Under the pieces are notes generated by a model. That model made no database searches. It saw only the letters and a program-made list of their open reading frames with translations, and had not been told where the DNA came from. Shown one piece after another: positions 1 through 64,000 of a DNA stretch of 64,000 nucleotides (positions are counted from its first letter, which is position 1; each line of letters starts with the position of its first letter). The translations under genes and the position numbers were made by a program. The DNA lies in the NCBI GenBank assembly GCA_026391215.1, contig JAPLDX010000065.1, positions 330 through 64,329 on the forward strand, given 5' to 3'. The stretch comes from Bacteroidia bacterium (GTDB taxonomy: Bacteria > Bacteroidota > Bacteroidia > Bacteroidales > VadinHA17).

Positions 1-664
1 CAGGATTAACTATAAGATATGGTTGTGACGGCGCCTTGCCTGTGCTGAAACCTCCGATGGCAAAGCCTCCTTTCGGTCCCTTGTCACCATCAGATACATA
101 GATCCGTACTCCTTCATTATACACAGCAAATACTGTCTGCCCTGTTTTATTCTTTACCTCAAATAAAGCTTCGGTGTTTGACGCTGTGGCTGGGGCTTTG
201 ACCTTTAAGTTCTTCAGGGGACCTCCAAGGCTGTCTGCCACCATGGCATAGGGTACTGACCACAGCGGTTCTATACCCATGACTGTACTGTTGATCTTAG
301 TCCTGATATATAAAGGTGTCTTTGTCCAGTCTATAAGACTGAAATCACCTGTCTGGGTAAGTCCGCCTCCGACAACTATGTTAAACAATCCCTGGGTATT
401 GGGATAGATATCATCATGCAATTCTTCCCATAACACAACCGGGATTTCCGTGTCATCAGTTGTTATAGCAATATAAATATCTATCGGGCCTTCAAGAGGT
501 CCGTCTCCATCACGGGCAATGGCCTGGTAATTAAATCCCTGAGGGATCTGGCTCAGGGCGGAGGGCGCAGGGCAAAGAGTAAAAAGACACACGACATACG
601 ACACAAGCTTTGCCCACCGAAGCCAGGCGAAGGTGGGACATAAGGGGGAGAGTTTTGTTTTCAT
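1..664 (-). CDS. Tail-fibre-like secreted protein, paralogue 3 (5' part only, runs off window start)
   Basis: ATG at 664-662; absent from the ORF track because the window edge truncates it. My translation MKTKLSPLCPTFAWLRW..SALSQIPQGFNYQAIARDG..LWSVPYAMVA..FEVKNKTGQTVFAVYNEGVRIYVSDGDKGPKGGFAIGGFSTGK is collinear with the N-termini of 930..5720 and 6016..8790. Confidence 0.8.
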   Translation of the reverse strand, partial: MKTKLSPLCPTFAWLRWAKLVSYVVCLFTLCPAPSALSQIPQGFNYQAIARDGDGPLEGPIDIYIAITTDDTEIPVVLWEELHDDIYPNTQGLFNIVVGGGLTQTGDFSLIDWTKTPLYIRTKINSTVMGIEPLWSVPYAMVADSLGGPLKNLKVKAPATASNTEALFEVKNKTGQTVFAVYNEGVRIYVSDGDKGPKGGFAIGGFSTGKAPSQPYLIVNP

Positions 665-780
665 AGCTCAGGATCATAAAGATTTGAATATAGCTAAACT
701 CCTTAATTAATTGTCGAATATTTTAATTTAATATTCAACATTTTGACGAACGGAGGAAAATATGTTATAAACGATTTACA

Positions 781-929
781 ATATACCCCCCTCCCGCAAC
801 GCGGGATCCCCCCCGAAGGGGGGCTAAATCCAGCCCTCATGCATATACTTATTACATACGGGTTTTAGGCCCCCTTCAGGGGGCAGGCCCACGACTTGCG
901 TGGGCCGGGGGTTCTTAGACCGTTGCGAA
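781..929. repeat. Nested-palindrome intergenic element, copy A
   Basis: ACCCCC(785-790) pairs with GGGGGT(907-912). Encloses hairpins TCCCGC-AAC-GCGGGA, C6-7-GAA(G)-G6, GCCCCC-TTCA-GGGGGC and GGCCCACG-ACTTG-CGTGGGCC. Ends with CCGTTGCG next to the stop codon at 930. Confidence 0.85.
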
Positions 930-3900
930 CTATTTTTCTTCTATCAGCTGCTGAACAAGTACTTCGAGTTTCTCAATTTGTCGCTGCTGATCCTGTATAG
1001 CCTTGACAAGTACCGGAACTAGTTTATTATAATTTATACCCCAGAGTTCATGAGATTCGTCTTCAGGTCTGCTTACAACCTCAGGCATAACATCATATAC
1101 CTCCTGTGCTATCAATCCGATATTTTTTTCACCATCACCTAGAATAAGATCATCACCGCTAAATTCAGAAGTGTGCTGAATGTACTGTTTTGGTATGATC
1201 TTCATTATTTCATTCAGCCCGTAGGCCAGGTCCTCCTGTTCAGATTTTACCCGTGTATCTGAATAGGTATCCCAAGCATATCCTTTTGCCTTTTTAACTG
1301 GGTCGTTTGGAAGCTGCAGATAATAATTTGCATCAGGAGGAAGCATACCTATGGTGACCGGTTTGCCGAAATGGTTATACGTGGCGCCATAACCATATGC
1401 AAAATAAGTTCCATTTGACCAGATGGCTTCTAAGCCATTTATTCTCAACGCTATACCCGAAGATATTCCACTATTAAGGTTTGCTAGACCGGCAACATCA
1501 AGTTTATATGAAGCAGGGTTGATACCGATTCCGACATTTCCATTGTTATTGTCAATCCTCATTCGTTCAACAAAACTGGTGCTGAAGTCAGCCTGAGCTA
1601 TACTTGTGGAATAACCAAACACAAGATCATTAGTGGGATCCGTAGTTAAAAACGCAACTCTGGTACCAGAAAGTGCAACCATACCTCCTCTCGACTGACC
1701 AGAATAATGTGCAATCAACGCAGCATTATTGCCCCATGCCTCAACAGAATATTGGGGGTCTTTTGTATAGATACCCACTTTCCCGTTAAATGCAAGTTTT
1801 TCAGATCCATCTGTAAAATCACCCCATATTAAAGGATTAGATGTTGAGTTCTGATCAATATACAATTTGTAATCGCCATCTTCATTCATTCCTGCAGCTC
1901 TTCCGATAAAAACGTTGCGACTGCCATGCGACTGACGGCCAGTCTGCCAACCGACATATGTATTTCCAAAACCCGCCACATTCGAATAGCCTGCATCATA
2001 GCCGAGGAATGTATTTTCATTTGGACCATTTGTAAGAAATCCGGCATAAGATCCGTAAAAAACGTTATGCGTACCTGCTGCCAGCGAGAATCCTGCCTTT
2101 TCCCCTACTAAAGTGTTCAGGTTGTTTGTGGTCAATCCGGCACCAGTAAGCAAGCCAATAGCAACATTTGAATTCCCTTCTGTAATATTATTTCCAGCCT
2201 GGTTACCTATCAGAATATTGTCAAAACCTGATGTTAATTTATTTCCCGTTTGTGAACCAATAATTACATTGTTATAACCTGAAGTTATTTTCCAACCTGC
2301 ATTATAACCCAGAGCCACGTTATTTGCACCAGTCCCAAAGGATATCTCTGATGCCATACCTGCCTGGTACCCAATGTAAGTATTGTAAGATCCGCTGGTA
2401 TAATTTCTTCCTGCTTTATATCCTATAAACGAGTTGAAACTCGAGTTACTTGCACGCCCTGCCTCAAAGCCCAGGAAAGTATTATAGGCACCTGTACTAT
2501 TTTTGTAACCGCTCTCCCTTCCTATAAAAACATTGTAACTTCCTGCAGGGTCAGCGCCTCCGATATTATTAAAGCCCGTACGGTATCCCAGGAAAACATT
2601 ACTGCTCCCGGTGGTATTTTTCATACCTGCCTGGTAACCCATAAAAGAGTTGTACTGACCGGCATTGGTTTTACCACTTCCTTTGCCCAGGAACACGTTG
2701 TAGGAGTTAGTGTTGTCATAACCAGCTGAATCACCAAGAAATACGTTACTGTTCCCGGAAGTGCCTGAGTATCCTGAAAAGTGACCTACAGCAACATTAT
2801 TTGATCCGTCAGAATTTCCATAGCCTGCCATATATCCAAGAAACACATTATCTGAACCTGAGTAAATGTTAAGGCCGGCGCCATTACCAAGAAAAACATT
2901 ATTGGTACTTGAATAGTTATGCCAGCCAGCCTGATTGCCGATCATAACATTGTTTGAAGCAGATGAATTACCTGCCAGTCCACCTCCGGATGCTTCAAAA
3001 CCAAGATAAATATTGTTGCTCCCGTTATAATTTTGAAAGCCCGCCTTATTGCCTAAGAAAACATTATTATTCCCGGAAAAATTATAATAGCCTGCCAGGT
3101 TACCAAATATGAGATTGAATTGTCCACCTTCATTATTTACCCCTGCACTCTGGCCGAGGAAAACATTTGCTCCTCCAACGGTATTCTTTTTACCGGCATA
3201 AGCGCCTATAAAGACATTGTTGTCACCGGTTGTATTTGATGTTCCAGATTGAGATCCCATGAAAACATTATCATATCCTTCATAGTTAGCATAACCTGCA
3301 GAGTCTCCGATAAATACGTTATTCCATGAGTTGCCATTATTATATCCGGCTTTATAACCAAGGAAGACATTTTTATTTCCATTATAATTGTTGAAACCGG
3401 ACTGGAAACCCAGAAAATTATTGAAACGCCCATAAGTATTGGAATATCCTGACTGACTTCCTACGAATACATTATAAGATGCAGTATCATTTGTGAAGCC
3501 GGCCAGATAACCCAGAAAAACATTCCTTGTTCCGCTTTTATTGCTTTTACCGGATTCATAACCCATCATTATATTATATTTCCCGGTTGTAATGTATTTC
3601 CCGACTGATTCTCCTATCAGGACATTTTGCTTCCCATGAGTAGCCAATTCACCTGCCATGCTGCCAATATAGACATTACCTCCTTCTGACAGGTGAGACC
3701 GGCCGGCTTTATAACCAATAAAAGTATTGTCGCTCCCGGTGTTTTTCCAACCAGCCTGATAACCCAGAAATGCATTATATTGTCCTGTATTAATTTTTCC
3801 GCTTCCTGTTCCCAGGAAAACATTATAACTATCTGTGTTATCATATCCTGCCGAATCACCCAGGAACACATTACTGGAACCTATTACTCCCGAATAGCCT

Positions 3901-5720
3901 GATACGTTTCCGATAGCTACATTATTTGATCCGGACTGATTGGAATTTCCAGCCTTAAAGCCTATGAAAACATTATTAATTCCATCCATATTTGCCTTCC
4001 CTGATTCAAAGCCCAGCATGACATTGTAGCTGCCTGTCGAAATATTGGCTCCGACTGACTGGCCTATCAGTACATTCTGTTCTCCATTAGTGGCTTTCTC
4101 TCCTGCCCTGCTGCCTATATATACATTCCCTCCTTGTGACTGGTTTGAACGGCCGGCTAAATAACCTATAAAAGTATTGTCATTTCCGGTATTTGTTAAT
4201 CCAGCCTGATAACCCATGAATGAATTATATTGTCCTGTATTGATTTTACCGCTTCCCTTGCCAAGAAAAACATTAAAACTGTTTGTGTTGCCATATCCTG
4301 CCGAATCACCCAGGAATACATTACTGGAACCAGATGTTCCCAGATAGCCCGATAAGTTCCCAATCGTAACATTATTTGATCCGGTCAGATTCCCCGAACC
4401 TGCTTTGAATCCGAGAAAAACATTGTTGCTCCCGTCAGTGTTATTAAGACCGGTTTCATATCCTACAAATGAATTGTAAAGCCCATCGTTAATATTGGAA
4501 CCACTTTTCTCTCCAATAAAATAGTTTTCGGGAGTCATATCCATGAAGTAAGATGCTTCTCCTTTCCCTGCAGATGTAAAACCACCTATTGCAAATCCTC
4601 CTTTGGGGGATTTAGCTTCAGTATTAACATAAACCCTTGTACTGTCGCGTGTTACACGCAGATACTCTTCATCTATACCTTTGGCCGTCCCATAACCGCC
4701 AATTGCAAATCCTCCCTTTACTCCTTTATCAGAAGGTTCCTTGTCCAGATAGATCCTCACACTGTCGTTGCTCACCATAAACAGATCCTGCGGCTTGCCT
4801 TTTGCTGTACCATAACCTCCGATAGCAAAGCCGCCTTTTACTCCCTTTGTAATATCAGTATCTGCATTGTCAATATATACCCTTACACTGTCGTCACTTA
4901 CGAAAAGGAGATCCTGTGGATCTGACTTGTTTGTACCATATCCCCCTATGGCAAATCCCCCTTTTGCACCTTTACCTGATTGATCAATATAGATTCTTAC
5001 CGTATCAGGTTTTACTATCAGATATGGTTGCGATGGCCCCTTTACCGTACCAAAACCTCCTACTGCAAACCCTCCTTTTGGACCCTTTGACCCATCATCT
5101 ACATATATCCTTACTCCCTCATTATAAACTGCAAATACAATCTGGCCGTCCTTGTTCTTAACCTCAAACAATGATTCATCCATTACTTCTGTTGAACCTG
5201 CCACTTCCAGCTTGCTGAAAGGACCTTCAAGTTTTTCAGCTACCCTGGCAGTATCAGCCACTATTGCATGGTCAGCAACAATCGCATTTTCAGCTACCAT
5301 GGAATAGGGTACTGACCATAATTTCGCATTACCCATATTTTTCCACGATCCCTGGTAATAGAGCTGGACTTTAAGAAATAACGGAGTTGCCGTCCAGTCT
5401 ATATCCGAAAATTCTGCCGCTGCACCCGATAGCCTTGATCCTGTACCTACTACAAGTCCAAAAACACCGGATGCATTTGTTCTGACGGATGAATGAAGCT
5501 CCTCCCATACAATAGCCGGTGTGAGGGTATCGGAGAGGATAGCCATTTTCGCCTGTATTTCAGTATTTGCAACAGGAACTCCATTACTGTTCCGGGCTAC
5601 TGCCTGGTAATTAAATCCCTGCGGGACCTGGCTCAGGGCGGAGGGCGAAGGGCTCAGGGCAAGAAGACACAAGACACAAGACACAAGACACAAGGGGGAG
5701 AGTTTTGGTTTCATGATCAT
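930..5720 (-). CDS. Giant (1596 aa) secreted tail-fibre-like repeat protein with C-terminal S74-type intramolecular chaperone domain
   Basis: Signal peptide. N-domain QVPQGFNYQAVAR..LWSVPYSM is shared with both neighbours. Five ~35-aa repeats VRIYxD..KGxKGGFAIGGYGT, then ~1000 aa of 14-15-aa NxFxGxxAGxxNTxGxxN repeats. C-terminus YSDTRVK..IGLIAQEV..INYNKLVPVLVKAIQ plus a coiled-coil tail fits the SDxRxK / GxIAQE pattern of endosialidase-chaperone (Peptidase_S74) domains. Confidence 0.8.
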   Translation of the reverse strand: MIMKPKLSPLCLVSCVLCLLALSPSPSALSQVPQGFNYQAVARNSNGVPVANTEIQAKMAILSDTLTPAIVWEELHSSVRTNASGVFGLVVGTGSRLSGAAAEFSDIDWTATPLFLKVQLYYQGSWKNMGNAKLWSVPYSMVAENAIVADHAIVADTARVAEKLEGPFSKLEVAGSTEVMDESLFEVKNKDGQIVFAVYNEGVRIYVDDGSKGPKGGFAVGGFGTVKGPSQPYLIVKPDTVRIYIDQSGKGAKGGFAIGGYGTNKSDPQDLLFVSDDSVRVYIDNADTDITKGVKGGFAIGGYGTAKGKPQDLFMVSNDSVRIYLDKEPSDKGVKGGFAIGGYGTAKGIDEEYLRVTRDSTRVYVNTEAKSPKGGFAIGGFTSAGKGEASYFMDMTPENYFIGEKSGSNINDGLYNSFVGYETGLNNTDGSNNVFLGFKAGSGNLTGSNNVTIGNLSGYLGTSGSSNVFLGDSAGYGNTNSFNVFLGKGSGKINTGQYNSFMGYQAGLTNTGNDNTFIGYLAGRSNQSQGGNVYIGSRAGEKATNGEQNVLIGQSVGANISTGSYNVMLGFESGKANMDGINNVFIGFKAGNSNQSGSNNVAIGNVSGYSGVIGSSNVFLGDSAGYDNTDSYNVFLGTGSGKINTGQYNAFLGYQAGWKNTGSDNTFIGYKAGRSHLSEGGNVYIGSMAGELATHGKQNVLIGESVGKYITTGKYNIMMGYESGKSNKSGTRNVFLGYLAGFTNDTASYNVFVGSQSGYSNTYGRFNNFLGFQSGFNNYNGNKNVFLGYKAGYNNGNSWNNVFIGDSAGYANYEGYDNVFMGSQSGTSNTTGDNNVFIGAYAGKKNTVGGANVFLGQSAGVNNEGGQFNLIFGNLAGYYNFSGNNNVFLGNKAGFQNYNGSNNIYLGFEASGGGLAGNSSASNNVMIGNQAGWHNYSSTNNVFLGNGAGLNIYSGSDNVFLGYMAGYGNSDGSNNVAVGHFSGYSGTSGNSNVFLGDSAGYDNTNSYNVFLGKGSGKTNAGQYNSFMGYQAGMKNTTGSSNVFLGYRTGFNNIGGADPAGSYNVFIGRESGYKNSTGAYNTFLGFEAGRASNSSFNSFIGYKAGRNYTSGSYNTYIGYQAGMASEISFGTGANNVALGYNAGWKITSGYNNVIIGSQTGNKLTSGFDNILIGNQAGNNITEGNSNVAIGLLTGAGLTTNNLNTLVGEKAGFSLAAGTHNVFYGSYAGFLTNGPNENTFLGYDAGYSNVAGFGNTYVGWQTGRQSHGSRNVFIGRAAGMNEDGDYKLYIDQNSTSNPLIWGDFTDGSEKLAFNGKVGIYTKDPQYSVEAWGNNAALIAHYSGQSRGGMVALSGTRVAFLTTDPTNDLVFGYSTSIAQADFSTSFVERMRIDNNNGNVGIGINPASYKLDVAGLANLNSGISSGIALRINGLEAIWSNGTYFAYGYGATYNHFGKPVTIGMLPPDANYYLQLPNDPVKKAKGYAWDTYSDTRVKSEQEDLAYGLNEIMKIIPKQYIQHTSEFSGDDLILGDGEKNIGLIAQEVYDVMPEVVSRPEDESHELWGINYNKLVPVLVKAIQDQQRQIEKLEVLVQQLIEEK
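5632..5694 (-). repeat. Heptamer-phased tract inside the signal-peptide coding region, including perfect (AAGACAC)4
   Basis: Plus strand: CTCAGGG CGGAGGG CGAAGGG CTCAGGG CAAGAAG ACACAAG x4. Perfect AAGACAC x4 at 5664-5691. Analogous tracts at 552-607 and 8728-8776 in the paralogues. Confidence 0.9.
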
Positions 5721-5868
5721 ATGGGTATTACGGTTTGACGGTACGATGGTGAGTCATAATAAGGTTGGAATCAAGAATAAAATAGAAAGTTAGTATAAAA
5801 AGGAGATGCAGTCAAATATTTTTGACGAGGGGAAGAGAAAATTCTATTAAAGTATGTTTATGAATGAT

Positions 5869-6015
5869 GTACCCCCTTCCGGCTAAAGCCGGATCCCCCC
5901 TGAAGGGGAGCTAAATCCAGTTCTCAAACAAACTCCTGTAGAAAACAGGTTTTAAGCCCCCTCAAGGGGGCAGGCCTCGCTTCAGCGAGGCCGGGGGTCC
6001 TTTGAGCCGTTGCGC
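5869..6015. repeat. Nested-palindrome intergenic element, copy B
   Basis: Same architecture as 781..929 with stems TCCGGC-TAAA-GCCGGA, CCCCCC-TGAA-GGGGAG, GCCCCC-TCAA-GGGGGC and GGCCTCGC-TTCA-GCGAGGCC; outer ACCCCC/GGGGGT. Confidence 0.85.
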
Positions 6016-8790
6016 CTATTTATTCTTCAGCTCCTCCACTTCTTTTTTAAGCTCATCTATCTGCTTCTGCTGATCCTTGACAGCCTGAACAAGGATGGCA
6101 GTTAAAACACCATAATTAACCGCTTTGTATCCTTTTTCATCAGTTCTGACAGCGTCAGGGAACGCTTTTTCTAAATCCTGAGCTATTACTCCAATATACT
6201 TTGTGTCATCTGGTTCTTCTCCTTTTACGACATCTTTCTTATAATTATACTCTATGACAGCAAGATCCCTTACTTTGTCAATGACCCCATCACCATCTAT
6301 AGACCTTACATTCTGCTTCAAACGAATATCAGAAGGTGTCCAAACTCCAGTGGCATACGCTGACCCTGAAATATATAATCTGTAGATGGATGATGGTGCC
6401 GAATTGATCCCTACATATGCGTTGAATCTGAGGTATTCATTATAAAAGTCACCGTAAATGAGAGCGCCGGTTGAGGAATAACCATAGTTATCGATATATA
6501 ATTTATCAGATCCAGTTTCATAATATCCTGCCCAATGCCCAATGAAAACATTATTTGAACCGGTGGTGTTTGTATAACCTGCCGCGGGACCAATAATGGT
6601 ATTATACTCCCCGGAAATATTATCATGACCCGACTCATGTCCGAAGAATGCATTTCCTTTTCCGGTTGTTGTGGCATAGCCAGCCATGTGTCCAACTATC
6701 GTATTGTAGTTATTAGTAATTACTTTCCCGGCAGCATTACCCACGATTGTGTTGTATGAGCCTGTTGCACTTGTACCTGCAATATTTCCCAGGTAAACGT
6801 TATGCTCGCCTGCCGTACTTGCATACCCGGCTTCTGAGCCTGCATAAAGATTATAACCTCCGGAAATATTTGAACTTCCTGCCAGGTTGCCGATAAAAGT
6901 GTTATAAGTCCCCGTTGTATTATCATACCCTGCATCGCTTCCGAGTATCACATTCTTTTCTCCTGTTGTTGTGGCCTGACCAGCATTATTTCCTATAAGA
7001 ACATTATAATTGCCAAGATTATCATAACCGGCAAAGTTTCCCATGAAGACTCCGGCTTTTCCCATGTTATTGTACCCGGCATCAGTTCCGATAGCCACGT
7101 TGTAGCTTGCAGTGTCATTATAGTATCCGGCGCCCATACCAATGAAAATATTTTGTTTCCCTTTCAGATTGGTGTAACCTGACTCCTGTCCGAGAAAGAC
7201 ATTGAACCTGCCGTTATTATTATATCCTGCAAGGGTACCGATAGCCACGTTATATGATCCTGAACTTGTGGCTGTATGCTTTGCAAGTTCTCCTGCACCA
7301 TTTCCAATAAAAACATTTGATACGCTTGTCTCATTTGATAATCCTGCATTCTTCCCGAGAAAGACATTATAGCTTCCTTCAGTATTATTAAAACCTGTCG
7401 AATCCCCCAAAAATGTATTAGCAGATCCTTCAGTTGTACTATAACCTGACATATAGCCTAGGAATAAGTTGTATAATCCAGTTGTAATTGACTTACCGCT
7501 GTTATGTCCGATGAAATAGTTCTTGGGAGTAAGCTGGAGAAAGCTTTCTGATCCGGCTTTGGCTGTACCGAATCCGCCGATTGCAAAGCCTCCCTTGGGA
7601 CCTTTAACCGGATTCTGGTCCACATAAACCCTTACGCTGTCGCTTGTTACTGTCAGGAAATTCTGCGAAGTACCTTTATCAGTTCCGAAACCGCCGATGG
7701 CAAATCCGCCTTTAGGACCTTTTGCGACTCCGTCATCAACATATACCCTTACACCCTCATTATATACAGCAAAGACTGTCTGCCCGTTTTTATTCTTTAC
7801 CCTGAATAAGGCAGAGTCAGGTGAAGTCTCAACACCTTTTATCACCAGCTTGGATTCCGATCCGACTATATTAGCTGCAATATAGTCAGAGTTTACCTTT
7901 AGCTGTGCGTCTATTTTATTATCTGCATCTTTCAGATTCGAAGCTATTTTGATATAATTCGATGATGAGTTTGCAGTGTAACTGCCATTATCATTCAATC
8001 CTGCACCTGTTTCTATCGCATTGGCTTCAGTTTTCAGATTAGTTATGTCCGTATTGAATCCAGAGGTGCTGGTTTCAACTGTTTTTATCTTCGAGTCGAG
8101 CAAATCATCTGCGTTTTTTAAACTTGTTGCTGATGAAATATAATCTGCTGACGTATTTGCAGTGTAACTGCCATTATCATTCAATCCTGCACCTGTTTCT
8201 AATGCAGAGGTGCTGGATTCAACTGTTTTTACCTTTGAGTCGAGCAAATCATCTGCATTCTTTAAACTTGTGGCTGCTGAAATATAATTCGCTGATGTAT
8301 TCGATGAATAGCTTCCATTTGTATTTAAACCTCCTCCGGTTTTTATTGCATCAATTTCAGTTTGCAAACCTGTTATGCTCCCCCCGTTACCTGAAATCAT
8401 TGAATATGGTACGGACCATAATTTTGAGGAACCCATATACTTCCATGCACCCTGGTAATAGATCTGGATTTTAAGATATAGAGGCGTTTTAGACCAGTCA
8501 ATTACACTGAATGTCGCAGCTGATCCTGATTGTTTTATTCCGGTTCCGATGACGATACCGAATACCCCGGATGCATTCGTTTTGACCGATGAATGTAGCT
8601 CTTCCCATACTACAACAGGTGTTAGCGTATCGGAGAGAATACTCGCTTTTACCTGGAAGGTGGTCGATGCAATTGCCTGACCTGAGCTATTACGAGCTAC
8701 AGCCTGGTAATTAAAGCCTTGCGGCACCTGAGAAGATAAAAGATAAAAGGAAAAAGACAAAAGAAGTGTAAGGAGGAGTTTTGTTTTCAT
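6016..8790 (-). CDS. Tail-fibre-like secreted repeat protein (924 aa) with C-terminal S74-type chaperone domain
   Basis: Same N-domain (QVPQGFNYQAVARNSSG..LWSVPYSM). Three GAGLNDNGSYTANTSADYISSATSLKNADDLLDSK repeats, two KGPKGGFAIGGFGT repeats and NxFxGxxAG repeats. C-terminus PSDIRLKQNV..IGVIAQDLE..VNYGVLTAILVQAVK plus coiled coil. Confidence 0.8.
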   Translation of the reverse strand: MKTKLLLTLLLSFSFYLLSSQVPQGFNYQAVARNSSGQAIASTTFQVKASILSDTLTPVVVWEELHSSVKTNASGVFGIVIGTGIKQSGSAATFSVIDWSKTPLYLKIQIYYQGAWKYMGSSKLWSVPYSMISGNGGSITGLQTEIDAIKTGGGLNTNGSYSSNTSANYISAATSLKNADDLLDSKVKTVESSTSALETGAGLNDNGSYTANTSADYISSATSLKNADDLLDSKIKTVETSTSGFNTDITNLKTEANAIETGAGLNDNGSYTANSSSNYIKIASNLKDADNKIDAQLKVNSDYIAANIVGSESKLVIKGVETSPDSALFRVKNKNGQTVFAVYNEGVRVYVDDGVAKGPKGGFAIGGFGTDKGTSQNFLTVTSDSVRVYVDQNPVKGPKGGFAIGGFGTAKAGSESFLQLTPKNYFIGHNSGKSITTGLYNLFLGYMSGYSTTEGSANTFLGDSTGFNNTEGSYNVFLGKNAGLSNETSVSNVFIGNGAGELAKHTATSSGSYNVAIGTLAGYNNNGRFNVFLGQESGYTNLKGKQNIFIGMGAGYYNDTASYNVAIGTDAGYNNMGKAGVFMGNFAGYDNLGNYNVLIGNNAGQATTTGEKNVILGSDAGYDNTTGTYNTFIGNLAGSSNISGGYNLYAGSEAGYASTAGEHNVYLGNIAGTSATGSYNTIVGNAAGKVITNNYNTIVGHMAGYATTTGKGNAFFGHESGHDNISGEYNTIIGPAAGYTNTTGSNNVFIGHWAGYYETGSDKLYIDNYGYSSTGALIYGDFYNEYLRFNAYVGINSAPSSIYRLYISGSAYATGVWTPSDIRLKQNVRSIDGDGVIDKVRDLAVIEYNYKKDVVKGEEPDDTKYIGVIAQDLEKAFPDAVRTDEKGYKAVNYGVLTAILVQAVKDQQKQIDELKKEVEELKNK

Positions 8791-8882
8791 ATTTATATGA
8801 GTTTAGAATCCTTTTTATCAGAAAAATAATCCGTAAGTTATGCTAAAAATCAACAGAATCAAGTTTTTTTTGCCGAATGTCA

Positions 8883-9146
8883 TGTACTCACCCCCTTCCT
8901 TCGCTCCGCTCAGGCATTCCCCCTCTCTGCTAAAGCAAAGAGGGTGAAGATTACCTTACAAAAACTGAGAAATAAATGAACTTGGTATCAGAATTTTAAG
9001 AATCTAAAATGCAGAATTAAAATATAGAAAAAGCACTTAGATTGATACCCATTTCCTTAGCCTAACTACCAGATAATAAATTATTTATTCAAATTAATCA
9101 CCTCCCTCTTTGCTTTAGCAGAGAGGGGGGCGGGGGGGTGAGTACA
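8883..9146. repeat. MITE-like element: ~50-70-nt terminal inverted repeats flanking an AT-rich core
   Basis: Left arm TGTACTCACCCCC..CCCCCTCTCTGCTAAAGCAAAGAGGGTGAAGATTA (8883-8952). Right arm TAATCACCTCCCTCTTTGCTTTAGCAGAGAGGGGGGCGGGGGGGTGAGTACA (9095-9146) is its reverse complement, apart from a 23-nt insertion in the left arm. Confidence 0.8.
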
Positions 9147-10283
9147 TTAAGATAATCTCCCCTTATAATCCTCATACCCGAACTCCCGGAGAAGTCTGAA
9201 CTTCCCTTCCCTGGTCCATATTCCAATTGAAGGATGGTGTACTCCGTTGAAGGTGGTGGTTTTCACCATTGTATAATGGATCATATCGAGGAAGATGATC
9301 CTATCGCCTGGTTTTAGCTCTTTATCAAATGACCAGTCTCCCACAAAATCACCTGACAGGCAGGAGTTGCCTCCTAACCTGTATGTTGGTTTATCGTCAA
9401 CGGGATCGGTGGCACCAATGATCTTTGGTTTATAAGGCATTTCAAGGCAGTCGGGCATGTGGGCAGTAAAGGATGCATCCAGAATGGCAGTCTTAATACC
9501 CTGATTTTCAACAATATCTTCAACCGTTGCAACCAGCTCTCCTGTTTCCCAGGCAAAAGCGCTGCCCGGCTCCAGGATCACATGCAGCCCTGTCCTTTCC
9601 CTGAAATCCCTGATTATTTTAATAAGATGTATAGTGTTATAATTCTTCCCTGTTATCAGATGTCCGCCGCCCATGTTTATCCATTTCAGTCCGGGAAAGA
9701 ACCTGCCGAATTTAGCTTCAACAACCTTAAGCACCTTTTCAAGCGCATAGGAATCCGCTTCAAAAAGAACATGAAAATGGAGTCCTTCAATTCCTTCCGG
9801 CAATCCGTCAGCAAGATCTCCTGCTGTTATACCAAGCCGTGAACCCGGAGAGCAAGGATTATATAAGCTGTTACTGATCTCTGAAAACTCAGGATTGATC
9901 CTTAATCCAGGGGATATTTTTTTCGAATATATTTTGATAATATTCGAATATTTATTGAATTGTTTAAGTGAATTGAAAGTGATGTGTGAGCTGTATTTAA
10001 GAATGAAACTAAATTCATCCTCTTTATAAACCGGCGAATAGGTATGGGCAGGAGATCCTATTTCTTCAAAGCAGAGCCTTGCTTCATGAAGTGAACTTGC
10101 AGCTGCACCTGAGATATATTCCTTAAGGATATCAAAAACGCCCCACATGGCAAATCCCTTGAATGCAAGGATGATCTCAGCTCCTGATTCATCAGCGACA
10201 CGTTTAATTAAAGAAAGATTATTTCTAAATCTTTCCTCATCAATCACATAGCATGGAGAGGGTATTTTATTATAATCGATCAT
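9147..10283 (-). CDS. nspC: Carboxynorspermidine/carboxyspermidine decarboxylase
   Basis: MIDYNKIPSPCYVIDEERFRNNL..ILAFKGFAMWGVF..SSLHEARL is the typical NspC N-terminus. I place the start at the ATG at 10283 (M12 of the tracked ORF), 1 nt after the upstream stop. Confidence 0.85.
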   Translation of the reverse strand: MIDYNKIPSPCYVIDEERFRNNLSLIKRVADESGAEIILAFKGFAMWGVFDILKEYISGAAASSLHEARLCFEEIGSPAHTYSPVYKEDEFSFILKYSSHITFNSLKQFNKYSNIIKIYSKKISPGLRINPEFSEISNSLYNPCSPGSRLGITAGDLADGLPEGIEGLHFHVLFEADSYALEKVLKVVEAKFGRFFPGLKWINMGGGHLITGKNYNTIHLIKIIRDFRERTGLHVILEPGSAFAWETGELVATVEDIVENQGIKTAILDASFTAHMPDCLEMPYKPKIIGATDPVDDKPTYRLGGNSCLSGDFVGDWSFDKELKPGDRIIFLDMIHYTMVKTTTFNGVHHPSIGIWTREGKFRLLREFGYEDYKGRLS

Positions 10284-10284
10284 T

Positions 10285-11484
10285 TTACACTTCCAGATCA
10301 ACATTATGTAGTTCATTCCAGGGCAGACCCAGAATATTCAGTTGTTCCATGAAAGGATCAGGGTCAAACTCCTCAACATTGTACACACCCGGCTTCTTCC
10401 AAATTCCTTTAAGATACATCATAGTACCTATAGCAGCCGGGACGCCTGTGGTGTAGCTTACAGCCTGCGTTCCCGTTTCCTTATAGGCAGCTTCATGGCT
10501 GCAGTTATTATAAATATAGTATGTCCGTTCCTTTCCGTCTTTAATCCCCCTTATGCGGCAGCCTATTGATGTCCATCCCTTATAGTTCTCTCCCAGTTCC
10601 CCGGGATCCGGGAGTACTGCCTTCAGAAACTGTATGGGTATGATTTCCCTTCCGTCAAACATGACAGGTTCTATTCCTGCCATGCCAATATTCTGAATGA
10701 CACGCAGGTGAGTAAGATACTCCTGTCCGAATGTCATCCAGAACCTGGCTCTTTTAAGGGTTGGGAAATTTTTAACAAGAGATTCAAGTTCTTCATGATA
10801 GATCAGATATGATTCCTTCGGACCTATTTCGGGATAATTCAAAGGCTTATGTATCTGGTGAGGTCTTGTCCATACCCAATTGCCGTTATCCCAGTATTTT
10901 CCCTTTTGTGTTACTTCACGGATATTAATTTCGGGATTGAAATTCGTTGCAAACGGCTTTCCGTGGTCTCCTGCATTACAGTCGACGATATCGAGGTAAT
11001 GCATCTCATCAAAATGATGTTTGGCGGCATATGCTGTATAAACCGATGTAACGCCCGGATCAAAACCGCAGCCGAGGATTGCAGTGATCCCTGCCTTTCT
11101 ATACCTCTCCTGGTATGCCCACTGCCAGCCGTATTCATATTTGGCCTCTTCAAGAGGTTCATAATTTGCCGTATCAAGATAGGCGACTCCGGTCTCAAGG
11201 CAGGCATCCATGATATGAAGGTCCTGGTACGGCAGCGCCACATTTACCACAATGTCAGGATTATACGATCTGATCAGCTTTACAAGCACAGGCACCTTAT
11301 CAGCATCAATCTGTGCTGTCTGTACACGGTTTTTACCGATCTTGGCAGCGATGGCGTCGCACTTTAACTTTGTCCGGCTGGCCAGCATTATTTCACTGAA
11401 TACCTCCGGTATGGAAGCCATTTTATGAACAGCAACCGTACTTACTCCCCCTGCTCCTATGACCAATACTTTTCCCATATGCAC
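10285..11484 (-). CDS. Carboxynorspermidine synthase/dehydrogenase (saccharopine dehydrogenase family)
   Basis: GKVLVIGAGGVSTVAVHK Rossmann N-terminus, ..LASRTKLKCDAIA..VALPYQDLHIMDACLETGVAYLDTANYEP..EYGWQW. Adjacent to nspC. The start may be the third codon (11478). Confidence 0.8.
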   Translation of the reverse strand: MHMGKVLVIGAGGVSTVAVHKMASIPEVFSEIMLASRTKLKCDAIAAKIGKNRVQTAQIDADKVPVLVKLIRSYNPDIVVNVALPYQDLHIMDACLETGVAYLDTANYEPLEEAKYEYGWQWAYQERYRKAGITAILGCGFDPGVTSVYTAYAAKHHFDEMHYLDIVDCNAGDHGKPFATNFNPEINIREVTQKGKYWDNGNWVWTRPHQIHKPLNYPEIGPKESYLIYHEELESLVKNFPTLKRARFWMTFGQEYLTHLRVIQNIGMAGIEPVMFDGREIIPIQFLKAVLPDPGELGENYKGWTSIGCRIRGIKDGKERTYYIYNNCSHEAAYKETGTQAVSYTTGVPAAIGTMMYLKGIWKKPGVYNVEEFDPDPFMEQLNILGLPWNELHNVDLEV

Positions 11485-11521
11485 TGATTTAAACTAATAG
11501 TTCAATAACTGTGGTTTGCAT

Positions 11522-11529
11522 CAAATATA
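11522..11529 (-). promoter_or_regulatory. Candidate Bacteroidota -7 promoter box (TATATTTG) for the CANSDH-nspC operon
   Basis: Matches TAnnTTTG, ~40 nt upstream of the start codon. Confidence 0.45.
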
Positions 11530-11641
11530 AGATTAAAAAATGACCAATCAATGGTTATTTATCACTCAAAATTTAATACTCTTCAATTCATCCAGGGTTA
11601 ATTTTTATAATATTAATTCTGATTATCTTTACGAGTTCTTA

Positions 11642-13096
11642 ATGCCAGGTATGAAGCTTATCAATCCTTTAATTATTCTCAGGATCCTGAGTACAATTCT
11701 TCTGATTGAAAGCATCTGCTTTTTATTTTGCGTTCCTGTTGCCCTGATATACAGGGAACAATCAAATCCTTTCATCTGGTCATCAGTTATTACCGGACTT
11801 ATTTATGCTCTGTTCCGGATCGTCAGCATGAAAACCGATATGGAAAAGATAACGAACAGGGACTCATACATGGCAGTTACCCTGTCATGGCTGGTTTTCA
11901 CCCTGATGGGCTCCTTACCATATCTTCTAAGCGGGACCATCCCTTCATTCATTAATGCATTTTTTGAATCAACGTCAGGATTCAGTACAACAGGAGCATC
12001 CATATTGACGGATGTGGAGACCCTTCCATATTCAATACTTTTCTGGCGAAGTTTTACGCACTGGATCGGCGGGCTTGGAATAATCGTACTGGTAATTATC
12101 ATCCTTCCCTCACTCAAGATAGCGGGATATCAGCTATTCAGTCTGGAATCTTCACTTAAAGAAAAGATACATCCAAAAACAAAAGCTATCGGATTCAGGG
12201 TAATGTTCATTTACATTGGGCTTACGCTTGCCGAGATCCTTCTATTATGGATGGGTGATATGAATCTATTCGACAGTGCATGCCATTCATTCGGAACCAT
12301 AGCTACAGGAGGCTTCTCAACAAAGAACAATAGTCTGCAATTCTATTCTGATTACAGCCAGTATGTTGTTATGATATTTATGTTCCTGGCGGGGACCAGT
12401 CAGGTTGTCTACTATTACCTGTTAAAATTAAATTTCAGGAAAGCAAGACAGAATGAAGAATTGTGGTTTTATATTTTAGTTGTATTTGTTGCGGGAGTAT
12501 TTGCGACAATAATTCTCATTACAAGTTCAAATCGCTCTTTAGAAGAAGCATTCAGGGAGGGGTATTTTCAGGTTATTTCAATAATATCATGTACCGGATT
12601 TGCTTCCGCCGATTTTCTATTCTGGCCGGTATCAGGCTTATTGTTGATCTTTATCCTGATGTTTGCAGGCGGCATGACAGGATCAACAAGCGGCGGAATC
12701 AAGATGGCAAGGCATCTGATTGTCCTTAAGAACATTAAGCATGTTTTTGTCAGGATGAATCATCCTCAGGCCACCGCATCCATTAAACTGAATGGCAAAG
12801 TTGTGAACGAAAGCATAAACACTACAATAATCTCATTCGTTTTTCTTTATATTTTTCTTTTTATTACTGGTACCATAATCGTTGTAATAACAGGTGTGGA
12901 TCCCATTACCTCAGCGACTTCAGTGGCAACATGTATGGCAGGGATAGGCCCGGGCTTAGGTACTGTCGGACCCATGAATAATTTTGCTCACATGCCTGAT
13001 GTAAGCAAGATTGTGCTGAGTCTTCTCATGATCATAGGAAGGCTTGAGATCATAACGGCATTTGCTTTGTTTTCAAAATCGTTCTGGAGGCTTTAA
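11642..13096 (+). CDS. trkH: TrkH/KtrB-family potassium uptake permease
   Basis: Polytopic membrane protein with GFSTTGAS and GGMTGSTSGGIKMAR selectivity-filter-like motifs. The tracked ORF starts at 11540, but the family-like N-terminus begins MPGMKLINPL (11642 or 11651). Confidence 0.8.
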   Translation: MPGMKLINPLIILRILSTILLIESICFLFCVPVALIYREQSNPFIWSSVITGLIYALFRIVSMKTDMEKITNRDSYMAVTLSWLVFTLMGSLPYLLSGTIPSFINAFFESTSGFSTTGASILTDVETLPYSILFWRSFTHWIGGLGIIVLVIIILPSLKIAGYQLFSLESSLKEKIHPKTKAIGFRVMFIYIGLTLAEILLLWMGDMNLFDSACHSFGTIATGGFSTKNNSLQFYSDYSQYVVMIFMFLAGTSQVVYYYLLKLNFRKARQNEELWFYILVVFVAGVFATIILITSSNRSLEEAFREGYFQVISIISCTGFASADFLFWPVSGLLLIFILMFAGGMTGSTSGGIKMARHLIVLKNIKHVFVRMNHPQATASIKLNGKVVNESINTTIISFVFLYIFLFITGTIIVVITGVDPITSATSVATCMAGIGPGLGTVGPMNNFAHMPDVSKIVLSLLMIIGRLEIITAFALFSKSFWRL

Positions 13097-13134
13097 AACG
13101 GTACACGGTACACGGCGCACGGCGTACGGCACAC
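13097..13134 (+). repeat. 7-nt degenerate tandem array (ACGGYRY x5) abutting the trkH stop
   Basis: TAA|A ACGGTAC ACGGTAC ACGGCGC ACGGCGT ACGGCAC AC. Confidence 0.9.
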
Positions 13135-13150
13135 TGTATTAAGAGTTCAG

Positions 13151-13867
13151 CTACACGGTAAATAATTTTCTTGCTTCTTCAAGATTCTCAGGGGTTCCGA
13201 CATTTACCCAGTAACCGCTGTCGTCTCTTAAAGTGAATATTTCATGGCTTGAAGCAAGCTGAAGATAGAGAGCTGTCATTGTGTAAACACCATTGCTCAT
13301 ATAGTCGAATATTTCAGGATTTATGATATGTCTTCCTGAAAAAGCTATCTCGGACAGATTCTCTGTTTCCTCACAGGCAATGATCCTTTCCCCCGTTGAT
13401 TTATTGCACCATCCTTTCAATAAACCCTCCTTATCAACAAGCAGATACCTTGTCCCCTCGCGGTTCCTGACAGCAAGGGTTGCCAGTCCCTTCATTTTAA
13501 GATGGTACCGGTACAATGCAGTAAGATCCAGATTAGTCAGTGTATCAGCATTACATAAAAGAAAAGGGGCGCTGTCAAAAAATCTCCTGGCTTTATATAA
13601 TCCTCCTCCGGTTTCGAGAAGCATATCCCGTTCATCCGAAACAGTGATCTTAAATCCATCCTTTCTAAGTCTTTCCGCCTCCTCCTCGACCATATCTGCA
13701 AGATGGTGGACATTTATTATGATGTCGTCAAATCCTGATGCTGTGCAACTCTCTACAGCCATACGGAGTAAGCTCTTTCCGTTTATATCAAGGAGAGCTT
13801 TGGGAATTGTTTCTGCGATTTTACCGAGCCGTGTGCCTTTTCCGGCTGCAAGGATCATTGCTTTCAT
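13151..13867 (-). CDS. murU: MurNAc-alpha-1-phosphate uridylyltransferase-like nucleotidyltransferase
   Basis: MKAMILAAGKGTRLG..IPKALL sugar-1-P nucleotidyltransferase signature. Sits immediately downstream of an AmgK-like kinase, the known amgK-murU arrangement. Confidence 0.7.
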   Translation of the reverse strand: MKAMILAAGKGTRLGKIAETIPKALLDINGKSLLRMAVESCTASGFDDIIINVHHLADMVEEEAERLRKDGFKITVSDERDMLLETGGGLYKARRFFDSAPFLLCNADTLTNLDLTALYRYHLKMKGLATLAVRNREGTRYLLVDKEGLLKGWCNKSTGERIIACEETENLSEIAFSGRHIINPEIFDYMSNGVYTMTALYLQLASSHEIFTLRDDSGYWVNVGTPENLEEARKLFTV

Positions 13868-13877
13868 TGGCAGAAAA

Positions 13878-14912
13878 TTATTGAGGCTGTGAAGAGAGCT
13901 TTTTGAACAGCTGGGAATCCGGGATTGCCCTTACAGTACTATATAGCTCAGGCAGGGCAACATGGTTTTCAGCCTGGCTTATTATCTGTGTAAGCAGATG
14001 GACACCCGGCACTATGCTTTCCGTAAATGTAGGCTTCTGTTCATACAGTCCCCTGAATCCAAAAGCTCCGAGCGCCTGCATAACCCGTATCATGCTGAAG
14101 CCGGAATAGTAACCTTTGAATTTATTCTTATCCTCATTAGAAACTGAACAGAATTTATCAATAAAATAATCGAGAAGCTCATTCCTGTCAGACTGCAGCA
14201 TTGGGATCTTGGCATCATATAAAAGAGATGCAACATCATACTGGGGCGCTCCCTTCCTGCCGCCCTGATAATCAATGAACCATGGCTCGTTCCCGACTAC
14301 CATTACATTTGCTGTCTGAAAGTCCCTGTAAAGGAAATAGTCCTGGCCAGTTTCAAGCAAATAATCGGCCAGCGAGACAAAATCGTGTTCCAGGTTCCGT
14401 TCATTAAAGGGAACCGCCAGAAGCTTGAGAAGCATGTATTTGAAATAGTTAAGATCCCACATCATTGACTGGCGGTCAAAGCTGCGGTGCGGGTAACAAA
14501 GATCAAGGTTAAGACCTTTAATGCCTTCGATCTGAAAAAGTATCAGCCTATCAAGTATTTTCCGGTAAAGATCCTTTGTCTCCGGATTGAAATCTGTAAT
14601 ATCGGATCTGCTATGGAGCCAGGTATAAAGATTTATATCGCCAAGATCCTTCAGATAATAGACGAACTTATCAGGAAGATATCCGTAAATCTCCGGTACA
14701 GGAAGACCTTTCGCAATGAAATGGTTGGTGAAACCCACAAAAGCTTCATTTTCTTCAAGGTTTGGGTTATAGGCGCCGATAATGCTCTTACCGGATTCAG
14801 TTATCCTGAAATATCTCCTGTCTGAACCTGACCTGGGAAGAGGTGTTATCTTCAGATCAGAACCACCAAACAATTCTTTGTAACCTTCTGATATTATGTC
14901 AATCTCAGTCAT
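13878..14912 (-). CDS. amgK: Anomeric MurNAc/GlcNAc kinase-like phosphotransferase (APH family)
   Basis: Aminoglycoside-phosphotransferase-like fold (..LYRDFQTANVMV..WFIDYQGGRKGAPQYDVASLL) paired with murU. Confidence 0.65.
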   Translation of the reverse strand: MTEIDIISEGYKELFGGSDLKITPLPRSGSDRRYFRITESGKSIIGAYNPNLEENEAFVGFTNHFIAKGLPVPEIYGYLPDKFVYYLKDLGDINLYTWLHSRSDITDFNPETKDLYRKILDRLILFQIEGIKGLNLDLCYPHRSFDRQSMMWDLNYFKYMLLKLLAVPFNERNLEHDFVSLADYLLETGQDYFLYRDFQTANVMVVGNEPWFIDYQGGRKGAPQYDVASLLYDAKIPMLQSDRNELLDYFIDKFCSVSNEDKNKFKGYYSGFSMIRVMQALGAFGFRGLYEQKPTFTESIVPGVHLLTQIISQAENHVALPELYSTVRAIPDSQLFKKLSSQPQ

Positions 14913-14982
14913 GTCTCTTTCTTTTAACCACGGTGTTTCACAGAGTTAAAACGGAGTTACACAGTTTTTTCTCCCCTTCTTC

Positions 14983-15026
14983 CCTTTGTACCCTTGAACC
15001 GTTGAACCATTGCACCTTTGTACCAT
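14983..15026 (-). repeat. 8-nt degenerate tandem array (CAANGG core) abutting the stop of 15026..16135
   Basis: Plus strand CCTTTGTA CCCTTGAA CCGTTGAA CCATTGCA CCTTTGTA CCATTA. In gene sense this reads TAATGG TACAAAGG TGCAATGG TTCAACGG TTCAAGGG TACAAAGG. Confidence 0.9.
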
Positions 15027-16135
15027 TAGAGTTTTATCAGGATCTTCTTTTTATATAAAATTAAAGCAATTAACCATATCAAAAGTACCTGTATTAATGC
15101 AAACATAAGGCTTCCTATCATATTTCCAGCAACAGGGACACAAACATGCGAATAAAACCAGTTATAAAGAGTAACCTTTTCATCTCCGACCGGGATCTTA
15201 ATGAACAACATCAGTCTTGTCCATATACCTGCAAGGAAATAAGAAAACAGGGCATTCATGCCAAATACTGTGAAGAAGGTTCCCCACTTCTGGAATCTGA
15301 GCACATCTGCAAGAAAATATATTGCAGCAAGAACTGCCATTGCCCATCCTGCTGTATAGAGCACATATGAACTCGTCCATATCGGCTTGTTGATCGGGAA
15401 AAGCATACTCCATAAAAGACCAAGTCCTATTGAAGAAGCCCCGAGCAGGAGGAGCTTCAGGACTGTTTTGCCTGAAGGTGTCTCTTTTCCCAGCATTTCT
15501 CCTATGAAATAACCGATAATGACAGTGCATATTGCGGGCAGAGTACTAAGCAGACCCTCGGGATCAAAAGGTCTCCCGAATTCCTTGTACATGTGGTTTG
15601 TTCCCAGTATTGCAGCATCCATTTTCTGCACAAAATTTCCTTCGAGACTAAAGGGATCATATCCTCCGAGAAATGCCAGCAATGCCCAGTAGAGCAACAG
15701 GAGAGCTGCTGCAACTATCCAAAGATACTGACGCCTGACAGTCAGACATATTATAGCGCCCAGACCATAAGCAATGGCGATTCGCTGCAGAACGCCCATT
15801 ATCCTGAGTGTTGAATAGTCCCTGTTGAAATAAGGAAATATTGCAAGGAAAAGGCCAACGGCAAATATGGTCACCATGCGTCTGAATATTCTGAACAGGG
15901 ATCCGGCATTTATTTCATGTCCGTATTTTTTAAAGGAGTACCACATTGAGACGCCCACGATGAAAAGGAAGAACGGGAATACAAGGTCGGTTGGTGTGCA
16001 TCCGTTCCACGCTGCATGACGTAATGGCGGATATACATAAGTCCAGCTTCCGGGAGTGTTCACAATGATCATAAAGGCGATCGTCATACCCCTGAAAATA
16101 TCGAGTGAAACAAGCCGGTTACTGCTTTTTGCCAT
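15026..16135 (-). CDS. DUF5009 / HGSNAT-like polytopic membrane acyltransferase
   Basis: RLVSLDIFRGMTIAFMIIVNTPGSW..HAAWNGCTPTDLVFPFFLFIVGVS resembles heparan-alpha-glucosaminide N-acetyltransferase-type proteins; multiple TM segments. Confidence 0.6.
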   Translation of the reverse strand: MAKSSNRLVSLDIFRGMTIAFMIIVNTPGSWTYVYPPLRHAAWNGCTPTDLVFPFFLFIVGVSMWYSFKKYGHEINAGSLFRIFRRMVTIFAVGLFLAIFPYFNRDYSTLRIMGVLQRIAIAYGLGAIICLTVRRQYLWIVAAALLLLYWALLAFLGGYDPFSLEGNFVQKMDAAILGTNHMYKEFGRPFDPEGLLSTLPAICTVIIGYFIGEMLGKETPSGKTVLKLLLLGASSIGLGLLWSMLFPINKPIWTSSYVLYTAGWAMAVLAAIYFLADVLRFQKWGTFFTVFGMNALFSYFLAGIWTRLMLFIKIPVGDEKVTLYNWFYSHVCVPVAGNMIGSLMFALIQVLLIWLIALILYKKKILIKL

Positions 16136-16183
16136 GACACATTATTATTAAAACGTATAAAAATAACATTATAGGTCTTAAGA

Positions 16184-17341
16184 TCAGTCGCGGAACATTT
16201 TTATTTTTTCGGTTATACCTATTCCCGGTCTTTCATTAAGCGTAATCCTGCCATCGATGACGGTAACACCTTCATAGCAATCATTGCTTATCAGGAGATT
16301 GCCGTCCAGGTCAGCCCAGTGAGCCAGGGGTGAGAGCTGCGCTGCAGCCGATATTGCACAGGAAGTCTCTGTCATACACCCTATCATCACCTTCATTCCC
16401 ATCTCTCTTGCCAAAGTCGCCATCTTGTATGCAGCATTCATTCCTCCGCATTTCATAAGCTTGATGTTTATGGCGGAATAGACACCTTTCATCGGGAGAA
16501 GATCATCTATTGTCTGTAAAGCCTCATCTGCAACAACCGGGATGGGCGAATTTTCTGTAAGCCATGCAATGTCATCGATCATTGTTTTTGGCATCGGCTG
16601 TTCAAGAAAAGCCACATTGTTTTCCTTTAGCCAGTTTGCCATTTCCAGGGCATAATTCCTGTCTTTCCATCCCTGGTTTACATCCACGCATATAGGCTTA
16701 TCGGAAACGCTCCTGATAGTTTCTATCATCTCCCTGTCATTGCCAAGCCCAAGCTTTACTTTAAGGATTTTATATGGTTCTGCTTCAGCAACTTTCTGCC
16801 GGACTACTTCCGGAGTGTCAATGCCGATCGTAAAGCTTGTAAAAGGAGTTTTCCCGGGATCAAGGCCCCAGAGCCTGAACCAGGGCTTTCCTATCAGCTT
16901 TCCGACAAGGTCGTGCAGTGCAATATCAACTGAGGCTTTCGCAGCATAGTTACCGGGTTGGATCCCGTCAAGATACGCAACTATGTCCTCAATGAGGAAA
17001 GGGTCCTTAAACTGCTCCAGATTAACCTGTGAAAGAAATTTTGTTGCGGTATCATAGCTTTCACCAAGATAAGGAGGCATTGAGGCTTCACCGAAGCCTT
17101 TTTTCCCGTCGTACTCAATTTCCGTCAGCACGACAGGTGTGGTTGTCCTTGAACTGGTTGCAAGCGTAAACACATGTTTAAGCTTAAGCTCATACGGTAT
17201 AAACCTGAGCTTCATAGTTGTACTCTTTCTTTTCATCGGAGTTATTGTTTTTACCGGTTCAGCAATCGCAGCAATTGACTTCCCTGAAATCATTGCCCCT
17301 GCAAGCAACGAACAGTATTTAAGAAATTCCCTTTTCTTCAT
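16184..17341 (-). CDS. Dipeptide (L-Ala-D/L-Glu type) epimerase, enolase superfamily, with N-terminal Tat/Sec-like extension
   Basis: KVKLG, DVNQGW, FLEQP and ADEA metal-ligand/catalytic blocks of MLE-subgroup epimerases. N-terminal MKKREFLKYCSLLAGAMISGKSIAAIA precedes the canonical MKLRF start. Confidence 0.75.
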   Translation of the reverse strand: MKKREFLKYCSLLAGAMISGKSIAAIAEPVKTITPMKRKSTTMKLRFIPYELKLKHVFTLATSSRTTTPVVLTEIEYDGKKGFGEASMPPYLGESYDTATKFLSQVNLEQFKDPFLIEDIVAYLDGIQPGNYAAKASVDIALHDLVGKLIGKPWFRLWGLDPGKTPFTSFTIGIDTPEVVRQKVAEAEPYKILKVKLGLGNDREMIETIRSVSDKPICVDVNQGWKDRNYALEMANWLKENNVAFLEQPMPKTMIDDIAWLTENSPIPVVADEALQTIDDLLPMKGVYSAINIKLMKCGGMNAAYKMATLAREMGMKVMIGCMTETSCAISAAAQLSPLAHWADLDGNLLISNDCYEGVTVIDGRITLNERPGIGITEKIKMFRD

Positions 17342-17342
17342 T

Positions 17343-18524
17343 TTACAGATTTATATACCAGCTGTGTAAAGCAACAGACTCTGTTCCCTTATGAGACTCC
17401 TCGCCTATGATCTTTCTTGCTCCCATTATGGTTTTTTTGAGATAACTGTTGAAGTTTGTCCGGGTAGAATCAAGGCTGTTTATCCTGACCATTCCGGAAG
17501 AATGAATTACTTCGGTATCTCCTATATACATTCCGACATGAGTTATTCTTTTTTCCCCATCATCATTAAGATGTCCGAAGAAGATAAGGTCACCCGGTTC
17601 AAGCGGTTCTATAGATGACGAAATATCTACAGGCTGCCCGTACAAAAACTGTTGTGAAGCGTCGCGGGCAAGAATAATGCCGCCTGTGAAATATATTGTC
17701 TTGACAAATCCGCTGCAGTCAGCTGCTTTAGTAGATGTTCCTCCCCACATGTAAGGCGAGCCGTTAAGCGATTTCGCAAATGCTGTGAATTTGTCGGCTT
17801 CAGGTTTTATGGAAGAACACCATTCATTAAATCCGATAGCATCTTTTTTATTTATAATACCGTATCTCCCGTCAGGAATCTCTACTCTAAAGAAGTCCCT
17901 GCCTTCAGAAATAATTTCCAGAATTGCACCTGCAGTAATGTCGGAAACCACGCTTTTTGAGTCTGTTTCAGACAGGATATCGCCTGATTTACAGGTATAT
18001 ATTAATCTGTCTGATTGTTTCCATGCTCTCATTTCAGCTTCATTCATTTCACTGATCCCGCTGTCATTTGTCCAACCCAGGTAATGATCAGGTGTCTGGA
18101 TCAGAAACCAGCCATCGTCTTCTTTAAGGATCTTTACGGGTGTTCCCATTATAGCCTGTGAAACCTGTTCGCTTGAATAGGATGGTTTGCTTTTGATATT
18201 ACAGACACTTACCGTGACCAGCCCCCATGTCTTTTCTATTTCAGAAGTATCAGGAAGCATTTTCAGGCTGTCAATTATTTCCAGTCCCGTATTTCCAAGA
18301 TAGCTGAATATCTCATTTTTTGCTTCCGGCAGATTTGTTTCGCCTTTTATTACAAGGGCATCCTTTGTCAGCATTTTCACAGTGAATCTGCATATTCCCT
18401 CGCGCTTATCCGGGACCCATCTGACCGCAATTGAATTAACATCTTTTCGTACCTGAAGCGGTAGCTCATGGGAATTGCAGCCAGCGAGGCAGAGTAATGA
18501 AATAAAAATAACCTGGAGTCTCAT
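17343..18524 (-). CDS. NlpC/P60 (C40) peptidoglycan peptidase lipoprotein with SH3b-like domains
   Basis: Lipobox LLCLAGC. YMWGGTSTKAADCSGFV catalytic Cys block and HVGMYIGDTEVIHSS His block. YkfC-like pairing with the epimerase. Confidence 0.8.
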   Translation of the reverse strand: MRLQVIFISLLCLAGCNSHELPLQVRKDVNSIAVRWVPDKREGICRFTVKMLTKDALVIKGETNLPEAKNEIFSYLGNTGLEIIDSLKMLPDTSEIEKTWGLVTVSVCNIKSKPSYSSEQVSQAIMGTPVKILKEDDGWFLIQTPDHYLGWTNDSGISEMNEAEMRAWKQSDRLIYTCKSGDILSETDSKSVVSDITAGAILEIISEGRDFFRVEIPDGRYGIINKKDAIGFNEWCSSIKPEADKFTAFAKSLNGSPYMWGGTSTKAADCSGFVKTIYFTGGIILARDASQQFLYGQPVDISSSIEPLEPGDLIFFGHLNDDGEKRITHVGMYIGDTEVIHSSGMVRINSLDSTRTNFNSYLKKTIMGARKIIGEESHKGTESVALHSWYINL

Positions 18525-18553
18525 AATTCTGTCAGGATTTGTGGAACATCATA

Positions 18554-18561
18554 CAAAATTA
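18554..18561 (-). promoter_or_regulatory. Candidate -7 box (TAATTTTG) for the NlpC/P60-epimerase-HGSNAT-amgK-murU operon
   Basis: Matches TAnnTTTG, 30 nt upstream of the ATG at 18524. Confidence 0.45.
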
Positions 18562-18601
18562 TAAATTGCTGCTATATTATAGTGGTTATAATGTGAATCA
18601 A

Positions 18602-19058
18602 ATGAAAAACAGAATTCCTGAATTTATTACTGCTCTTATTATAATACATATCATGGCTGTATCCTGCAGCCGCACGGTGTGAGAGGAGAATTTACAGCAG
18701 GTGAGATCATTGGCTCTATAACTGACCCTGCAACAGGTCTTCCGGTTTTCAGCCGTATTACAGTGTTTCACAGGGTAATATGGTCCATGGGGTACAGATA
18801 CACCTGACCGACGTCAGGAAAGCTCCATTGTCGCTGATCCAGTTTTATATACTACAGGAAGCCCATAAGTTATGGCCGGAGAAGGATATATTTGCCATGA
18901 GTGAAGAATCAAGGCACGAAATGTTTGACAAGGTCTGCGGTACAGACCAGGTAAGAACCGAATTCACGAAGAATTGGACGATAGACTCTATTCCTGATCT
19001 TTGGACTGGAGATATTCCCGGTTTCAGGAAAAAAGTAAAGCCTTATCTCTTGTATTAA
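18602..19058 (+). pseudogene. Decayed DUF1343/NamZ-like (exo-beta-N-acetylmuramidase family) gene remnant
   Basis: Three fragments in three frames. Signal peptide MKNRIPEFITALIIIHIMAVSCSRTV* (18602-18682). GEFTAGEIIGSITDPATGLPVFS (18685 onward), like the ..AGE..D..TGLPVYS block. C-terminal 92 aa GVQIHLTDVRKAPLS..FDKVCGTDQVR..YLLY (18780-19058). About 300 aa of the central part are missing. Confidence 0.6.
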
Positions 19059-19071
19059 AATTTGACCTGAG

Positions 19072-21399
19072 TTATCTCGTCTCTCCCTCCATGCTCTTTT
19101 CAAGCTCTCTTGCATGAGTCAGGAACTCATCAACTTTCATTTCTTTATGAAATATCATTCCATGTGTTGCGCGGATCTTCGGGCTTTCATGCTCATAGAA
19201 GAAATCCTTGCCAAGGACCAGCTGAACCTGTTTGAACTGTTCAACCCATATATGTTGCGAAAGGTCGCTGAATGGTCCGTCAAGCTCAAAACTCGGGAAT
19301 GAGGCATCAACCTGGCTGATGTAGCAATTTTTGAAGGATTTGTCCAGTACCGCCATTGAATTCAGCGATACGGGAGTGAATATATTAGCCTCCGATGGGT
19401 GGAATCTGAACCAGACATTTCTGTAACCAACGACTCTGACAGCGGACAGGTCTTTTTCCTGTTTCCACAGATCTAAAGCATGAGCCAGCGCCTGGAGCAC
19501 CTTATAATGGGTATCAGGTCCCGAGCCTTCAGGATCAAATGCAAGACTTACCACTGTCGGCTGTACACGCCTCAGCATATCCAGGATGGGTTCCACATCT
19601 CTTTTACCCTGAGGCTGTGAAGAAAAAATATCTCCTGAATAAAAGCCCAGCCGAAGGTGTTCTATATCCTTGACCTTAACTCCATAATGGGCCCACACGA
19701 GCTCTTCTTCAAATTCCCTGAGCATACCCTTAAGCTTCTGAATATCAGGAGGATTTTTCTCTCCGCTATAACTGGATTTCAGCAACTCAATATTTTTCTG
19801 AATCTGATCTTTCAGATCCTGAATGGATTTAAGCTTATAGACGTCAACCATTACTCTTATTATCCTGTGGCACACGCCTCTGAGTTTTCCTGCTTCGTCT
19901 TTAGCAGCAATCTTATCCAGGTAATGACTTACATCCTTGTCAAATTTATATTTATATCCCTGTTCGAAGAAATCAGGATATTCAATCATCCGTACCTTGC
20001 CTTGTTCAATGTGGTTCAGTGTTTCCTGCAGCAGGGTCTGTAACATAGTATTGGTAACAGAGTTGAATCCTGATGTAAATACTGCAAAATGAAAATTGTT
20101 GGATGCCACACGCAACTGTGGAATTATGCAAGGGAAAATTCCCAGCATTATATCGTCATGATGGGGTCCGGTATGAAGGAATGTCTGATCTTGTTCTTTC
20201 TTTTCACCGGCAATTATTTTATTTTTTGTCGATTCAATTACCTCTTTCACCCGGTCCATGCTCAGGTTTGGTATCAAACAGGCATACCTGTCATTTTTAA
20301 GGTCATCCGGTACCAGCTTATGAGCGTACTTATCAATATTCTGGCAAAGATCAAAAATTGCTTTTTCAGTCTTTTCAAAGGTCCATTCTCCTTCCTTATA
20401 GTACTTTTCAACGCTGTCATGAAGCAGAACTGCAGCTCCTTCAGTGAGGTAGAAACGTGCATTCTTCTGCCTCTGCAGGACTGTTGCAGGATAAAGGTTG
20501 TCCGGAGGATTTTCAAGGGCGTTTCTCACCACGGGTGCCTTGGCTTCACCTGCAGCAAAGACTATTGTCACGCCATCAGGATTGTATGTTATTGTGCCCA
20601 GTCCGACGGTAATCGCTAACCTGGTCCTTGATACTTCAATTCCTCCCAGATCGCCTGCTGATGCAGCCTGTGATTCGAAGTTGGTTGCAGTAAGACGGGT
20701 AGATGAATTATGATCACTGCCACGGGTGTTGAAAGCTATATGTCCGTCAGGACCCATTCCTCCAAGGAAAAAGCCGATCCCGCCCAGCTCTCTTACCCTG
20801 TTCTCATAGTTTGTGCACCAGTTGTCAATGCTGAAGAGAGAAGCCTGTTGCAGCCTCTCCACATGCGATGATGCTTCCCTGTTCCTTAGTGTCAGGTCAA
20901 TACGGCTGTCAGGAAATACCTCTGAATAATGTTTACCCAGTGGAAGAGTTATTTCATCAGCATTTATCAGCAATGCCCGTGCCGGATCCAGGTCAAATCC
21001 TTTTATATAGTAGTTAATCACAAAGTCATAAAAGCTGTTATGCTGTTTCGGATCAATAGGATAGAATTCATCCAGCTGGACAAAATGCAATCCTCTAAGA
21101 GAAGGCTTCTTGTTTAGCTGGAGTCCGTTTTTCTCCATCAGCAGACGGTTCTCCCTGGTGTTCCAGCCTTCAAGAAGTCTCCGCGTCCATTTTATGAAGT
21201 ACTCCGGGGTTTTTCCCGTGGGAAAACTTATAACTCCTTCAGGATTTTCATCCAGCCATTCGAGGAATCTAAGTGAAGTGAGCAATCCAAGATCGGGGAA
21301 ATTATGTACGATGATATAGGGGATTTTCGTGGAATATCCCTTTCTCCCTGAGCGGTCAAAAAAGGCCTGCTCTACACTTGATAATCCTTTGATCTTCAT
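19072..21399 (-). CDS. Glucosamine-6-phosphate deaminase-like domain fused to LmbE/PIG-L-like deacetylase domain
   Basis: N-terminal half carries GIGFFLGGMGPDGHIAFN (NagB signature). From about aa 405, FLHTGPHHDDIMLG (HxDD motif of PIG-L/LmbE deacetylases). Confidence 0.7.
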   Translation of the reverse strand: MKIKGLSSVEQAFFDRSGRKGYSTKIPYIIVHNFPDLGLLTSLRFLEWLDENPEGVISFPTGKTPEYFIKWTRRLLEGWNTRENRLLMEKNGLQLNKKPSLRGLHFVQLDEFYPIDPKQHNSFYDFVINYYIKGFDLDPARALLINADEITLPLGKHYSEVFPDSRIDLTLRNREASSHVERLQQASLFSIDNWCTNYENRVRELGGIGFFLGGMGPDGHIAFNTRGSDHNSSTRLTATNFESQAASAGDLGGIEVSRTRLAITVGLGTITYNPDGVTIVFAAGEAKAPVVRNALENPPDNLYPATVLQRQKNARFYLTEGAAVLLHDSVEKYYKEGEWTFEKTEKAIFDLCQNIDKYAHKLVPDDLKNDRYACLIPNLSMDRVKEVIESTKNKIIAGEKKEQDQTFLHTGPHHDDIMLGIFPCIIPQLRVASNNFHFAVFTSGFNSVTNTMLQTLLQETLNHIEQGKVRMIEYPDFFEQGYKYKFDKDVSHYLDKIAAKDEAGKLRGVCHRIIRVMVDVYKLKSIQDLKDQIQKNIELLKSSYSGEKNPPDIQKLKGMLREFEEELVWAHYGVKVKDIEHLRLGFYSGDIFSSQPQGKRDVEPILDMLRRVQPTVVSLAFDPEGSGPDTHYKVLQALAHALDLWKQEKDLSAVRVVGYRNVWFRFHPSEANIFTPVSLNSMAVLDKSFKNCYISQVDASFPSFELDGPFSDLSQHIWVEQFKQVQLVLGKDFFYEHESPKIRATHGMIFHKEMKVDEFLTHARELEKSMEGETR

Positions 21400-21426
21400 G
21401 GTTTTATTTTTTTCTTATCATATACT

Positions 21427-24339
21427 TCAATCTTTCAGAACGGCATCATACATGATCTCGGCAGGATGTACGGCAGTTCTACCTGTACCTTCTGATATGT
21501 GATGCCTGCATGATGTTCCGGGGGCAGCAATTATAGTATCATCTGATGCTGATCTTACAGCCGGGAAAAGTACCATCTCTCCTATTTTCATGCTTAGTTC
21601 ATAATGTTCTTTTTCATATCCGAATGCCCCTGCCATACCGCAGCAGCCGCTTGGAATCTCCTCAACACTGTAATTGACCGGTATTGAAAGCATTCTCTTT
21701 GTAAATCCTGTTGAAGATATTGCTTTCTGCTGACAATGCCCATGAAGTTTAATATTTTTATATTCTGACGTGAACTGTCCGGCGGTGATCCTTCCGTTAT
21801 CGAATTCCCTGCAGATAAACTCCTCAAGCAACAATGCCCGTTTGCCAAGTTTTCCTGCATCATCACGTAATTGCCCGGCAGTGATTTCAGGATATTCATC
21901 CCTGAATGTAAGGATTGCTGACGGTTCCAGTCCTATCAGCGGTAAATCTTCAGTAATCAGGTCTTTCAGAAGCAGTACATTGATGTCGGCGATTTTTTTT
22001 GCTCTTTTCAGCATTCCTTTTGAGAGGAAGGTCCGTCCGCTTTCCCTGTGTTCGGGTATCACAACCTGATAACCGAGTTTCTCAAGAAGAAGAATTGCTT
22101 TTATACCTATGTCGCTTTCATTGTAATTTGTAAATTCATCAGCAAAAAGATAAACTCTGCTTTTTGTTTCATGCGCCGGGGAATTATGTCTTCGGTTCCA
22201 TGTTGTCAGAGTTGTTTTTGAAAGTGATGGTATACTACGGTCTTCCTCAAAGCCGATCATTTTTTTAAAGATCCTAAGTCCTGTTATAAAATTAGTTACA
22301 GGTCTGAAAGCCATGCCAAGACGGTTAATCCGTGGCAGCCATCCTATAAGCAAAGTCCGGAAAGGTATACCGTGGATCTCATAATAATGCTGTAGGAATT
22401 CAGCCTTGAACCTTGTCATATCAACATTGGACGGACATTCTGATTTGCATGCCTTGCAGGAGAGACAGAGGTCCATTACACGATAGATCTCCTCATGATC
22501 CCAGGGATGTTTATGTTCAGAACGGGTAAGAAACTCCCGTAGGATATTTGCCCTGCCCCGTGTCGACTTATCCTCATCGCCGGTGGCCATGAAAGTGGGA
22601 CACATTGTTCCACCGATGACTGAGCTTTTCCTGCAATCCCCCGAACCGCTGCACTTTTCAACTGCAAAAAGCAAAGTGCCTTTCTCAGGAAAACTGAAAG
22701 TTGTTTTAAGAGGTTCAGGTTGTTCTCCGGTTTTGTACCTCAGATTCCTATCCATCGGGGGTGTGTCAATTATCTTGCCTGGGTTAAAAATGTTTGCCGG
22801 ATCCCAGGTCATTTTCAGCTTTTTCAGAAGGCTGTAATTGTGTTCTCCGAGCATCAGTGGAATAAATTCACCGCGAAGGCGGCCATCACCATGTTCACCG
22901 CTAAGCGAACCCCTGTACTTCTTTACAAGACGTGAAATTTCTATGGCAAGATCCCGGAATATTTCGATATCTGCAGGATCTTTAAGATTCAGCAGCGGAC
23001 TGAGATGAAGCTCACCGGTAGCCACATGGGCATAATATGCACAGCTGAGATTATGTTTCTTCAGAACCTGTTCAAATTCAGTAATATACTCAGGCAGATA
23101 CTCGGGAAGAACCGAGGTATCCTCAATTACCTGGACGCTTCTTTTTTCTCCCGGAATAATAAGCAGGACACCAAGTCCAGCTTTCCGCAGAGCCCATATT
23201 TTCTGCATTTCCACACTGTCTGTATAAAGTGGAAAATAGTAACCATACCCGGCTTCTTTCAGCTCCCGTTCAATGTTTCCTGCAGTCTTTTCAATTTCCT
23301 CAAATGTGTTTCTTAAAAGCTCAACCAGTAGAATAATTTTGGGTGCACCCTTTATAAAAAAGCGGTTTTTGTTTTGTTCAATATTATCTTTAGTACAGTT
23401 CAGAATGAAATCATCGATAAGTTCGATTGATGCCGGATTATGCTTAAGTATAAGTATGTTAGCCTTCAATGCATCCTGCAGGCCAGCAAAGTGGGCACAG
23501 ATGAGCCCTGTCTTTCCTGAAGGCAAAGGAACAAGGTTCAGCTTCATCCTTGTTGTAAAAGCCAGGGTACCTTCCGAACCGGCCAGAAGCTTGCAGATAT
23601 TTATTTTCCTTCCGTTTCCGCTGAAGGGATCTGTATCCAGCAATGAATCAATGGCATATCCGTTGTTCCGGCGTTTTAAACCTGGATGAGGGAACTGATC
23701 GATAATACCTTTTCTGTTAGCCGGGTCAGATAAAGTATCACGTATATTCCTGTAAATTGACGTTTCAAGAGAAACTGGATCTCCATTACATTTACTTTGA
23801 AATTCTTCTGAAGTCATTTCCCTGAAAGTGACCTCCGAACAATCGGAAAGAATGACATCTGCTTCAAGTATATGATCCCTGACACTGCCGTAAATAAGCG
23901 AATGTGCACCGCACGAATTGTTGCCCAGCATGCCTGCCATGCAGCACCGGTCGGCAGTTGATGTTTCCGGTCCAAACTGCAGTCCATGCGGTGAAAGGAA
24001 TTTATTCAGCTCGGCAAGTATCACTCCCGGCTCAACAACAACCCATTTTTCATCCTGATTATATTCAAGGATGTGGTTCATATATTTCGAGATGTCCACC
24101 ACAATGCCTGATCCAACAACCTGGCCAGCAAGAGAGGTGCCGCCTCCACGAGGGATTACAGAACTTCCGGTAGTTCTTGCGAAGCTGATAATCTTCTTAA
24201 TGTCTTCTTTATCCTTTGGTCTTGTTACAGCCAGGGGCAGCTCCCTGTATGATGATCCGTCAGTGGCATACAGGATCCTCTGAAGATCATCAGTGAACAG
24301 GTCACCTTTCAGTTCCTTCTGTAAATCGGAAAAAGTCAT
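21427..24339 (-). CDS. FAD-binding oxidase fused to Fe-S/CCG domains (GlcD-GlcF-type; Dld-II-like D-lactate dehydrogenase candidate)
   Basis: N-terminal FAD_binding_4-like RGGGTSLAGQ; central CLSCKACKSECP 4Fe-4S motif; C-terminal Cys-rich CCG-like region (HGHCQQKA, CCGMAG). Confidence 0.65.
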   Translation of the reverse strand: MTFSDLQKELKGDLFTDDLQRILYATDGSSYRELPLAVTRPKDKEDIKKIISFARTTGSSVIPRGGGTSLAGQVVGSGIVVDISKYMNHILEYNQDEKWVVVEPGVILAELNKFLSPHGLQFGPETSTADRCCMAGMLGNNSCGAHSLIYGSVRDHILEADVILSDCSEVTFREMTSEEFQSKCNGDPVSLETSIYRNIRDTLSDPANRKGIIDQFPHPGLKRRNNGYAIDSLLDTDPFSGNGRKINICKLLAGSEGTLAFTTRMKLNLVPLPSGKTGLICAHFAGLQDALKANILILKHNPASIELIDDFILNCTKDNIEQNKNRFFIKGAPKIILLVELLRNTFEEIEKTAGNIERELKEAGYGYYFPLYTDSVEMQKIWALRKAGLGVLLIIPGEKRSVQVIEDTSVLPEYLPEYITEFEQVLKKHNLSCAYYAHVATGELHLSPLLNLKDPADIEIFRDLAIEISRLVKKYRGSLSGEHGDGRLRGEFIPLMLGEHNYSLLKKLKMTWDPANIFNPGKIIDTPPMDRNLRYKTGEQPEPLKTTFSFPEKGTLLFAVEKCSGSGDCRKSSVIGGTMCPTFMATGDEDKSTRGRANILREFLTRSEHKHPWDHEEIYRVMDLCLSCKACKSECPSNVDMTRFKAEFLQHYYEIHGIPFRTLLIGWLPRINRLGMAFRPVTNFITGLRIFKKMIGFEEDRSIPSLSKTTLTTWNRRHNSPAHETKSRVYLFADEFTNYNESDIGIKAILLLEKLGYQVVIPEHRESGRTFLSKGMLKRAKKIADINVLLLKDLITEDLPLIGLEPSAILTFRDEYPEITAGQLRDDAGKLGKRALLLEEFICREFDNGRITAGQFTSEYKNIKLHGHCQQKAISSTGFTKRMLSIPVNYSVEEIPSGCCGMAGAFGYEKEHYELSMKIGEMVLFPAVRSASDDTIIAAPGTSCRHHISEGTGRTAVHPAEIMYDAVLKD

Positions 24340-24340
24340 T

Positions 24341-26008
24341 TTAGCTTTCTTTCTTTTTTATCCCGAAGGCAGGATCGATCCTCAGGAATTTAATTGCTAT
24401 AAGTCCTGGTATTGAACAAAGAATCACATAGATAAAGAAATGCTGGTAACCAAAGAGCTCCTTCATGCTACCGGAGATCATTCCCGGGAGCATCATCCCA
24501 AGAGCCATTAATGAGGTTCCAATGGCATATTCAGCCGTTTTGTACTTGCTTTCACCTACGAAATTAAGCATATAGAGCATGTATGCAGTAAACCCGAAGC
24601 CATAGCCGAACTGTTCAAGCGCAATTGCGAGATAAATCGAGATATCACCAGGCATTGGCTGAACAAAAGAAAGATATATATAAACGCTTATTGGTATATT
24701 CATGCACAGAGCCATTAACCAGATCATCTTTTTCAACCCGTATTTTGCAGCTGTTATTCCGCCGAGTATACCTCCAAGGGTCAGACATAACATTCCTATG
24801 GTGCCATAGGCAATTCCATACTGGGCTGATGTAAGACCAATTCCTCCTGAGCTCCTTGAATCAACAAGAAATGGTGTTGCCACCTTTACGAGCTGCGATT
24901 CGCCAAGCCTGTAAAGGAGAAAGAATATAAGGGCGGGCATTATACCGGGTTTAGTAAAAAACGAAACAAAAACTTCCTTGTATACGCTCCATCCCATTTT
25001 TTCCTGAGTGCTTTTTTCGTCTGGATGCGGCAAAAATATCCTGTTGTATATTGCAAGCATTATAAGTACAACTCCAAGAACAATCAGCGAAACCATCCAG
25101 CTGAAAGCGATATTGCCGGCAGTAACAACAAATTCAGAAGAAGCTGTGCCGGTAAGGTTATGATTTACCTTCACTGATGCGGCTACAGGTTTATCCCAGT
25201 TCTCACTGGTGAACTCGAACCTGCCGGTCTGTTTTTTGGAAAGATCAATATCCTTGCTTCCTGATTTGCGTGCAACATTCACAACTACAGTTTCACCTCC
25301 TTCGGGTGGTGCCGACAAGGCTATATATATCACTGCAGAATCAAGTGCCGATTTTCCTTCCTGATATACCGGAACCTGTAGATCACGCGGGAAAAGCAGC
25401 AAAGAGGGTTCTCCTTCAGCCTTTACAATATGTATGTCATCAGGATTGAATGGAGTGTATTCTTCAGGAAGAACGGATTTCGTCTCGAATGCAACGGGTT
25501 CCAGCCCGGTGTTTTTCTGGATTACACCGGCAACTATCGGCATCAGTCCAAGGGCTGTAAGCATGGCAAACCTGTAGAACGTAGATCTTATCCCGACAAA
25601 AAAAGCTTGCTTATGCTGATCAAGTGCGTACATGTAGAAGCCATCTGCTGCTATATCATGGCTTGCAGAGGATATTGCAATAATGGCAAAAATGCCGAGG
25701 GTTATCGGATAGAAGAATGAAACCGGCATTACGATCCCCACGGCAATAAAAGCTACCCCCAGCAAAAGCTGAGTCCATACTACCCAGTTTCGTTTTGTGG
25801 AAACGACATCAATGTAAGGACTCCACAGAGGTTTTATGGCCCATGGCAGGTAGAGGAGGCTTGTCCAGAAAGCGAATGAGGCTATGGATATGCCCATTGT
25901 CTTGTAAATGAGCCCGGATGTTATCATTACAATACTGTAGGGAATACCCTGGAAAAAGTACAGGGTAGGTATCCATGCCCAGGGTGAACGGTCTTTGTGT
26001 TGATTCAT
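24341..26008 (-). CDS. ampG: AmpG-family muropeptide MFS permease with large hydrophilic insertion
   Basis: PWAWIPTLYFFQGIPY..LLYLPWAIKPLWSPYID is the AmpG-type N-terminus. A ~130-aa non-membrane segment (about aa 165-298) splits the transporter. Confidence 0.7.
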   Translation of the reverse strand: MNQHKDRSPWAWIPTLYFFQGIPYSIVMITSGLIYKTMGISIASFAFWTSLLYLPWAIKPLWSPYIDVVSTKRNWVVWTQLLLGVAFIAVGIVMPVSFFYPITLGIFAIIAISSASHDIAADGFYMYALDQHKQAFFVGIRSTFYRFAMLTALGLMPIVAGVIQKNTGLEPVAFETKSVLPEEYTPFNPDDIHIVKAEGEPSLLLFPRDLQVPVYQEGKSALDSAVIYIALSAPPEGGETVVVNVARKSGSKDIDLSKKQTGRFEFTSENWDKPVAASVKVNHNLTGTASSEFVVTAGNIAFSWMVSLIVLGVVLIMLAIYNRIFLPHPDEKSTQEKMGWSVYKEVFVSFFTKPGIMPALIFFLLYRLGESQLVKVATPFLVDSRSSGGIGLTSAQYGIAYGTIGMLCLTLGGILGGITAAKYGLKKMIWLMALCMNIPISVYIYLSFVQPMPGDISIYLAIALEQFGYGFGFTAYMLYMLNFVGESKYKTAEYAIGTSLMALGMMLPGMISGSMKELFGYQHFFIYVILCSIPGLIAIKFLRIDPAFGIKKKES

Positions 26009-26018
26009 AAAGAGATTC

Positions 26019-28490
26019 CTATAACTTTTTAAATGTATATCCTTTTGAAGAAAAATACCTGATCACTTCCTCCAGCTTATAATAAAATTTATCGGTCCGG
26101 TCAGGATGTGTTCCGAGGTGGATGAGAATAAACGCTCCGTTCAGTCCGTTCTGCACTGAGGCTTCAAAATCCTTGAGCTTTCCGAGCAGTTCATCTGATG
26201 ACCTGTAATTCTGCAGATCAGGAGTAGTGTAGTCTGCATTGGTCCCTGTGCCGGGAGTGAAATTTATCAGTTTTGCACCCAGGTCCCCTGTCCATGAAGC
26301 AATTGCGGAATTATACCATTCGTACGGTGCAAGAAAGTATTTTGCGCCTTCTGTTTTTCCTTTAAACCTCTGAAGCTCTTTGTAATTTGCCTTAAGGTCG
26401 GAAATGAAATCATTTTTTGTTACCAGCAATGAATCTCTTTTCTCCCAGGATGCATACAGGAGATGTCTGTCGGAATGAGGAGCAAGGAAATGGCCTTCAG
26501 AGATAATACGTTTTACGACTGCAGAATATTTGGGATTTCTGAAAAAATTGCCCGTCAGGAAAAATGATCCCCCTGCATTGTTTGCTTTCAGAGTATTAAG
26601 TATATGATCTGCCCCTTCTCCGTATTCATCTGCAGAAAAAATGAGATAGATCACTTTTTCATTTATGTTATTTCTGATAAGCGCCCCGTTCTGGTCAGTG
26701 ATGGTCCCCTTAACAATGTTTCCCTGCTTTAAGCCCTCGCTTTCAAGTGATGAAAGGCAGAAGCTCAGGCTTGCTGTCCCGTCCATGGTAGGCTCATTGG
26801 TGCTGTAATCGCCTATGTCATCGTGGTAAACCACTTTTCCGTTCTGAAAGGGTTTGTAATCATCTGGTCGTAAAAGTTCGACACCCAACAGGTTGTTGTA
26901 AATTCGTGAATATACCGGGCCGTCTATCAATCCTCCCTCAGGGATCTTTTTTAGTATGGAGGTGAGCGCAGCATGGGGATACAATGGATAATCTCCTCCG
27001 GCAGGCAAGCCGCTGATCATTGATGTTCCCCACGGATTACATCCGAACAGCCAGTCCCTCAAGGCTGCTTCTGTTTCTCTGAAGCTCATGTCACCGGTCG
27101 CTTCTGAGTACAGCATATGCTGTGTAAGAGCTGCGGCAACATAATTATTTGAACACCAGATAAATGGCACCTTAACCCTGAACGGATCGCTCTTTCTCCT
27201 TTCCTCCATCAGGGCTAGTCCCTTCTTCATGAAAGCCAGATATTTATCTGAGAATTTTGTATTTGATTGTCCTATGTATGCATGGCCAAGGTTGACGAAG
27301 GGATAGTACTGGTAGTGCCGGGCTGTATCTTTTTCTATCCATGGCGTAACCGGTTCGAGAGTGCCCCAGTAGTCAGCCTGGACAAGCCAGGCAGAATCCC
27401 CGGTAAGGCTGAACAGCGACCATGCACCGAGCTCCAGGTCATCAACCCAGTTATCCTCCTCATAGAAATATGGTGATACTGTGCAGGCAGTTTGTGTGTT
27501 GCCAAGGTCCGTAAGCGCGAACTCCCATGCATCTTCTGCTTTTGAGGCAAGCTTTACTGCGAAGGACGGATCGAACTTGCTGAATATCTCAGAACCCAGG
27601 GCAAAAGAAGATGCATACTTGCCTGCAACAGATGAAACACCCGTAGTTCTGTTTTTATATTTTGATAAACCCTGTGATTTGCCGGTAACATAATATACCG
27701 GCCGGTAAAGTCCTTTCCCATAGGATACCTTATCAGTAGTCGGTATCCTGAATCCCCTGTGATCGCGGTCATCAGCCAGCTGGTTGAACATCACACCGCT
27801 GTCGGGATTCATTTTGACCAGCCAGTCAATACCCCACCTTGCCTCATCAAGAATATCAGGGATCCCATTACTTCCCGGATCACCAGATGCTTTAAAGTTG
27901 TCTTTGTAGATCCCCGGATTTTTTGACCAGGCAAACAGCATCTGGTATACTGCATTTGCTGAAGTGGTTACATATTGGAGGTAATCGCTGGCATCATGCC
28001 ACCCGCCGACAGCGTCAATTATCTCGCCGGTCCGTGTGGGATGATCCACGATAAAGCCATCATGAGTATGGCATGAATCAGCATAATAGGGATTATAACC
28101 GCAACGCTGCTGGCGCATATAGCGAAGGATAAAATCTGACGTTCCCTCATAGACATCAGGAGCTATCCTGAATGGTTCGGATTTGATCCCGCTCACGAGA
28201 ATGTAATAACCTCCCGGCGATTCAATACCTGAGAAATCGAGGCGCGCGGCTGACTTCATTCCCCATTCTGATCCGCTGTAAGTAACGGCCTGACCTTTAA
28301 ATATGATCTTATCTGTTATTGCATCACAGACGCTGAAGCTTTTCACATATACAGGTTCGTTCGATATAAAAACCGCAACCTTGACAGAAATAGGGAGATA
28401 CCCAAGTTGATTGATTCTGATCCATCCCTGTCCTGAGACGGAAGAGAGGGACAGTATCATTGAAATTAGTATTGCTGGTATTTTCCGCAT
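26019..28490 (-). CDS. Secreted GH9-family glycoside hydrolase fused to a CE4-like polysaccharide deacetylase domain
   Basis: Signal peptide. GGWHDASDYLQY (GH9 DAxD catalytic block) and YSTNEPTMDG (GH9 NEx acid block). C-terminal ~220 aa with FSADEYG and APHSDRH (CE4 HSxxH metal motif). Confidence 0.65.
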   Translation of the reverse strand: MRKIPAILISMILSLSSVSGQGWIRINQLGYLPISVKVAVFISNEPVYVKSFSVCDAITDKIIFKGQAVTYSGSEWGMKSAARLDFSGIESPGGYYILVSGIKSEPFRIAPDVYEGTSDFILRYMRQQRCGYNPYYADSCHTHDGFIVDHPTRTGEIIDAVGGWHDASDYLQYVTTSANAVYQMLFAWSKNPGIYKDNFKASGDPGSNGIPDILDEARWGIDWLVKMNPDSGVMFNQLADDRDHRGFRIPTTDKVSYGKGLYRPVYYVTGKSQGLSKYKNRTTGVSSVAGKYASSFALGSEIFSKFDPSFAVKLASKAEDAWEFALTDLGNTQTACTVSPYFYEEDNWVDDLELGAWSLFSLTGDSAWLVQADYWGTLEPVTPWIEKDTARHYQYYPFVNLGHAYIGQSNTKFSDKYLAFMKKGLALMEERRKSDPFRVKVPFIWCSNNYVAAALTQHMLYSEATGDMSFRETEAALRDWLFGCNPWGTSMISGLPAGGDYPLYPHAALTSILKKIPEGGLIDGPVYSRIYNNLLGVELLRPDDYKPFQNGKVVYHDDIGDYSTNEPTMDGTASLSFCLSSLESEGLKQGNIVKGTITDQNGALIRNNINEKVIYLIFSADEYGEGADHILNTLKANNAGGSFFLTGNFFRNPKYSAVVKRIISEGHFLAPHSDRHLLYASWEKRDSLLVTKNDFISDLKANYKELQRFKGKTEGAKYFLAPYEWYNSAIASWTGDLGAKLINFTPGTGTNADYTTPDLQNYRSSDELLGKLKDFEASVQNGLNGAFILIHLGTHPDRTDKFYYKLEEVIRYFSSKGYTFKKL

Positions 28491-28499
28491 TTTTTCAGT

Positions 28500-29846
28500 T
28501 TAATATATTTTATTAAGAAGAGCACCCGGGAAGTAATGCCCCAGAATTTCCCTGTATGAATATCCTTTAGCACCCATAACTGCAGCACCGATCTGGCATA
28601 GCCCCACTCCATGTCCCCAGCCTGCTCCGTGAAGAATAAAACCTTTTTCTCCGTCGCTGCCGGTTTTTTCAACAATAAAGCAGGAGCTGTAAAGATGCGA
28701 TTTTGAGAGTGATTTCCTAATCTCCAGCTCCTTGCCTATTATCATAGTTTTCAGAGTCCCCTCAATTCTTAACCTCTTTATTCTGCCTGAGACACCCCTT
28801 TCAAGCGGAATAAGGTCGGTGATGGTTCCGAAGTCAATCCCGGTTCGTGTCTTTACAAGTTCATTGAGTTCTTTCTGAGTATATGTAACCTTCCACCTGA
28901 AGAAATCATTCGTCTCCTGGTCGTAGTCATTCAGTACCTGCGACAGTATTTTTTTTTCTGCCGTATTACAGAAAGCATCAGGATTTCCGATGATCCATTT
29001 CTCTGAAGTCTCCTCTTTGTTCATTTCAAGATTGAAACCTTCAGGAGGAGATGGATTATCAATAACTCTCTGAAGATAAGGATGATTCACAGGCTCCCAT
29101 ACATTTTCAAACAGTTCTGTCATTCCTCCGCAGCATTTGTAATAACGGGTATCGCAGATTGAACCGTCATAAGTCAGTACTTCTCCGAATGTTTTGTCAA
29201 TCACCTTTACTACTGCAGGAGTGGAAGCACGTGTTATTCCCTGATATCTCTGGCAGTGATCATCAGCACATACATCATAATTCCTGTGATCCTCCCTGTC
29301 GTACCAGCGTACAACTTCGGTCCCAGTCCGGGTATGTGCATTGTATTTTTTCCTTGTCTTACTTATTGCCCTGCTTTTTTCGATCTGTGCCAGCAGCCAG
29401 CTTCGTGATATTACTGCATGGGCTTTAAGAAATTCCTCAGAAGAAGTGGCACGCATTTCCGATGAAATAACACTTGTAAGGTAATCCTCTATGGATAGGA
29501 CATTCACTGCTGTGATCTTATCATCCCCGGTAATGAATTTCAGGCTTCCTCTGAAAACCTGGTCCTCCCTGCGCTGCCAGTGAAAATCAACTCCTATTGT
29601 TACAGCATGAAGGGTGAAAGAAGAATCGTTAATATCTTCAGGAGTAAGTAAAAGAGGGCGTCCTGATTCTATTTCATTAGCACCATTCATCAAAAGAATT
29701 TTTCCTCCAGAGTACCTGGCAATACATCCCCCTTTTAATGAACCAGACTTCTTTCCTTCCCTGAATATGGAATTCAGAGTGAAAGATATCTGTTCGCCTG
29801 AACAGATGCCAACCTGTAATTCCGGCGCCTTTCCTTTTTCTTTCAT
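28500..29846 (-). CDS. SpoIID/LytB-domain protein
   Basis: EEFLKAHAVISRSWLLAQ, DVCADDHCQRYQG and HGVGLCQIGA blocks typical of SpoIID/LytB lytic enzymes or amidase enhancers. I see no obvious signal peptide. Confidence 0.75.
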   Translation of the reverse strand: MKEKGKAPELQVGICSGEQISFTLNSIFREGKKSGSLKGGCIARYSGGKILLMNGANEIESGRPLLLTPEDINDSSFTLHAVTIGVDFHWQRREDQVFRGSLKFITGDDKITAVNVLSIEDYLTSVISSEMRATSSEEFLKAHAVISRSWLLAQIEKSRAISKTRKKYNAHTRTGTEVVRWYDREDHRNYDVCADDHCQRYQGITRASTPAVVKVIDKTFGEVLTYDGSICDTRYYKCCGGMTELFENVWEPVNHPYLQRVIDNPSPPEGFNLEMNKEETSEKWIIGNPDAFCNTAEKKILSQVLNDYDQETNDFFRWKVTYTQKELNELVKTRTGIDFGTITDLIPLERGVSGRIKRLRIEGTLKTMIIGKELEIRKSLSKSHLYSSCFIVEKTGSDGEKGFILHGAGWGHGVGLCQIGAAVMGAKGYSYREILGHYFPGALLNKIY

Positions 29847-30754
29847 AACAATTCATTTTCCTTAAAACAAACCTGTCCGAAGATATCCTCAACATCTTCT
29901 TTGGTGATCTTTGTAAAATCCTCCTCCCTGGGAGTTATGATGACACCTCCCAGGTCCACGGCTGCCGGACTTAGCAGAATCTGATCATTTCCTCCATCGA
30001 AAAACTGAGTTGGCCTGTGCTGTTTCCGGGGGATGATATGAATGATCCAGCCTGAGGAAGAATGTCCGGCCAGTATATTGAGCATCGGTTCAGGTCTGTC
30101 TGACTGTACCTCTGCGAACCTGTCATAAATACTGTCAAAAGCCTTAGCCAGCTTTTCCATGTTATAGCCTTTAAGCGTAATTATACCACGCAGATATCGA
30201 GTCCATTTCCAGATTTCAATACCGCGATTTTCTGATAATTGCTGTGCAAGCCTACCATTCCGGAAATCTTTTTCGATCGGCATGAATCCGCTGTTGCCTG
30301 CCTGGAAATGAAAATGATCGGGAGCGGAAGCTCCGCATTGAGGGCCGTTATAGAATATCGTAAATTGAGGCAGCGCTTTTGCAAGAGAAAGCATTGTATT
30401 AAAGTTATTCCTTATCCGCTGATCTGTATGAAGTTCTGAAGGAATGGTAATATGCCTTGTGAAGATCGGGAAGGGATTAACCAGTACCGTAAGATTGTTG
30501 CCGAAAAGGACTCCCCTTTGTTCCGGCGGCCTGTTCTTTTCGCAAAGGAAACATGGTCTTGCTTCTATTGATTTTGTGTCAACATTTGCAGCCGAGGATC
30601 TTATCCTTTCCGGATTGAACTGAACAAAAACCTCAAAATTTCCGAAATCAAGCTTTTTGGTCTTAACCTTTTCAAGCTGACCGTAATTGACTTTCGCCAG
30701 CTCCCATTCACGGAGCTGAGTGGTGAAGAGTCTATTTATTTTGTTTGAAAACAC
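29843..30754 (-). CDS. DUF4922-like HIT/GalT-type nucleotidyl(phospho)transferase-like protein
   Basis: CFLC.. and GASAPDHFHFQAG (HxHxQ histidine-triad-like motif); 4-nt overlap with the SpoIID gene. Confidence 0.5.
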   Translation of the reverse strand: MFSNKINRLFTTQLREWELAKVNYGQLEKVKTKKLDFGNFEVFVQFNPERIRSSAANVDTKSIEARPCFLCEKNRPPEQRGVLFGNNLTVLVNPFPIFTRHITIPSELHTDQRIRNNFNTMLSLAKALPQFTIFYNGPQCGASAPDHFHFQAGNSGFMPIEKDFRNGRLAQQLSENRGIEIWKWTRYLRGIITLKGYNMEKLAKAFDSIYDRFAEVQSDRPEPMLNILAGHSSSGWIIHIIPRKQHRPTQFFDGGNDQILLSPAAVDLGGVIITPREEDFTKITKEDVEDIFGQVCFKENELL

Positions 30755-30791
30755 TCTTAATTAAAATTAGTGATAGGGATTGTTAAGAATC

Positions 30792-30930
30792 ATACCACCT
30801 CCCTCCCGACAAGTCGGGAGTACTCCTCCTCTCAAGAGGAGGAGAAAGTTAAATAAATTTATATTCAAAACTTTCCCCTCCTTTGAAAAGGAGGGGTGTC
30901 ATGCCCGAAGGGCCATGACGGGGTGGTTAT
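30792..30930. repeat. Nested-palindrome element, copy E (five hairpins)
   Basis: CTCCCGAC-AA-GTCGGGAG; CTCCTCCTCT-CAAG-AGAGGAGGAG; GAAAGTT..AACTTTC; CCCCTCCTT-TGAA-AAGGAGGGG; GTCATGCCC-GAA-GGGCCATGAC. Outer ACCACC/GGTGGT. Confidence 0.85.
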
Positions 30931-30956
30931 TACTATTTTTAATAAGTCTATTCATA

Positions 30957-32444
30957 TTATTTATTTTCTGATTCAATATTCAGCCTTTTCCTTGCCAGCA
31001 ACTCGATCGTTCTCAACCTGTCCTTGTACAGGTTATGGGTATTCATTCTGTTTACATCGAGGGCCGCATCAGTGTTTCCCTCCCACCTGCGGCAAAGGTA
31101 CAGAGGTTCATAGATCCGTCCGATCTGGTAGTTACGGCAGATTGCAAGTCCCACAGCATAATCTTCGCCATAGCTGACATTAGGCACCCTGATATCTCTC
31201 AGGACAAGAGTATAGAATGCCCTTGGAGCGCCTAAACCGTTAATCCTCAATGCATTATTTCTTCCATTTTCAGGGGTCCATTCTTTATGATCGATAAGTC
31301 CGGGAGGCAGATCATCAAGATTGAAATTGACCATTTTATATGATCCTACGACCATGGCACATTTCTGGTTATAAAATGCATCTACCACCCTGCTTATTAC
31401 AGTATTGTCAATATAGAGGTCGTCGCTGTCAAGCTGGATTGCGAATTTTCCGCACTTCTGATGAAATACTCCCTCATTCCAGCATCCCCCGATACCCAGG
31501 TCTTTCCGTTCGGGAATGATGTGAACTACCCTGTCATCCACTTTAGTAAAGGCCTTGATCAGATCAGTTGTACCGTCACTTGAATAATTATCGATCACTA
31601 TCAGATTAAACTTGAATTTTGCCTCCTGGCTCAGAACTGACTTTATAGCATCGCGTATTGTCTTTACCCTGTTCTTTACAGGTATGATCACTGAAGCTTC
31701 ATATTCAAATCCTTCAGCATTGAAGCTTATCGATTTAAATTCCGGTTTCAGCCAGCCTTTCATCTTTTTGAGGTGATCAGTGCAGGCTGCTTCCATTTCT
31801 ATCTGAACCGCCCTGTTCCGTGGATCAACATAATCGAATTGCTTTTCGCCTGATTTACGTGTATCACGTTCAATATCGGTGTAAAGCATCTCCGGAATAT
31901 GAACAAGGGAATGCTTCTGTGAAACTTTAAGTCTGAGGTCGTATAATCCCGCAAAAACATACTCCTGGTTCATACTTTTACAAGCTTCTTTAAATGCTGA
32001 TGACCTGTAAAGCATGAGTGATCCGAAATTGAAGTCATCCCGCAGGCTTCCTTCCTGGTAATCGATTACAGGATAGGGTGAAAGCTGGTTGTTCCTGTTC
32101 TCGAAATAATCGGAATATACCATTCCTGCACTTGTGTTTTCACAAACCTGTACCATTCTCTTAAGGGCAAATTTGCCAAGGTCGAGAGAAAATGATTTGG
32201 TATAGATCAGGACAAATTCAGTCTGGACCAGATCAGCTATCTTCTTCAGGGATGCAGTGGTAGTAAATCCATCCGATTCAAGGACTGAAACACCTGTATC
32301 TGAAAAGTCCGTACCGGAACCTTTCCGTGAAACAACAACAATTTTTGCAACCTCCCCCGAGTCTTTTAATGATCGCACTGTAAATTGTGCAGCTTCATTA
32401 TCGGATAATGGCAATAAGCAAGTGATTTTCTTTTCCATGGTCAT
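30957..32444 (-). CDS. Glycosyltransferase family 2 protein with extra N-terminal GT-A-like half
   Basis: C-terminal half [42 protein letters not shown] (GT2 DxD). The N-terminal ~240 aa look like a degenerate second GT-A domain (..[23 protein letters not shown]). Confidence 0.7.
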
Positions 32445-32447
32445 GGT

Positions 32448-35400
32448 CTATTTTTCAAAATAGTTCAATATCTGCTTCATCAGCTGCTCCCGCTGCTTTT
32501 CATACAGGATAGTTTCAAACGGGAATCCCAATATTATTGTCTTATAGCTTCCCTTATACGCCACGCCTGCAGAGGCATTATTTTCAGAATAACGGAAAGA
32601 GCACACGGCTCCCTTTCCTGCAGGCTCAATTGCATCAGGTGCTTCAGCAGTATAAAGCGATGAAGAATAACCTGTATTAATTGTGATTTTCCCTGAAAAA
32701 TTACTCTTTGCATAATCGGTAGGATACACATCCCCCTCTTTGACCGAGTGGCCTGTCCGGTGCTGAAAATGAAGAGTATTTCCTGCAAATTTTATAGCAG
32801 TTGAGTCATTGGGTATGAACAGGTCGGATCCAATATAAGATCCTGACATAAAGATATTTGTACCGGAATTAGTCAATTCAACAATCTTTTGAATGAATTC
32901 TGGTGTATATATCCTGAAATCGTAACGGGAGGTGTCGTTGAAAAAAGGTGTGGTCCTTTCCTCGCCAAAGATCAGGTCGACCATATTGAAAGATGAGGCT
33001 GTTGAACCTGGTGATGTGAAATATTCATCTGAAACAGAATAAAATGAGTATCCTGCCGCCATGATGGCTTTACCATGAATATATGGAAAATCGAAACTGT
33101 TTCCCGGGATCACCTTTCCAGCCATGTCAGCATAGGACGCTCCCCAGCCCGGTGAGTCATCGTCAATCCATGGATTTTGCCTGTCAAAATCATACTGGTC
33201 TCCAAGGGTGATCATATCAAAATGATCTGCAACACCGAGATCATCCCACCAGGCAATGCCTGCCATTTTTCCCTCATCAAACCAGGCCGGTCCTGAGATA
33301 CGGTCAAATCCGTTCACAATGAGAACATTGCCCGACCCCCCTGAGCTGATGCCTGTAGAGAGTATCTCTGAATCAAAGCTTTCACCACCTTCATTGATTG
33401 CAGTTACTTTAAAACTGTAGATTGAATCATAAGAAACAAGCTCTATTTCTGCTGATGTGCCTTCCACTAAAAGTCCATTATCGAAGCCATTATCACCGAG
33501 CCTCGTATATATTTTATATCTGTCGGGGACTGAGGTGGTTTCACTCCCTTCAATAACTGGTTCCCATGAGAGCCTGACTGATTTTCCCTGCAGCGGATTA
33601 ATTGCCATGTGAGTGACAGGCAGAGGCTGAACCTTATAATCTCTCTTTTCGACATATGAGAGATATTTAAGGATGCCTTTATAAACGGAACGGCTGACTT
33701 CAAATCTGAATCTGGGATCGATCCAGAATCGCATATCTGCCAGGTTTTGGTGCGAAAGAAGCTCAAGAAGCATGGCAGGTACATTTGGTCTTCTTGCTTC
33801 TGAATAAGGTCTGTCCCATATTCCTCTTCCTGTCCAGTCCGGATTATATACTCTCCTGATATCATCAATGATCTGTGTCTGGACAATATCTGACAGATCC
33901 CTGCTTGCCATTCTGGAGGTACTATCAGGGAATTTACCATCATCGGCAGAGGTATAGCAAATTGCGAGCGTTCCGATTATTGAATCACCTGGTGTGATAC
34001 CAGCATCAGTATGGAAAGCAAGCGACAGATCGACCGGCAATCCAAGTCCCCGTGGCTGCTGTTCATTTCCGGGCTTATAGGGATCCCCCATCAGGTAATT
34101 CACCCAGAAACCCCTTGACTGGTAATCATCGTTATAATCATTTTTATAGGTATTCGGGCTGTAAACAAGTGTATCGGGCATGCCTGCATACTGAAGCCAG
34201 TATCTTGCCGCTTCAAGGAATCTTGGTTTCCCGCTTAGCTTCCAGCTGAAATCATCACTTTTCAGGAATTCCTGCTTTACAGTATCTGCGCTGTTTTCCT
34301 TAACAGACTGCTGGTTTTTCAATAGCTCCTGTGAGGGCCGTCGGGCTACATTGCCCATTCCTCCTCCGAATCTTACTGCATCCAGCGCAATAAGACCATT
34401 ACCCGTTTCAGATCCTTTCACAGTAACTGATCCGGTGCCCGCATTCTTACCTTTATTAAATCTGAAAGTCCCCAGATAGATCCATGTTTCACCACCTATT
34501 GCCTGATTTACAATATATTCTGTTTTTCCTCCTGTATGATTGACAATATATCTCACTGATTTATTATTATCCCGGAGCAATGGATATGATATACAGACAG
34601 CATAATCACCCTTTTCGGGAATTTCAGGGATGAAGACAGCAGAATCACAGGAAATACGGAGGGAAGTACCATGCTTAAACGGATTGAAACCAGGGAACAG
34701 GGTATCTGTAAGCAGAAATCCCTTAAATACTTCCTTCGCACTATCATTAAGATGTATTACAACTTCAGAATTACCAGTTGACCTGTCATTGTCTACAATA
34801 ACCTCATTTAACTGTGTGTCACGTTCCCGCGGCAGGTAAACAGCAGCGCCTGAATTCTCGAGCATCCTTGTCAGGTAAGGGACAACAAATCCTGTATTAG
34901 AAATGTCCTCGACAGTACCGAACAGTTTTGCACGCTGGTACTCCCACCGGTCAAGGCTCATTTCAAAATAATAGCCATGGCTGTTCCACAAAGCTATTGA
35001 ATTGCCTGTCAATCCTTTCTGAAATTCTTCTCCCTCTTTTTTTCTGACGAGAACAGGTTTTTCTTCCCTGGTGACAGGGAAGCGTGATGAATCAGTCAGT
35101 ATCTCTCTGCGATAGTAATTCGGGATAAGCTGGTCGAGGGAATAATTATTTGTAATGACTTCAATACTGTATTCCCGGAATTTTTTCCCTAGAGGTTTTC
35201 TGAAGGATTGCAAAAAAAGGTTATAGCTATCTTCCCTGAAAGGGTAATAAGATAATCCCGGTTTAAAGAAGAGTGTAATTTTTTCCGGATCCCTTGTGAC
35301 TAAAATTGAATCAATCTCAGGTTTGGCGATGTGCTGCCACTGTGTCAGGGGATTCTTCCAGCTTCTGAGTTTGTCCGTAACTGTCTGATTGAGCTTATCA

Positions 35401-35483
35401 CCAGACTGTGAATAAACGGTATTAAAACTTATCAGCAACAAAAAGAAAATGACTGAGAGGCAGCTTTTAAAGGTATTGCTCAT
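32448..35483 (-). CDS. Large secreted Amidase_3-like (MurNAc-L-Ala amidase family) protein with FN3 domain
   Basis: Signal peptide. The blocks ALWNSHGYY, VEDISNTGFVVPYLTRMLENSGAAVYLPRERD, LSLAFHTDAG and MLLELLSHQN parallel the HGG / E..N / SIHANA / VELGFxSN blocks of Amidase_3. FN3-like segment VRLSWEP..YKIYTR..FKVTAINEGGES. Confidence 0.5.
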   Translation of the reverse strand: MSNTFKSCLSVIFFLLLISFNTVYSQSGDKLNQTVTDKLRSWKNPLTQWQHIAKPEIDSILVTRDPEKITLFFKPGLSYYPFREDSYNLFLQSFRKPLGKKFREYSIEVITNNYSLDQLIPNYYRREILTDSSRFPVTREEKPVLVRKKEGEEFQKGLTGNSIALWNSHGYYFEMSLDRWEYQRAKLFGTVEDISNTGFVVPYLTRMLENSGAAVYLPRERDTQLNEVIVDNDRSTGNSEVVIHLNDSAKEVFKGFLLTDTLFPGFNPFKHGTSLRISCDSAVFIPEIPEKGDYAVCISYPLLRDNNKSVRYIVNHTGGKTEYIVNQAIGGETWIYLGTFRFNKGKNAGTGSVTVKGSETGNGLIALDAVRFGGGMGNVARRPSQELLKNQQSVKENSADTVKQEFLKSDDFSWKLSGKPRFLEAARYWLQYAGMPDTLVYSPNTYKNDYNDDYQSRGFWVNYLMGDPYKPGNEQQPRGLGLPVDLSLAFHTDAGITPGDSIIGTLAICYTSADDGKFPDSTSRMASRDLSDIVQTQIIDDIRRVYNPDWTGRGIWDRPYSEARRPNVPAMLLELLSHQNLADMRFWIDPRFRFEVSRSVYKGILKYLSYVEKRDYKVQPLPVTHMAINPLQGKSVRLSWEPVIEGSETTSVPDRYKIYTRLGDNGFDNGLLVEGTSAEIELVSYDSIYSFKVTAINEGGESFDSEILSTGISSGGSGNVLIVNGFDRISGPAWFDEGKMAGIAWWDDLGVADHFDMITLGDQYDFDRQNPWIDDDSPGWGASYADMAGKVIPGNSFDFPYIHGKAIMAAGYSFYSVSDEYFTSPGSTASSFNMVDLIFGEERTTPFFNDTSRYDFRIYTPEFIQKIVELTNSGTNIFMSGSYIGSDLFIPNDSTAIKFAGNTLHFQHRTGHSVKEGDVYPTDYAKSNFSGKITINTGYSSSLYTAEAPDAIEPAGKGAVCSFRYSENNASAGVAYKGSYKTIILGFPFETILYEKQREQLMKQILNYFEK

Positions 35484-35569
35484 CGGAGGTATATAAGGGT
35501 TGAAATTTAACTAATATTTATCAAATTTCTCAAGTTTATAAATTTGCATACGTCTTACGAATTTTCACC

Positions 35570-35577
35570 TATTTTTG
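35570..35577 (+). promoter_or_regulatory. Candidate -7 box (TATTTTTG) for murK-murQ-GH3 fusion; second match TAAATTTG at 35539-35546
   Basis: TAnnTTTG matches in the divergent 172-nt intergenic region. Confidence 0.4.
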
Positions 35578-35655
35578 TACTGAAAGATCCGGTTAAAAAA
35601 AATTGTGCGATATTAACGCACCTAAGTACAACAAAATAGTTAAGCATAATAATAT

Positions 35656-36510
35656 ATGATTCTCGTAGCCGATAGTGGTTCAACAAAAACTGAATGGAAA
35701 ACAATAACGGATGGCAAGCCTCAGGAGTCCCTTTTTTCCGGAGGCATCAATCCATATTTTCTTGCTGTTGATGACATCTATCTTCTATTAGAAAAAGAGG
35801 TTCCCGAATTCTCAGGACACCAATTTGATAAGATCTATTTTTATGGTACTGGCTGTAACAGTGAAGCAAAAAACGATATTGTGAGGAAAGCGATAAAACG
35901 TTTTTGCGCTGCCGGAGAAATTCATATAGATTCGGATCTTTTGGGTGCTGCCCGCTCACTGTGTCAGAATGACCGGGGCATTGCCTGTATCATGGGGACG
36001 GGTTCCAATTCATGTTATTATGACGGGAAGTCCATCGCAGCAAATGTATCTCCACTGGGGTACATACTCGGAGATGAAGGCGGAGGGGCGGTCATCGGGA
36101 GAAAACTGGTTTCGGCAGTACTGAAAAAACAGGTTCCTGACGATATAATTGAATTGTTCTTCAATACTTACCACATAACACCTGCAGAGATTCTTGAGAA
36201 AGTTTATATGAAACCTTTTCCCAACAGGTTTCTCGGACAGTTTGCCAAATTCATCTCGGCTAATATACATATAGCGGAACTACGGGATATCATCAGAACA
36301 AGTTTCGATGAATTCATAATTAGAAATATCCTCCAGTACCCTGAATCGGCTTCATTGCCAGTTCATTTTACAGGAAGCATATCCATCCATTTCAAATCTT
36401 TTCTTGAAGAATCACTGAAAAACCATAACCTCAGGCTGGGCAAGGTAACGTTATCTCCGATGGCTGACCTGATAAGTTACCACATCAATAATCTTGATCC
36501 TGCGAAATAA
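35656..36510 (+). CDS. murK: BadF/BadG/BcrA/BcrD-type sugar kinase (MurNAc/GlcNAc kinase-like)
   Basis: MILVADSGSTKTEWK N-terminus and GTGSNS block. Stop overlaps the murQ start (TAATG), as in the Tannerella murK-murQ pair. Confidence 0.6.
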   Translation: MILVADSGSTKTEWKTITDGKPQESLFSGGINPYFLAVDDIYLLLEKEVPEFSGHQFDKIYFYGTGCNSEAKNDIVRKAIKRFCAAGEIHIDSDLLGAARSLCQNDRGIACIMGTGSNSCYYDGKSIAANVSPLGYILGDEGGGAVIGRKLVSAVLKKQVPDDIIELFFNTYHITPAEILEKVYMKPFPNRFLGQFAKFISANIHIAELRDIIRTSFDEFIIRNILQYPESASLPVHFTGSISIHFKSFLEESLKNHNLRLGKVTLSPMADLISYHINNLDPAK

Positions 36511-37352
36511 TGGCTAAACCCGAAAAAAATCAACGACAGGTCAGCATTACAGAATCATCTTCAAATTTCGATAATCTTGAGAAGATGAGCGTAAATGAAT
36601 TGCTGAAGAATATCAACCAGGAAGATTCAAAAGTGCATATTGCGGTCAGGAAAGTGATTCCCCAGATTGAGAAGCTGATATCCAGGATTGTCGGAAGGAT
36701 GAAGAAAGGCGGGCGTATATTTTACCTGGGTGCCGGCACCAGCGGGAGGCTTGGCGTTCTTGATGCATCAGAGATCCCTCCTACTTTCGGGATTCCGGGC
36801 ACAATGGTCATTGGATTGATTGCCGGGGGAGAAACTGCCCTGCGTCATGCAGTGGAAGCTGCTGAGGATGATCTCAGTAAAGCATGGAAAGAACTGGAGA
36901 TCTTCAATATCAATAAAAAGGACACTGTTATAGGCATTGCCGCATCAGGCACTACTCCATACGTCTTAGGAGGAGTAATGAAAGCAAGAGAAAATGGTAT
37001 ACTCACAGGATGCATAACCTGCAATCCTGGAAGCCAGCTGGCAAAAGCAGCGGAAGTACCTATAGTAGTTGTTGTGGGACCGGAATTTGTCACCGGAAGC
37101 ACCCGGATGAAAGCAGGCACCGCCCAGAAGATGATACTGAACATGATCACAACTACAGTTATGATAAAGCTTGGCAGGGTCAAAGGCAACAAAATGGTCA
37201 ATATGCAGCTGACGAACAGGAAACTCATTGACCGTGGCACGCGGATGATAGTTGAGGAGTTGAATATACAGAGAGAGGCAGCAAGGCTGCTGCTGCTTCA
37301 GAATGGTTCAGTAAAAAAAGCGCTTGAATCTTACCGAAAGAATGCCCGGTAG
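36510..37352 (+). CDS. murQ: N-acetylmuramic acid 6-phosphate etherase
   Basis: SIS domain GAGTSGRLGVLDASEIPPTFG..GIAASGTTPYV..TGSTRMKAGTAQK. Confidence 0.9.
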   Translation: MAKPEKNQRQVSITESSSNFDNLEKMSVNELLKNINQEDSKVHIAVRKVIPQIEKLISRIVGRMKKGGRIFYLGAGTSGRLGVLDASEIPPTFGIPGTMVIGLIAGGETALRHAVEAAEDDLSKAWKELEIFNINKKDTVIGIAASGTTPYVLGGVMKARENGILTGCITCNPGSQLAKAAEVPIVVVVGPEFVTGSTRMKAGTAQKMILNMITTTVMIKLGRVKGNKMVNMQLTNRKLIDRGTRMIVEELNIQREAARLLLLQNGSVKKALESYRKNAR

Positions 37353-37387
37353 ACAGATGGAAGACACGTTTTGTAATAATTAAGATA

Positions 37388-40375
37388 ATGTACCGTAAGT
37401 CATCTAAAAACATATTGCTCTTTCTTCTTTTCATGTCAGCCAACGGGCTTCATGCCCAGAAAACTGATCCTCCTTTTTTAAAGTATTTGAATCATCCCTG
37501 GGTTGATTCCGTTTATAATACTCTTTCACAGGAAGAGCGGATTGCACAACTTATCTGGATTGATGCTTATTCAAACCGGGAGATCGGCCACGAGGTGTAC
37601 CTTGCAAATGTCATCAGAAAAATTGGTGTTGGAGGAGTGATCTTTTTTGAGGGATATACCTCTAAGCAGACGGAAATGCTTAATTATTTCCAGAAGATCT
37701 CAAGGGTGCCGCTGATATTTGCAGAAGACGGTGAATGGGGTCTGGGAATGAGGCTGGAGGGGGTTGTAAAGTTCCCTTACCAGATGACTCTTGGCGCCAT
37801 ACGGGATGATTCACTTATCTACAGAATGGGGAAAGCTGTTGCCGGTCAATTTAAAAGAGCAGGCGTTCATATAAATCTGGCGCCTGTGGCTGATGTAAAT
37901 ATCAATCCGCATAATCCTGTGATAAACTACAGATCATTCGGTGAAGATCCTGAAAATGTAAGCAAAAAAACACTCATGTATATGAATGGCTTGCAGGATA
38001 ATGGAATAATCGCGACAGCAAAGCATTTTCCGGGACATGGCGATACAGAAACTGATTCCCATCTCAGCCTACCCGTCATCAGGCAGACAAGAGCAAGAAT
38101 TGATACAGTGGAACTGGTTCCTTTCAGGTCACTGATTGATGCAGGTGTGACATGTATCATGCCGGGTCATCTGAACATCCCGTCCCTCGACTCAACTCCG
38201 GGACTTCCTTCCACATTATCATTTCCGATGCTTACCCAACTGCTCAGAAACGAGTTATCGTTCAAAGGACTGATAATTTCGGATGCAATGAATATGGCAG
38301 GCATTACAAATTATCCTGCCAGGGAAGGGGCTGGTGTAGTGTCATTAAAAGCCGGTATGGATATACTAGAATATGTGGAGGATCCTGAACGTACGCTGAA
38401 AGAAATTACAGAAGCCATTAAGAAAGGATTGATATCACAGGATTTAATAAATGAAAAATGCCGTAAGGTGATTGCAGCTAAATTCTGGGCCGGACTGAAC
38501 CTTCCGGGGTATGTAAATGAAGAAAAACTGCAGGAGGATCTTTCTGGTCCGGAAACAAAAGCTCTGATAAGGGAATTGTACGCCAGTGCGATGACGGTGT
38601 TAAGGAATGAAAATAATATCCTTCCTGTAAAGAATCTGGACAAGATCAGAATAGCATCAGTTTCAATAAATAAAAACAGAACCACAGTATTTCAAAGCAG
38701 GATCTCAGAATATAATCCTGCAGATAATTTTACAATTGATCCTGCAAATAGTGCGGCTGCTGATGAACTGCTCAAAAAGCTGTCAGGTTATGATCTGGTA
38801 ATTGCAGGGATTTACGGAATTGATCAGCGTCCGCAGACAGGCTTTGGCATTACACCCGAACTGACCAGTTTCGTAAGTAAACTGATTGATAATCACCGGA
38901 CTATAATTACCTGGTTTGGAAATCCCTATGCTGTTGAGAGGATCAAATCGCTGAAAGATGCTGAAGGACTCGTACTTGCGTACCAGGAAAATGAATTCAC
39001 AGAAGATCTGTCTGCACAGCTCATCTTCGGAGGTATAGGTGCCAGAGGCTCGCTTCCGGTTACAATAAATGAATTGTGGCCATACGATTTCGGCATAATA
39101 ACCCCGGGCAATATCAGGATGCAGTACGGACTCCCGGAAAATGCAGGAATGTCATCTTTATTTCTTGAAGAAAAAATCGATTCAGTAGTGAATATCGGAC
39201 TTACAGCCAAAGCATTTCCCGGCTGTGAGGTGATGGTTGCCAGAAAAGGGATGGTTGTTTTCCACAAGACTTATGGTTACCATGATTATGACAACAGGAT
39301 AAGTGTAAGTGAGGACGATCTTTTTGACCTGGCATCTGTTACGAAAGTCTCCTCTACCCTCGCAGGCCTGATGCTTCTTGACACCGAAGATAAGTTCTCA
39401 CCTGATGAGACCCTTGGCAGCTATCTGCCTTTTTACAAAAACTCCAATAAGGAAGATCTTCTGATGGCAGATATCCTTACTCACCAGGCCGGACTTATAT
39501 CATGGATACCATTCTGGAAGGAAACTGTAAAAAAAAACGGGGAGTTTAAGAAGACTATCTACAGCTACAAATCCTCTGAAAAGTATCCGCTGGAAGTTGC
39601 ACAGTGGCTCTTTATAAATGACAACTACAGGAAGAAGATCTTCAATGAAATAAAGAAATCACCGCTTGGTGAAAAGAAGTATCTCTACTCAGATCTTGCC
39701 TTTATTATTTCACCGGAGATAATAGAAAAACTAACAGGCGAAAAATGGTACGAATATGTTACCTCCAATATCTATCACAAGCTTGGAGCCTATGACATCT
39801 GCTTCAATCCATGGATGAAATATCCTCTGAGCCGGATAGTACCTACAGAATATGATTCACTTTTCCGTAAGCAGCAGTTGCATGGCACAGTGCATGATGA
39901 GGGAGCTGCCATGCTGGGCGGCATATCCGGACATGCAGGATTGTTTGCTACTGCCAACGACCTGATGAAACTGATGGAGCTTTATCGCAGGATGGGATCT
40001 TATGGAGGCGAACAGATAATAGGAAAAGACGTTCTTGAAAAATATACATCTGTACAGTTCCCGGAAAATGATAACAAGCGCGGGCTGGGATTTGACAAGC
40101 CTCCTCTGAATAATGCTGAATTACCTGCGGAAGATGCCTATCCGGCAAAAGATGCTTCACCTTCAAGTTTCGGACATTCAGGATATACTGGGACATTCGT
40201 GTGGATGGATCCTGAATATGAAATAAGCTATATCTTCCTGAGCAACAGGGTAAATCCAACCAGAAACAATAATCTTTTATCCGAGCTTAACATAAGAGGG
40301 AAGATACTTCAGACGATTTATGATTCAATAATAGATAGAAAAGGCCGGACTGAAAATATCAATCCGGCTTTCTAA
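37388..40375 (+). CDS. Secreted GH3 beta-N-acetylglucosaminidase (NagZ-like) fused to a class C beta-lactamase/serine-hydrolase domain
   Basis: Signal peptide. GH3 blocks ..KHFPGHGDTETDSH.. and ..IISDAMNMAG. C-terminal half with ASVTKV (SxxK), YSD and GHSGYTG (KTG-like) motifs. Confidence 0.75.
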   Translation: MYRKSSKNILLFLLFMSANGLHAQKTDPPFLKYLNHPWVDSVYNTLSQEERIAQLIWIDAYSNREIGHEVYLANVIRKIGVGGVIFFEGYTSKQTEMLNYFQKISRVPLIFAEDGEWGLGMRLEGVVKFPYQMTLGAIRDDSLIYRMGKAVAGQFKRAGVHINLAPVADVNINPHNPVINYRSFGEDPENVSKKTLMYMNGLQDNGIIATAKHFPGHGDTETDSHLSLPVIRQTRARIDTVELVPFRSLIDAGVTCIMPGHLNIPSLDSTPGLPSTLSFPMLTQLLRNELSFKGLIISDAMNMAGITNYPAREGAGVVSLKAGMDILEYVEDPERTLKEITEAIKKGLISQDLINEKCRKVIAAKFWAGLNLPGYVNEEKLQEDLSGPETKALIRELYASAMTVLRNENNILPVKNLDKIRIASVSINKNRTTVFQSRISEYNPADNFTIDPANSAAADELLKKLSGYDLVIAGIYGIDQRPQTGFGITPELTSFVSKLIDNHRTIITWFGNPYAVERIKSLKDAEGLVLAYQENEFTEDLSAQLIFGGIGARGSLPVTINELWPYDFGIITPGNIRMQYGLPENAGMSSLFLEEKIDSVVNIGLTAKAFPGCEVMVARKGMVVFHKTYGYHDYDNRISVSEDDLFDLASVTKVSSTLAGLMLLDTEDKFSPDETLGSYLPFYKNSNKEDLLMADILTHQAGLISWIPFWKETVKKNGEFKKTIYSYKSSEKYPLEVAQWLFINDNYRKKIFNEIKKSPLGEKKYLYSDLAFIISPEIIEKLTGEKWYEYVTSNIYHKLGAYDICFNPWMKYPLSRIVPTEYDSLFRKQQLHGTVHDEGAAMLGGISGHAGLFATANDLMKLMELYRRMGSYGGEQIIGKDVLEKYTSVQFPENDNKRGLGFDKPPLNNAELPAEDAYPAKDASPSSFGHSGYTGTFVWMDPEYEISYIFLSNRVNPTRNNNLLSELNIRGKILQTIYDSIIDRKGRTENINPAF

Positions 40376-40376
40376 G

Positions 40377-40460
40377 TGCCCAGAACAAGACTCGAACTTG
40401 CACACCTTTGCAGGCACCAGCCCCTCAAGCTGGCGTGTCTACCAATTTCACCATCTGGGC
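40377..40460 (-). tRNA. tRNA-Leu (anticodon GAG), class II
   Basis: Reverse complement GCCCAGA-TG-GTGAAATTGGTAGACAC-G-CCAGC-TTGAGGG-GCTGG-long variable arm-GCAAGTTCGAGTCTTGT-TCTGGGC-A folds as a cloverleaf; CCA not encoded. Confidence 0.9.
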
Positions 40461-40464
40461 GACA

Positions 40465-40577
40465 AACGGCTCAACGGCTCAATGGCGCAATGGCACAAAG
40501 GTGTTAAGCCTGATAATATCTGATCACCAAAGAACTTTTCCGTTGCGCCGTTGTACCGTTGTACCTTTGCGCCGTTA
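40465..40577. repeat. Two inverted 8-nt tandem arrays in the tRNA-Leu/tRNA-Leu spacer
   Basis: 40465-40503: AACGGCTC AACGGCTC AATGGCGC AATGGCAC AAAGGTG. 40540-40577: CCGTTGCG CCGTTGTA CCGTTGTA CCTTTGCG CCGTTA. Confidence 0.9.
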
Positions 40578-40581
40578 GTTG

Positions 40582-40665
40582 TGCCCAGAACAGGACTCGA
40601 ACCTGCACATCATCACTGACACTAGTCCCTGAAACTAGCGCGTCTACCAATTTCGCCATCTGGGC
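40582..40665 (-). tRNA. tRNA-Leu (anticodon CAG), class II
   Basis: Reverse complement GCCCAGA-TG-GCGAAATTGGTAGACGC-G-CTAGT-TTCAGGG-ACTAG-variable arm-GCAGGTTCGAGTCCTGT-TCTGGGC-A. Confidence 0.9.
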
Positions 40666-40684
40666 ATGAAAAAAGTTGAGGGTG

Positions 40685-40692
40685 CAAATCTA
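40685..40692 (-). promoter_or_regulatory. Candidate -7 box (TAGATTTG) for the tRNA-Leu pair
   Basis: TAnnTTTG match 20 nt upstream of the mature 5' end of tRNA-Leu(CAG). Confidence 0.45.
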
Positions 40693-40745
40693 ATAAAAAA
40701 ATCAAAAAATTATAAACAATTAAGATCGTATAATATATAAAAGTA

Positions 40746-40753
40746 TATTTTTG
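40746..40753 (+). promoter_or_regulatory. Candidate -7 box (TATTTTTG) for the lysC leader
   Basis: TAnnTTTG match ~150 nt upstream of lysC. Confidence 0.4.
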
Positions 40754-40862
40754 CTCCCTGATTGTAAACTAATGAGCAGGCAGAATAAAAAATCACTGTG
40801 GCTGATCATGCATCCTTTTTGAGGTCCGCATCATTTTCACATATGATTTTTATGATGCTGTG

Positions 40863-40888
40863 ACCTGCCTGATGTGCAGGTTTTTTTA
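40863..40888 (+). terminator. Intrinsic terminator/attenuator hairpin in the lysC leader
   Basis: ACCTGC-CTGATGT-GCAGGT followed by T7, ending 18 nt before the lysC ATG. An alternative pairing GGTCCGCATCAT (40823-34) with ATGATGCTGTGACC (40852-65) overlaps its 5' arm. Confidence 0.6.
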
Positions 40889-40905
40889 TAAACAATAAAA
40901 GAAAA

Positions 40906-42228
40906 ATGGACATAGTTAAAATCATGAAATTCGGAGGGACTTCAGTAGGAAATCCCGACAGGATGAGAGCGCTTATCCCGTTAGTGACCGATAAAGACAG
41001 AAAAATTGTTGTTCTTTCTGCCATGTCCGGGACAACTAACAACCTTGTGGAGATCACTGACCTGTTGTATCCCGGGAATGTCAATGAGGCATCATCAAAA
41101 ATTGAATCCCTTCGCGCAGCATATCACCAGGTAGTTCACGATCTGTTTGCAACTGATCCCTTCCGTAAGACAGGACATGAACTTATTGACTCACATTTTG
41201 ACTATATAAATAATTTTACCCTCAGGGTTTTTACAAAGCTCCAGGAAAAAGCTATCATTGCCCAGGGGGAGCTTCTCTCAACATCGTTATTTCATCAGCT
41301 GCTCCAGGAAAGGGAAATTAAATCAGTTCTTCTCCCCGCTTTGAATTTCATGAGGATTGATAAAGACGGCGAACCGGACTATTTCTATATTGAAGAGAAC
41401 GTCAGCAGGGAGCTGAGAAAACATAAATCAGAAACAATAATTATTACCCAGGGATTTATTTGCCGCAATGTCTACGGTGAGATTGATAACCTGAAACGGG
41501 GTGGCAGTGATTATTCTGCATCAATAATCGGTGCAGCATTAAAAGTAAAGGAAATCCAGATATGGACCGATATAAGCGGTTTTCGCAATAACGACCCCAG
41601 ACATGTGGAAAATACTAAAATAATACGTGAATTATCCTTTGATGAAGCTGCTGAACTGGCATATTTCGGGGCAAAGATACTTCACCCTGCCAGCGTCAAC
41701 CCGGCCAGGGAAAAGAACATTCCTGTCAGGCTCAAGAATACCATGGATCCGGAAGATGAGGGCACCCTTGTAACTTCAACCAGCAAACTGGTAGATTATA
41801 AGGCTGTTGCTGCAAAAGACGGGATATCAGTATTGAGGATAAGATCAGACAGGATGTTAATGGCGTATGGCTTCCTTCGTAAAGTATTCGAAATATTTGA
41901 AGCCTACAGAACACCGATAGATATGATCACAACATCTGAGGTCGCAGTATCACTTACTATCGATAATCCCCAGTACCTGAATCAGATTGCGCAGGATCTC
42001 CGGGAGCTTGGTACTGTGGAAGTGGAAAAGAACCAGACAATTATCTGCATTGTAGGCGATTTCCGTACAGAACGCGTTGGCTCAGCTCCGGAAATATTCC
42101 TGGCTCTCAATACCATACCGCTTAAGATGATATCCTATGGAGGAAGTCCGAACAGCTTATCGCTGCTTGTCGACTCTTCAGACAAAATTCAGGCCCTGAA
42201 ACTTTTAAGCAAACATCTTTTTAGTTAG
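40906..42228 (+). CDS. lysC: Aspartate kinase
   Basis: KFGGTSVGNPDRM N-terminal kinase motif and C-terminal ACT-like regions; followed by lysA. The start could be 40924. Confidence 0.9.
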   Translation: MDIVKIMKFGGTSVGNPDRMRALIPLVTDKDRKIVVLSAMSGTTNNLVEITDLLYPGNVNEASSKIESLRAAYHQVVHDLFATDPFRKTGHELIDSHFDYINNFTLRVFTKLQEKAIIAQGELLSTSLFHQLLQEREIKSVLLPALNFMRIDKDGEPDYFYIEENVSRELRKHKSETIIITQGFICRNVYGEIDNLKRGGSDYSASIIGAALKVKEIQIWTDISGFRNNDPRHVENTKIIRELSFDEAAELAYFGAKILHPASVNPAREKNIPVRLKNTMDPEDEGTLVTSTSKLVDYKAVAAKDGISVLRIRSDRMLMAYGFLRKVFEIFEAYRTPIDMITTSEVAVSLTIDNPQYLNQIAQDLRELGTVEVEKNQTIICIVGDFRTERVGSAPEIFLALNTIPLKMISYGGSPNSLSLLVDSSDKIQALKLLSKHLFS

Positions 42229-42232
42229 AAAA

Positions 42233-43381
42233 ATGATTGATAGAAATATTATAGAAAAATTCCGGGATCTTCCCACTCCCTTTTATTATTATGATCTCGA
42301 TGTCCTTAATTCAAATCTGAATGCTCTTAAGAACGAGTCAGTAAATTCAGGATACAAAATTCATTATGCTGTAAAAGCCAATTCAAATCCGAAAATATTA
42401 AAGATCATTTCTTCCTATGGATTTGGAGCAGATTGTGTCAGCTGGAATGAAATAGCGGCTGCGATGGCAGCAGGATTCAATCCGGGAGAGATCGCCTTTG
42501 CTGGTGTTGGAAAAACCGATAAGGACATAGAGGCAGCTATCAGGGCAGAAATATTTTGTTTCAACTGCGAATCAATCCCTGAGATCGAAGTAATTAATCA
42601 GCTTGCCTTGCAGCACAATCAAACTGTCAGAATTGCACTCAGGATCAATCCGTTAATTGATGCCTATACCCATAAATATATTACCACCGGCATTGAGGAG
42701 AGCAAGTTCGGAATTCAAACATGGGAACTTGATGAAGTACTCAGAAGATTAAGCGAAATGAGGAACGTTAATCTGACGGGCATGCACTTTCACATTGGTT
42801 CGCAGATAACGAGGATGTCGGTCTTCCAGAGTCTGTGTACGCATATCAATGAGCTGCAGGACTGGTTTATTTCGCGCAACGTTGACCTGAAAGTGATAAA
42901 TGTCGGGGGAGGTCTGGGTATCGATTATGAGAATCCGGATAAATCTCCGGGATTTGCAGAATATTTTACCCTGCTCAATGATTTCATTGATCTGAGGTCA
43001 GGTCAGGAGCTTCACCTTGAGCCCGGCAGAGCCGTGATCGGACAATGCGGATCGCTTATCTCTAAAGTGCTGTTTATCAAAAATGGCAGCAATACATTGT
43101 TCGCCATCATTGATGCAGGCATGACTGACCTTATACGTCCTGCCCTCTACCAGGCGCATCATAAAATAGAAAATCTCACTTCGGAAGGAAATGTTTACCG
43201 CTATGATGTGGTAGGACCGGTTTGCGAATCGGCTGATACATTCGCAAAATTCTACGAACTGCCTGAAACCAGGAGGGGGGATATTATAGCTATCAGATCC
43301 GTCGGAGCTTACGGTGAAGTCATGGCTTCACGGTACAATATGAGAGATCTGCCGGGATCGGTGTTTTCGGACGAAATATAA
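42233..43381 (+). CDS. lysA: Diaminopimelate decarboxylase
   Basis: PLP-dependent group IV decarboxylase blocks YAVKANSN, HFHIGSQ, GGGLGI, EPGRA, CESAD. Confidence 0.9.
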   Translation: MIDRNIIEKFRDLPTPFYYYDLDVLNSNLNALKNESVNSGYKIHYAVKANSNPKILKIISSYGFGADCVSWNEIAAAMAAGFNPGEIAFAGVGKTDKDIEAAIRAEIFCFNCESIPEIEVINQLALQHNQTVRIALRINPLIDAYTHKYITTGIEESKFGIQTWELDEVLRRLSEMRNVNLTGMHFHIGSQITRMSVFQSLCTHINELQDWFISRNVDLKVINVGGGLGIDYENPDKSPGFAEYFTLLNDFIDLRSGQELHLEPGRAVIGQCGSLISKVLFIKNGSNTLFAIIDAGMTDLIRPALYQAHHKIENLTSEGNVYRYDVVGPVCESADTFAKFYELPETRRGDIIAIRSVGAYGEVMASRYNMRDLPGSVFSDEI

Positions 43382-43489
43382 CCCCTTGTCGCTACGCGAC
43401 ACCTCCCTGAAGGGGGATTAACTTCAGACATAACTTAATCTCCTGAATAACTGTGAATTAGCTCCCCTTTAGGGGGGATGGGGGGTTTA
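43379..43489. repeat. Nested-palindrome element, copy F
   Basis: Outer TAACCCC / GGGGTTA arms coincide with the two convergent TAA stop codons. Inner GTCGC-TAC-GCGAC, CTCCC-TGAA-GGGGG and CTCCCC-TTTA-GGGGGG. Confidence 0.8.
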
Positions 43490-45073
43490 GTTATTCTGTC
43501 TTGCTTTGCTGTGCTTTACCCCGTAGAAGAAATAAATACACAATCCTATTGCCATCCATATAATGAGCCTCAGCCATGTATCAAGTGGTAATGCAGCCAT
43601 TTGAATGAAACAGATAATTGCACCTGCAATCGGGACAAAAGGTACCCATGGTGTTTTGAACGGACGGTGAATATCAGGCTTTCTCTTTCTCAGGAGAAGA
43701 ACACTAATACAGACAATAATAAAGGCAAAAAGAGTGCCTATTGATACAAGCTGACCAAGAATGCTTATCGGTAATATTCCGGCAATTATCATGGCAACAC
43801 AGCCTGTAACAATGGTACTGATATAAGGAGTCTTGAATTTTGGATGAACTTTGGAAAATACCGGAGGAAGCAATCCATCTTTGGCCATGGTAAAAAAGAT
43901 CCTGGGCTGCCCGAGGAGCATGACAAGGATAACTGAGCTTAGTCCCGCAATTGCTGCAACTTTTACTATAGGACGGAGCCAGAACATTCCCTTTCCCATC
44001 GCATTAACAGCAACTGCAACCGGGTCTGCAACATTTAAAGCTGTATAACTTACAATTCCGGTCATAACAATCGCAACCAGTATATAGAGAACAGTTGAAA
44101 TGCCAAGTGATCCGAGAATTCCTACCGGCATATCCTTTTGAGGATTCTTTGCTTCCTGGGCTGCCGTTGAAACGGCATCAAATCCGATATATGCAAAGAA
44201 GATCACTCCTGCTCCGCGCAGGATCCCGCTGATCCCATATTTACCAAATTCCTGGCCGTATGCTTTCAGCCATGCCCAAAAAGATCCATACTCTGAGATC
44301 GGAGTCGCTTCAACTTTATTCGCTGGAATGAACGGATGCCAGTTAGCTGCTTTAACAAACATGAAACCCAGGACAATGAACAAAATGATAACTGATACCT
44401 TGGTGATTACCATAACGTTATTAAAGTTGGCAGATTCCTTTATTCCAATTACAAGCAGTGTAGTCAATAATGCTACAATGAACATAGCCGGTAAATTCAG
44501 AATGCAAGTGACATGGGCAAGGGAATCAACATTTATGCCTGAAGCTGCAAGTGTTTCCGCATATGCTTTGGTAAGAGACATCCATCCCATCTCCGGCACA
44601 TCGACAAGAACAGAACCTGTAGCTCCTATAAACTGTGCCGGTATATTAATATTAAAATCCCTAAGAAAACTTACAACATAACCCGACCAGCCAACTGATA
44701 CTGTAGAAGCCGCAAAAAGGTACTCAAGAATAAGATCCCAGCCGATTATCCATGCAAAAAATTCACCGAGGGTGGCATAAGAATAAGTATAGGCGCTTCC
44801 GGCAATCGGTATCATGGATGCGAATTCAGCATAGCACAAGCCGGCAAAACCGCATGCTAATCCTGAAATGATAAATGATAACACAATTCCAGGGCCCGCA
44901 TACTGCGCAGCAGCCTGACCTGACAGAACAAATATCCCGGCTCCGATTATAGCGCCGATACCTAATGTTGTAAGATTGAGAGCTGTCAGGGTTCTCTTTA
45001 AGCCACCAGTTTCTTTTGATTCTTTCATCAACTGATCCAGAGGCTTTGTAATAAACAACTGGCTTTTTGACAT
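43487..45073 (-). CDS. APC-superfamily amino acid permease (cationic amino acid transporter-like)
   Basis: About 12-14 TM segments; LTALNLTTLGIGAIIGAGIFVLSG and FAYIGFDAVSTAAQEAKNPQKDMP blocks. Confidence 0.8.
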   Translation of the reverse strand: MSKSQLFITKPLDQLMKESKETGGLKRTLTALNLTTLGIGAIIGAGIFVLSGQAAAQYAGPGIVLSFIISGLACGFAGLCYAEFASMIPIAGSAYTYSYATLGEFFAWIIGWDLILEYLFAASTVSVGWSGYVVSFLRDFNINIPAQFIGATGSVLVDVPEMGWMSLTKAYAETLAASGINVDSLAHVTCILNLPAMFIVALLTTLLVIGIKESANFNNVMVITKVSVIILFIVLGFMFVKAANWHPFIPANKVEATPISEYGSFWAWLKAYGQEFGKYGISGILRGAGVIFFAYIGFDAVSTAAQEAKNPQKDMPVGILGSLGISTVLYILVAIVMTGIVSYTALNVADPVAVAVNAMGKGMFWLRPIVKVAAIAGLSSVILVMLLGQPRIFFTMAKDGLLPPVFSKVHPKFKTPYISTIVTGCVAMIIAGILPISILGQLVSIGTLFAFIIVCISVLLLRKRKPDIHRPFKTPWVPFVPIAGAIICFIQMAALPLDTWLRLIIWMAIGLCIYFFYGVKHSKARQNN

Positions 45074-45193
45074 AGATTTATATTAATTCCTACAAACCTA
45101 ACTTTTTTTTCATAAAAACCTTGCTTGTCAAAACTTAAAATTTATTAAATGCTGTTATTTTAGTCTTACCTTTATCTCATAAAGAAAATCTTC

Positions 45194-45427
45194 TTGCAGT
45201 TCATTCGTAAAATAATAATTCTTCTGCTCCTTACGCTGCCTGCCTGTTCACCACTGAAGAAATATGAGCAGCTTCCGGAAGTTATAGCATGGCAACCGGA
45301 AATTGCCAGATTTGAGAACCTCGACAAAACCGAAATCTATCCTGATGATGCCATAATTTTTGCCGGCAGTTCAAGCATAAGGCTGTGGTCGACACTGGCT
45401 AAGGATATGGACAAAGATAATACGTGA
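45194..45427 (+). pseudogene. Truncated SGNH/GDSL-hydrolase N-terminal fragment
   Basis: TTG start, lipoprotein-like signal LTLPAC, block I IIFAGSSSIRLW, then a stop after 77 aa. Blocks II-V of the family are absent downstream. Confidence 0.45.
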
Positions 45428-45481
45428 AGAAATGGATAAAGTCCTGAAAAACAAATGACCACATTGTAATGCACATTTAAG

Positions 45482-45646
45482 ATGAGAAACATATTGTTCA
45501 TATTTCTGCTTTCATTTGCAGTACCAGGCTGCAAATTCAGCAAGTCGGCTGAAAAGGACCTTCTTTCCGGGCTGATATCCACCGGAAGTGATCTCTCGTG
45601 CAAAGATGTACGGCTTTCTGTCAATAGCGAAAAAACAACACTGTAA
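45482..45646 (+). CDS. Small (54 aa) putative lipoprotein or gene fragment
   Basis: ATG at 45482, MRNILFIFLLSFAVPGCKFSK.. (lipobox), stop at 45644-45646. Below the ORF-track size cutoff; no recognisable family. Confidence 0.3.
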   Translation: MRNILFIFLLSFAVPGCKFSKSAEKDLLSGLISTGSDLSCKDVRLSVNSEKTTL

Positions 45647-45687
45647 AATAATTATTGTCTTACATTAATAACTAATAATCTCATACC

Positions 45688-46764
45688 ATGAAGAATGCTA
45701 TTTCGCGCCGCAAATTTTTTTACAAAACGGTAGGGATCAGTGCTGGTGCATTGGTTCTTCCCACTATTGCCGGATTTAAATTCCAGGAAAAATCCGGTGG
45801 AATTAAACCCATGATAATCACCAGTCATGCAAATGATCTTGGCCAGAAGGCGATGGAAACCGGCTGGGAAATATTAAGGAACGGAGGCTCTGCAGTTGAT
45901 GCAATTGAAAAGGCAGCAAATGTCATTGAACTCGATCCTGAAGATACAAGCGTGGGATACGGAGGGCTGCCAAATGAAAGAGGTGTCGTACAGCTGGATG
46001 CTTCCTACATGGATGGGAAAACCTATTCAGCAGGTGCAGTTGCATGTCTGGAAAATATCAAGACGCCGGCTTCAGTAGCAAAGCTCGTAATGCAGCATAC
46101 AGATCATGTATTGCTTGTGGGTGCAGGCGCCCTTGAATTTGCAAAAGCCTGGGGATTTCAGGAGGAAAACATTCTTACAGAAAAAGCCCGTAAGATTTGG
46201 CTCCGCTGGAAAGAAGAGATGAGTCCCACAGATGACTGGGGCGCCCCGGAGCACATCCAGAACCTGCAGAAAAAGGAATCATACTGGAGAGATTTCCCTG
46301 ATATTGAACATCATTATGGCACAACCAATGTTCTGGCCATTGACATGAACGGAGATATTGCAGGTTGCACCACGACCAGCGGACTGAGCTTCAAGCTAAA
46401 CGGCAGGGTTGGCGACTCTCCGATTATAGGTGCAGGTTTATATGTCGACAATGAAGTGGGTGCTGCCGGAGCTACAGGCCGGGGCGAAGACGTCATAAAA
46501 TCGTGTGCCTCATATTATATGGTTCTCAAAATGAAGGAAGGAAGGGCGCCCCAGCAAGCGTGTGAAGATGCACTTAAAATGATCATTGAACATTATAAAA
46601 TTGTAAATCCTGATTATTACCCAAGTGAAAAGTTTGTTGCCATAAATAAATATGGTGAAACAGGCTGTGCAACAATGAAGGGCAACCGTAATCCGCAGAT
46701 GTCGGTAATGACATCCAAAGGCTATTCGAGGTATGAGGGAATAATTGCATTCCAGGGGAAATAA
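45688..46764 (+). CDS. Glycosylasparaginase / isoaspartyl peptidase (Ntn-hydrolase), Tat-signal
   Basis: SRRKFFYKTVGISAGAL twin-arginine signal. HYGTTNVLAID..TTTSGLSFKLNGRVGDSPIIGAGLYVD..GAAGATGRGED matches the asparaginase_2 autoprocessing Thr region. Confidence 0.8.
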   Translation: MKNAISRRKFFYKTVGISAGALVLPTIAGFKFQEKSGGIKPMIITSHANDLGQKAMETGWEILRNGGSAVDAIEKAANVIELDPEDTSVGYGGLPNERGVVQLDASYMDGKTYSAGAVACLENIKTPASVAKLVMQHTDHVLLVGAGALEFAKAWGFQEENILTEKARKIWLRWKEEMSPTDDWGAPEHIQNLQKKESYWRDFPDIEHHYGTTNVLAIDMNGDIAGCTTTSGLSFKLNGRVGDSPIIGAGLYVDNEVGAAGATGRGEDVIKSCASYYMVLKMKEGRAPQQACEDALKMIIEHYKIVNPDYYPSEKFVAINKYGETGCATMKGNRNPQMSVMTSKGYSRYEGIIAFQGK

Positions 46765-46794
46765 TACAAGATACAAGAAGAAAAATATAAGGGA

Positions 46795-46824
46795 CAAACA
46801 AAAAAGCAACCCTTTTAAGGTTGC
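46795..46824 (-). terminator. Intrinsic terminator for the PKD lipoprotein gene (weakly bidirectional)
   Basis: GCAACC-7 nt loop-GGTTGC (46806-46824), followed on the minus strand by TTTTTTGTTTG. Confidence 0.6.
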
Positions 46825-46836
46825 CTCTTTGTTATG

Positions 46837-46875
46837 TGCCGCAAGCCGTGTACCGTGTACCTCGCGCCGTGCCCT
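46837..46875 (-). repeat. 7-nt degenerate tandem array abutting the stop of the PKD lipoprotein gene
   Basis: In gene sense: TAAAGG GCACGG CGCGAGG TACACGG TACACGG CTTGCGG CAC. Confidence 0.8.
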
Positions 46876-47622
46876 TTATTTCACTTTAATGCTCTTTTCA
46901 TATAGAGCTTTCCAGTCTTCGGTATCATTGCTGATCATTGACTTGTCTGAACTCTTCCTTTCAAGCTTTTTGATAACCATCGTCCTGTCGTGTTTCCCAT
47001 CACCCTTGGTAGTGTGTTCCACATAATCGACCCAGGCTGTGAACCTGTTTATCTTGTGGGGCATTATCTCAGATGTCCTGATAAACCCTACATCCTCGGC
47101 TGCTAAATCATAATTATCGTGGTTTTGCTCCCACACATCTACATAATATACATATGGTCCAAGGTTTGAAAATACAACCAGCCCATCTTCATCAGTGAAT
47201 CCTTCCGATTCCATGTTATCCTCTCCTTCCCAATCAACCAGGGTCGGATATAATCTTACACTCGCTCCCTCCACTACATATTCATCGTACCATTCAACAA
47301 CTTCTATCTCCAGAAGTGTCGGGATCTGTACATCTATTGTTATTGAAGCCTCGTCTGAGATGCCGGATCTCGAGAAAGCCGTAAGCACTGCCTCAAAAGA
47401 GCCTGATGCGGTATAATAATGTACAGGATTTGCTTCTGATGAAACAAAGCCATCGCCAAAATCCCATTCAAATTTTGTTGCATTGTGTGAATCGTTTGTG
47501 AACAAAACATCCTGTCCTACTTCCGGGTCTAAAGTATCGGTAAAGAAATGTGCCTCTGGTGTTGATTCACAGGAAAAGACTATAAACGGAAGAACCAGAA
47601 ACAGATAGATTATCCTTTTCAT
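46876..47622 (-). CDS. PKD-domain lipoprotein
   Basis: MKRIIYLFLVLPFIVFSC lipoprotein signal (start moved to 47622). PKD block VLFTNDSHNATKFEWDFGDG..NPVHYYTASGSFEAVLTA. Confidence 0.7.
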   Translation of the reverse strand: MKRIIYLFLVLPFIVFSCESTPEAHFFTDTLDPEVGQDVLFTNDSHNATKFEWDFGDGFVSSEANPVHYYTASGSFEAVLTAFSRSGISDEASITIDVQIPTLLEIEVVEWYDEYVVEGASVRLYPTLVDWEGEDNMESEGFTDEDGLVVFSNLGPYVYYVDVWEQNHDNYDLAAEDVGFIRTSEIMPHKINRFTAWVDYVEHTTKGDGKHDRTMVIKKLERKSSDKSMISNDTEDWKALYEKSIKVK

Positions 47623-47796
47623 CTTAAAATCAACTGACTTTAAAAGGCTGGAAGGAACCTGCATGTTTTTGCTTTCATGCTTATCAGCCTTGTTTATGGA
47701 ATTAGCTGGTTTCATTGCTTTAAGTATTGGTATCTGTAATGATAAAATCAAAATGTGTGCCATGTTTTAAATTATACCTCAGTAAAAAAATATAAT

Positions 47797-47804
47797 TAAC
47801 TTTG
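47797..47804 (+). promoter_or_regulatory. Candidate -7 box (TAACTTTG) for thrS
   Basis: TAnnTTTG match 26 nt upstream of the ATG. Confidence 0.5.
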
Positions 47805-47829
47805 CACTCCGATAAAAAGAAGCTTCATA

Positions 47830-49770
47830 ATGATAAAGATAACATTTCCTGACGGATCAGTAAAGGAGTACAAAAGCGGGATAAGCAGCCTTGAAATAGC
47901 TGAACTGATAAGTACAAAGCTTGCAAAAGAGGTTTATGCTGCCACAGTCAACGGAGAGGTATGGGATCTGACTCGTCCAATAACCAAAGATGTTACCCTT
48001 AAGCTTCATAAATGGGAAGAAGAAGCAGCGAAACATGCATTCTGGCACTCATCCGCACATTTAATGGCTGGTGCGCTTGAATTGCTATACCCCGGAATAA
48101 AATTCGGGATAGGCCCTGCCATTGAGATGGGATTTTATTATGATGTTGATCCCGGAGATGGAAAAGTAATTACTGAAGCCGATCTGAAGGCTATTGAAGA
48201 TAAAATGAAGGAGCTTGCCGAAAAAAACCTATTGTATACAAGAAAGGATGTCAGTAAAAAGGAAGCTCTTGAGATTTTCACCAAGAAGGGTGATGAATAC
48301 AAAACAGAGCTCATCAGCGACCTTGAGGATGGTACAATTTCATTATATACCCAGGGCGATTTCACAGATCTGTGCCGCGGTCCGCACCTTCCGTCGACTG
48401 AACCGATAAAGGCTATTAAGCTGACCAGTGTTGCCGGAGCATACTGGAGAGGAGACGAAAAACGCAAGATGCTTACAAGGATCTATGGTATAACTTTCCC
48501 TAAGCAGAAGATGCTTGATGAATACCTGATATTTCTTGAACAGGCAAAAATAAGGGATCACAGACGCATCGGCAAAGAGCTGGAGCTTTTCACGTTTTCC
48601 CCTAAGGTTGGGATGGGTCTTCCTCTCTGGCTCCCGAAAGGATCTGATGTAAGACAAAAGCTGATAGACTTTCTGACCGTTATTTTAAGGAAAAGAGGTT
48701 ATAAGATAGTTACTACCCCTCATATAGGAAATGTCAATCTTTATAAGACATCAGGCCATTATGAAAAGTACGGTAAGGATTCATTCCAGCCTATGTCAAC
48801 ACCCCAGGAAGGTGAGCAGTTCATGCTGAAACCCATGAACTGTCCACATCATTGTGAGATATATAACGCAACACCTCATTCATACAAAGAGCTGCCGCTG
48901 AGGATGGCTGAATTCGGCACTGTTTACAGGTACGAACAGAGCGGTGAGCTTCACGGACTCACAAGGGTAAGGAGCTTTACACAGGACGATGCCCACCATT
49001 TTTGCAGACCTGATCAGCTGATGGAGGAATTCAAAAGCATTATAGACCTGATACTGTATATCTATAAAATGTTGAATTTCAACGATTTCACAGCACAGAT
49101 ATCCCTGAGGGATCCCAATAACAAACAAAAATATATTGGTTCTGATGAAAACTGGGAAAGAGCCCAGAAGGAAATAATCAAGGCTGCTGCTGAAAAAAAT
49201 CTTGTAACTACAGTAGTTGAGGGTGAAGCCGCATTTTACGGACCCAAGCTTGATTTCATGGTCAAGGATGCCATTGGACGTAAATGGCAGCTTGGTACCA
49301 TACAGGTAGACTATAACCTTCCTGAAAGATTTGACCTTACATATAATGGAAGTGATAATAAGAAGCACAGGCCTTTAATGATCCACAGAACAATTTTCGG
49401 ATCGCTGGAAAGGTTTGTGGCTGTTCTCATCGAAAACACAACAGGAAAATTTCCTCTCTGGCTCGCGCCAGAAAAAGCAGTCCTTCTCCCTATAAGTGAA
49501 AAATTCAATGATTATGCTGGAAATGTTTTGGAAATTCTAAATAATTCCGATATTTGCACACTGATTGATGACAGGAGTGAAAAGATAGGTAAGAAGATCA
49601 GGGATAATGAATTAAAGAGGATCCCATACCTTCTGATAATAGGAGAAAAAGAGGTTGAAAGCGGAACCGTTGCCGTCAGGAAACAGGGTGAAGGAGACAA
49701 GGGCAGTATGAAAATTGACGAATTTGTGAGTTTCATTCATGCGGAGATCAACAAGGAAATTACATTGTGA
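47830..49770 (+). CDS. thrS: Threonyl-tRNA synthetase
   Basis: TGS N-terminus [10 protein letters not shown], editing-domain HSSAHLMA, class II motifs [24 protein letters not shown] and [13 protein letters not shown]. Confidence 0.95.
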
Positions 49771-49821
49771 ATACACATATAAAGTAGATTTAGTATTAAC
49801 AAAAATTAGGAGGAAATAGCT

Positions 49822-50370
49822 ATAACCGGCCCAATACGAAGAAATCCCGGCAGGATCACCCAGCCTGCTCATAAGATTAACAACAGGATCGCTGCAAAAG
49901 TGGTCAGGGTTGTAGGTGATGAAATTGAAGCAGAAGTCATGAACATCCAGGATGCCTTAAGGCTGGCAGACAAGCTGGAGCTGGATCTTGTAGAAATTTC
50001 CCCGAATGCGGATCCCCCTGTATGTAAGATCATTGATTATCAGAAGTTCCTTTATCAGCAGAAAAAGAAACAGAAAGAGATCAAGGCTAAAGCAGCTAAG
50101 GTAGTAGTGAAGGAGATAAGGTTCGGCCCCAATACGGATGATCACGACTATAACTTTAAGCTCCGGCATGCAATAAGGTTTCTTGAAGAGGGTGCAAAAG
50201 TAAGAGCATATGTATTCTTCAAGGGACGGTCAATATTATTCAAGGAACAGGGTGAGGTGCTGTTGCTACGGTTTGCCAACGACCTTGAGGAATACGGGAA
50301 GGTTGAACAGCTCCCAAGACTTGAAGGGAAAAGGATGATCATCTCCTTCTCTCCAAAAAAGAAGAAGTAG
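49822..50370 (+). CDS. infC: Translation initiation factor IF-3 (non-AUG start, exact start uncertain)
   Basis: [42 protein letters not shown]. The frame is open back to a TAG at 49807-49809 with no in-frame ATG. Candidate starts ATA 49816/49822/49834, ATC 49855, ATT 49876; GGAGG at 49809-49813. Confidence 0.8.
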
Positions 50371-50394
50371 TTTAAATAAATTGAATACAAGGAA

Positions 50395-50592
50395 ATGCCA
50401 AAAATGAAAACAAATCCCGGCGCCAAGAAAAGATTTTCTCTCACCGGAACAGGTAAAATCAAACGTAAACATGCATATAAGAGTCACATTCTGACTAAGA
50501 AAGCTACAAAACGCAAAAGAAATCTTTCATATTTCGGACAGGTCTCCAAGGCTGATGATAAAAATGTGAAGCTTCTGCTTGCAAGCAAATAA
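50395..50592 (+). CDS. rpmI: 50S ribosomal protein L35
   Basis: [31 protein letters not shown]. Confidence 0.95.
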
Positions 50593-50693
50593 ATGTTAAC
50601 GGATTGATAAATTAAATTAATAGTACTAACCGATTGCTCAGCAGATAAGAGTCCGGTAAAAGACGGAACGCTGACTTTCAAAAAAAATGAGTT

Positions 50694-51038
50694 ATGCCAA
50701 GATCAGTAAATCATGTAGCAGCAAGAGCCAGGAAAAAGAAGGTTCTTAAACAGACAAAAGGTAACTTCCTTTCAAGAAGAAATGTATTCACAGTAGCAAA
50801 GAACACCCTCGACAAAGGGCTGGGCTATCAATACCGTGACAGGAGGAAAAAGAAGGGAGAATTCAGATCGTTATGGATCCAGAGGATCAATGCAGGTGTT
50901 CGTCAGTATGATATGAGCTATTCGGAGTTTATTGGAAAACTTGAGAATAAAGGAATCACACTCAACAGGAAAACACTTGCCGACCTGGTAATGAACAACC
51001 CGGAAGCCTTTAAGGCTGTAGTGGAAAAGGTGAAATAA
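50694..51038 (+). CDS. rplT: 50S ribosomal protein L20
   Basis: [44 protein letters not shown]. Confidence 0.95.
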
Positions 51039-51049
51039 AAAGATTATAC

Positions 51050-51189
51050 GTACTCACCCCCTTAATCCCCCTCTCTGCTAAAGCAAAGAGGGGGAAACTA
51101 TTGTTATACAGCACATTAGCTCCCCCTCCTTGCGAAGCAGGGAGGGGGTTGGGGGGTGGGTACATGTAATGAAGGAAGGGGGTAAGTAC
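51050..51189. repeat. Nested-palindrome element, copy D (same termini as 8883..9146)
   Basis: GTACTCACCCCC..CCCCCTCTCTGC-TAAA-GCAAAGAGGGGG..CTCCCCCTCCTTGC-GAA-GCAGGGAGGGGG..GGGGGGTGGGTAC, plus a second right-end-like GGGGGTAAGTAC at 51178-51189. Confidence 0.8.
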
Positions 51190-51200
51190 GTGTGGTGAGG

Positions 51201-52586
51201 TTACCTGACTCTCTTACAGAATCTTTCAAATCTTATCTTCTTCAGTCCTTCCGCTTCTTTATTAATTGAAAGCCAGATGAACCTGGGCTTGCCAATGATG
51301 TGATCTTCCGGGACAAAACCCCAGTATCTCGAATCAGCAGAGTTATGCCGGTTATCTCCCATCATGAAATAATAGTCCATCCTGAATGTATATGTGTCGG
51401 CCGGTGTACCATTAATATATATTGTACTGCCTTCAACCCTGAGATCATTCTCCTCGTAGATATCAATAACATGATCATACAGATGAAGGCTCGAAGTATC
51501 AAGCTTCACAGTAGTTCCTTTAACCGGTATCCAGAGAGGCCCGTAATTGTCCTGGTTCCATTTCAGAGTCGGATCATAGGGAAACATTTTGGGATCGTAC
51601 TCGCCTTCTCTTTCAAACAACGGCTGAACACTCTTTACATTCACAAACTTTGATATAGCTTCGACGTTTTGTTTTGTCAATGGCAAATAATAAGTTGACC
51701 CGGAAATATACTGGTCCGATTTTGCAATTTTGAGTCTTTCAAATGCCTTGGGATTAATTGTGTTCCCATCTGTTATCACACCATAGGTTGTCTGTTGCCC
51801 TTCATTTACCGGAGCAGGATCACTGTTCACGTAAAGAACACCAGATCTGACAGAAATTGTATCCCCGGGCAGTCCCACGCATCTTTTTACGTAATTGTCC
51901 CTCCTGTCCACCGGCCGGTAAATAATATTGAATCTCTCCCACAGTTCCTTGCGTGCTGCCGTAAGATAATAGCTTGCCGGTTTTGAAGAGAGAGTGACAT
52001 AATTGTCCCTCTGACGCATTTCCCTGGCATTTCTTCTGATGATCTCATAATAGCTTACGGCTGTTTCTTCAAGAACAACAGTGTCTCCTTCTGGAAAGTT
52101 GAAGACCACAGGGTCAAATCTTTTTACTCTACCGGTTCCTTTAAGACGTTTATAGGGCCAGTATACAAGATTTGACCATGATTTCGTTTTTATTATTGGT
52201 ATAGTATGCTGCGTGAATGGGAAAGCGATTGGTGTGTTAGGCATTCTCGGGCCATATGCCAGCTTGCTGACAAATAAATGATCACCCACGAGCAGTGATT
52301 TCTCCATTGATGGTGTAGGAATACGGTAATTCTGAAAAAAGAAGATATTGATAAGCGTAACAGCTATTATGGCAAAAATAAGAGCGTCGAGCCATTCAAT
52401 AAAAGAGCTGTTAGGACCATTCCTTCTCTTCCAGAATGTCCAGTTTACCTTCTCTGTAATATACATATCAAAAATTATCGGCAGTCCAAGCAGAAGCCAG
52501 TAATTGCCGATCCAAATCACAACCAGGATATAAATAATGGCAACTATTGCAAACCTTATGTATTTCTTTGGGATTTTAGGAGTCAT
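51201..52586 (-). CDS. lepB: Signal peptidase I (long Bacteroidota type)
   Basis: IPTPSMEKSLLVGDHLFVSK (catalytic Ser box), YVKRCVGLPGD, GDNRHNSADSRYWGFVP. Confidence 0.9.
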   Translation of the reverse strand: MTPKIPKKYIRFAIVAIIYILVVIWIGNYWLLLGLPIIFDMYITEKVNWTFWKRRNGPNSSFIEWLDALIFAIIAVTLINIFFFQNYRIPTPSMEKSLLVGDHLFVSKLAYGPRMPNTPIAFPFTQHTIPIIKTKSWSNLVYWPYKRLKGTGRVKRFDPVVFNFPEGDTVVLEETAVSYYEIIRRNAREMRQRDNYVTLSSKPASYYLTAARKELWERFNIIYRPVDRRDNYVKRCVGLPGDTISVRSGVLYVNSDPAPVNEGQQTTYGVITDGNTINPKAFERLKIAKSDQYISGSTYYLPLTKQNVEAISKFVNVKSVQPLFEREGEYDPKMFPYDPTLKWNQDNYGPLWIPVKGTTVKLDTSSLHLYDHVIDIYEENDLRVEGSTIYINGTPADTYTFRMDYYFMMGDNRHNSADSRYWGFVPEDHIIGKPRFIWLSINKEAEGLKKIRFERFCKRVR

Positions 52587-52627
52587 TTCAAAATAGATTT
52601 CTTGAGCGGTAAAAGTAAATAAATTAA

Positions 52628-53344
52628 TCAGAATCCAAGTATATCGTTCATTGTGAAAACACCTTTTCGGGTATAGATGAATTCAGCAGCAATAACGGTA
52701 CCCACTGCAAAACCTTTCCTGTTCTTAGCTTCATGCTTAAGGCTCAGAGTGTCAACCGTCGAATCCCACGAAATTGTGTGCGTGCCCGGGACTACACCTT
52801 CTCGTACCGAGCGGACAGGAATTAAGTTGTCTTTAATATCATTTTCAAAACGCCACCCCGTATACCCCGGATGCTGTTTCGTAATCCCTTCAGCAAGAGT
52901 AATTGCAGTTCCGCTTGGGGCATCCATCTTTTTTGTATGATGGATCTCTTCAATAAATACCGAGTAATCCTTATAATTTGACATTTGTTTTGCCAGTTCA
53001 GCATTAAGCCTGAAAAGCAGGTTGACACCGATGCTGAAGTTGGATGAATGAATGAATGATGTATTGTTTTTCCTGCATATCTCTGCGGCTTTATCATAAT
53101 CCTTCAGCCATCCCGTTGTTCCTGATACCACCGGGACTTTCATGCCGAGGCATTTTGAAATGTTTTCAAATGCCGCTTCAGGAGAGGAAAATTCGATGGC
53201 AACATCGATACCTTTAAGGTTCTCCTTATTAAGATCTGAAATGTTATCCTTGTCAATAATAATTTTAACCGCATGCCCCCTGGCAACTGCTATCTCTTCT
53301 ATTTCATGGCCCATCCTGCCATAACCGATAAGTGCTATGTTCAT
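52628..53344 (-). CDS. dapB: 4-hydroxy-tetrahydrodipicolinate reductase
   Basis: MNIALIGYGRMG Rossmann N-terminus; EEIHHTKKMDAPSGTA signature. Confidence 0.9.
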   Translation of the reverse strand: MNIALIGYGRMGHEIEEIAVARGHAVKIIIDKDNISDLNKENLKGIDVAIEFSSPEAAFENISKCLGMKVPVVSGTTGWLKDYDKAAEICRKNNTSFIHSSNFSIGVNLLFRLNAELAKQMSNYKDYSVFIEEIHHTKKMDAPSGTAITLAEGITKQHPGYTGWRFENDIKDNLIPVRSVREGVVPGTHTISWDSTVDTLSLKHEAKNRKGFAVGTVIAAEFIYTRKGVFTMNDILGF

Positions 53345-53460
53345 TCCTTTGATTTTCTGCTAATTTATCCTTTTTAAGATATGCGTTATCCTAATTATAT
53401 CATAAAATTCTTAACAAGAAGTTAATTTTCATATATTTCACCATTGAAAAGCCTATATCC

Positions 53461-55149
53461 ATGAAAGAAGCATTTTTCTTATTAACACTAATAACCATTA
53501 TTATGTCACCTTCATGCGGCACAAAGGAAAAAGCCGACCTTGTCATAATCAACGGGAAGGTTCTGACTGTTGATCAGGAGAATCCTTCAGCTGAAGCAAT
53601 TGCGGTTAAAGGAGAAACCATCATTGCAGTCGGTACCACGAAAAAAATTAACTCATTTATTGAAGCTGGTAAAACAAAAATAATTGATGCTTCGGGAAGG
53701 CTGGTAATTCCCGGTTTTAATGATGCACATCTTCATTTCGGACCACTGGATCCTGATTTCATAGAGCTTCGCTATACCACTGATCCTTCAATAATTACTG
53801 AAAAGGTAAAGGCCCAGGTCGCCAGGTCAACACCCGGTGAGCTGATACGGGGCGGACACTGGGTACATGAGTTGTTCCCTGATAAAAAATGGCCCTCAAA
53901 AGAGCTGATTGACAAGGTCTCTCCTGACAATCCTGTCCTGCTTGAACGTGCGGATGGCCATTCCGTGCTGGTTAACAGCTATGTTCTTAAAAAATCAGCA
54001 ATCACAAAGAATACTCCTGATCCTTTTGGCGGCGAAATCCAGAAGGATATTGTGACAGGTGAGCCGACTGGTATCCTTAAGGATGCAGCCATGGGACTGA
54101 TAAAAACCGGAGATATCAAAATTGAAAGAAGTGCTGACGAGGAAAAGGAGAGAACCAGGCATGGATATCTTCTAGCAATGAAAGAGGCCCGCGAACTTGG
54201 AGTTACCAGCATCCAGAATGCAGGATGGGGTGAATTCAAAGCCTATGAAATGCTTCAGAGTGAGGGTGAGCTGACAAGCAGGATCGATATAGGGGCACCT
54301 TTGACTGGTGACTCATCCAAACTTATGCAGTACATGGAACTAGAGAAGAAATATCCCAAAGAGGGGAACTGGATCAGGTTCGGGTACCTTAAAGCCTTTG
54401 CTGACGGGTCAATCGGCTCGTCAACAGCCCTGATGTTTGAACCTTATACTGACAATCCGGCTACCTCAGGACTAGCAATGTGGTCTTATGAAGATCTTGA
54501 AAAAATGGTCCTGGCAGCCGATAAAATGGGTTTTCAGATCGGCATACATGCAATAGGCGATAAAGCCAACAACTGGATACTGAATTCATTTGAAAAGGCT
54601 GTCAAGGTAAATGGAAAGCGCGACAGCCGGCATCGCGATGAACATACACAGACAGTTCTGCTGTCAGATATCCCAAGGTTTGCACAGCTTGGAGTAATTC
54701 CATCAATGCAGCCAACACATTGCATTTCAGATAAACTGTTCTATGAAAAAAGAGTTGGATTTGAAAGGTGCAAGGGCACTTATGCATGGCGAAGTCTCAT
54801 TGATGCAGGTTCACTGCTCGCTTTCGGAACCGATTACCAGGTGGAACCGCTGAATCCGATAGAAGGCCTTTATGCTGCTGTCACAAGAAAAGACAGGCTT
54901 GGCGAGGAAGGCGAAGGATGGTTTCCCGGACAGAAGCTTACAATGGAAGAAGCAATAAAATATTACACCTTCGGCTCCGCATATGCACAGTTCATGGATG
55001 ACAGAAAGGGCATGATCAAACCGGGATACCTGGCTGATATAGTAATTGTTGACAAAGATCTCCTGACAATCCCCGAATCGGAGATTATGAAGACAAAGGT
55101 AGATTATACGATTGTCGGAGGTAAAATTGTCTATAATTCTGATAAATGA
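53461..55149 (+). CDS. Amidohydrolase_3-family metal-dependent hydrolase, lipoprotein-like signal
   Basis: IIMSPSC lipobox; VIPGFNDAHLH metal-binding HxH; GIHAIGD; AFGTDY. Confidence 0.7.
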   Translation: MKEAFFLLTLITIIMSPSCGTKEKADLVIINGKVLTVDQENPSAEAIAVKGETIIAVGTTKKINSFIEAGKTKIIDASGRLVIPGFNDAHLHFGPLDPDFIELRYTTDPSIITEKVKAQVARSTPGELIRGGHWVHELFPDKKWPSKELIDKVSPDNPVLLERADGHSVLVNSYVLKKSAITKNTPDPFGGEIQKDIVTGEPTGILKDAAMGLIKTGDIKIERSADEEKERTRHGYLLAMKEARELGVTSIQNAGWGEFKAYEMLQSEGELTSRIDIGAPLTGDSSKLMQYMELEKKYPKEGNWIRFGYLKAFADGSIGSSTALMFEPYTDNPATSGLAMWSYEDLEKMVLAADKMGFQIGIHAIGDKANNWILNSFEKAVKVNGKRDSRHRDEHTQTVLLSDIPRFAQLGVIPSMQPTHCISDKLFYEKRVGFERCKGTYAWRSLIDAGSLLAFGTDYQVEPLNPIEGLYAAVTRKDRLGEEGEGWFPGQKLTMEEAIKYYTFGSAYAQFMDDRKGMIKPGYLADIVIVDKDLLTIPESEIMKTKVDYTIVGGKIVYNSDK

Positions 55150-55294
55150 CCCCCGTCCATGCTGAAGCATGGCCTGCCCCCTAAAGGGGGCTCAAAACCA
55201 TTTACCTATTTTGATTAGTGGTGGGTTTTAGACCCCCTTCAGGGGGTGCTGCGAAGCAGCGGGGGTTCTTACCTTCAGGGGGGGTGGGGGGTCA
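55147..55294. repeat. Nested-palindrome element, copy G
   Basis: Outer TGACCCCC / GGGGGTCA. Inner CCATGC-TGAA-GCATGG, GCCCCC-TAAA-GGGGGC, ACCCCC-TTCA-GGGGGT and GCTGC-GAA-GCAGC. The left arm contains the TGA stop of 53461..55149. Confidence 0.8.
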
Positions 55295-55533
55295 TCAGAC
55301 AGGGAAGTAAGTATCCTTAGTGCCTCCTCTCTTGAATTTCCGCAAAATTCTGGTTCCGGCTTGAAGTTAACACATACTTTTGGTCTTATACGATCTCCGT
55401 ACAGTGCACATTTATTATCATCAAGCAGATGAATGCATTTTAGCCCTGCCGGCTTGCCCTCAGGCATTCCGGGAATCGGTGAAGATATAGATATCGCGAT
55501 ACAGCAAGCACCGCAGTCTTCTCTGCAATCCAT
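55228..55533 (-). CDS. YkgJ-family Cys-cluster (zinc/iron-chelating) protein
   Basis: MDCREDCGACCI..KCIHL..NKCALY..VCVNF CxxCxxCC-type pattern. The last ~22 codons lie inside repeat element 55147..55294. Confidence 0.6.
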   Translation of the reverse strand: MDCREDCGACCIAISISSPIPGMPEGKPAGLKCIHLLDDNKCALYGDRIRPKVCVNFKPEPEFCGNSREEALRILTSLSDDPPPPLKVRTPAASQHPLKGV

Positions 55534-55538
55534 TGAGG

Positions 55539-55625
55539 AAAGATAAAAGATAAAAGTAAAAAGATAAAAGTAAATAGGGAAATATTCAGATTTTAACCGT
55601 TGAACCTTGGTACCGTTGAGCCTTA
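55539..55625 (-). repeat. A-rich 7-nt array (55539-55575) plus 8-nt CAANGG array (55595-55625)
   Basis: AAAGATA AAAGATA AAAGTAA AAAGATA AAAGTAA. Then AACCGTTG AACCTTGG TACCGTTG AGCCTTA, which is CAACGG/CAAGG units in the sense of the FtsX permease gene whose stop is at 55636. Confidence 0.8.
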
Positions 55626-55635
55626 TTACTAAAAT

Positions 55636-58017
55636 TCATTCATTCCTGATAGTATCTACCGGATTGAGTTTGAATATCTTGTAGGTCTCCAGGCTAATCG
55701 TTATAAACGTGATAGCAAGAACAATCATTCCGGGAAACACAAAAATCCATATCGAAAGGTTGGTACGATAAGGGAATTGCATCAACCACTTTGTTCCAGC
55801 AAAATAAATTACCGGAGATACTATAACGAATGCCACGCCTATCCAAATCATAAACTCTTTCAGAACATCAAGGTAAATTCTTTTTGAGGATGCCCCGTTA
55901 ACCTTCATAATACTGTAAATATGTTGTTTACTTTCCAGGGTATATGCAGTCATCCCATACAGACCCAGACAGGCAATAAGTACAGCGAATATTGTAAAGA
56001 TCAGCACAAGATTGCCGGTTGTCTGTTCCTTTTCATATTGCCTGTTAAAATCATCGTCAAGGAAGAAATAATCTTCAGCTGAATCAGGGAATAATTCTTT
56101 GTATTTTTTTCTGGCTTCTTTTAGAACATCCGAAGCCATGCTTTCACTGAATACTAATGTTATATACCTATAGTCTTCACCCATGAGGAAGAATCCCATA
56201 GGTCCGATTTCCTGATTTTTCCCCCTGAAGTGGTAATCTTTAAAAACCCCCCTGATCCGTAAATCCCTGTCAAAGAATGTTTTTGTCAAAGCTTCTTCAG
56301 GAGAATTCCATCCGAATTCTTTAATCGCTGCCTCATTAATAATCATTCCGGTGTTTTCCTGCTGGCTTAGTTCCGGATCTAATGGCTCTCCTGCGATCAT
56401 CTCAAGCCCATAAAGCCGTATAAAGTCATAATCAGCCTGCATACAATTAATTATATGCGAGTTGGTGGCTTTTTCACCAGAAGGCCAGTATTGCCAGCCG
56501 TACATCCACCGACCGGGGACACTGGATGATACTGTAGTTTCAATAACTGAAGGATTCTCTTCAAATGTGGACTTCACTCTTTCATAATTGTCCGGAGTAA
56601 CTTTTCCCTCAGGCAGCCGGAATACAAGCTTCTGCTCCTTTATAAACCCTAACGGAGAATTCTTCATATAATTTAATTGCCTGGATATCAGAAATGTAGC
56701 TATGACCAGAAAAATGCTTATCATAAACTGGCATATTACCAGTACTCTTCTGAAAGAATGGCTGCCTTTACCCGGGGTTTTTGAACCTTTCATTACAGCA
56801 ACTGGATTTACGGATGAGAGCATGAAGGCAGGATATGAACCCGCTACAAGACCGGTAACAATAATGATTGATATGAGGAACAAAGCAAATTTGGGATCCA
56901 GGTATGGAACTTTAAGTTGTACCTGGACAATATTGTTTATGAATATTAGTCCTGTCTCAACAAGTGCCATAGCAATAAAATGAGCAATGAAGACAGTGAA
57001 AAGTGATTCCCCGAGAAACTGAATTCCAAGCTGTCTTTCCCCGGCACCAAATGTCTTTCTTACACCAAGTTCCTTTGTACGGTTTATGAACCTTGCTGTT
57101 GAAAGGTTCATATAATTGAAACATGTTGTTATAAGGACCAGAATTCCGATTGCGGAGATCAGATAGAGGAAGCTCTTATTTCCGTGCGTTCCAAAATCAT
57201 CAATGACTTCTGAGTTCAGATGTATATTTCTAACTGGATCAAGGAAACAGCTAATCGTCTCACCTGATTCTTTAAGTATGTCTCCGGCTATCTGTGCAGG
57301 AATGTTCCTGATCTTATTATCAAAGAGCAGAGGATCAACATTGGGCTTTAACTTGATATAGGTATAGATGCTCATTCCATATGTCATCATATTATAGGGC
57401 ATTTCTTCTGCCGACACCCTGGTTGAGTACGATATCATTAAATCTGGCCGGAAATGCGAATTTGAAGGAATATCTTCCACTACTCCTACTACTTCAAAAA
57501 GGGCTGTGTCTATCTTCACTATCTTTCTGAGGGCTGTACTATCACCAAAATAACGTCGTCTTAAAGTCTCGGTTAAAACAACAGTATTGGGCCTGGATAT
57601 TTCTGTTGAGGGATTCCCTTCAATCACATTGAAGGTAAAAACATTAAATATTCCCGGTGAAACCATGCATATTTTATCTTCCTTGTAAGCTATATCTTCA
57701 AATCTGACTGTCGATGCGCGCCATGTATTAATCCTTCCTACAGCTTCGGATTCATCCATCTCTTCAAGGGCTACTCCAATGAAATGTGTACACCGGGCAC
57801 GCCTGGCTCCGTTTGAATGTTGATTGGATTCCTCTTCAACCCTGAAAATACGATCATTATCATTATGAAACCTGTCATAGCTTGTTTCGAATCTGACATA
57901 TATGAAAATAATCATACATATTGCTAAACCAATAGATAATCCAAGTATGTTAATGATTGATATGCTTCCGGCTTTTCTTGAAATTCTGAAAGCTATTTTT
58001 AGATAATGCTTTATCAT
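55636..58017 (-). CDS. FtsX/MacB-type ABC transporter permease (793 aa, two FtsX modules)
   Basis: N-terminal TM, large periplasmic MacB-like domains and two 4-TM FtsX bundles (..FGAGERQLGIQFLGESL.., ..MKVNGASSKRIYLDVLKEF..). Confidence 0.75.
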   Translation of the reverse strand: MIKHYLKIAFRISRKAGSISIINILGLSIGLAICMIIFIYVRFETSYDRFHNDNDRIFRVEEESNQHSNGARRARCTHFIGVALEEMDESEAVGRINTWRASTVRFEDIAYKEDKICMVSPGIFNVFTFNVIEGNPSTEISRPNTVVLTETLRRRYFGDSTALRKIVKIDTALFEVVGVVEDIPSNSHFRPDLMISYSTRVSAEEMPYNMMTYGMSIYTYIKLKPNVDPLLFDNKIRNIPAQIAGDILKESGETISCFLDPVRNIHLNSEVIDDFGTHGNKSFLYLISAIGILVLITTCFNYMNLSTARFINRTKELGVRKTFGAGERQLGIQFLGESLFTVFIAHFIAMALVETGLIFINNIVQVQLKVPYLDPKFALFLISIIIVTGLVAGSYPAFMLSSVNPVAVMKGSKTPGKGSHSFRRVLVICQFMISIFLVIATFLISRQLNYMKNSPLGFIKEQKLVFRLPEGKVTPDNYERVKSTFEENPSVIETTVSSSVPGRWMYGWQYWPSGEKATNSHIINCMQADYDFIRLYGLEMIAGEPLDPELSQQENTGMIINEAAIKEFGWNSPEEALTKTFFDRDLRIRGVFKDYHFRGKNQEIGPMGFFLMGEDYRYITLVFSESMASDVLKEARKKYKELFPDSAEDYFFLDDDFNRQYEKEQTTGNLVLIFTIFAVLIACLGLYGMTAYTLESKQHIYSIMKVNGASSKRIYLDVLKEFMIWIGVAFVIVSPVIYFAGTKWLMQFPYRTNLSIWIFVFPGMIVLAITFITISLETYKIFKLNPVDTIRNE

Positions 58018-58049
58018 AGGTCAAATTTATTTGTTTTGCACTTCCCTAA

Positions 58050-58065
58050 TGCAACTATAATACCA
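58050..58065 (-). promoter_or_regulatory. Candidate sigma-54 (-24/-12) promoter for the FtsX-type permease gene
   Basis: Minus strand reads TGGTATTATAGTTGCA. GG and GC have exactly the consensus TGGCACG-N4-TTGCW spacing. The -12 element is ~33 nt upstream of the ATG at 58017, and a sigma54-dependent regulator is encoded divergently. Confidence 0.5.
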
Positions 58066-58138
58066 AATTTGCTATATTGTTGTTTATCTGATTTATGCAA
58101 GATTACTAATGAAGGTTTATTAAGAAATTTGTACATTT

Positions 58139-58156
58139 TACGACATATATGTCGTA
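58139..58156. promoter_or_regulatory. Perfect 18-bp palindrome TACGACATATATGTCGTA (candidate enhancer-binding-protein site)
   Basis: Perfect dyad, centred ~97 bp upstream of the putative -12 element and just upstream of the regulator's own TATCTTTG box (58174-58181). Confidence 0.45.
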
Positions 58157-58173
58157 TATTGAACAATAATAAT

Positions 58174-58181
58174 TATCTTTG
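58174..58181 (+). promoter_or_regulatory. Candidate -7 box (TATCTTTG) for the response regulator-kinase operon
   Basis: TAnnTTTG match 17 nt upstream of the ATG at 58198. Confidence 0.45.
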
Positions 58182-58197
58182 AAGAAACAGACAGTAA

Positions 58198-59562
58198 ATG
58201 AAAGAAGATGGTCATATATTGATTATTGATGATAACGAAGACCTGCTGAAATCAATGGTACAACTTCTTAAGAATGAGTTTAAGAAAATAGATACCCTGA
58301 AAAATCCGAATATAATTCCGGAATACCTTATTAATAACAATCCGGATGTTATTCTTCTTGATATGAATTTCTCTGCCGGTCAGCAGACAGGTAATGAAGG
58401 GATCTTCTGGCTGAGAGAGATACTAAAGACTAATAGATCTGCAATAGTTTATCTGATAACTGCATTCGGAGATACTGAACTGGCTGTAAAAGCAATAAAA
58501 GAAGGCGGAACGGACTTCATTGTTAAACCATGGGATCCTGCAAAGCTGATAGTCTCTTTAAAAGCAGGAATAAAGCTTCGCAGATCACAGACCCAGCTGG
58601 AAAAACTGGAAAGTACAAAATGCTTCCTGCTGAATGATCTTGACAATCAGTATGATCCTTTGCTCGGTTCTTCCCCGGCTATGAAACGGATTTATGATAT
58701 TATTAATAAAGTAGCTGCCACTGATGCCAATGTCTTGATAACAGGGGAAAACGGAACAGGGAAAGAACTTGTAGCCAGGGAAATTCACAGGAAGTCAGAA
58801 AGGGCAGATATGATTTTTATTCATGTTGATCTGGGCTCCATAACAACCACACTTTTTGAAAGTGAATTGTTCGGGTACATAAAAGGAGCTTTTACTGATG
58901 CCAGGTCTGACAGACAGGGCAGATTTGAGATTGCTTCAGGTGGTACGCTTTTTCTCGATGAAGTAGGGAATCTTCCATACGATATGCAATCGAAGATACT
59001 TACATCAATACAGAAAAAGGCTATTACAAGGGTGGGAAGCAACCAGGAGATCTCTCTGGATTTCAGGCTGATATCGGCAACAAATCACAACCTCCATTCA
59101 TTGATAGAAAAGAATCTGTTCCGTGAGGATCTGTACTTCAGACTAAAAACAATCGAAATAGACATACCTCCGTTAAGGGAAAGAACAGGTGACATTAATA
59201 TAATTGCAGATTATTTCTTCAGTAAATTTGGAGTAAAATACAGAAAGGATCCTCTGAAAATTGAGAATGATGTTTATATTCTTCTGAATAATTATAGATG
59301 GCCCGGCAATATCCGCGAACTCAGGAACACTATTGAAAGCACTGTCATTATGTGCGATAACAATACAATTAAGCCTGCAGATATAAATCTGAATTATTCT
59401 CATAAAAGTAAGGATGAGACACTGATTCCCCTTGACGCAATTGAGAAAGAAGCAGTAAGAAAAGCGCTTGAAAGAGCAAATGGTAATATATCCGGGGCTG
59501 CAAAATTGCTCGATATCTCAAGAACCACTCTTTATTCAAAAATAAAGAAACATGATCTATAA
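58198..59562 (+). CDS. Sigma-54-dependent response regulator (NtrC/AtoC family)
   Basis: REC domain (ILLDMNF), AAA+ GENGTGKELVAREIH, GAFTDA (GAFTGA sigma54-contact loop), C-terminal HTH ..AAKLLDISRTTLYSKIKK. Confidence 0.9.
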   Translation: MKEDGHILIIDDNEDLLKSMVQLLKNEFKKIDTLKNPNIIPEYLINNNPDVILLDMNFSAGQQTGNEGIFWLREILKTNRSAIVYLITAFGDTELAVKAIKEGGTDFIVKPWDPAKLIVSLKAGIKLRRSQTQLEKLESTKCFLLNDLDNQYDPLLGSSPAMKRIYDIINKVAATDANVLITGENGTGKELVAREIHRKSERADMIFIHVDLGSITTTLFESELFGYIKGAFTDARSDRQGRFEIASGGTLFLDEVGNLPYDMQSKILTSIQKKAITRVGSNQEISLDFRLISATNHNLHSLIEKNLFREDLYFRLKTIEIDIPPLRERTGDINIIADYFFSKFGVKYRKDPLKIENDVYILLNNYRWPGNIRELRNTIESTVIMCDNNTIKPADINLNYSHKSKDETLIPLDAIEKEAVRKALERANGNISGAAKLLDISRTTLYSKIKKHDL

Positions 59563-60895
59563 AAGCTACTATTTTAATTTAGTGGTCAGAATAACACTAA
59601 TTGTTCTGACCAGTTTGCTGCTTGCTTTCATATGGCAATTCAATGATAAACCCTATACAGTCATTGTGATCTCTTTCCTGATTGTCCTTCAGACATATCT
59701 ACTTATCAGGTATAACAACAAAACTAACACTGAATTAGGGAAGTTTTTCAATGCTCTTAAAGACAGTGATAATACATTGAATCTTACTGAAAATAGCAAC
59801 AGCTCTTTCCGTGAGCTAACAAAAGCTCTTAATGAAACTTTCTCAGCTCTTAAGGATGCCAGGCTTGAGAAGGAGAAGCAGTTCCAGTTTCTGAAATTTA
59901 TATCTAACCAGGTTGGCATCGGATTGCTGGTACTTGACAGTGACAGTAACACAGTCCTTTATAATAATGAAATAAGCAATCTATTAGGAATCAATCAGCC
60001 AACATCTCTAAAGATAATCGGGAAAATGATTCCTGAATTGCCGCCATTCTTAAATAATCTTAAGCATGGTGAAAATCAGGTTTTTAAAACCACGGTATCG
60101 CAAAAGTATTTTCTTCTTGTCCGGTCAACGCAGTATACACCTGCCGGTGAATCACTGAGGCTTTTTATATTCCAGGACATGAAAAAAGAGATGGAGGACA
60201 CTGAAATCCAAACCTGGCAAAAAATGATAAGGATCCTCTCCCATGAAATAATGAATTCTGTGACTCCAGTAATTAATCTGGCAACTGCCAGCAGAAATAG
60301 TCTTGAAAAAATTAAATCTTCAGCATCATTCGACAAAGAGACTATTGACAACTTAAATGATGTTATTGTGAATAATGAAATTGTTGAAGAAAGGATAAAG
60401 GGTTTATCCGACTTTGTCATAAGATATAAGAATGCTTCGGCCATACCTGTTCCCGAAACAGGATTTATTGATGTCGCCGAGCTTATCTCTCAGGTTATCA
60501 ATTTACAAAAGAACGAGATAGAAAGGCTGCATATTGAAATTCTTGTCAATATAGATCATAAAAGGATGACAATCGATGGAGATAAGAATCTGATTGAACA
60601 AGTCCTGATCAACCTGCTGAAAAACTCTGTTGAAGCTCTGGAAAAATCCGAAAAGAAAAGGGTAGAAATTAATTGTTATAAAAAGGATCAAAAAACAATA
60701 ATTGTCATATCGGATAACGGAGAAGGCATTTCAAAAGAGAATATGGAAAGAGTGTTTCTTCCGTTTTTTACAACAAGGGAAAAAGGTTCCGGTATAGGTT
60801 TAAGTCTTTCGCGGCAGATCATCAGGATGCACGGAGGCACTCTTGATATATGGTCTGAACCCGGTGAGGGAACTAAGGTGGAAATAGTACTGTAA
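59552..60895 (+). CDS. Sensor histidine kinase
   Basis: Two N-terminal TM segments, H-box [14 protein letters not shown] and G boxes ..LLKNSVEAL.., [15 protein letters not shown]. 11-nt overlap with the regulator gene. Confidence 0.85.
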
Positions 60896-60990
60896 AAAGA
60901 ATAAACACAGTTGGTATATTGACGGCTTTTTTAATAAGCTATGATGTCTTACTTATCTATTCTATATACTTTTGTATAAATTGGAAAAAG

Positions 60991-61668
60991 ATGCGAATAG
61001 ATATTATTACAGTCTGCCCTGAATTGATAGAAAGCCCGCTGAATTATTCAATTGTTAAAAGAGCAAAGGATAAAGGTCTCGTTGAGATCAATGTAGTCAA
61101 CCTGCACGATTTTGCCAGCGATAAATATAAAAGCGTCGATGATTATGCGTTTGGCGGAGGTGCAGGCATGGTGATGATGATAGAGCCGGTATGGAAAGCT
61201 ATTGAAAAGCTGAAGAGTGAAAGAGAATATGATGAAATAATATACACCTCACCCGATGGTGAAAAATTCACCCAGAAAATAGCTAATAACCTTTCGCTGC
61301 TGAACAACATAATTATACTTTCCGGCCACTATAAAGGCATTGATCAAAGGATACGAGATAACCTGGTCACCAGGGAAATATCTGTCGGCGACTATGTACT
61401 CTCGGGAGGCGAATTACCCGCTGCTATGATCACCGATGCTGTCGTCAGGCTAATCCCGGGAGCCATTTCCGATGAACAGTCCGCCCTCTCCGACTCCTTC
61501 CAGGACGATCTCCTCGCACCTCCTGTTTATACCAGACCGGCAGATTTTAAAGGCTGGAAAGTGCCGGATGTTCTACTTTCCGGACATGCCGCTGAAATTG
61601 AAAAATGGAGGCATGAACAGGCAGAGGAAAGAACCAGTAAATTAAGACCGGATCTGCTCCGGGAATAA
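60991..61668 (+). CDS. trmD: tRNA (guanine37-N1)-methyltransferase
   Basis: [47 protein letters not shown]. Start moved to 60991 (a TACTTTTG box sits at 60967-60974). Confidence 0.9.
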
Positions 61669-61855
61669 GGTCGTGCAGGTCATGCAGGTCGTGCAGGTCG
61701 TGCAGGTCATGCAGGTCATGCAGGTCATGCAGGTCATGCAGGTTATGCAGGTTATGCAGGCTGTGGATGACTTGCAGGACTGGCAAGACCGGCAAGACCG
61801 GCAAGACTTGCAGGACTGACAAGACTGGCAAGACCGGCAAGACTTGCAGGACTTA
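61669..61855 (+). repeat. About 21 units of a 9-nt tandem repeat starting at the trmD stop codon
   Basis: TAA|GGTCGTGCA GGTCATGCA GGTCGTGCA GGTCGTGCA GGTCATGCA x4 GGTTATGCA x2 GGCTGTGGA TGACTTGCA GGACTGGCA AGACCGGCA x2 AGACTTGCA GGACTGACA AGACTGGCA AGACCGGCA AGACTTGCA GGACTTA. Confidence 0.95.
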
Positions 61856-61932
61856 ATTTTGGAAATGATAAAAACCTTTATTAAACTTGTGACTTACAAC
61901 TATGAATATATAACTAATTAACAATCAACAAG

Positions 61933-63144
61933 ATGAAACCACAGGATTATATTAAGAAGGAAGACAAGTATGGTGCACATAATTATCATCCTCTTCCTAT
62001 CGTTCTTGAAAGAGGTAAAGGTCCGTTTGTATGGGATGTTGAGGGAAAAAGGTATTTTGATTTCCTGTCAGCCTATTCAGCAGTGAACCAGGGCCATTGT
62101 CATCCTAAAATAGTAAAAGCGCTTACTGAACAGGCAAAGAGGCTCACTCTTACTTCTAGGGCATTTTACAATTCTGTTCTCGGCGAATATGAAGAGTATA
62201 TAACAAAGTATTTCGGCTACGATAAGGTTCTTCCGATGAATTCCGGTGCAGAAGCTGATGAAACAGCTCTGAAGCTTTGCCGTAAATGGGCATATAAGAA
62301 AAAAGGCATTAAGCAGAACAAAGCCAAGATCATCTGCTGCGAGGGAAATTTTCATGGCCGCACCATTACAATAATTTCAATGTCGACTGATCCGGATGCA
62401 CGTAATGATTACGGTCCTTTTACACCTGGTTTCATTATTATTCCCTATAATGATATCAAAGCGCTTGATAAAGCACTGAAGGACCCTGATGTGGCAGGAT
62501 TTCTTGTTGAACCGATACAGGGTGAAGCAGGCGTGTTTGTTCCGGATGAAGGCTACCTGAAAAAATCTTATGCTCTCTGTAAGAAACACAATGTTCTCTT
62601 TATTGCTGACGAAGTGCAGACAGGTCTTGCCAGAACAGGTAAGCTGCTGGCATGCGACCATGAAGGAGTTCGTCCCGACATCCTGATCCTGGGGAAAGCC
62701 CTTTCAGGAGGTGTGATGCCCATCTCTGTCGTGCTTGCTGATGATGAAATCATGCTGACTATCAAGCCGGGAGAACATGGCTCAACATTTGGAGGTAATC
62801 CTATTGCCGCAAAAGTGGCAATAGCTGCTCTGGAAGTAATTAAAGACGAAAAGCTTGCTCAAAATGCAGAACGCCTGGGAAAGATCTTCCGTGAAGAATT
62901 CAGAAGCATAAAATCAGATATGATACAGCTGGTTCGCGGTAAAGGCCTTTTAAATGCTGTAGTAATAAGACCCAAAAAAGGCAAAACAGCGTGGGATGTA
63001 TGCCTGGCAATGAAAGACAAAGGTGTCATTGCAAAACCGACCCACGAACATATAATCAGGTTTGCTCCTCCCCTTGTGATTACCGAAAAACAATTGAGGG
63101 AGGCTATAAAACTTATAAAGGAGGCATTTAAGCTGTTTGAATAA
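61933..63144 (+). CDS. rocD: Ornithine aminotransferase (class III aminotransferase)
   Basis: [62 protein letters not shown]. Confidence 0.85.
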
Positions 63145-63145
63145 G

Positions 63146-64000
63146 GTGAAAAAGACACTTCTCTGGCTTCTGGCATTTGTCATTACTGCTGTTGCAGCAT
63201 ATTACCAGAGGAAAACCGGTCCAACCTACCCCAAACGGATCGATGTTTCTCTCAATGGTACTGCATATGAGCTGAAACTTGTCCGAAGCATCGGGCTCGA
63301 TGAACGGCCGGAGGTAAAGCTGAATATCAAAGATACTTCGGTAAAAGCTATCCTATATTATAAAAGGTTCAGAACAGAAGATGAATACAGTAGTACCGGA
63401 TTTTCATATAAAGTGTATCCGGTACATTCATTTCTCATGAATAAGATCTTTAAAGTAACTGAAGAGACAGGTCTTTTTGCTTATGTCCCGCAATTGCCTG
63501 AAGCCGGAAAGCTGCAATATTATGTTGAGCTGACTGATAAGGAGGGAACCAGGGCGATAATGAAAGAATCTCCGGTCATCATCCGTTTCAAGGGCAGTGT
63601 TCCAGGGTTTGTTCTGCTTCCCCACATATTATTAATGTTTATTGCAATGCTTTTCTCGACCCTGACAGGATTGATGAGCATTTTCAAAATCCCCGGATTC
63701 AAAAAATATGGCTTATGGACATTGATCCTGCTGGTTGCAGGAGGTTTGATACTCGGGCCTATAGTGCAGAAATTCGCATTCGGAGATTTATGGACTGGCG
63801 TTCCATTCGGCTGGGATCTTACTGATAATAAAACACTTATTGCAATCCTGTTCTGGCTGATTGCGGTTATCATGAATCATAAGAAAGAGAGACCTGTGTA
63901 CATGGTGCTGGCTGCAGTTGTGCTCCTGGTTGTATTTTCCATCCCTCACAGTCTTTTCGGTTCGGAGCTGGATTACGGCACAGGACAAGTTGTCCAGGGC
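63146..64000 (+). CDS. Hypothetical membrane protein (5' part, runs off window end)
   Basis: GTG at 63146, 1 nt after the rocD stop. The frame stays open for all 285 codons to the window end. N-terminal TM VKKTLLWLLAFVITAVAAYY and three or more C-terminal TM segments. Not in the ORF track because it has no stop. Confidence 0.5.
   Translation, partial: MKKTLLWLLAFVITAVAAYYQRKTGPTYPKRIDVSLNGTAYELKLVRSIGLDERPEVKLNIKDTSVKAILYYKRFRTEDEYSSTGFSYKVYPVHSFLMNKIFKVTEETGLFAYVPQLPEAGKLQYYVELTDKEGTRAIMKESPVIIRFKGSVPGFVLLPHILLMFIAMLFSTLTGLMSIFKIPGFKKYGLWTLILLVAGGLILGPIVQKFAFGDLWTGVPFGWDLTDNKTLIAILFWLIAVIMNHKKERPVYMVLAAVVLLVVFSIPHSLFGSELDYGTGQVVQG

Follow-up and report, generated by a model that had tools for sequence, protein, structure and literature searches.

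Gene-end arrays in the window

The DNA examined is a 64-kb window (the whole stretch analyzed) from a Bacteroidia MAG, in which a tandem-repeat search with TRF, as proposed in an earlier note on this sequence, returned 12 arrays of period 7-9. The array at 14983..15028 (minus strand) consists of five full 8-nt units of the form YRCAANGG together with a partial TGG and a stop codon, in the order TAA (15028-15026), TGG, and then TACAAAGG TGCAATGG TTCAACGG TTCAAGGG TACAAAGG at 15022-14983. The TAA is the stop codon of a DUF5009 gene (15026..16135) and takes the CAA slot of the array (TAATGG), which lies within the 113-nt spacer ahead of an APH-family gene (start 14912). A short 8-nt array, TAAGGCT CAACGGTA CCAAGGTT CAACGGTT (55595..55625, minus strand), begins after a 10-nt gap 3' of the stop (55638-55636) of a MacB/FtsX permease gene (55636..58017). 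Two units, CGCAACGG CTCAAAGG, are located 1 nt past the stop of a 924-aa 'fibre' gene (5999..6014, minus strand), with a REP-like GC hairpin pair coming next, and a lone CAACGG (920..925, minus strand) is located 4 nt past the stop of a paralogous 1596-aa 'fibre' gene. The lone unit is not an independent case, because its flank is a paralogous copy of the flank at 5999. The sequences quoted in the earlier note were all found in place. Its count of five or more loci with arrays at stops reduces to two arrays of at least three units that abut a protein stop (15026 and FtsX) and one that abuts a tRNA 3' end, since the fibre cases comprise one or two units in paralogous flanks; the single CAACGG that it described after both fibre-gene stops is indeed one unit at 920-925, but two units at 5999-6014.

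The array class in the window is broader than CAANGG and includes 7-nt CACGG and 9-nt arrays that also begin at stops. A 7-nt sister array (13097..13134, plus strand; AACGGTA CACGGTA CACGGCG CACGGCG TACGGCA CAC), whose unit equals the 8-mer unit minus one A, directly follows the TrkH stop (13094-13096) and is the sole feature in a 54-nt convergent spacer. Another 7-nt array (46846..46875, minus strand; sense GGGCACGG CGCGAGG TACACGG TACACGG) sits between the stop of a PKD-domain gene (46876..47763) and a bidirectional terminator hairpin. From the trmD stop codon onward, two 9-nt arrays (61666..61853, plus strand; GGTCRTGCA x10 and GACYGRCAA x9) are self-complementary enough to fold (z -3.2 and -4.8), unlike the 7- and 8-nt arrays. 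A Logan contig containing trmD stops inside these 9-nt arrays, and a look-up of the aminotransferase gene that follows them, aimed at copy-number polymorphism, gave no result.

Members of the same repeat class also occur at the other end of genes. A pyrimidine-rich 7-nt array (55539..55574, minus strand; sense TTTTATC/TTTTTAC x5) ends 5 nt ahead of the ATG of a small Cys-rich ORF (55228..55533), and is thus on the start-codon side; it is conserved as (TTTTRTC)x8 just ahead of the orthologous ATG in a relative (L206). The 7-nt arrays at 5630..5694 (minus strand; sense GTGTCTT x4.4 and GCCCTSN x4) lie in the 1596-aa gene, whose signal peptide they encode, and have counterparts at 550-605 and 8733-8764 in two paralogues.

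Inverted arrays between the tRNA-Leu genes

Two arrays face each other in the spacer of a tRNA-Leu(cag)-tRNA-Leu(gag) precursor on the minus strand (spacer 40461..40580). The first (40540..40580, minus strand), which forms the 5' arm of an inter-tRNA hairpin, begins 4 nt past the 3' end of tRNA-Leu(cag) (40581..40665, minus strand) and consists of TAACGG and four units, reading TAACGG CGCAAAGG TACAACGG TACAACGG CGCAACGG in 40577-40540. Its inverted partner (40461..40503, minus strand), which forms the 3' arm, carries CCNTTG x5 on the tRNA strand and CAANGG on the plus strand (40462-40503: ACAAACGG CTCAACGG CTCAATGG CGCAATGG CACAAAGG), and ends 1-4 nt ahead of the 5' end of tRNA-Leu(gag) (40376..40460). 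The earlier note had listed this partner as following a GH3 fusion/tRNA (40465-40503); the GH3 stop is 89 nt away with an antisense tRNA gene between, and the array adjoins the 5' end of tRNA-Leu(gag). Its statement that the orientation is always sense likewise fails for 40462-40503, because this array is the inverted partner of the one at 40540.

The two arrays pair in an imperfect stem of ~37 bp with regularly spaced mismatches, and the folded spacer has an MFE of -44.1 kcal/mol (z -4.2; 0/200 shuffles equal). In place of the 40461..40503 array, one relative (L204) carries (TTAAGGCN)x7 and another (L127) a 7-nt CCTTTnn array, so that the inter-tRNA hairpin is retained with three different units across the window and its relatives. 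Two inverted arrays, as between these tRNA-Leu genes, would produce a long hairpin in the precursor RNA, and upkeep of the hairpin despite the change of unit could reflect either selection for a processing stem or quasipalindrome template switching. Rfam 15 at the gathering threshold returned the two tRNAs as the sole matches in the window, and a known RNA family was accordingly rejected as an identity for the arrays.

Abundance and period of the arrays

The CAANGG runs are genuine and far above chance expectation. Three phased CAANGG units (at most one mismatch) give 11 matches at four loci, versus 0.01 expected from shuffles, and the spacing histogram of the CAANGG hexamers in the window (61+72) peaks at 8, 16, and 24 only. 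Arrays of period 7-8 number nine in the window, compared with ~0.3 per simulated 64 kb. The period spectrum of the window and its relatives (5:2, 6:4, 7:36, 8:18, 9:4, 10:1) is dominated by 7 and 8, and the window and its close relatives carry 23-25 arrays per 100 kb, of which nearly all have period 7-8; distant relatives contain 8-11 arrays per 100 kb, mostly AT-rich low-score matches. By a crude ORF map, 51/62 arrays of period 7-9 are non-coding, and the coding exceptions lie in signal-peptide or C-terminal codons. Counted with its 7-nt derivative CACGG, the CAANGG unit is found at 5-7 loci in 64 kb, and 'AAGAC' units reappear among relatives. CAANGG is no special element, being one local flavor of fast-changing 7-9-nt tandem repeats. 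Its presence in other phyla was discarded as a sign of special status, because it comes from one contig scan with no control octamer, and CAANGG elsewhere may simply mirror the vast number of 8-nt arrays.

Position and strand relative to genes

In this clade, 22/46 non-coding arrays have the purine-rich strand in sense and begin no more than 10 nt past a stop, against 6.2±2.0 for random placement. Stop-abutting arrays of the clade are 21 sense versus 3 antisense, a polarity that falls to 9:3 (p=0.15) when the orthologous DUF5009 position is set aside, and another count of abutments gives 26 in sense and 5 in antisense. For CAANGG arrays from many phyla (120 loci among the matches listed), stop abutment is in sense 22 times and in antisense 4-5 times. 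A Flavobacterium is among the carriers, with CAAAGG arrays (L044, L067, and L077). The sense orientation described in the earlier note is therefore a preference, from which the inverted array at 40461..40503 departs, and the absence of stop and strand bias that the note had named as grounds for abandoning its reading was not encountered. The sense-strand purine fraction is mostly 0.6-0.95, with G at least equal to C in most arrays, although some sense arrays have C>G (AAGACAC and AAGACCGC).

Polarity follows the gene rather than the replichore, because in a relative (L204, 9388-9456) two arrays of opposite polarity share one convergent spacer and each has its G-rich strand in sense to the adjoining gene. 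A replication-strand effect was rejected on the same basis, since polarity flips within 40-70 nt both there and in the window (40461-40580). The polarity implies either a filter or a role at transcript level. Filling of an operon spacer is seen in another relative (L139, 5819-5959), where 17.6 units begin within the terminal codons of the APH gene and end 1 nt ahead of the next ATG, and TAGACCAG units provide the stop codon.

Unit turnover at orthologous positions

A search of related MAGs, as the earlier note had suggested, does find arrays at the orthologous DUF5009 stop in nearly all relatives, but often with another unit. The states observed at this stop are CAAYGG, TGTAATGG, AAGACAC, AAAGACA, AAAGTAA, GGCAGAA, GACCGCAA, or no array. 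The CAANGG core is kept in some relatives (L123, L124, L129, and L203) and unrelated units are found in others; a 92%-identity relative has only two to three decaying CAANGG units, and in an 85%-identity relative the two genes at the locus overlap with no array. At the TrkH stop, arrays with other units occur in at least six relatives. A CAANGG array after the orthologous FtsX stop was absent in the two usable relatives (76% and 73% identity), the protein search for this comparison having given few, fragmentary matches. Length and sequence thus vary at shared intergenic positions (e.g., the DUF5009, TrkH, and FtsX stops and the tRNA-Leu spacer), and single genomes hold many units (six each in L139 and L129). 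The variable positions are locus-specific, with T[A/G/T] at the DUF5009 stop and C[G/T/A] at the tRNAs, a point in favor of local descent of the arrays. The 14983 array is the same in two other assemblies of the organism, and the three assemblies, all from one study, are identical over 161 nt with no copy-number difference. Contigs from short reads often end inside arrays, and REP-like GC hairpins often adjoin them.

Origin of the arrays and competing explanations

The favored interpretation, slightly more likely than not, is that the CAANGG runs are one flavor of lineage-wide long-unit SSRs that fill unconstrained gene-end DNA and pass through a filter acting on transcripts. Replication slippage or unequal exchange would create and remodel the arrays, which would then expand through unconstrained gene-adjacent DNA up to a selected boundary; the pattern of such expansion is observed, and its cause is presumed. 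Expansion up to a boundary would explain why arrays start at, or include, the stop codon, as where stop codons fall within the array register (TAANGG in the CAANGG register; TAGACCAG among AAGACCAG units). The arrays would be transcribed as 3'-UTR or intercistronic RNA, a step suggested by arrays that fill a whole spacer inside an operon. Arrays giving an untranslated sense tract that is pyrimidine- or C-rich, contains YC, and loads Rho might then be removed, this being the weakest step, which would leave purine-rich sense arrays past stops. The unit then drifts and is replaced, and position, period, and polarity persist, as is seen at the orthologous positions. Slippage-type repeats are the most economical origin, and the earlier note, which preferred a transcript-level role over neutral microsatellites, is partly supported. 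The recurrence of CAANGG/CACGG at several loci and the sharing of 'AAGAC' among relatives speak against purely local, independent births.

Structural and signal-like explanations were also considered. An intrinsic terminator (a GC-rich hairpin with a U tract) or stable local structure was rejected, as single arrays had no folding advantage over shuffles (z -0.6 to +0.3) and a terminator scan found none at 13097 or 14983. T-loop mimicry (GGTTCAA), a Bacteroidetes -7 promoter box (TAnnTTTG) on the antisense strand, anti-SD pairing, back-up stop codons in all frames, and CpG deamination behind the YR variable dinucleotide were all dropped for poor fit.

It is rather unlikely that the arrays are iterated transcript sites for an abundant single-strand RNA-binding protein with the core CAA.GG, (CAACGGUA)n. 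Candidates would be S1, a cold-shock or RRM-type protein, or a ring protein with a 7-8-nt step, and binding would protect the 3' end, block Rho, or couple adjacent cistrons. Such sites would account for strand polarity and gene-end abutment, for the same core at 5-7 loci in 64 kb, for a CAANGG flavor still found at the DUF5009 stop of relatives with 73-92% identity, and for arrays past a tRNA 3' end, which tie the feature to the transcript and not to translation; similar proposals have been made for TAACTGA repeats (PMC4679880). Among 31 Bacteroidota CAANGG arrays, substitutions cluster at three unit positions (18, 40, and 28 at positions 1, 2, and 6, versus 1, 4, and 1 at A4, A5, and G7), a pattern that is suggestive of core constraint in a count biased by detection of the arrays through the CAANGG core itself. 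An unbiased per-array test for position-specific constraint was negative overall (p=0.73), with p=0.023 within the 14983 array. The core is replaced at orthologous sites in some relatives, which differs from CsrA- or TRAP-type sites, and the multiplicity of units in single genomes, the loss of the array in some close relatives with no trace of replacement, and the reversed occurrence of the same units inside signal-peptide coding regions are difficult to reconcile with a binding site; no candidate protein was found. The iterated sites for a CAANGG-specific factor envisaged in the earlier note are unsupported, given the unrelated units at the same stop and the many units per genome, and a CAANGG-specific binding protein is unlikely.

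An unlikely reading makes the polar arrays a functional gene-boundary system that is widespread in Bacteroidia and has parallels in Acidobacteriota, Cyanobacteria, Verrucomicrobiota, and Planctomycetota. If such a system existed, the purine-rich strand would always lead away from the gene, outgoing RNA would be protected and Rho-resistant, incoming read-through or antisense RNA would be pyrimidine-rich and terminated, and in tRNA precursors the inverted pairs would have a second use as processing stems. With selection on period and polarity rather than on sequence, the fast replacement of units at a fixed position would be accounted for.

Another proposal, in which the arrays are direction-dependent insulators where Rho stops convergent or antisense transcription before it enters the gene and the outgoing purine-rich RNA is spared, is doubtful. 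RNA read inward would be pyrimidine-rich and unstructured, with one YC per unit (CCGUUGUA, GUGUCUU) and a weak RNA:DNA hybrid. The proposal agrees with a polarity that is tied to the abutted gene and reverses partway along a convergent spacer (L204), with the purine-rich sense strands, and with the TrkH/NTP-transferase convergent pair, which has no intrinsic terminator and only an array between its genes. A rut site is C-rich, G-poor, and without structure, and spans ~60-80 nt. The sense transcripts of the arrays are purine-rich and measure 30-45 nt in the window; the antisense strand suits a rut site better, yet is also short. In the CAANGG and CACGG arrays the G/C skew stays close to zero (-0.11 to 0.33), many arrays lie in co-directional operons where antisense entry poses no obvious problem, and pyrimidine-rich sense arrays just upstream of some genes and tRNAs would terminate their own transcript.

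Contingency (phase-variation) loci, at which copy-number change would switch or tune neighboring genes, are very unlikely as an explanation of arrays located after stops and tRNA ends. Unit lengths are not multiples of three, short-read contigs frequently break within arrays, and in three genes for large secreted proteins perfect 7-nt repeats occupy the codons of the signal peptide, a classical on/off architecture; this architecture is confined to those separate fibre-gene arrays, whereas the CAANGG arrays follow housekeeping stops (e.g., TrkH, trmD, and a peptidoglycan-recycling cluster) or a tRNA, where a change in length shifts no frame or promoter spacing. Copy number is equal in the three assemblies, and Rehm et al. 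were also negative on this point for their repeats (PMC4692102).

An action through G-quadruplex DNA or RNA on the coding strand is highly improbable. Each unit has one GG or GGG tract and the window arrays have 4-5 units, where a quadruplex needs a minimum of four tracts; G4 formation is predicted for GGG/GGGG flavors from Acidobacteriota and Cyanobacteria (-5.2 and -26.4 kcal/mol), and Rehm et al. demonstrated G4 formation in vitro (PMC4692102). For the window arrays, which have GG tracts and 6-nt loops, the ViennaRNA gquad model predicts no quadruplex in silico, and many sister arrays lack GG altogether (AAGACAC, AAAGTAA, AAAGACA).

Mobile-element remnants or parts (MITE- or REP-like) and assembly artefacts are scarcely credible: REP-like GC hairpins beside arrays and the use of one unit at several loci recall such elements, but there are no terminal inverted repeats, target-site duplications, or flanks shared beyond the unit, no longer conserved element with defined ends was seen, the variable positions are locus-specific, and arrays occur in independent assemblies and dozens of MAGs.

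Comparison with known repeats

The earlier note knew of no described element of this kind, yet cyanobacteria (since 1990) and Xanthomonas (since 2015) already provide records of gene-end long-unit tandem repeats. Rehm et al. 2015 (PMC4692102) described G-rich heptamers (GGGAATC in Xanthomonas, GGGGA(C/T)T in Nostoc) at hundreds of non-coding sites, typically as ~4 head-to-tail units of 7-8 nt each, preferentially 0-50 bp past the stop on the coding strand with some overlapping the stop, or alternatively adjoining the start on the non-coding strand. Related genomes share the intergenic positions of those repeats with extensive variation in length and sequence, inverted pairs can form stem-loops, and the neighboring genes have no functional theme (PMC4692102). 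The arrays described here share the placement rule, lying in sense within the same stop-proximal interval and nearer to the 5' than to the 3' neighbor, as well as the turnover at the same position and the inverted-pair stem-loops; they differ in a unit that is mostly 8 nt, in GG rather than GGG tracts with no predicted G4, in the coexistence of many unrelated units per genome, and in the host, a Bacteroidia MAG.

The STRR heptamers of heterocystous cyanobacteria (PMC2670836) are tandem 7-nt intergenic units, found for example in the hupS-hupL spacer, that can form hairpins and for which roles in transcript stability or translational coupling were proposed. The window arrays resemble them as hairpin-capable tandem units of the 7-nt class between genes, but belong to another phylum, have other units, and show period 8 as often as 7. 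MacGregor 2015 (PMC4679880) reported TAACTGA direct repeats in Beggiatoaceae, Cyanobacteria, and five Bacteroidetes, the last also having 'other heptamer direct repeats', as intergenic arrays that are oriented to the adjacent ORF and can be missing at the same spot in close relatives. The TTTTATC array (55539-55574), 5 nt before an ATG, is of this start-proximal type; the TAACTGA repeats lie mostly just upstream of starts in forward orientation, whereas the CAANGG arrays lie past stops. The CsrB/RsmZ GGA and TRAP (G/U)AG repeats are similar in having a short core, variable spacers, and one orientation on the transcript, but those are sequence-conserved in relatives and reside in dedicated sRNAs or leaders, whereas here the unit is replaced.

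As far as it is related in PMC4692102, the survey of long SSRs by Mrazek et al. 2007 covers units of 5-11 nt, with heptamers over-represented, a non-coding bias, large differences among lineages, and polymerase slippage as the suggested cause. The present arrays conform to this long-unit SSR/STRR class in having 5-11-nt units arranged head-to-tail with no spacers at many loci, and in being predominantly non-coding. The 2007 survey reportedly describes neither stop-codon abutment, polarity, nor an 8-nt CAANGG unit.

Set beside these systems, the window represents an uncultured Bacteroidia lineage saturated with arrays, at about one per 4-5 kb, in which position, period, and strand are kept as the unit is replaced, placement extends to tRNA genes, and the complementarity of inverted pairs survives unit replacement. 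Taken together, these features point to selection, or strongly directional mutation, whose target is some physical feature of the transcript or DNA instead of a motif, and the orthologous series is available for testing this idea. For the annotation of MAGs, arrays of this kind matter because they break short-read assemblies and can provide stop codons or gene-terminal codons.

CAANGG arrays belong to a larger repeat class

At the main CAANGG array (14983-15025, minus strand), the stop of the ORF at 15026..16135 (hereafter the DUF5009 stop) is followed by TGG and then by five 8-nt units, in the order TACAAAGG TGCAATGG TTCAACGG TTCAAGGG TACAAAGG. Further arrays lie 3' of tRNA-Leu(cag) (four units, 40540-40577), 1-4 nt from the 5' end of the minus-strand tRNA-Leu(gag) (five units, 40462-40503, plus strand), and from 10 nt past the FtsX stop (three to four units, 55595-55625), while one and two CAANGG units follow the stops of the first and second of two large paralogous genes. 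The array sequences quoted in an earlier note agree exactly with the window sequence; its description needs correcting for 40462-40503, which is not near a stop and reads CCNTTG on the tRNA-Leu(gag) strand. Frequently the stop codon is itself contained in the array as a variant unit, as with TAATGG in CAANGG register at the DUF5009 stop (window and comparison locus L203); TAACGG likewise stands in unit register 3' of the tRNA in the window. The 133 CAANGG hexamers on both strands of the window have pairwise distances that peak solely at 8, 16, and 24, and a three-unit pattern allowing at most one mismatch gives 11 matches at four loci, versus 0.01 expected from dinucleotide shuffles.

Inspection of all 3' flanks of long ORFs in the window, together with TRF, revealed sister arrays. 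The 7-nt unit CACGG(TA/CG), which equals the CAANGG 8-mer less one A, is repeated immediately 3' of the TrkH stop (13097-13134) and 3' of the stop of a PKD-domain gene (46846-46875), and two 9-nt arrays (10 and 9 units, 61666-61853) begin at the trmD stop. A pyrimidine-rich 7-nt array, TTTTATC/TTTTGTC (5-8 units; 55539-55574 in the window, 1134-1196 in locus L206), precedes a small, Cys-rich ORF (MDCREDCGACC...), stopping 1-5 nt short of its ATG. A 76%-identity relative keeps both the unit and the position of this array but not those of the CAANGG array that lies upstream of 55539-55574. We take this repeat to resemble reiterated Bacteroidetes -7 boxes (TAnnTTTG). The CAANGG type is one flavour within a larger class of tandem repeats.

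A TRF census of the window and 27 non-redundant close loci (~290 kb; arrays of at least 3 copies) returned 65 arrays, with periods of 5 (2 arrays), 6 (4), 7 (36), 8 (18), 9 (4), and 10 (1); 51 of 62 arrays of period 7-9 were non-coding. The window and its close relatives have 23-25 arrays per 100 kb and distant relatives 8-11 per 100 kb, the latter consisting largely of low-score AT-rich matches, and Markov-simulated copies of the window yielded ~0.3 arrays of period 7-8 each. Distant relatives from a different Bacteroidota lineage (L198-L201, 44% identity) carry long perfect 8-nt arrays (GCTAGAGG in 16 and 10 copies, GGGTTGAA in 14), so that more than one clade has acquired a heavy load of arrays. 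Short-read contigs commonly break off inside arrays (L012, L037, L056, L061, L107, L205 at 2150-2207, and many of L001-L120); the arrays systematically break the assemblies of such MAGs.

Other repeats were observed in the window. Three paralogous large secreted-protein genes carry 7-nt arrays within their signal-peptide codons (550-605, 5630-5694, and 8733-8764; sense units GTGTCTT x4.4 at 100% identity, GCCCTSN x4, and TTATCTT x4.6), encoding MKPKLSPLCLVSCVLCLLALSPSPSALSQ-VPQGFNYQA; a repeat whose unit length is not divisible by three, located in the 5' coding region of a surface protein, is the architecture of a classical frameshift phase-variation switch. A 450-nt tandem duplication (3601-4424, 1.8 copies, 78% identity) within the 1596-aa gene indicates probable internal domain repeats in this 'fibre' protein. 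Several families of REP-like GC-rich hairpins (e.g., CCCCCGGCCnnGC...GCnnGGCCTGCCCCCTnnAGGGGGC and CCCCCTCTCTGCTAAAGCAAAGAGGGGG) are located in 3' flanks and in convergent spacers, frequently adjoining tandem arrays (840-915, 5850-5998, 55150-55230, 8880-8945, 9100-9135, 43385-43480, and 50705-51200).

Position and strand polarity

Of the 46 non-coding arrays that have a called gene on either side, 22 start at most 10 nt past a stop with the purine-rich strand in sense, versus 6.2±2.0 (maximum 14 in 5000 trials) when arrays were placed randomly in the same spacers on a random strand. Where exactly one stop is adjoined, the purine-rich strand is sense in 21 arrays and antisense in 3 (p=3e-4), a ratio to which a single orthologous position contributes much, since its removal leaves 9:3 (p=0.15). 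Independent support for the polarity comes from a cross-phylum set of 120 loci among the matches listed, each with four phased CAANGG units, in which 22 arrays begin at most 15 nt past a same-strand ORF stop, versus 4-5 antisense stop abutments and 3-4 start abutments. Locus L204 holds two arrays of opposite polarity in one 69-nt convergent spacer, each of them G-rich when read in sense of the gene whose stop it adjoins; polarity follows the local gene and not the replichore. The flanks of tRNAs have the same polarity as those of ORFs (leader pyrimidine-rich, trailer purine-rich), and the rule is therefore independent of translation. Both a positional bias towards stops and a strand bias are present, and the earlier observation of sense-oriented arrays after stops stands.

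Turnover of units at orthologous positions

The 369-aa protein encoded at 15026..16135 is 100% identical to the DUF5009 protein of a 'Bacteroidia bacterium' MAG, and both the gene and the main array are identical in two further assemblies. Across 80 orthologous DUF5009 loci from a metagenome scan, relatives at 68-82% protein identity nearly always have a period 7-8 array just 3' of the stop (a few loci lack one), with a unit that varies: CAAYGGTR in L123 (4 units) and L124 (7 units), with which are grouped the ~16 CAANGG units with C-initial variable positions in L129; TGTAATGG in L140; AAGACAC in L139; AAAGACA or AAAGTAA in L126, L127, L128, L133, L141, and L149; GGCAGAA in L130 and L147; GACCGCAA in L142; and GGCNCAG in L136. 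At the same stop, a 92%-identity relative retains two to three units of decaying CAANGG only, an 85%-identity relative (Rikenellaceae MAG) has no array and its two genes overlap, and distant relatives (<60% identity) have no spacer or, in several cases, plain terminator hairpins. The unit also differs among relatives at the TrkH stop (sense units CACGGYR, TTCAGCG, CGGGTGC, GCGACAG, TGTGAGG, TGGGTAC, and CGGAATG).

In L139, a 141-nt AAGACCAG array (17.6 units, within 5795-5975) begins in the last APH codons and ends 1 nt short of the next ATG, filling the entire intergenic gap between two genes that lie 10 nt apart in the window. Variant TAGACCAG units form the stop of the upstream (APH) gene and the array also supplies its last codons; arrays can therefore rewrite C-termini.

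A conserved block (14913-14975, minus strand) with an imperfect ~11-nt repeat (AACTCCGT / AACTCTGT / AACACCGTGGTTAAAAGA) separates the main array from the APH-family start. Since equivalents occur in relatives with differing arrays (L123, L140), the block possibly serves the downstream operon as a leader or regulatory element. The surrounding genes (13151-18524) encode NlpC/P60-like, MR_MLE (dipeptide epimerase), DUF5009 acyltransferase, APH-family kinase, and NTP-transferase proteins; the last two resemble AmgK/MurU, so the cluster looks like a peptidoglycan-recycling one, and arrays therefore lie in or beside housekeeping operons.

Core conservation, folding, and mechanism

The most economical mechanism is that slippage drives the birth, growth, and replacement of arrays in the unconstrained strip beside gene ends, where growth would halt on reaching the stop codon or the next gene's promoter or leader. 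Purine-rich sense RNA past stops would be favoured by a filter acting on the transcript, and our best guess is that this filter reflects avoidance of Rho-loading, pyrimidine-rich untranslated RNA.

Recognition by a CAANGG-specific RNA-binding protein fits poorly with the turnover of units. Minimum substitutions per position (N1 N2 C A A N G G) were 18, 40, 15, 1, 4, 28, 1, and 9 in 31 Bacteroidota CAANGG arrays, which suggests constraint on AA.G, although this core had itself served to detect the arrays. In an unbiased test covering 20 arrays irrespective of their unit, no excess heterogeneity among unit positions emerged (p=0.73), with array 14983 alone nominally significant (p=0.023). It remains that purely local births do not explain why CAANGG/CACGG recurs (5-7 loci in 64 kb) or why 'AAGAC' units recur among the relatives.

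Formation of G4 structures by these particular arrays is unlikely: ViennaRNA with G-quadruplexes allowed predicts none for the GG-type units of the window, although it does so for GGG/GGGG flavours from Acidobacteriota and Cyanobacteria. Taken singly, arrays show no folding advantage over shuffles (z -0.6 to +0.3). Phase variation through these arrays is also unlikely.

Between tRNA-Leu(cag) and tRNA-Leu(gag) (40461-40580, minus strand), the inverted arrays are predicted to pair in a long, regularly mismatched stem (MFE -44.1 kcal/mol, z -4.2). The inter-tRNA spacer of L204 (1838-2008; TTAAGG/CCTTAA units) also folds (-40.6, z -3.6), that of L127 (6674-6762; 7-nt AAAAGGC/CCTTTnn units) folds more weakly (-19.7, z -2.0), and merely 8 nt separate the two tRNAs in L139 and L148. 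Because the spacers of the window, L204, and L127 fold with different units, the arms keep complementarity during unit replacement, which could result from processing-stem selection or quasipalindrome template switching.

Comparison with known repeats

A literature search returned no paper on 8-nt CAANGG arrays, nor on such arrays in Bacteroidia. The earlier suggestion that this kind of element had not been described is nevertheless superseded, as CAANGG arrays are long-unit simple sequence repeats, a known but poorly understood class. Rehm et al. 2015 described non-coding repeats of GGGAATC (Xanthomonas) and GGGGAYT (Nostoc), which typically comprise four units and are of unknown function; in two Xanthomonas species they occupy identical intergenic positions and vary extensively in length and sequence (PMC4692102). 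On the over-representation of heptamers and the idea of polymerase slippage, that paper refers to Mrazek 2007 (PMC4692102). The STRR heptamers of cyanobacteria sit in intercistronic spacers and are hairpin-capable (PMC2670836). From Bacteroidetes intergenic regions, MacGregor 2015 reported heptamer arrays of TAACTGA together with 'other heptamer direct repeats', which lie chiefly just upstream of starts and are missing from close relatives (PMC4679880).
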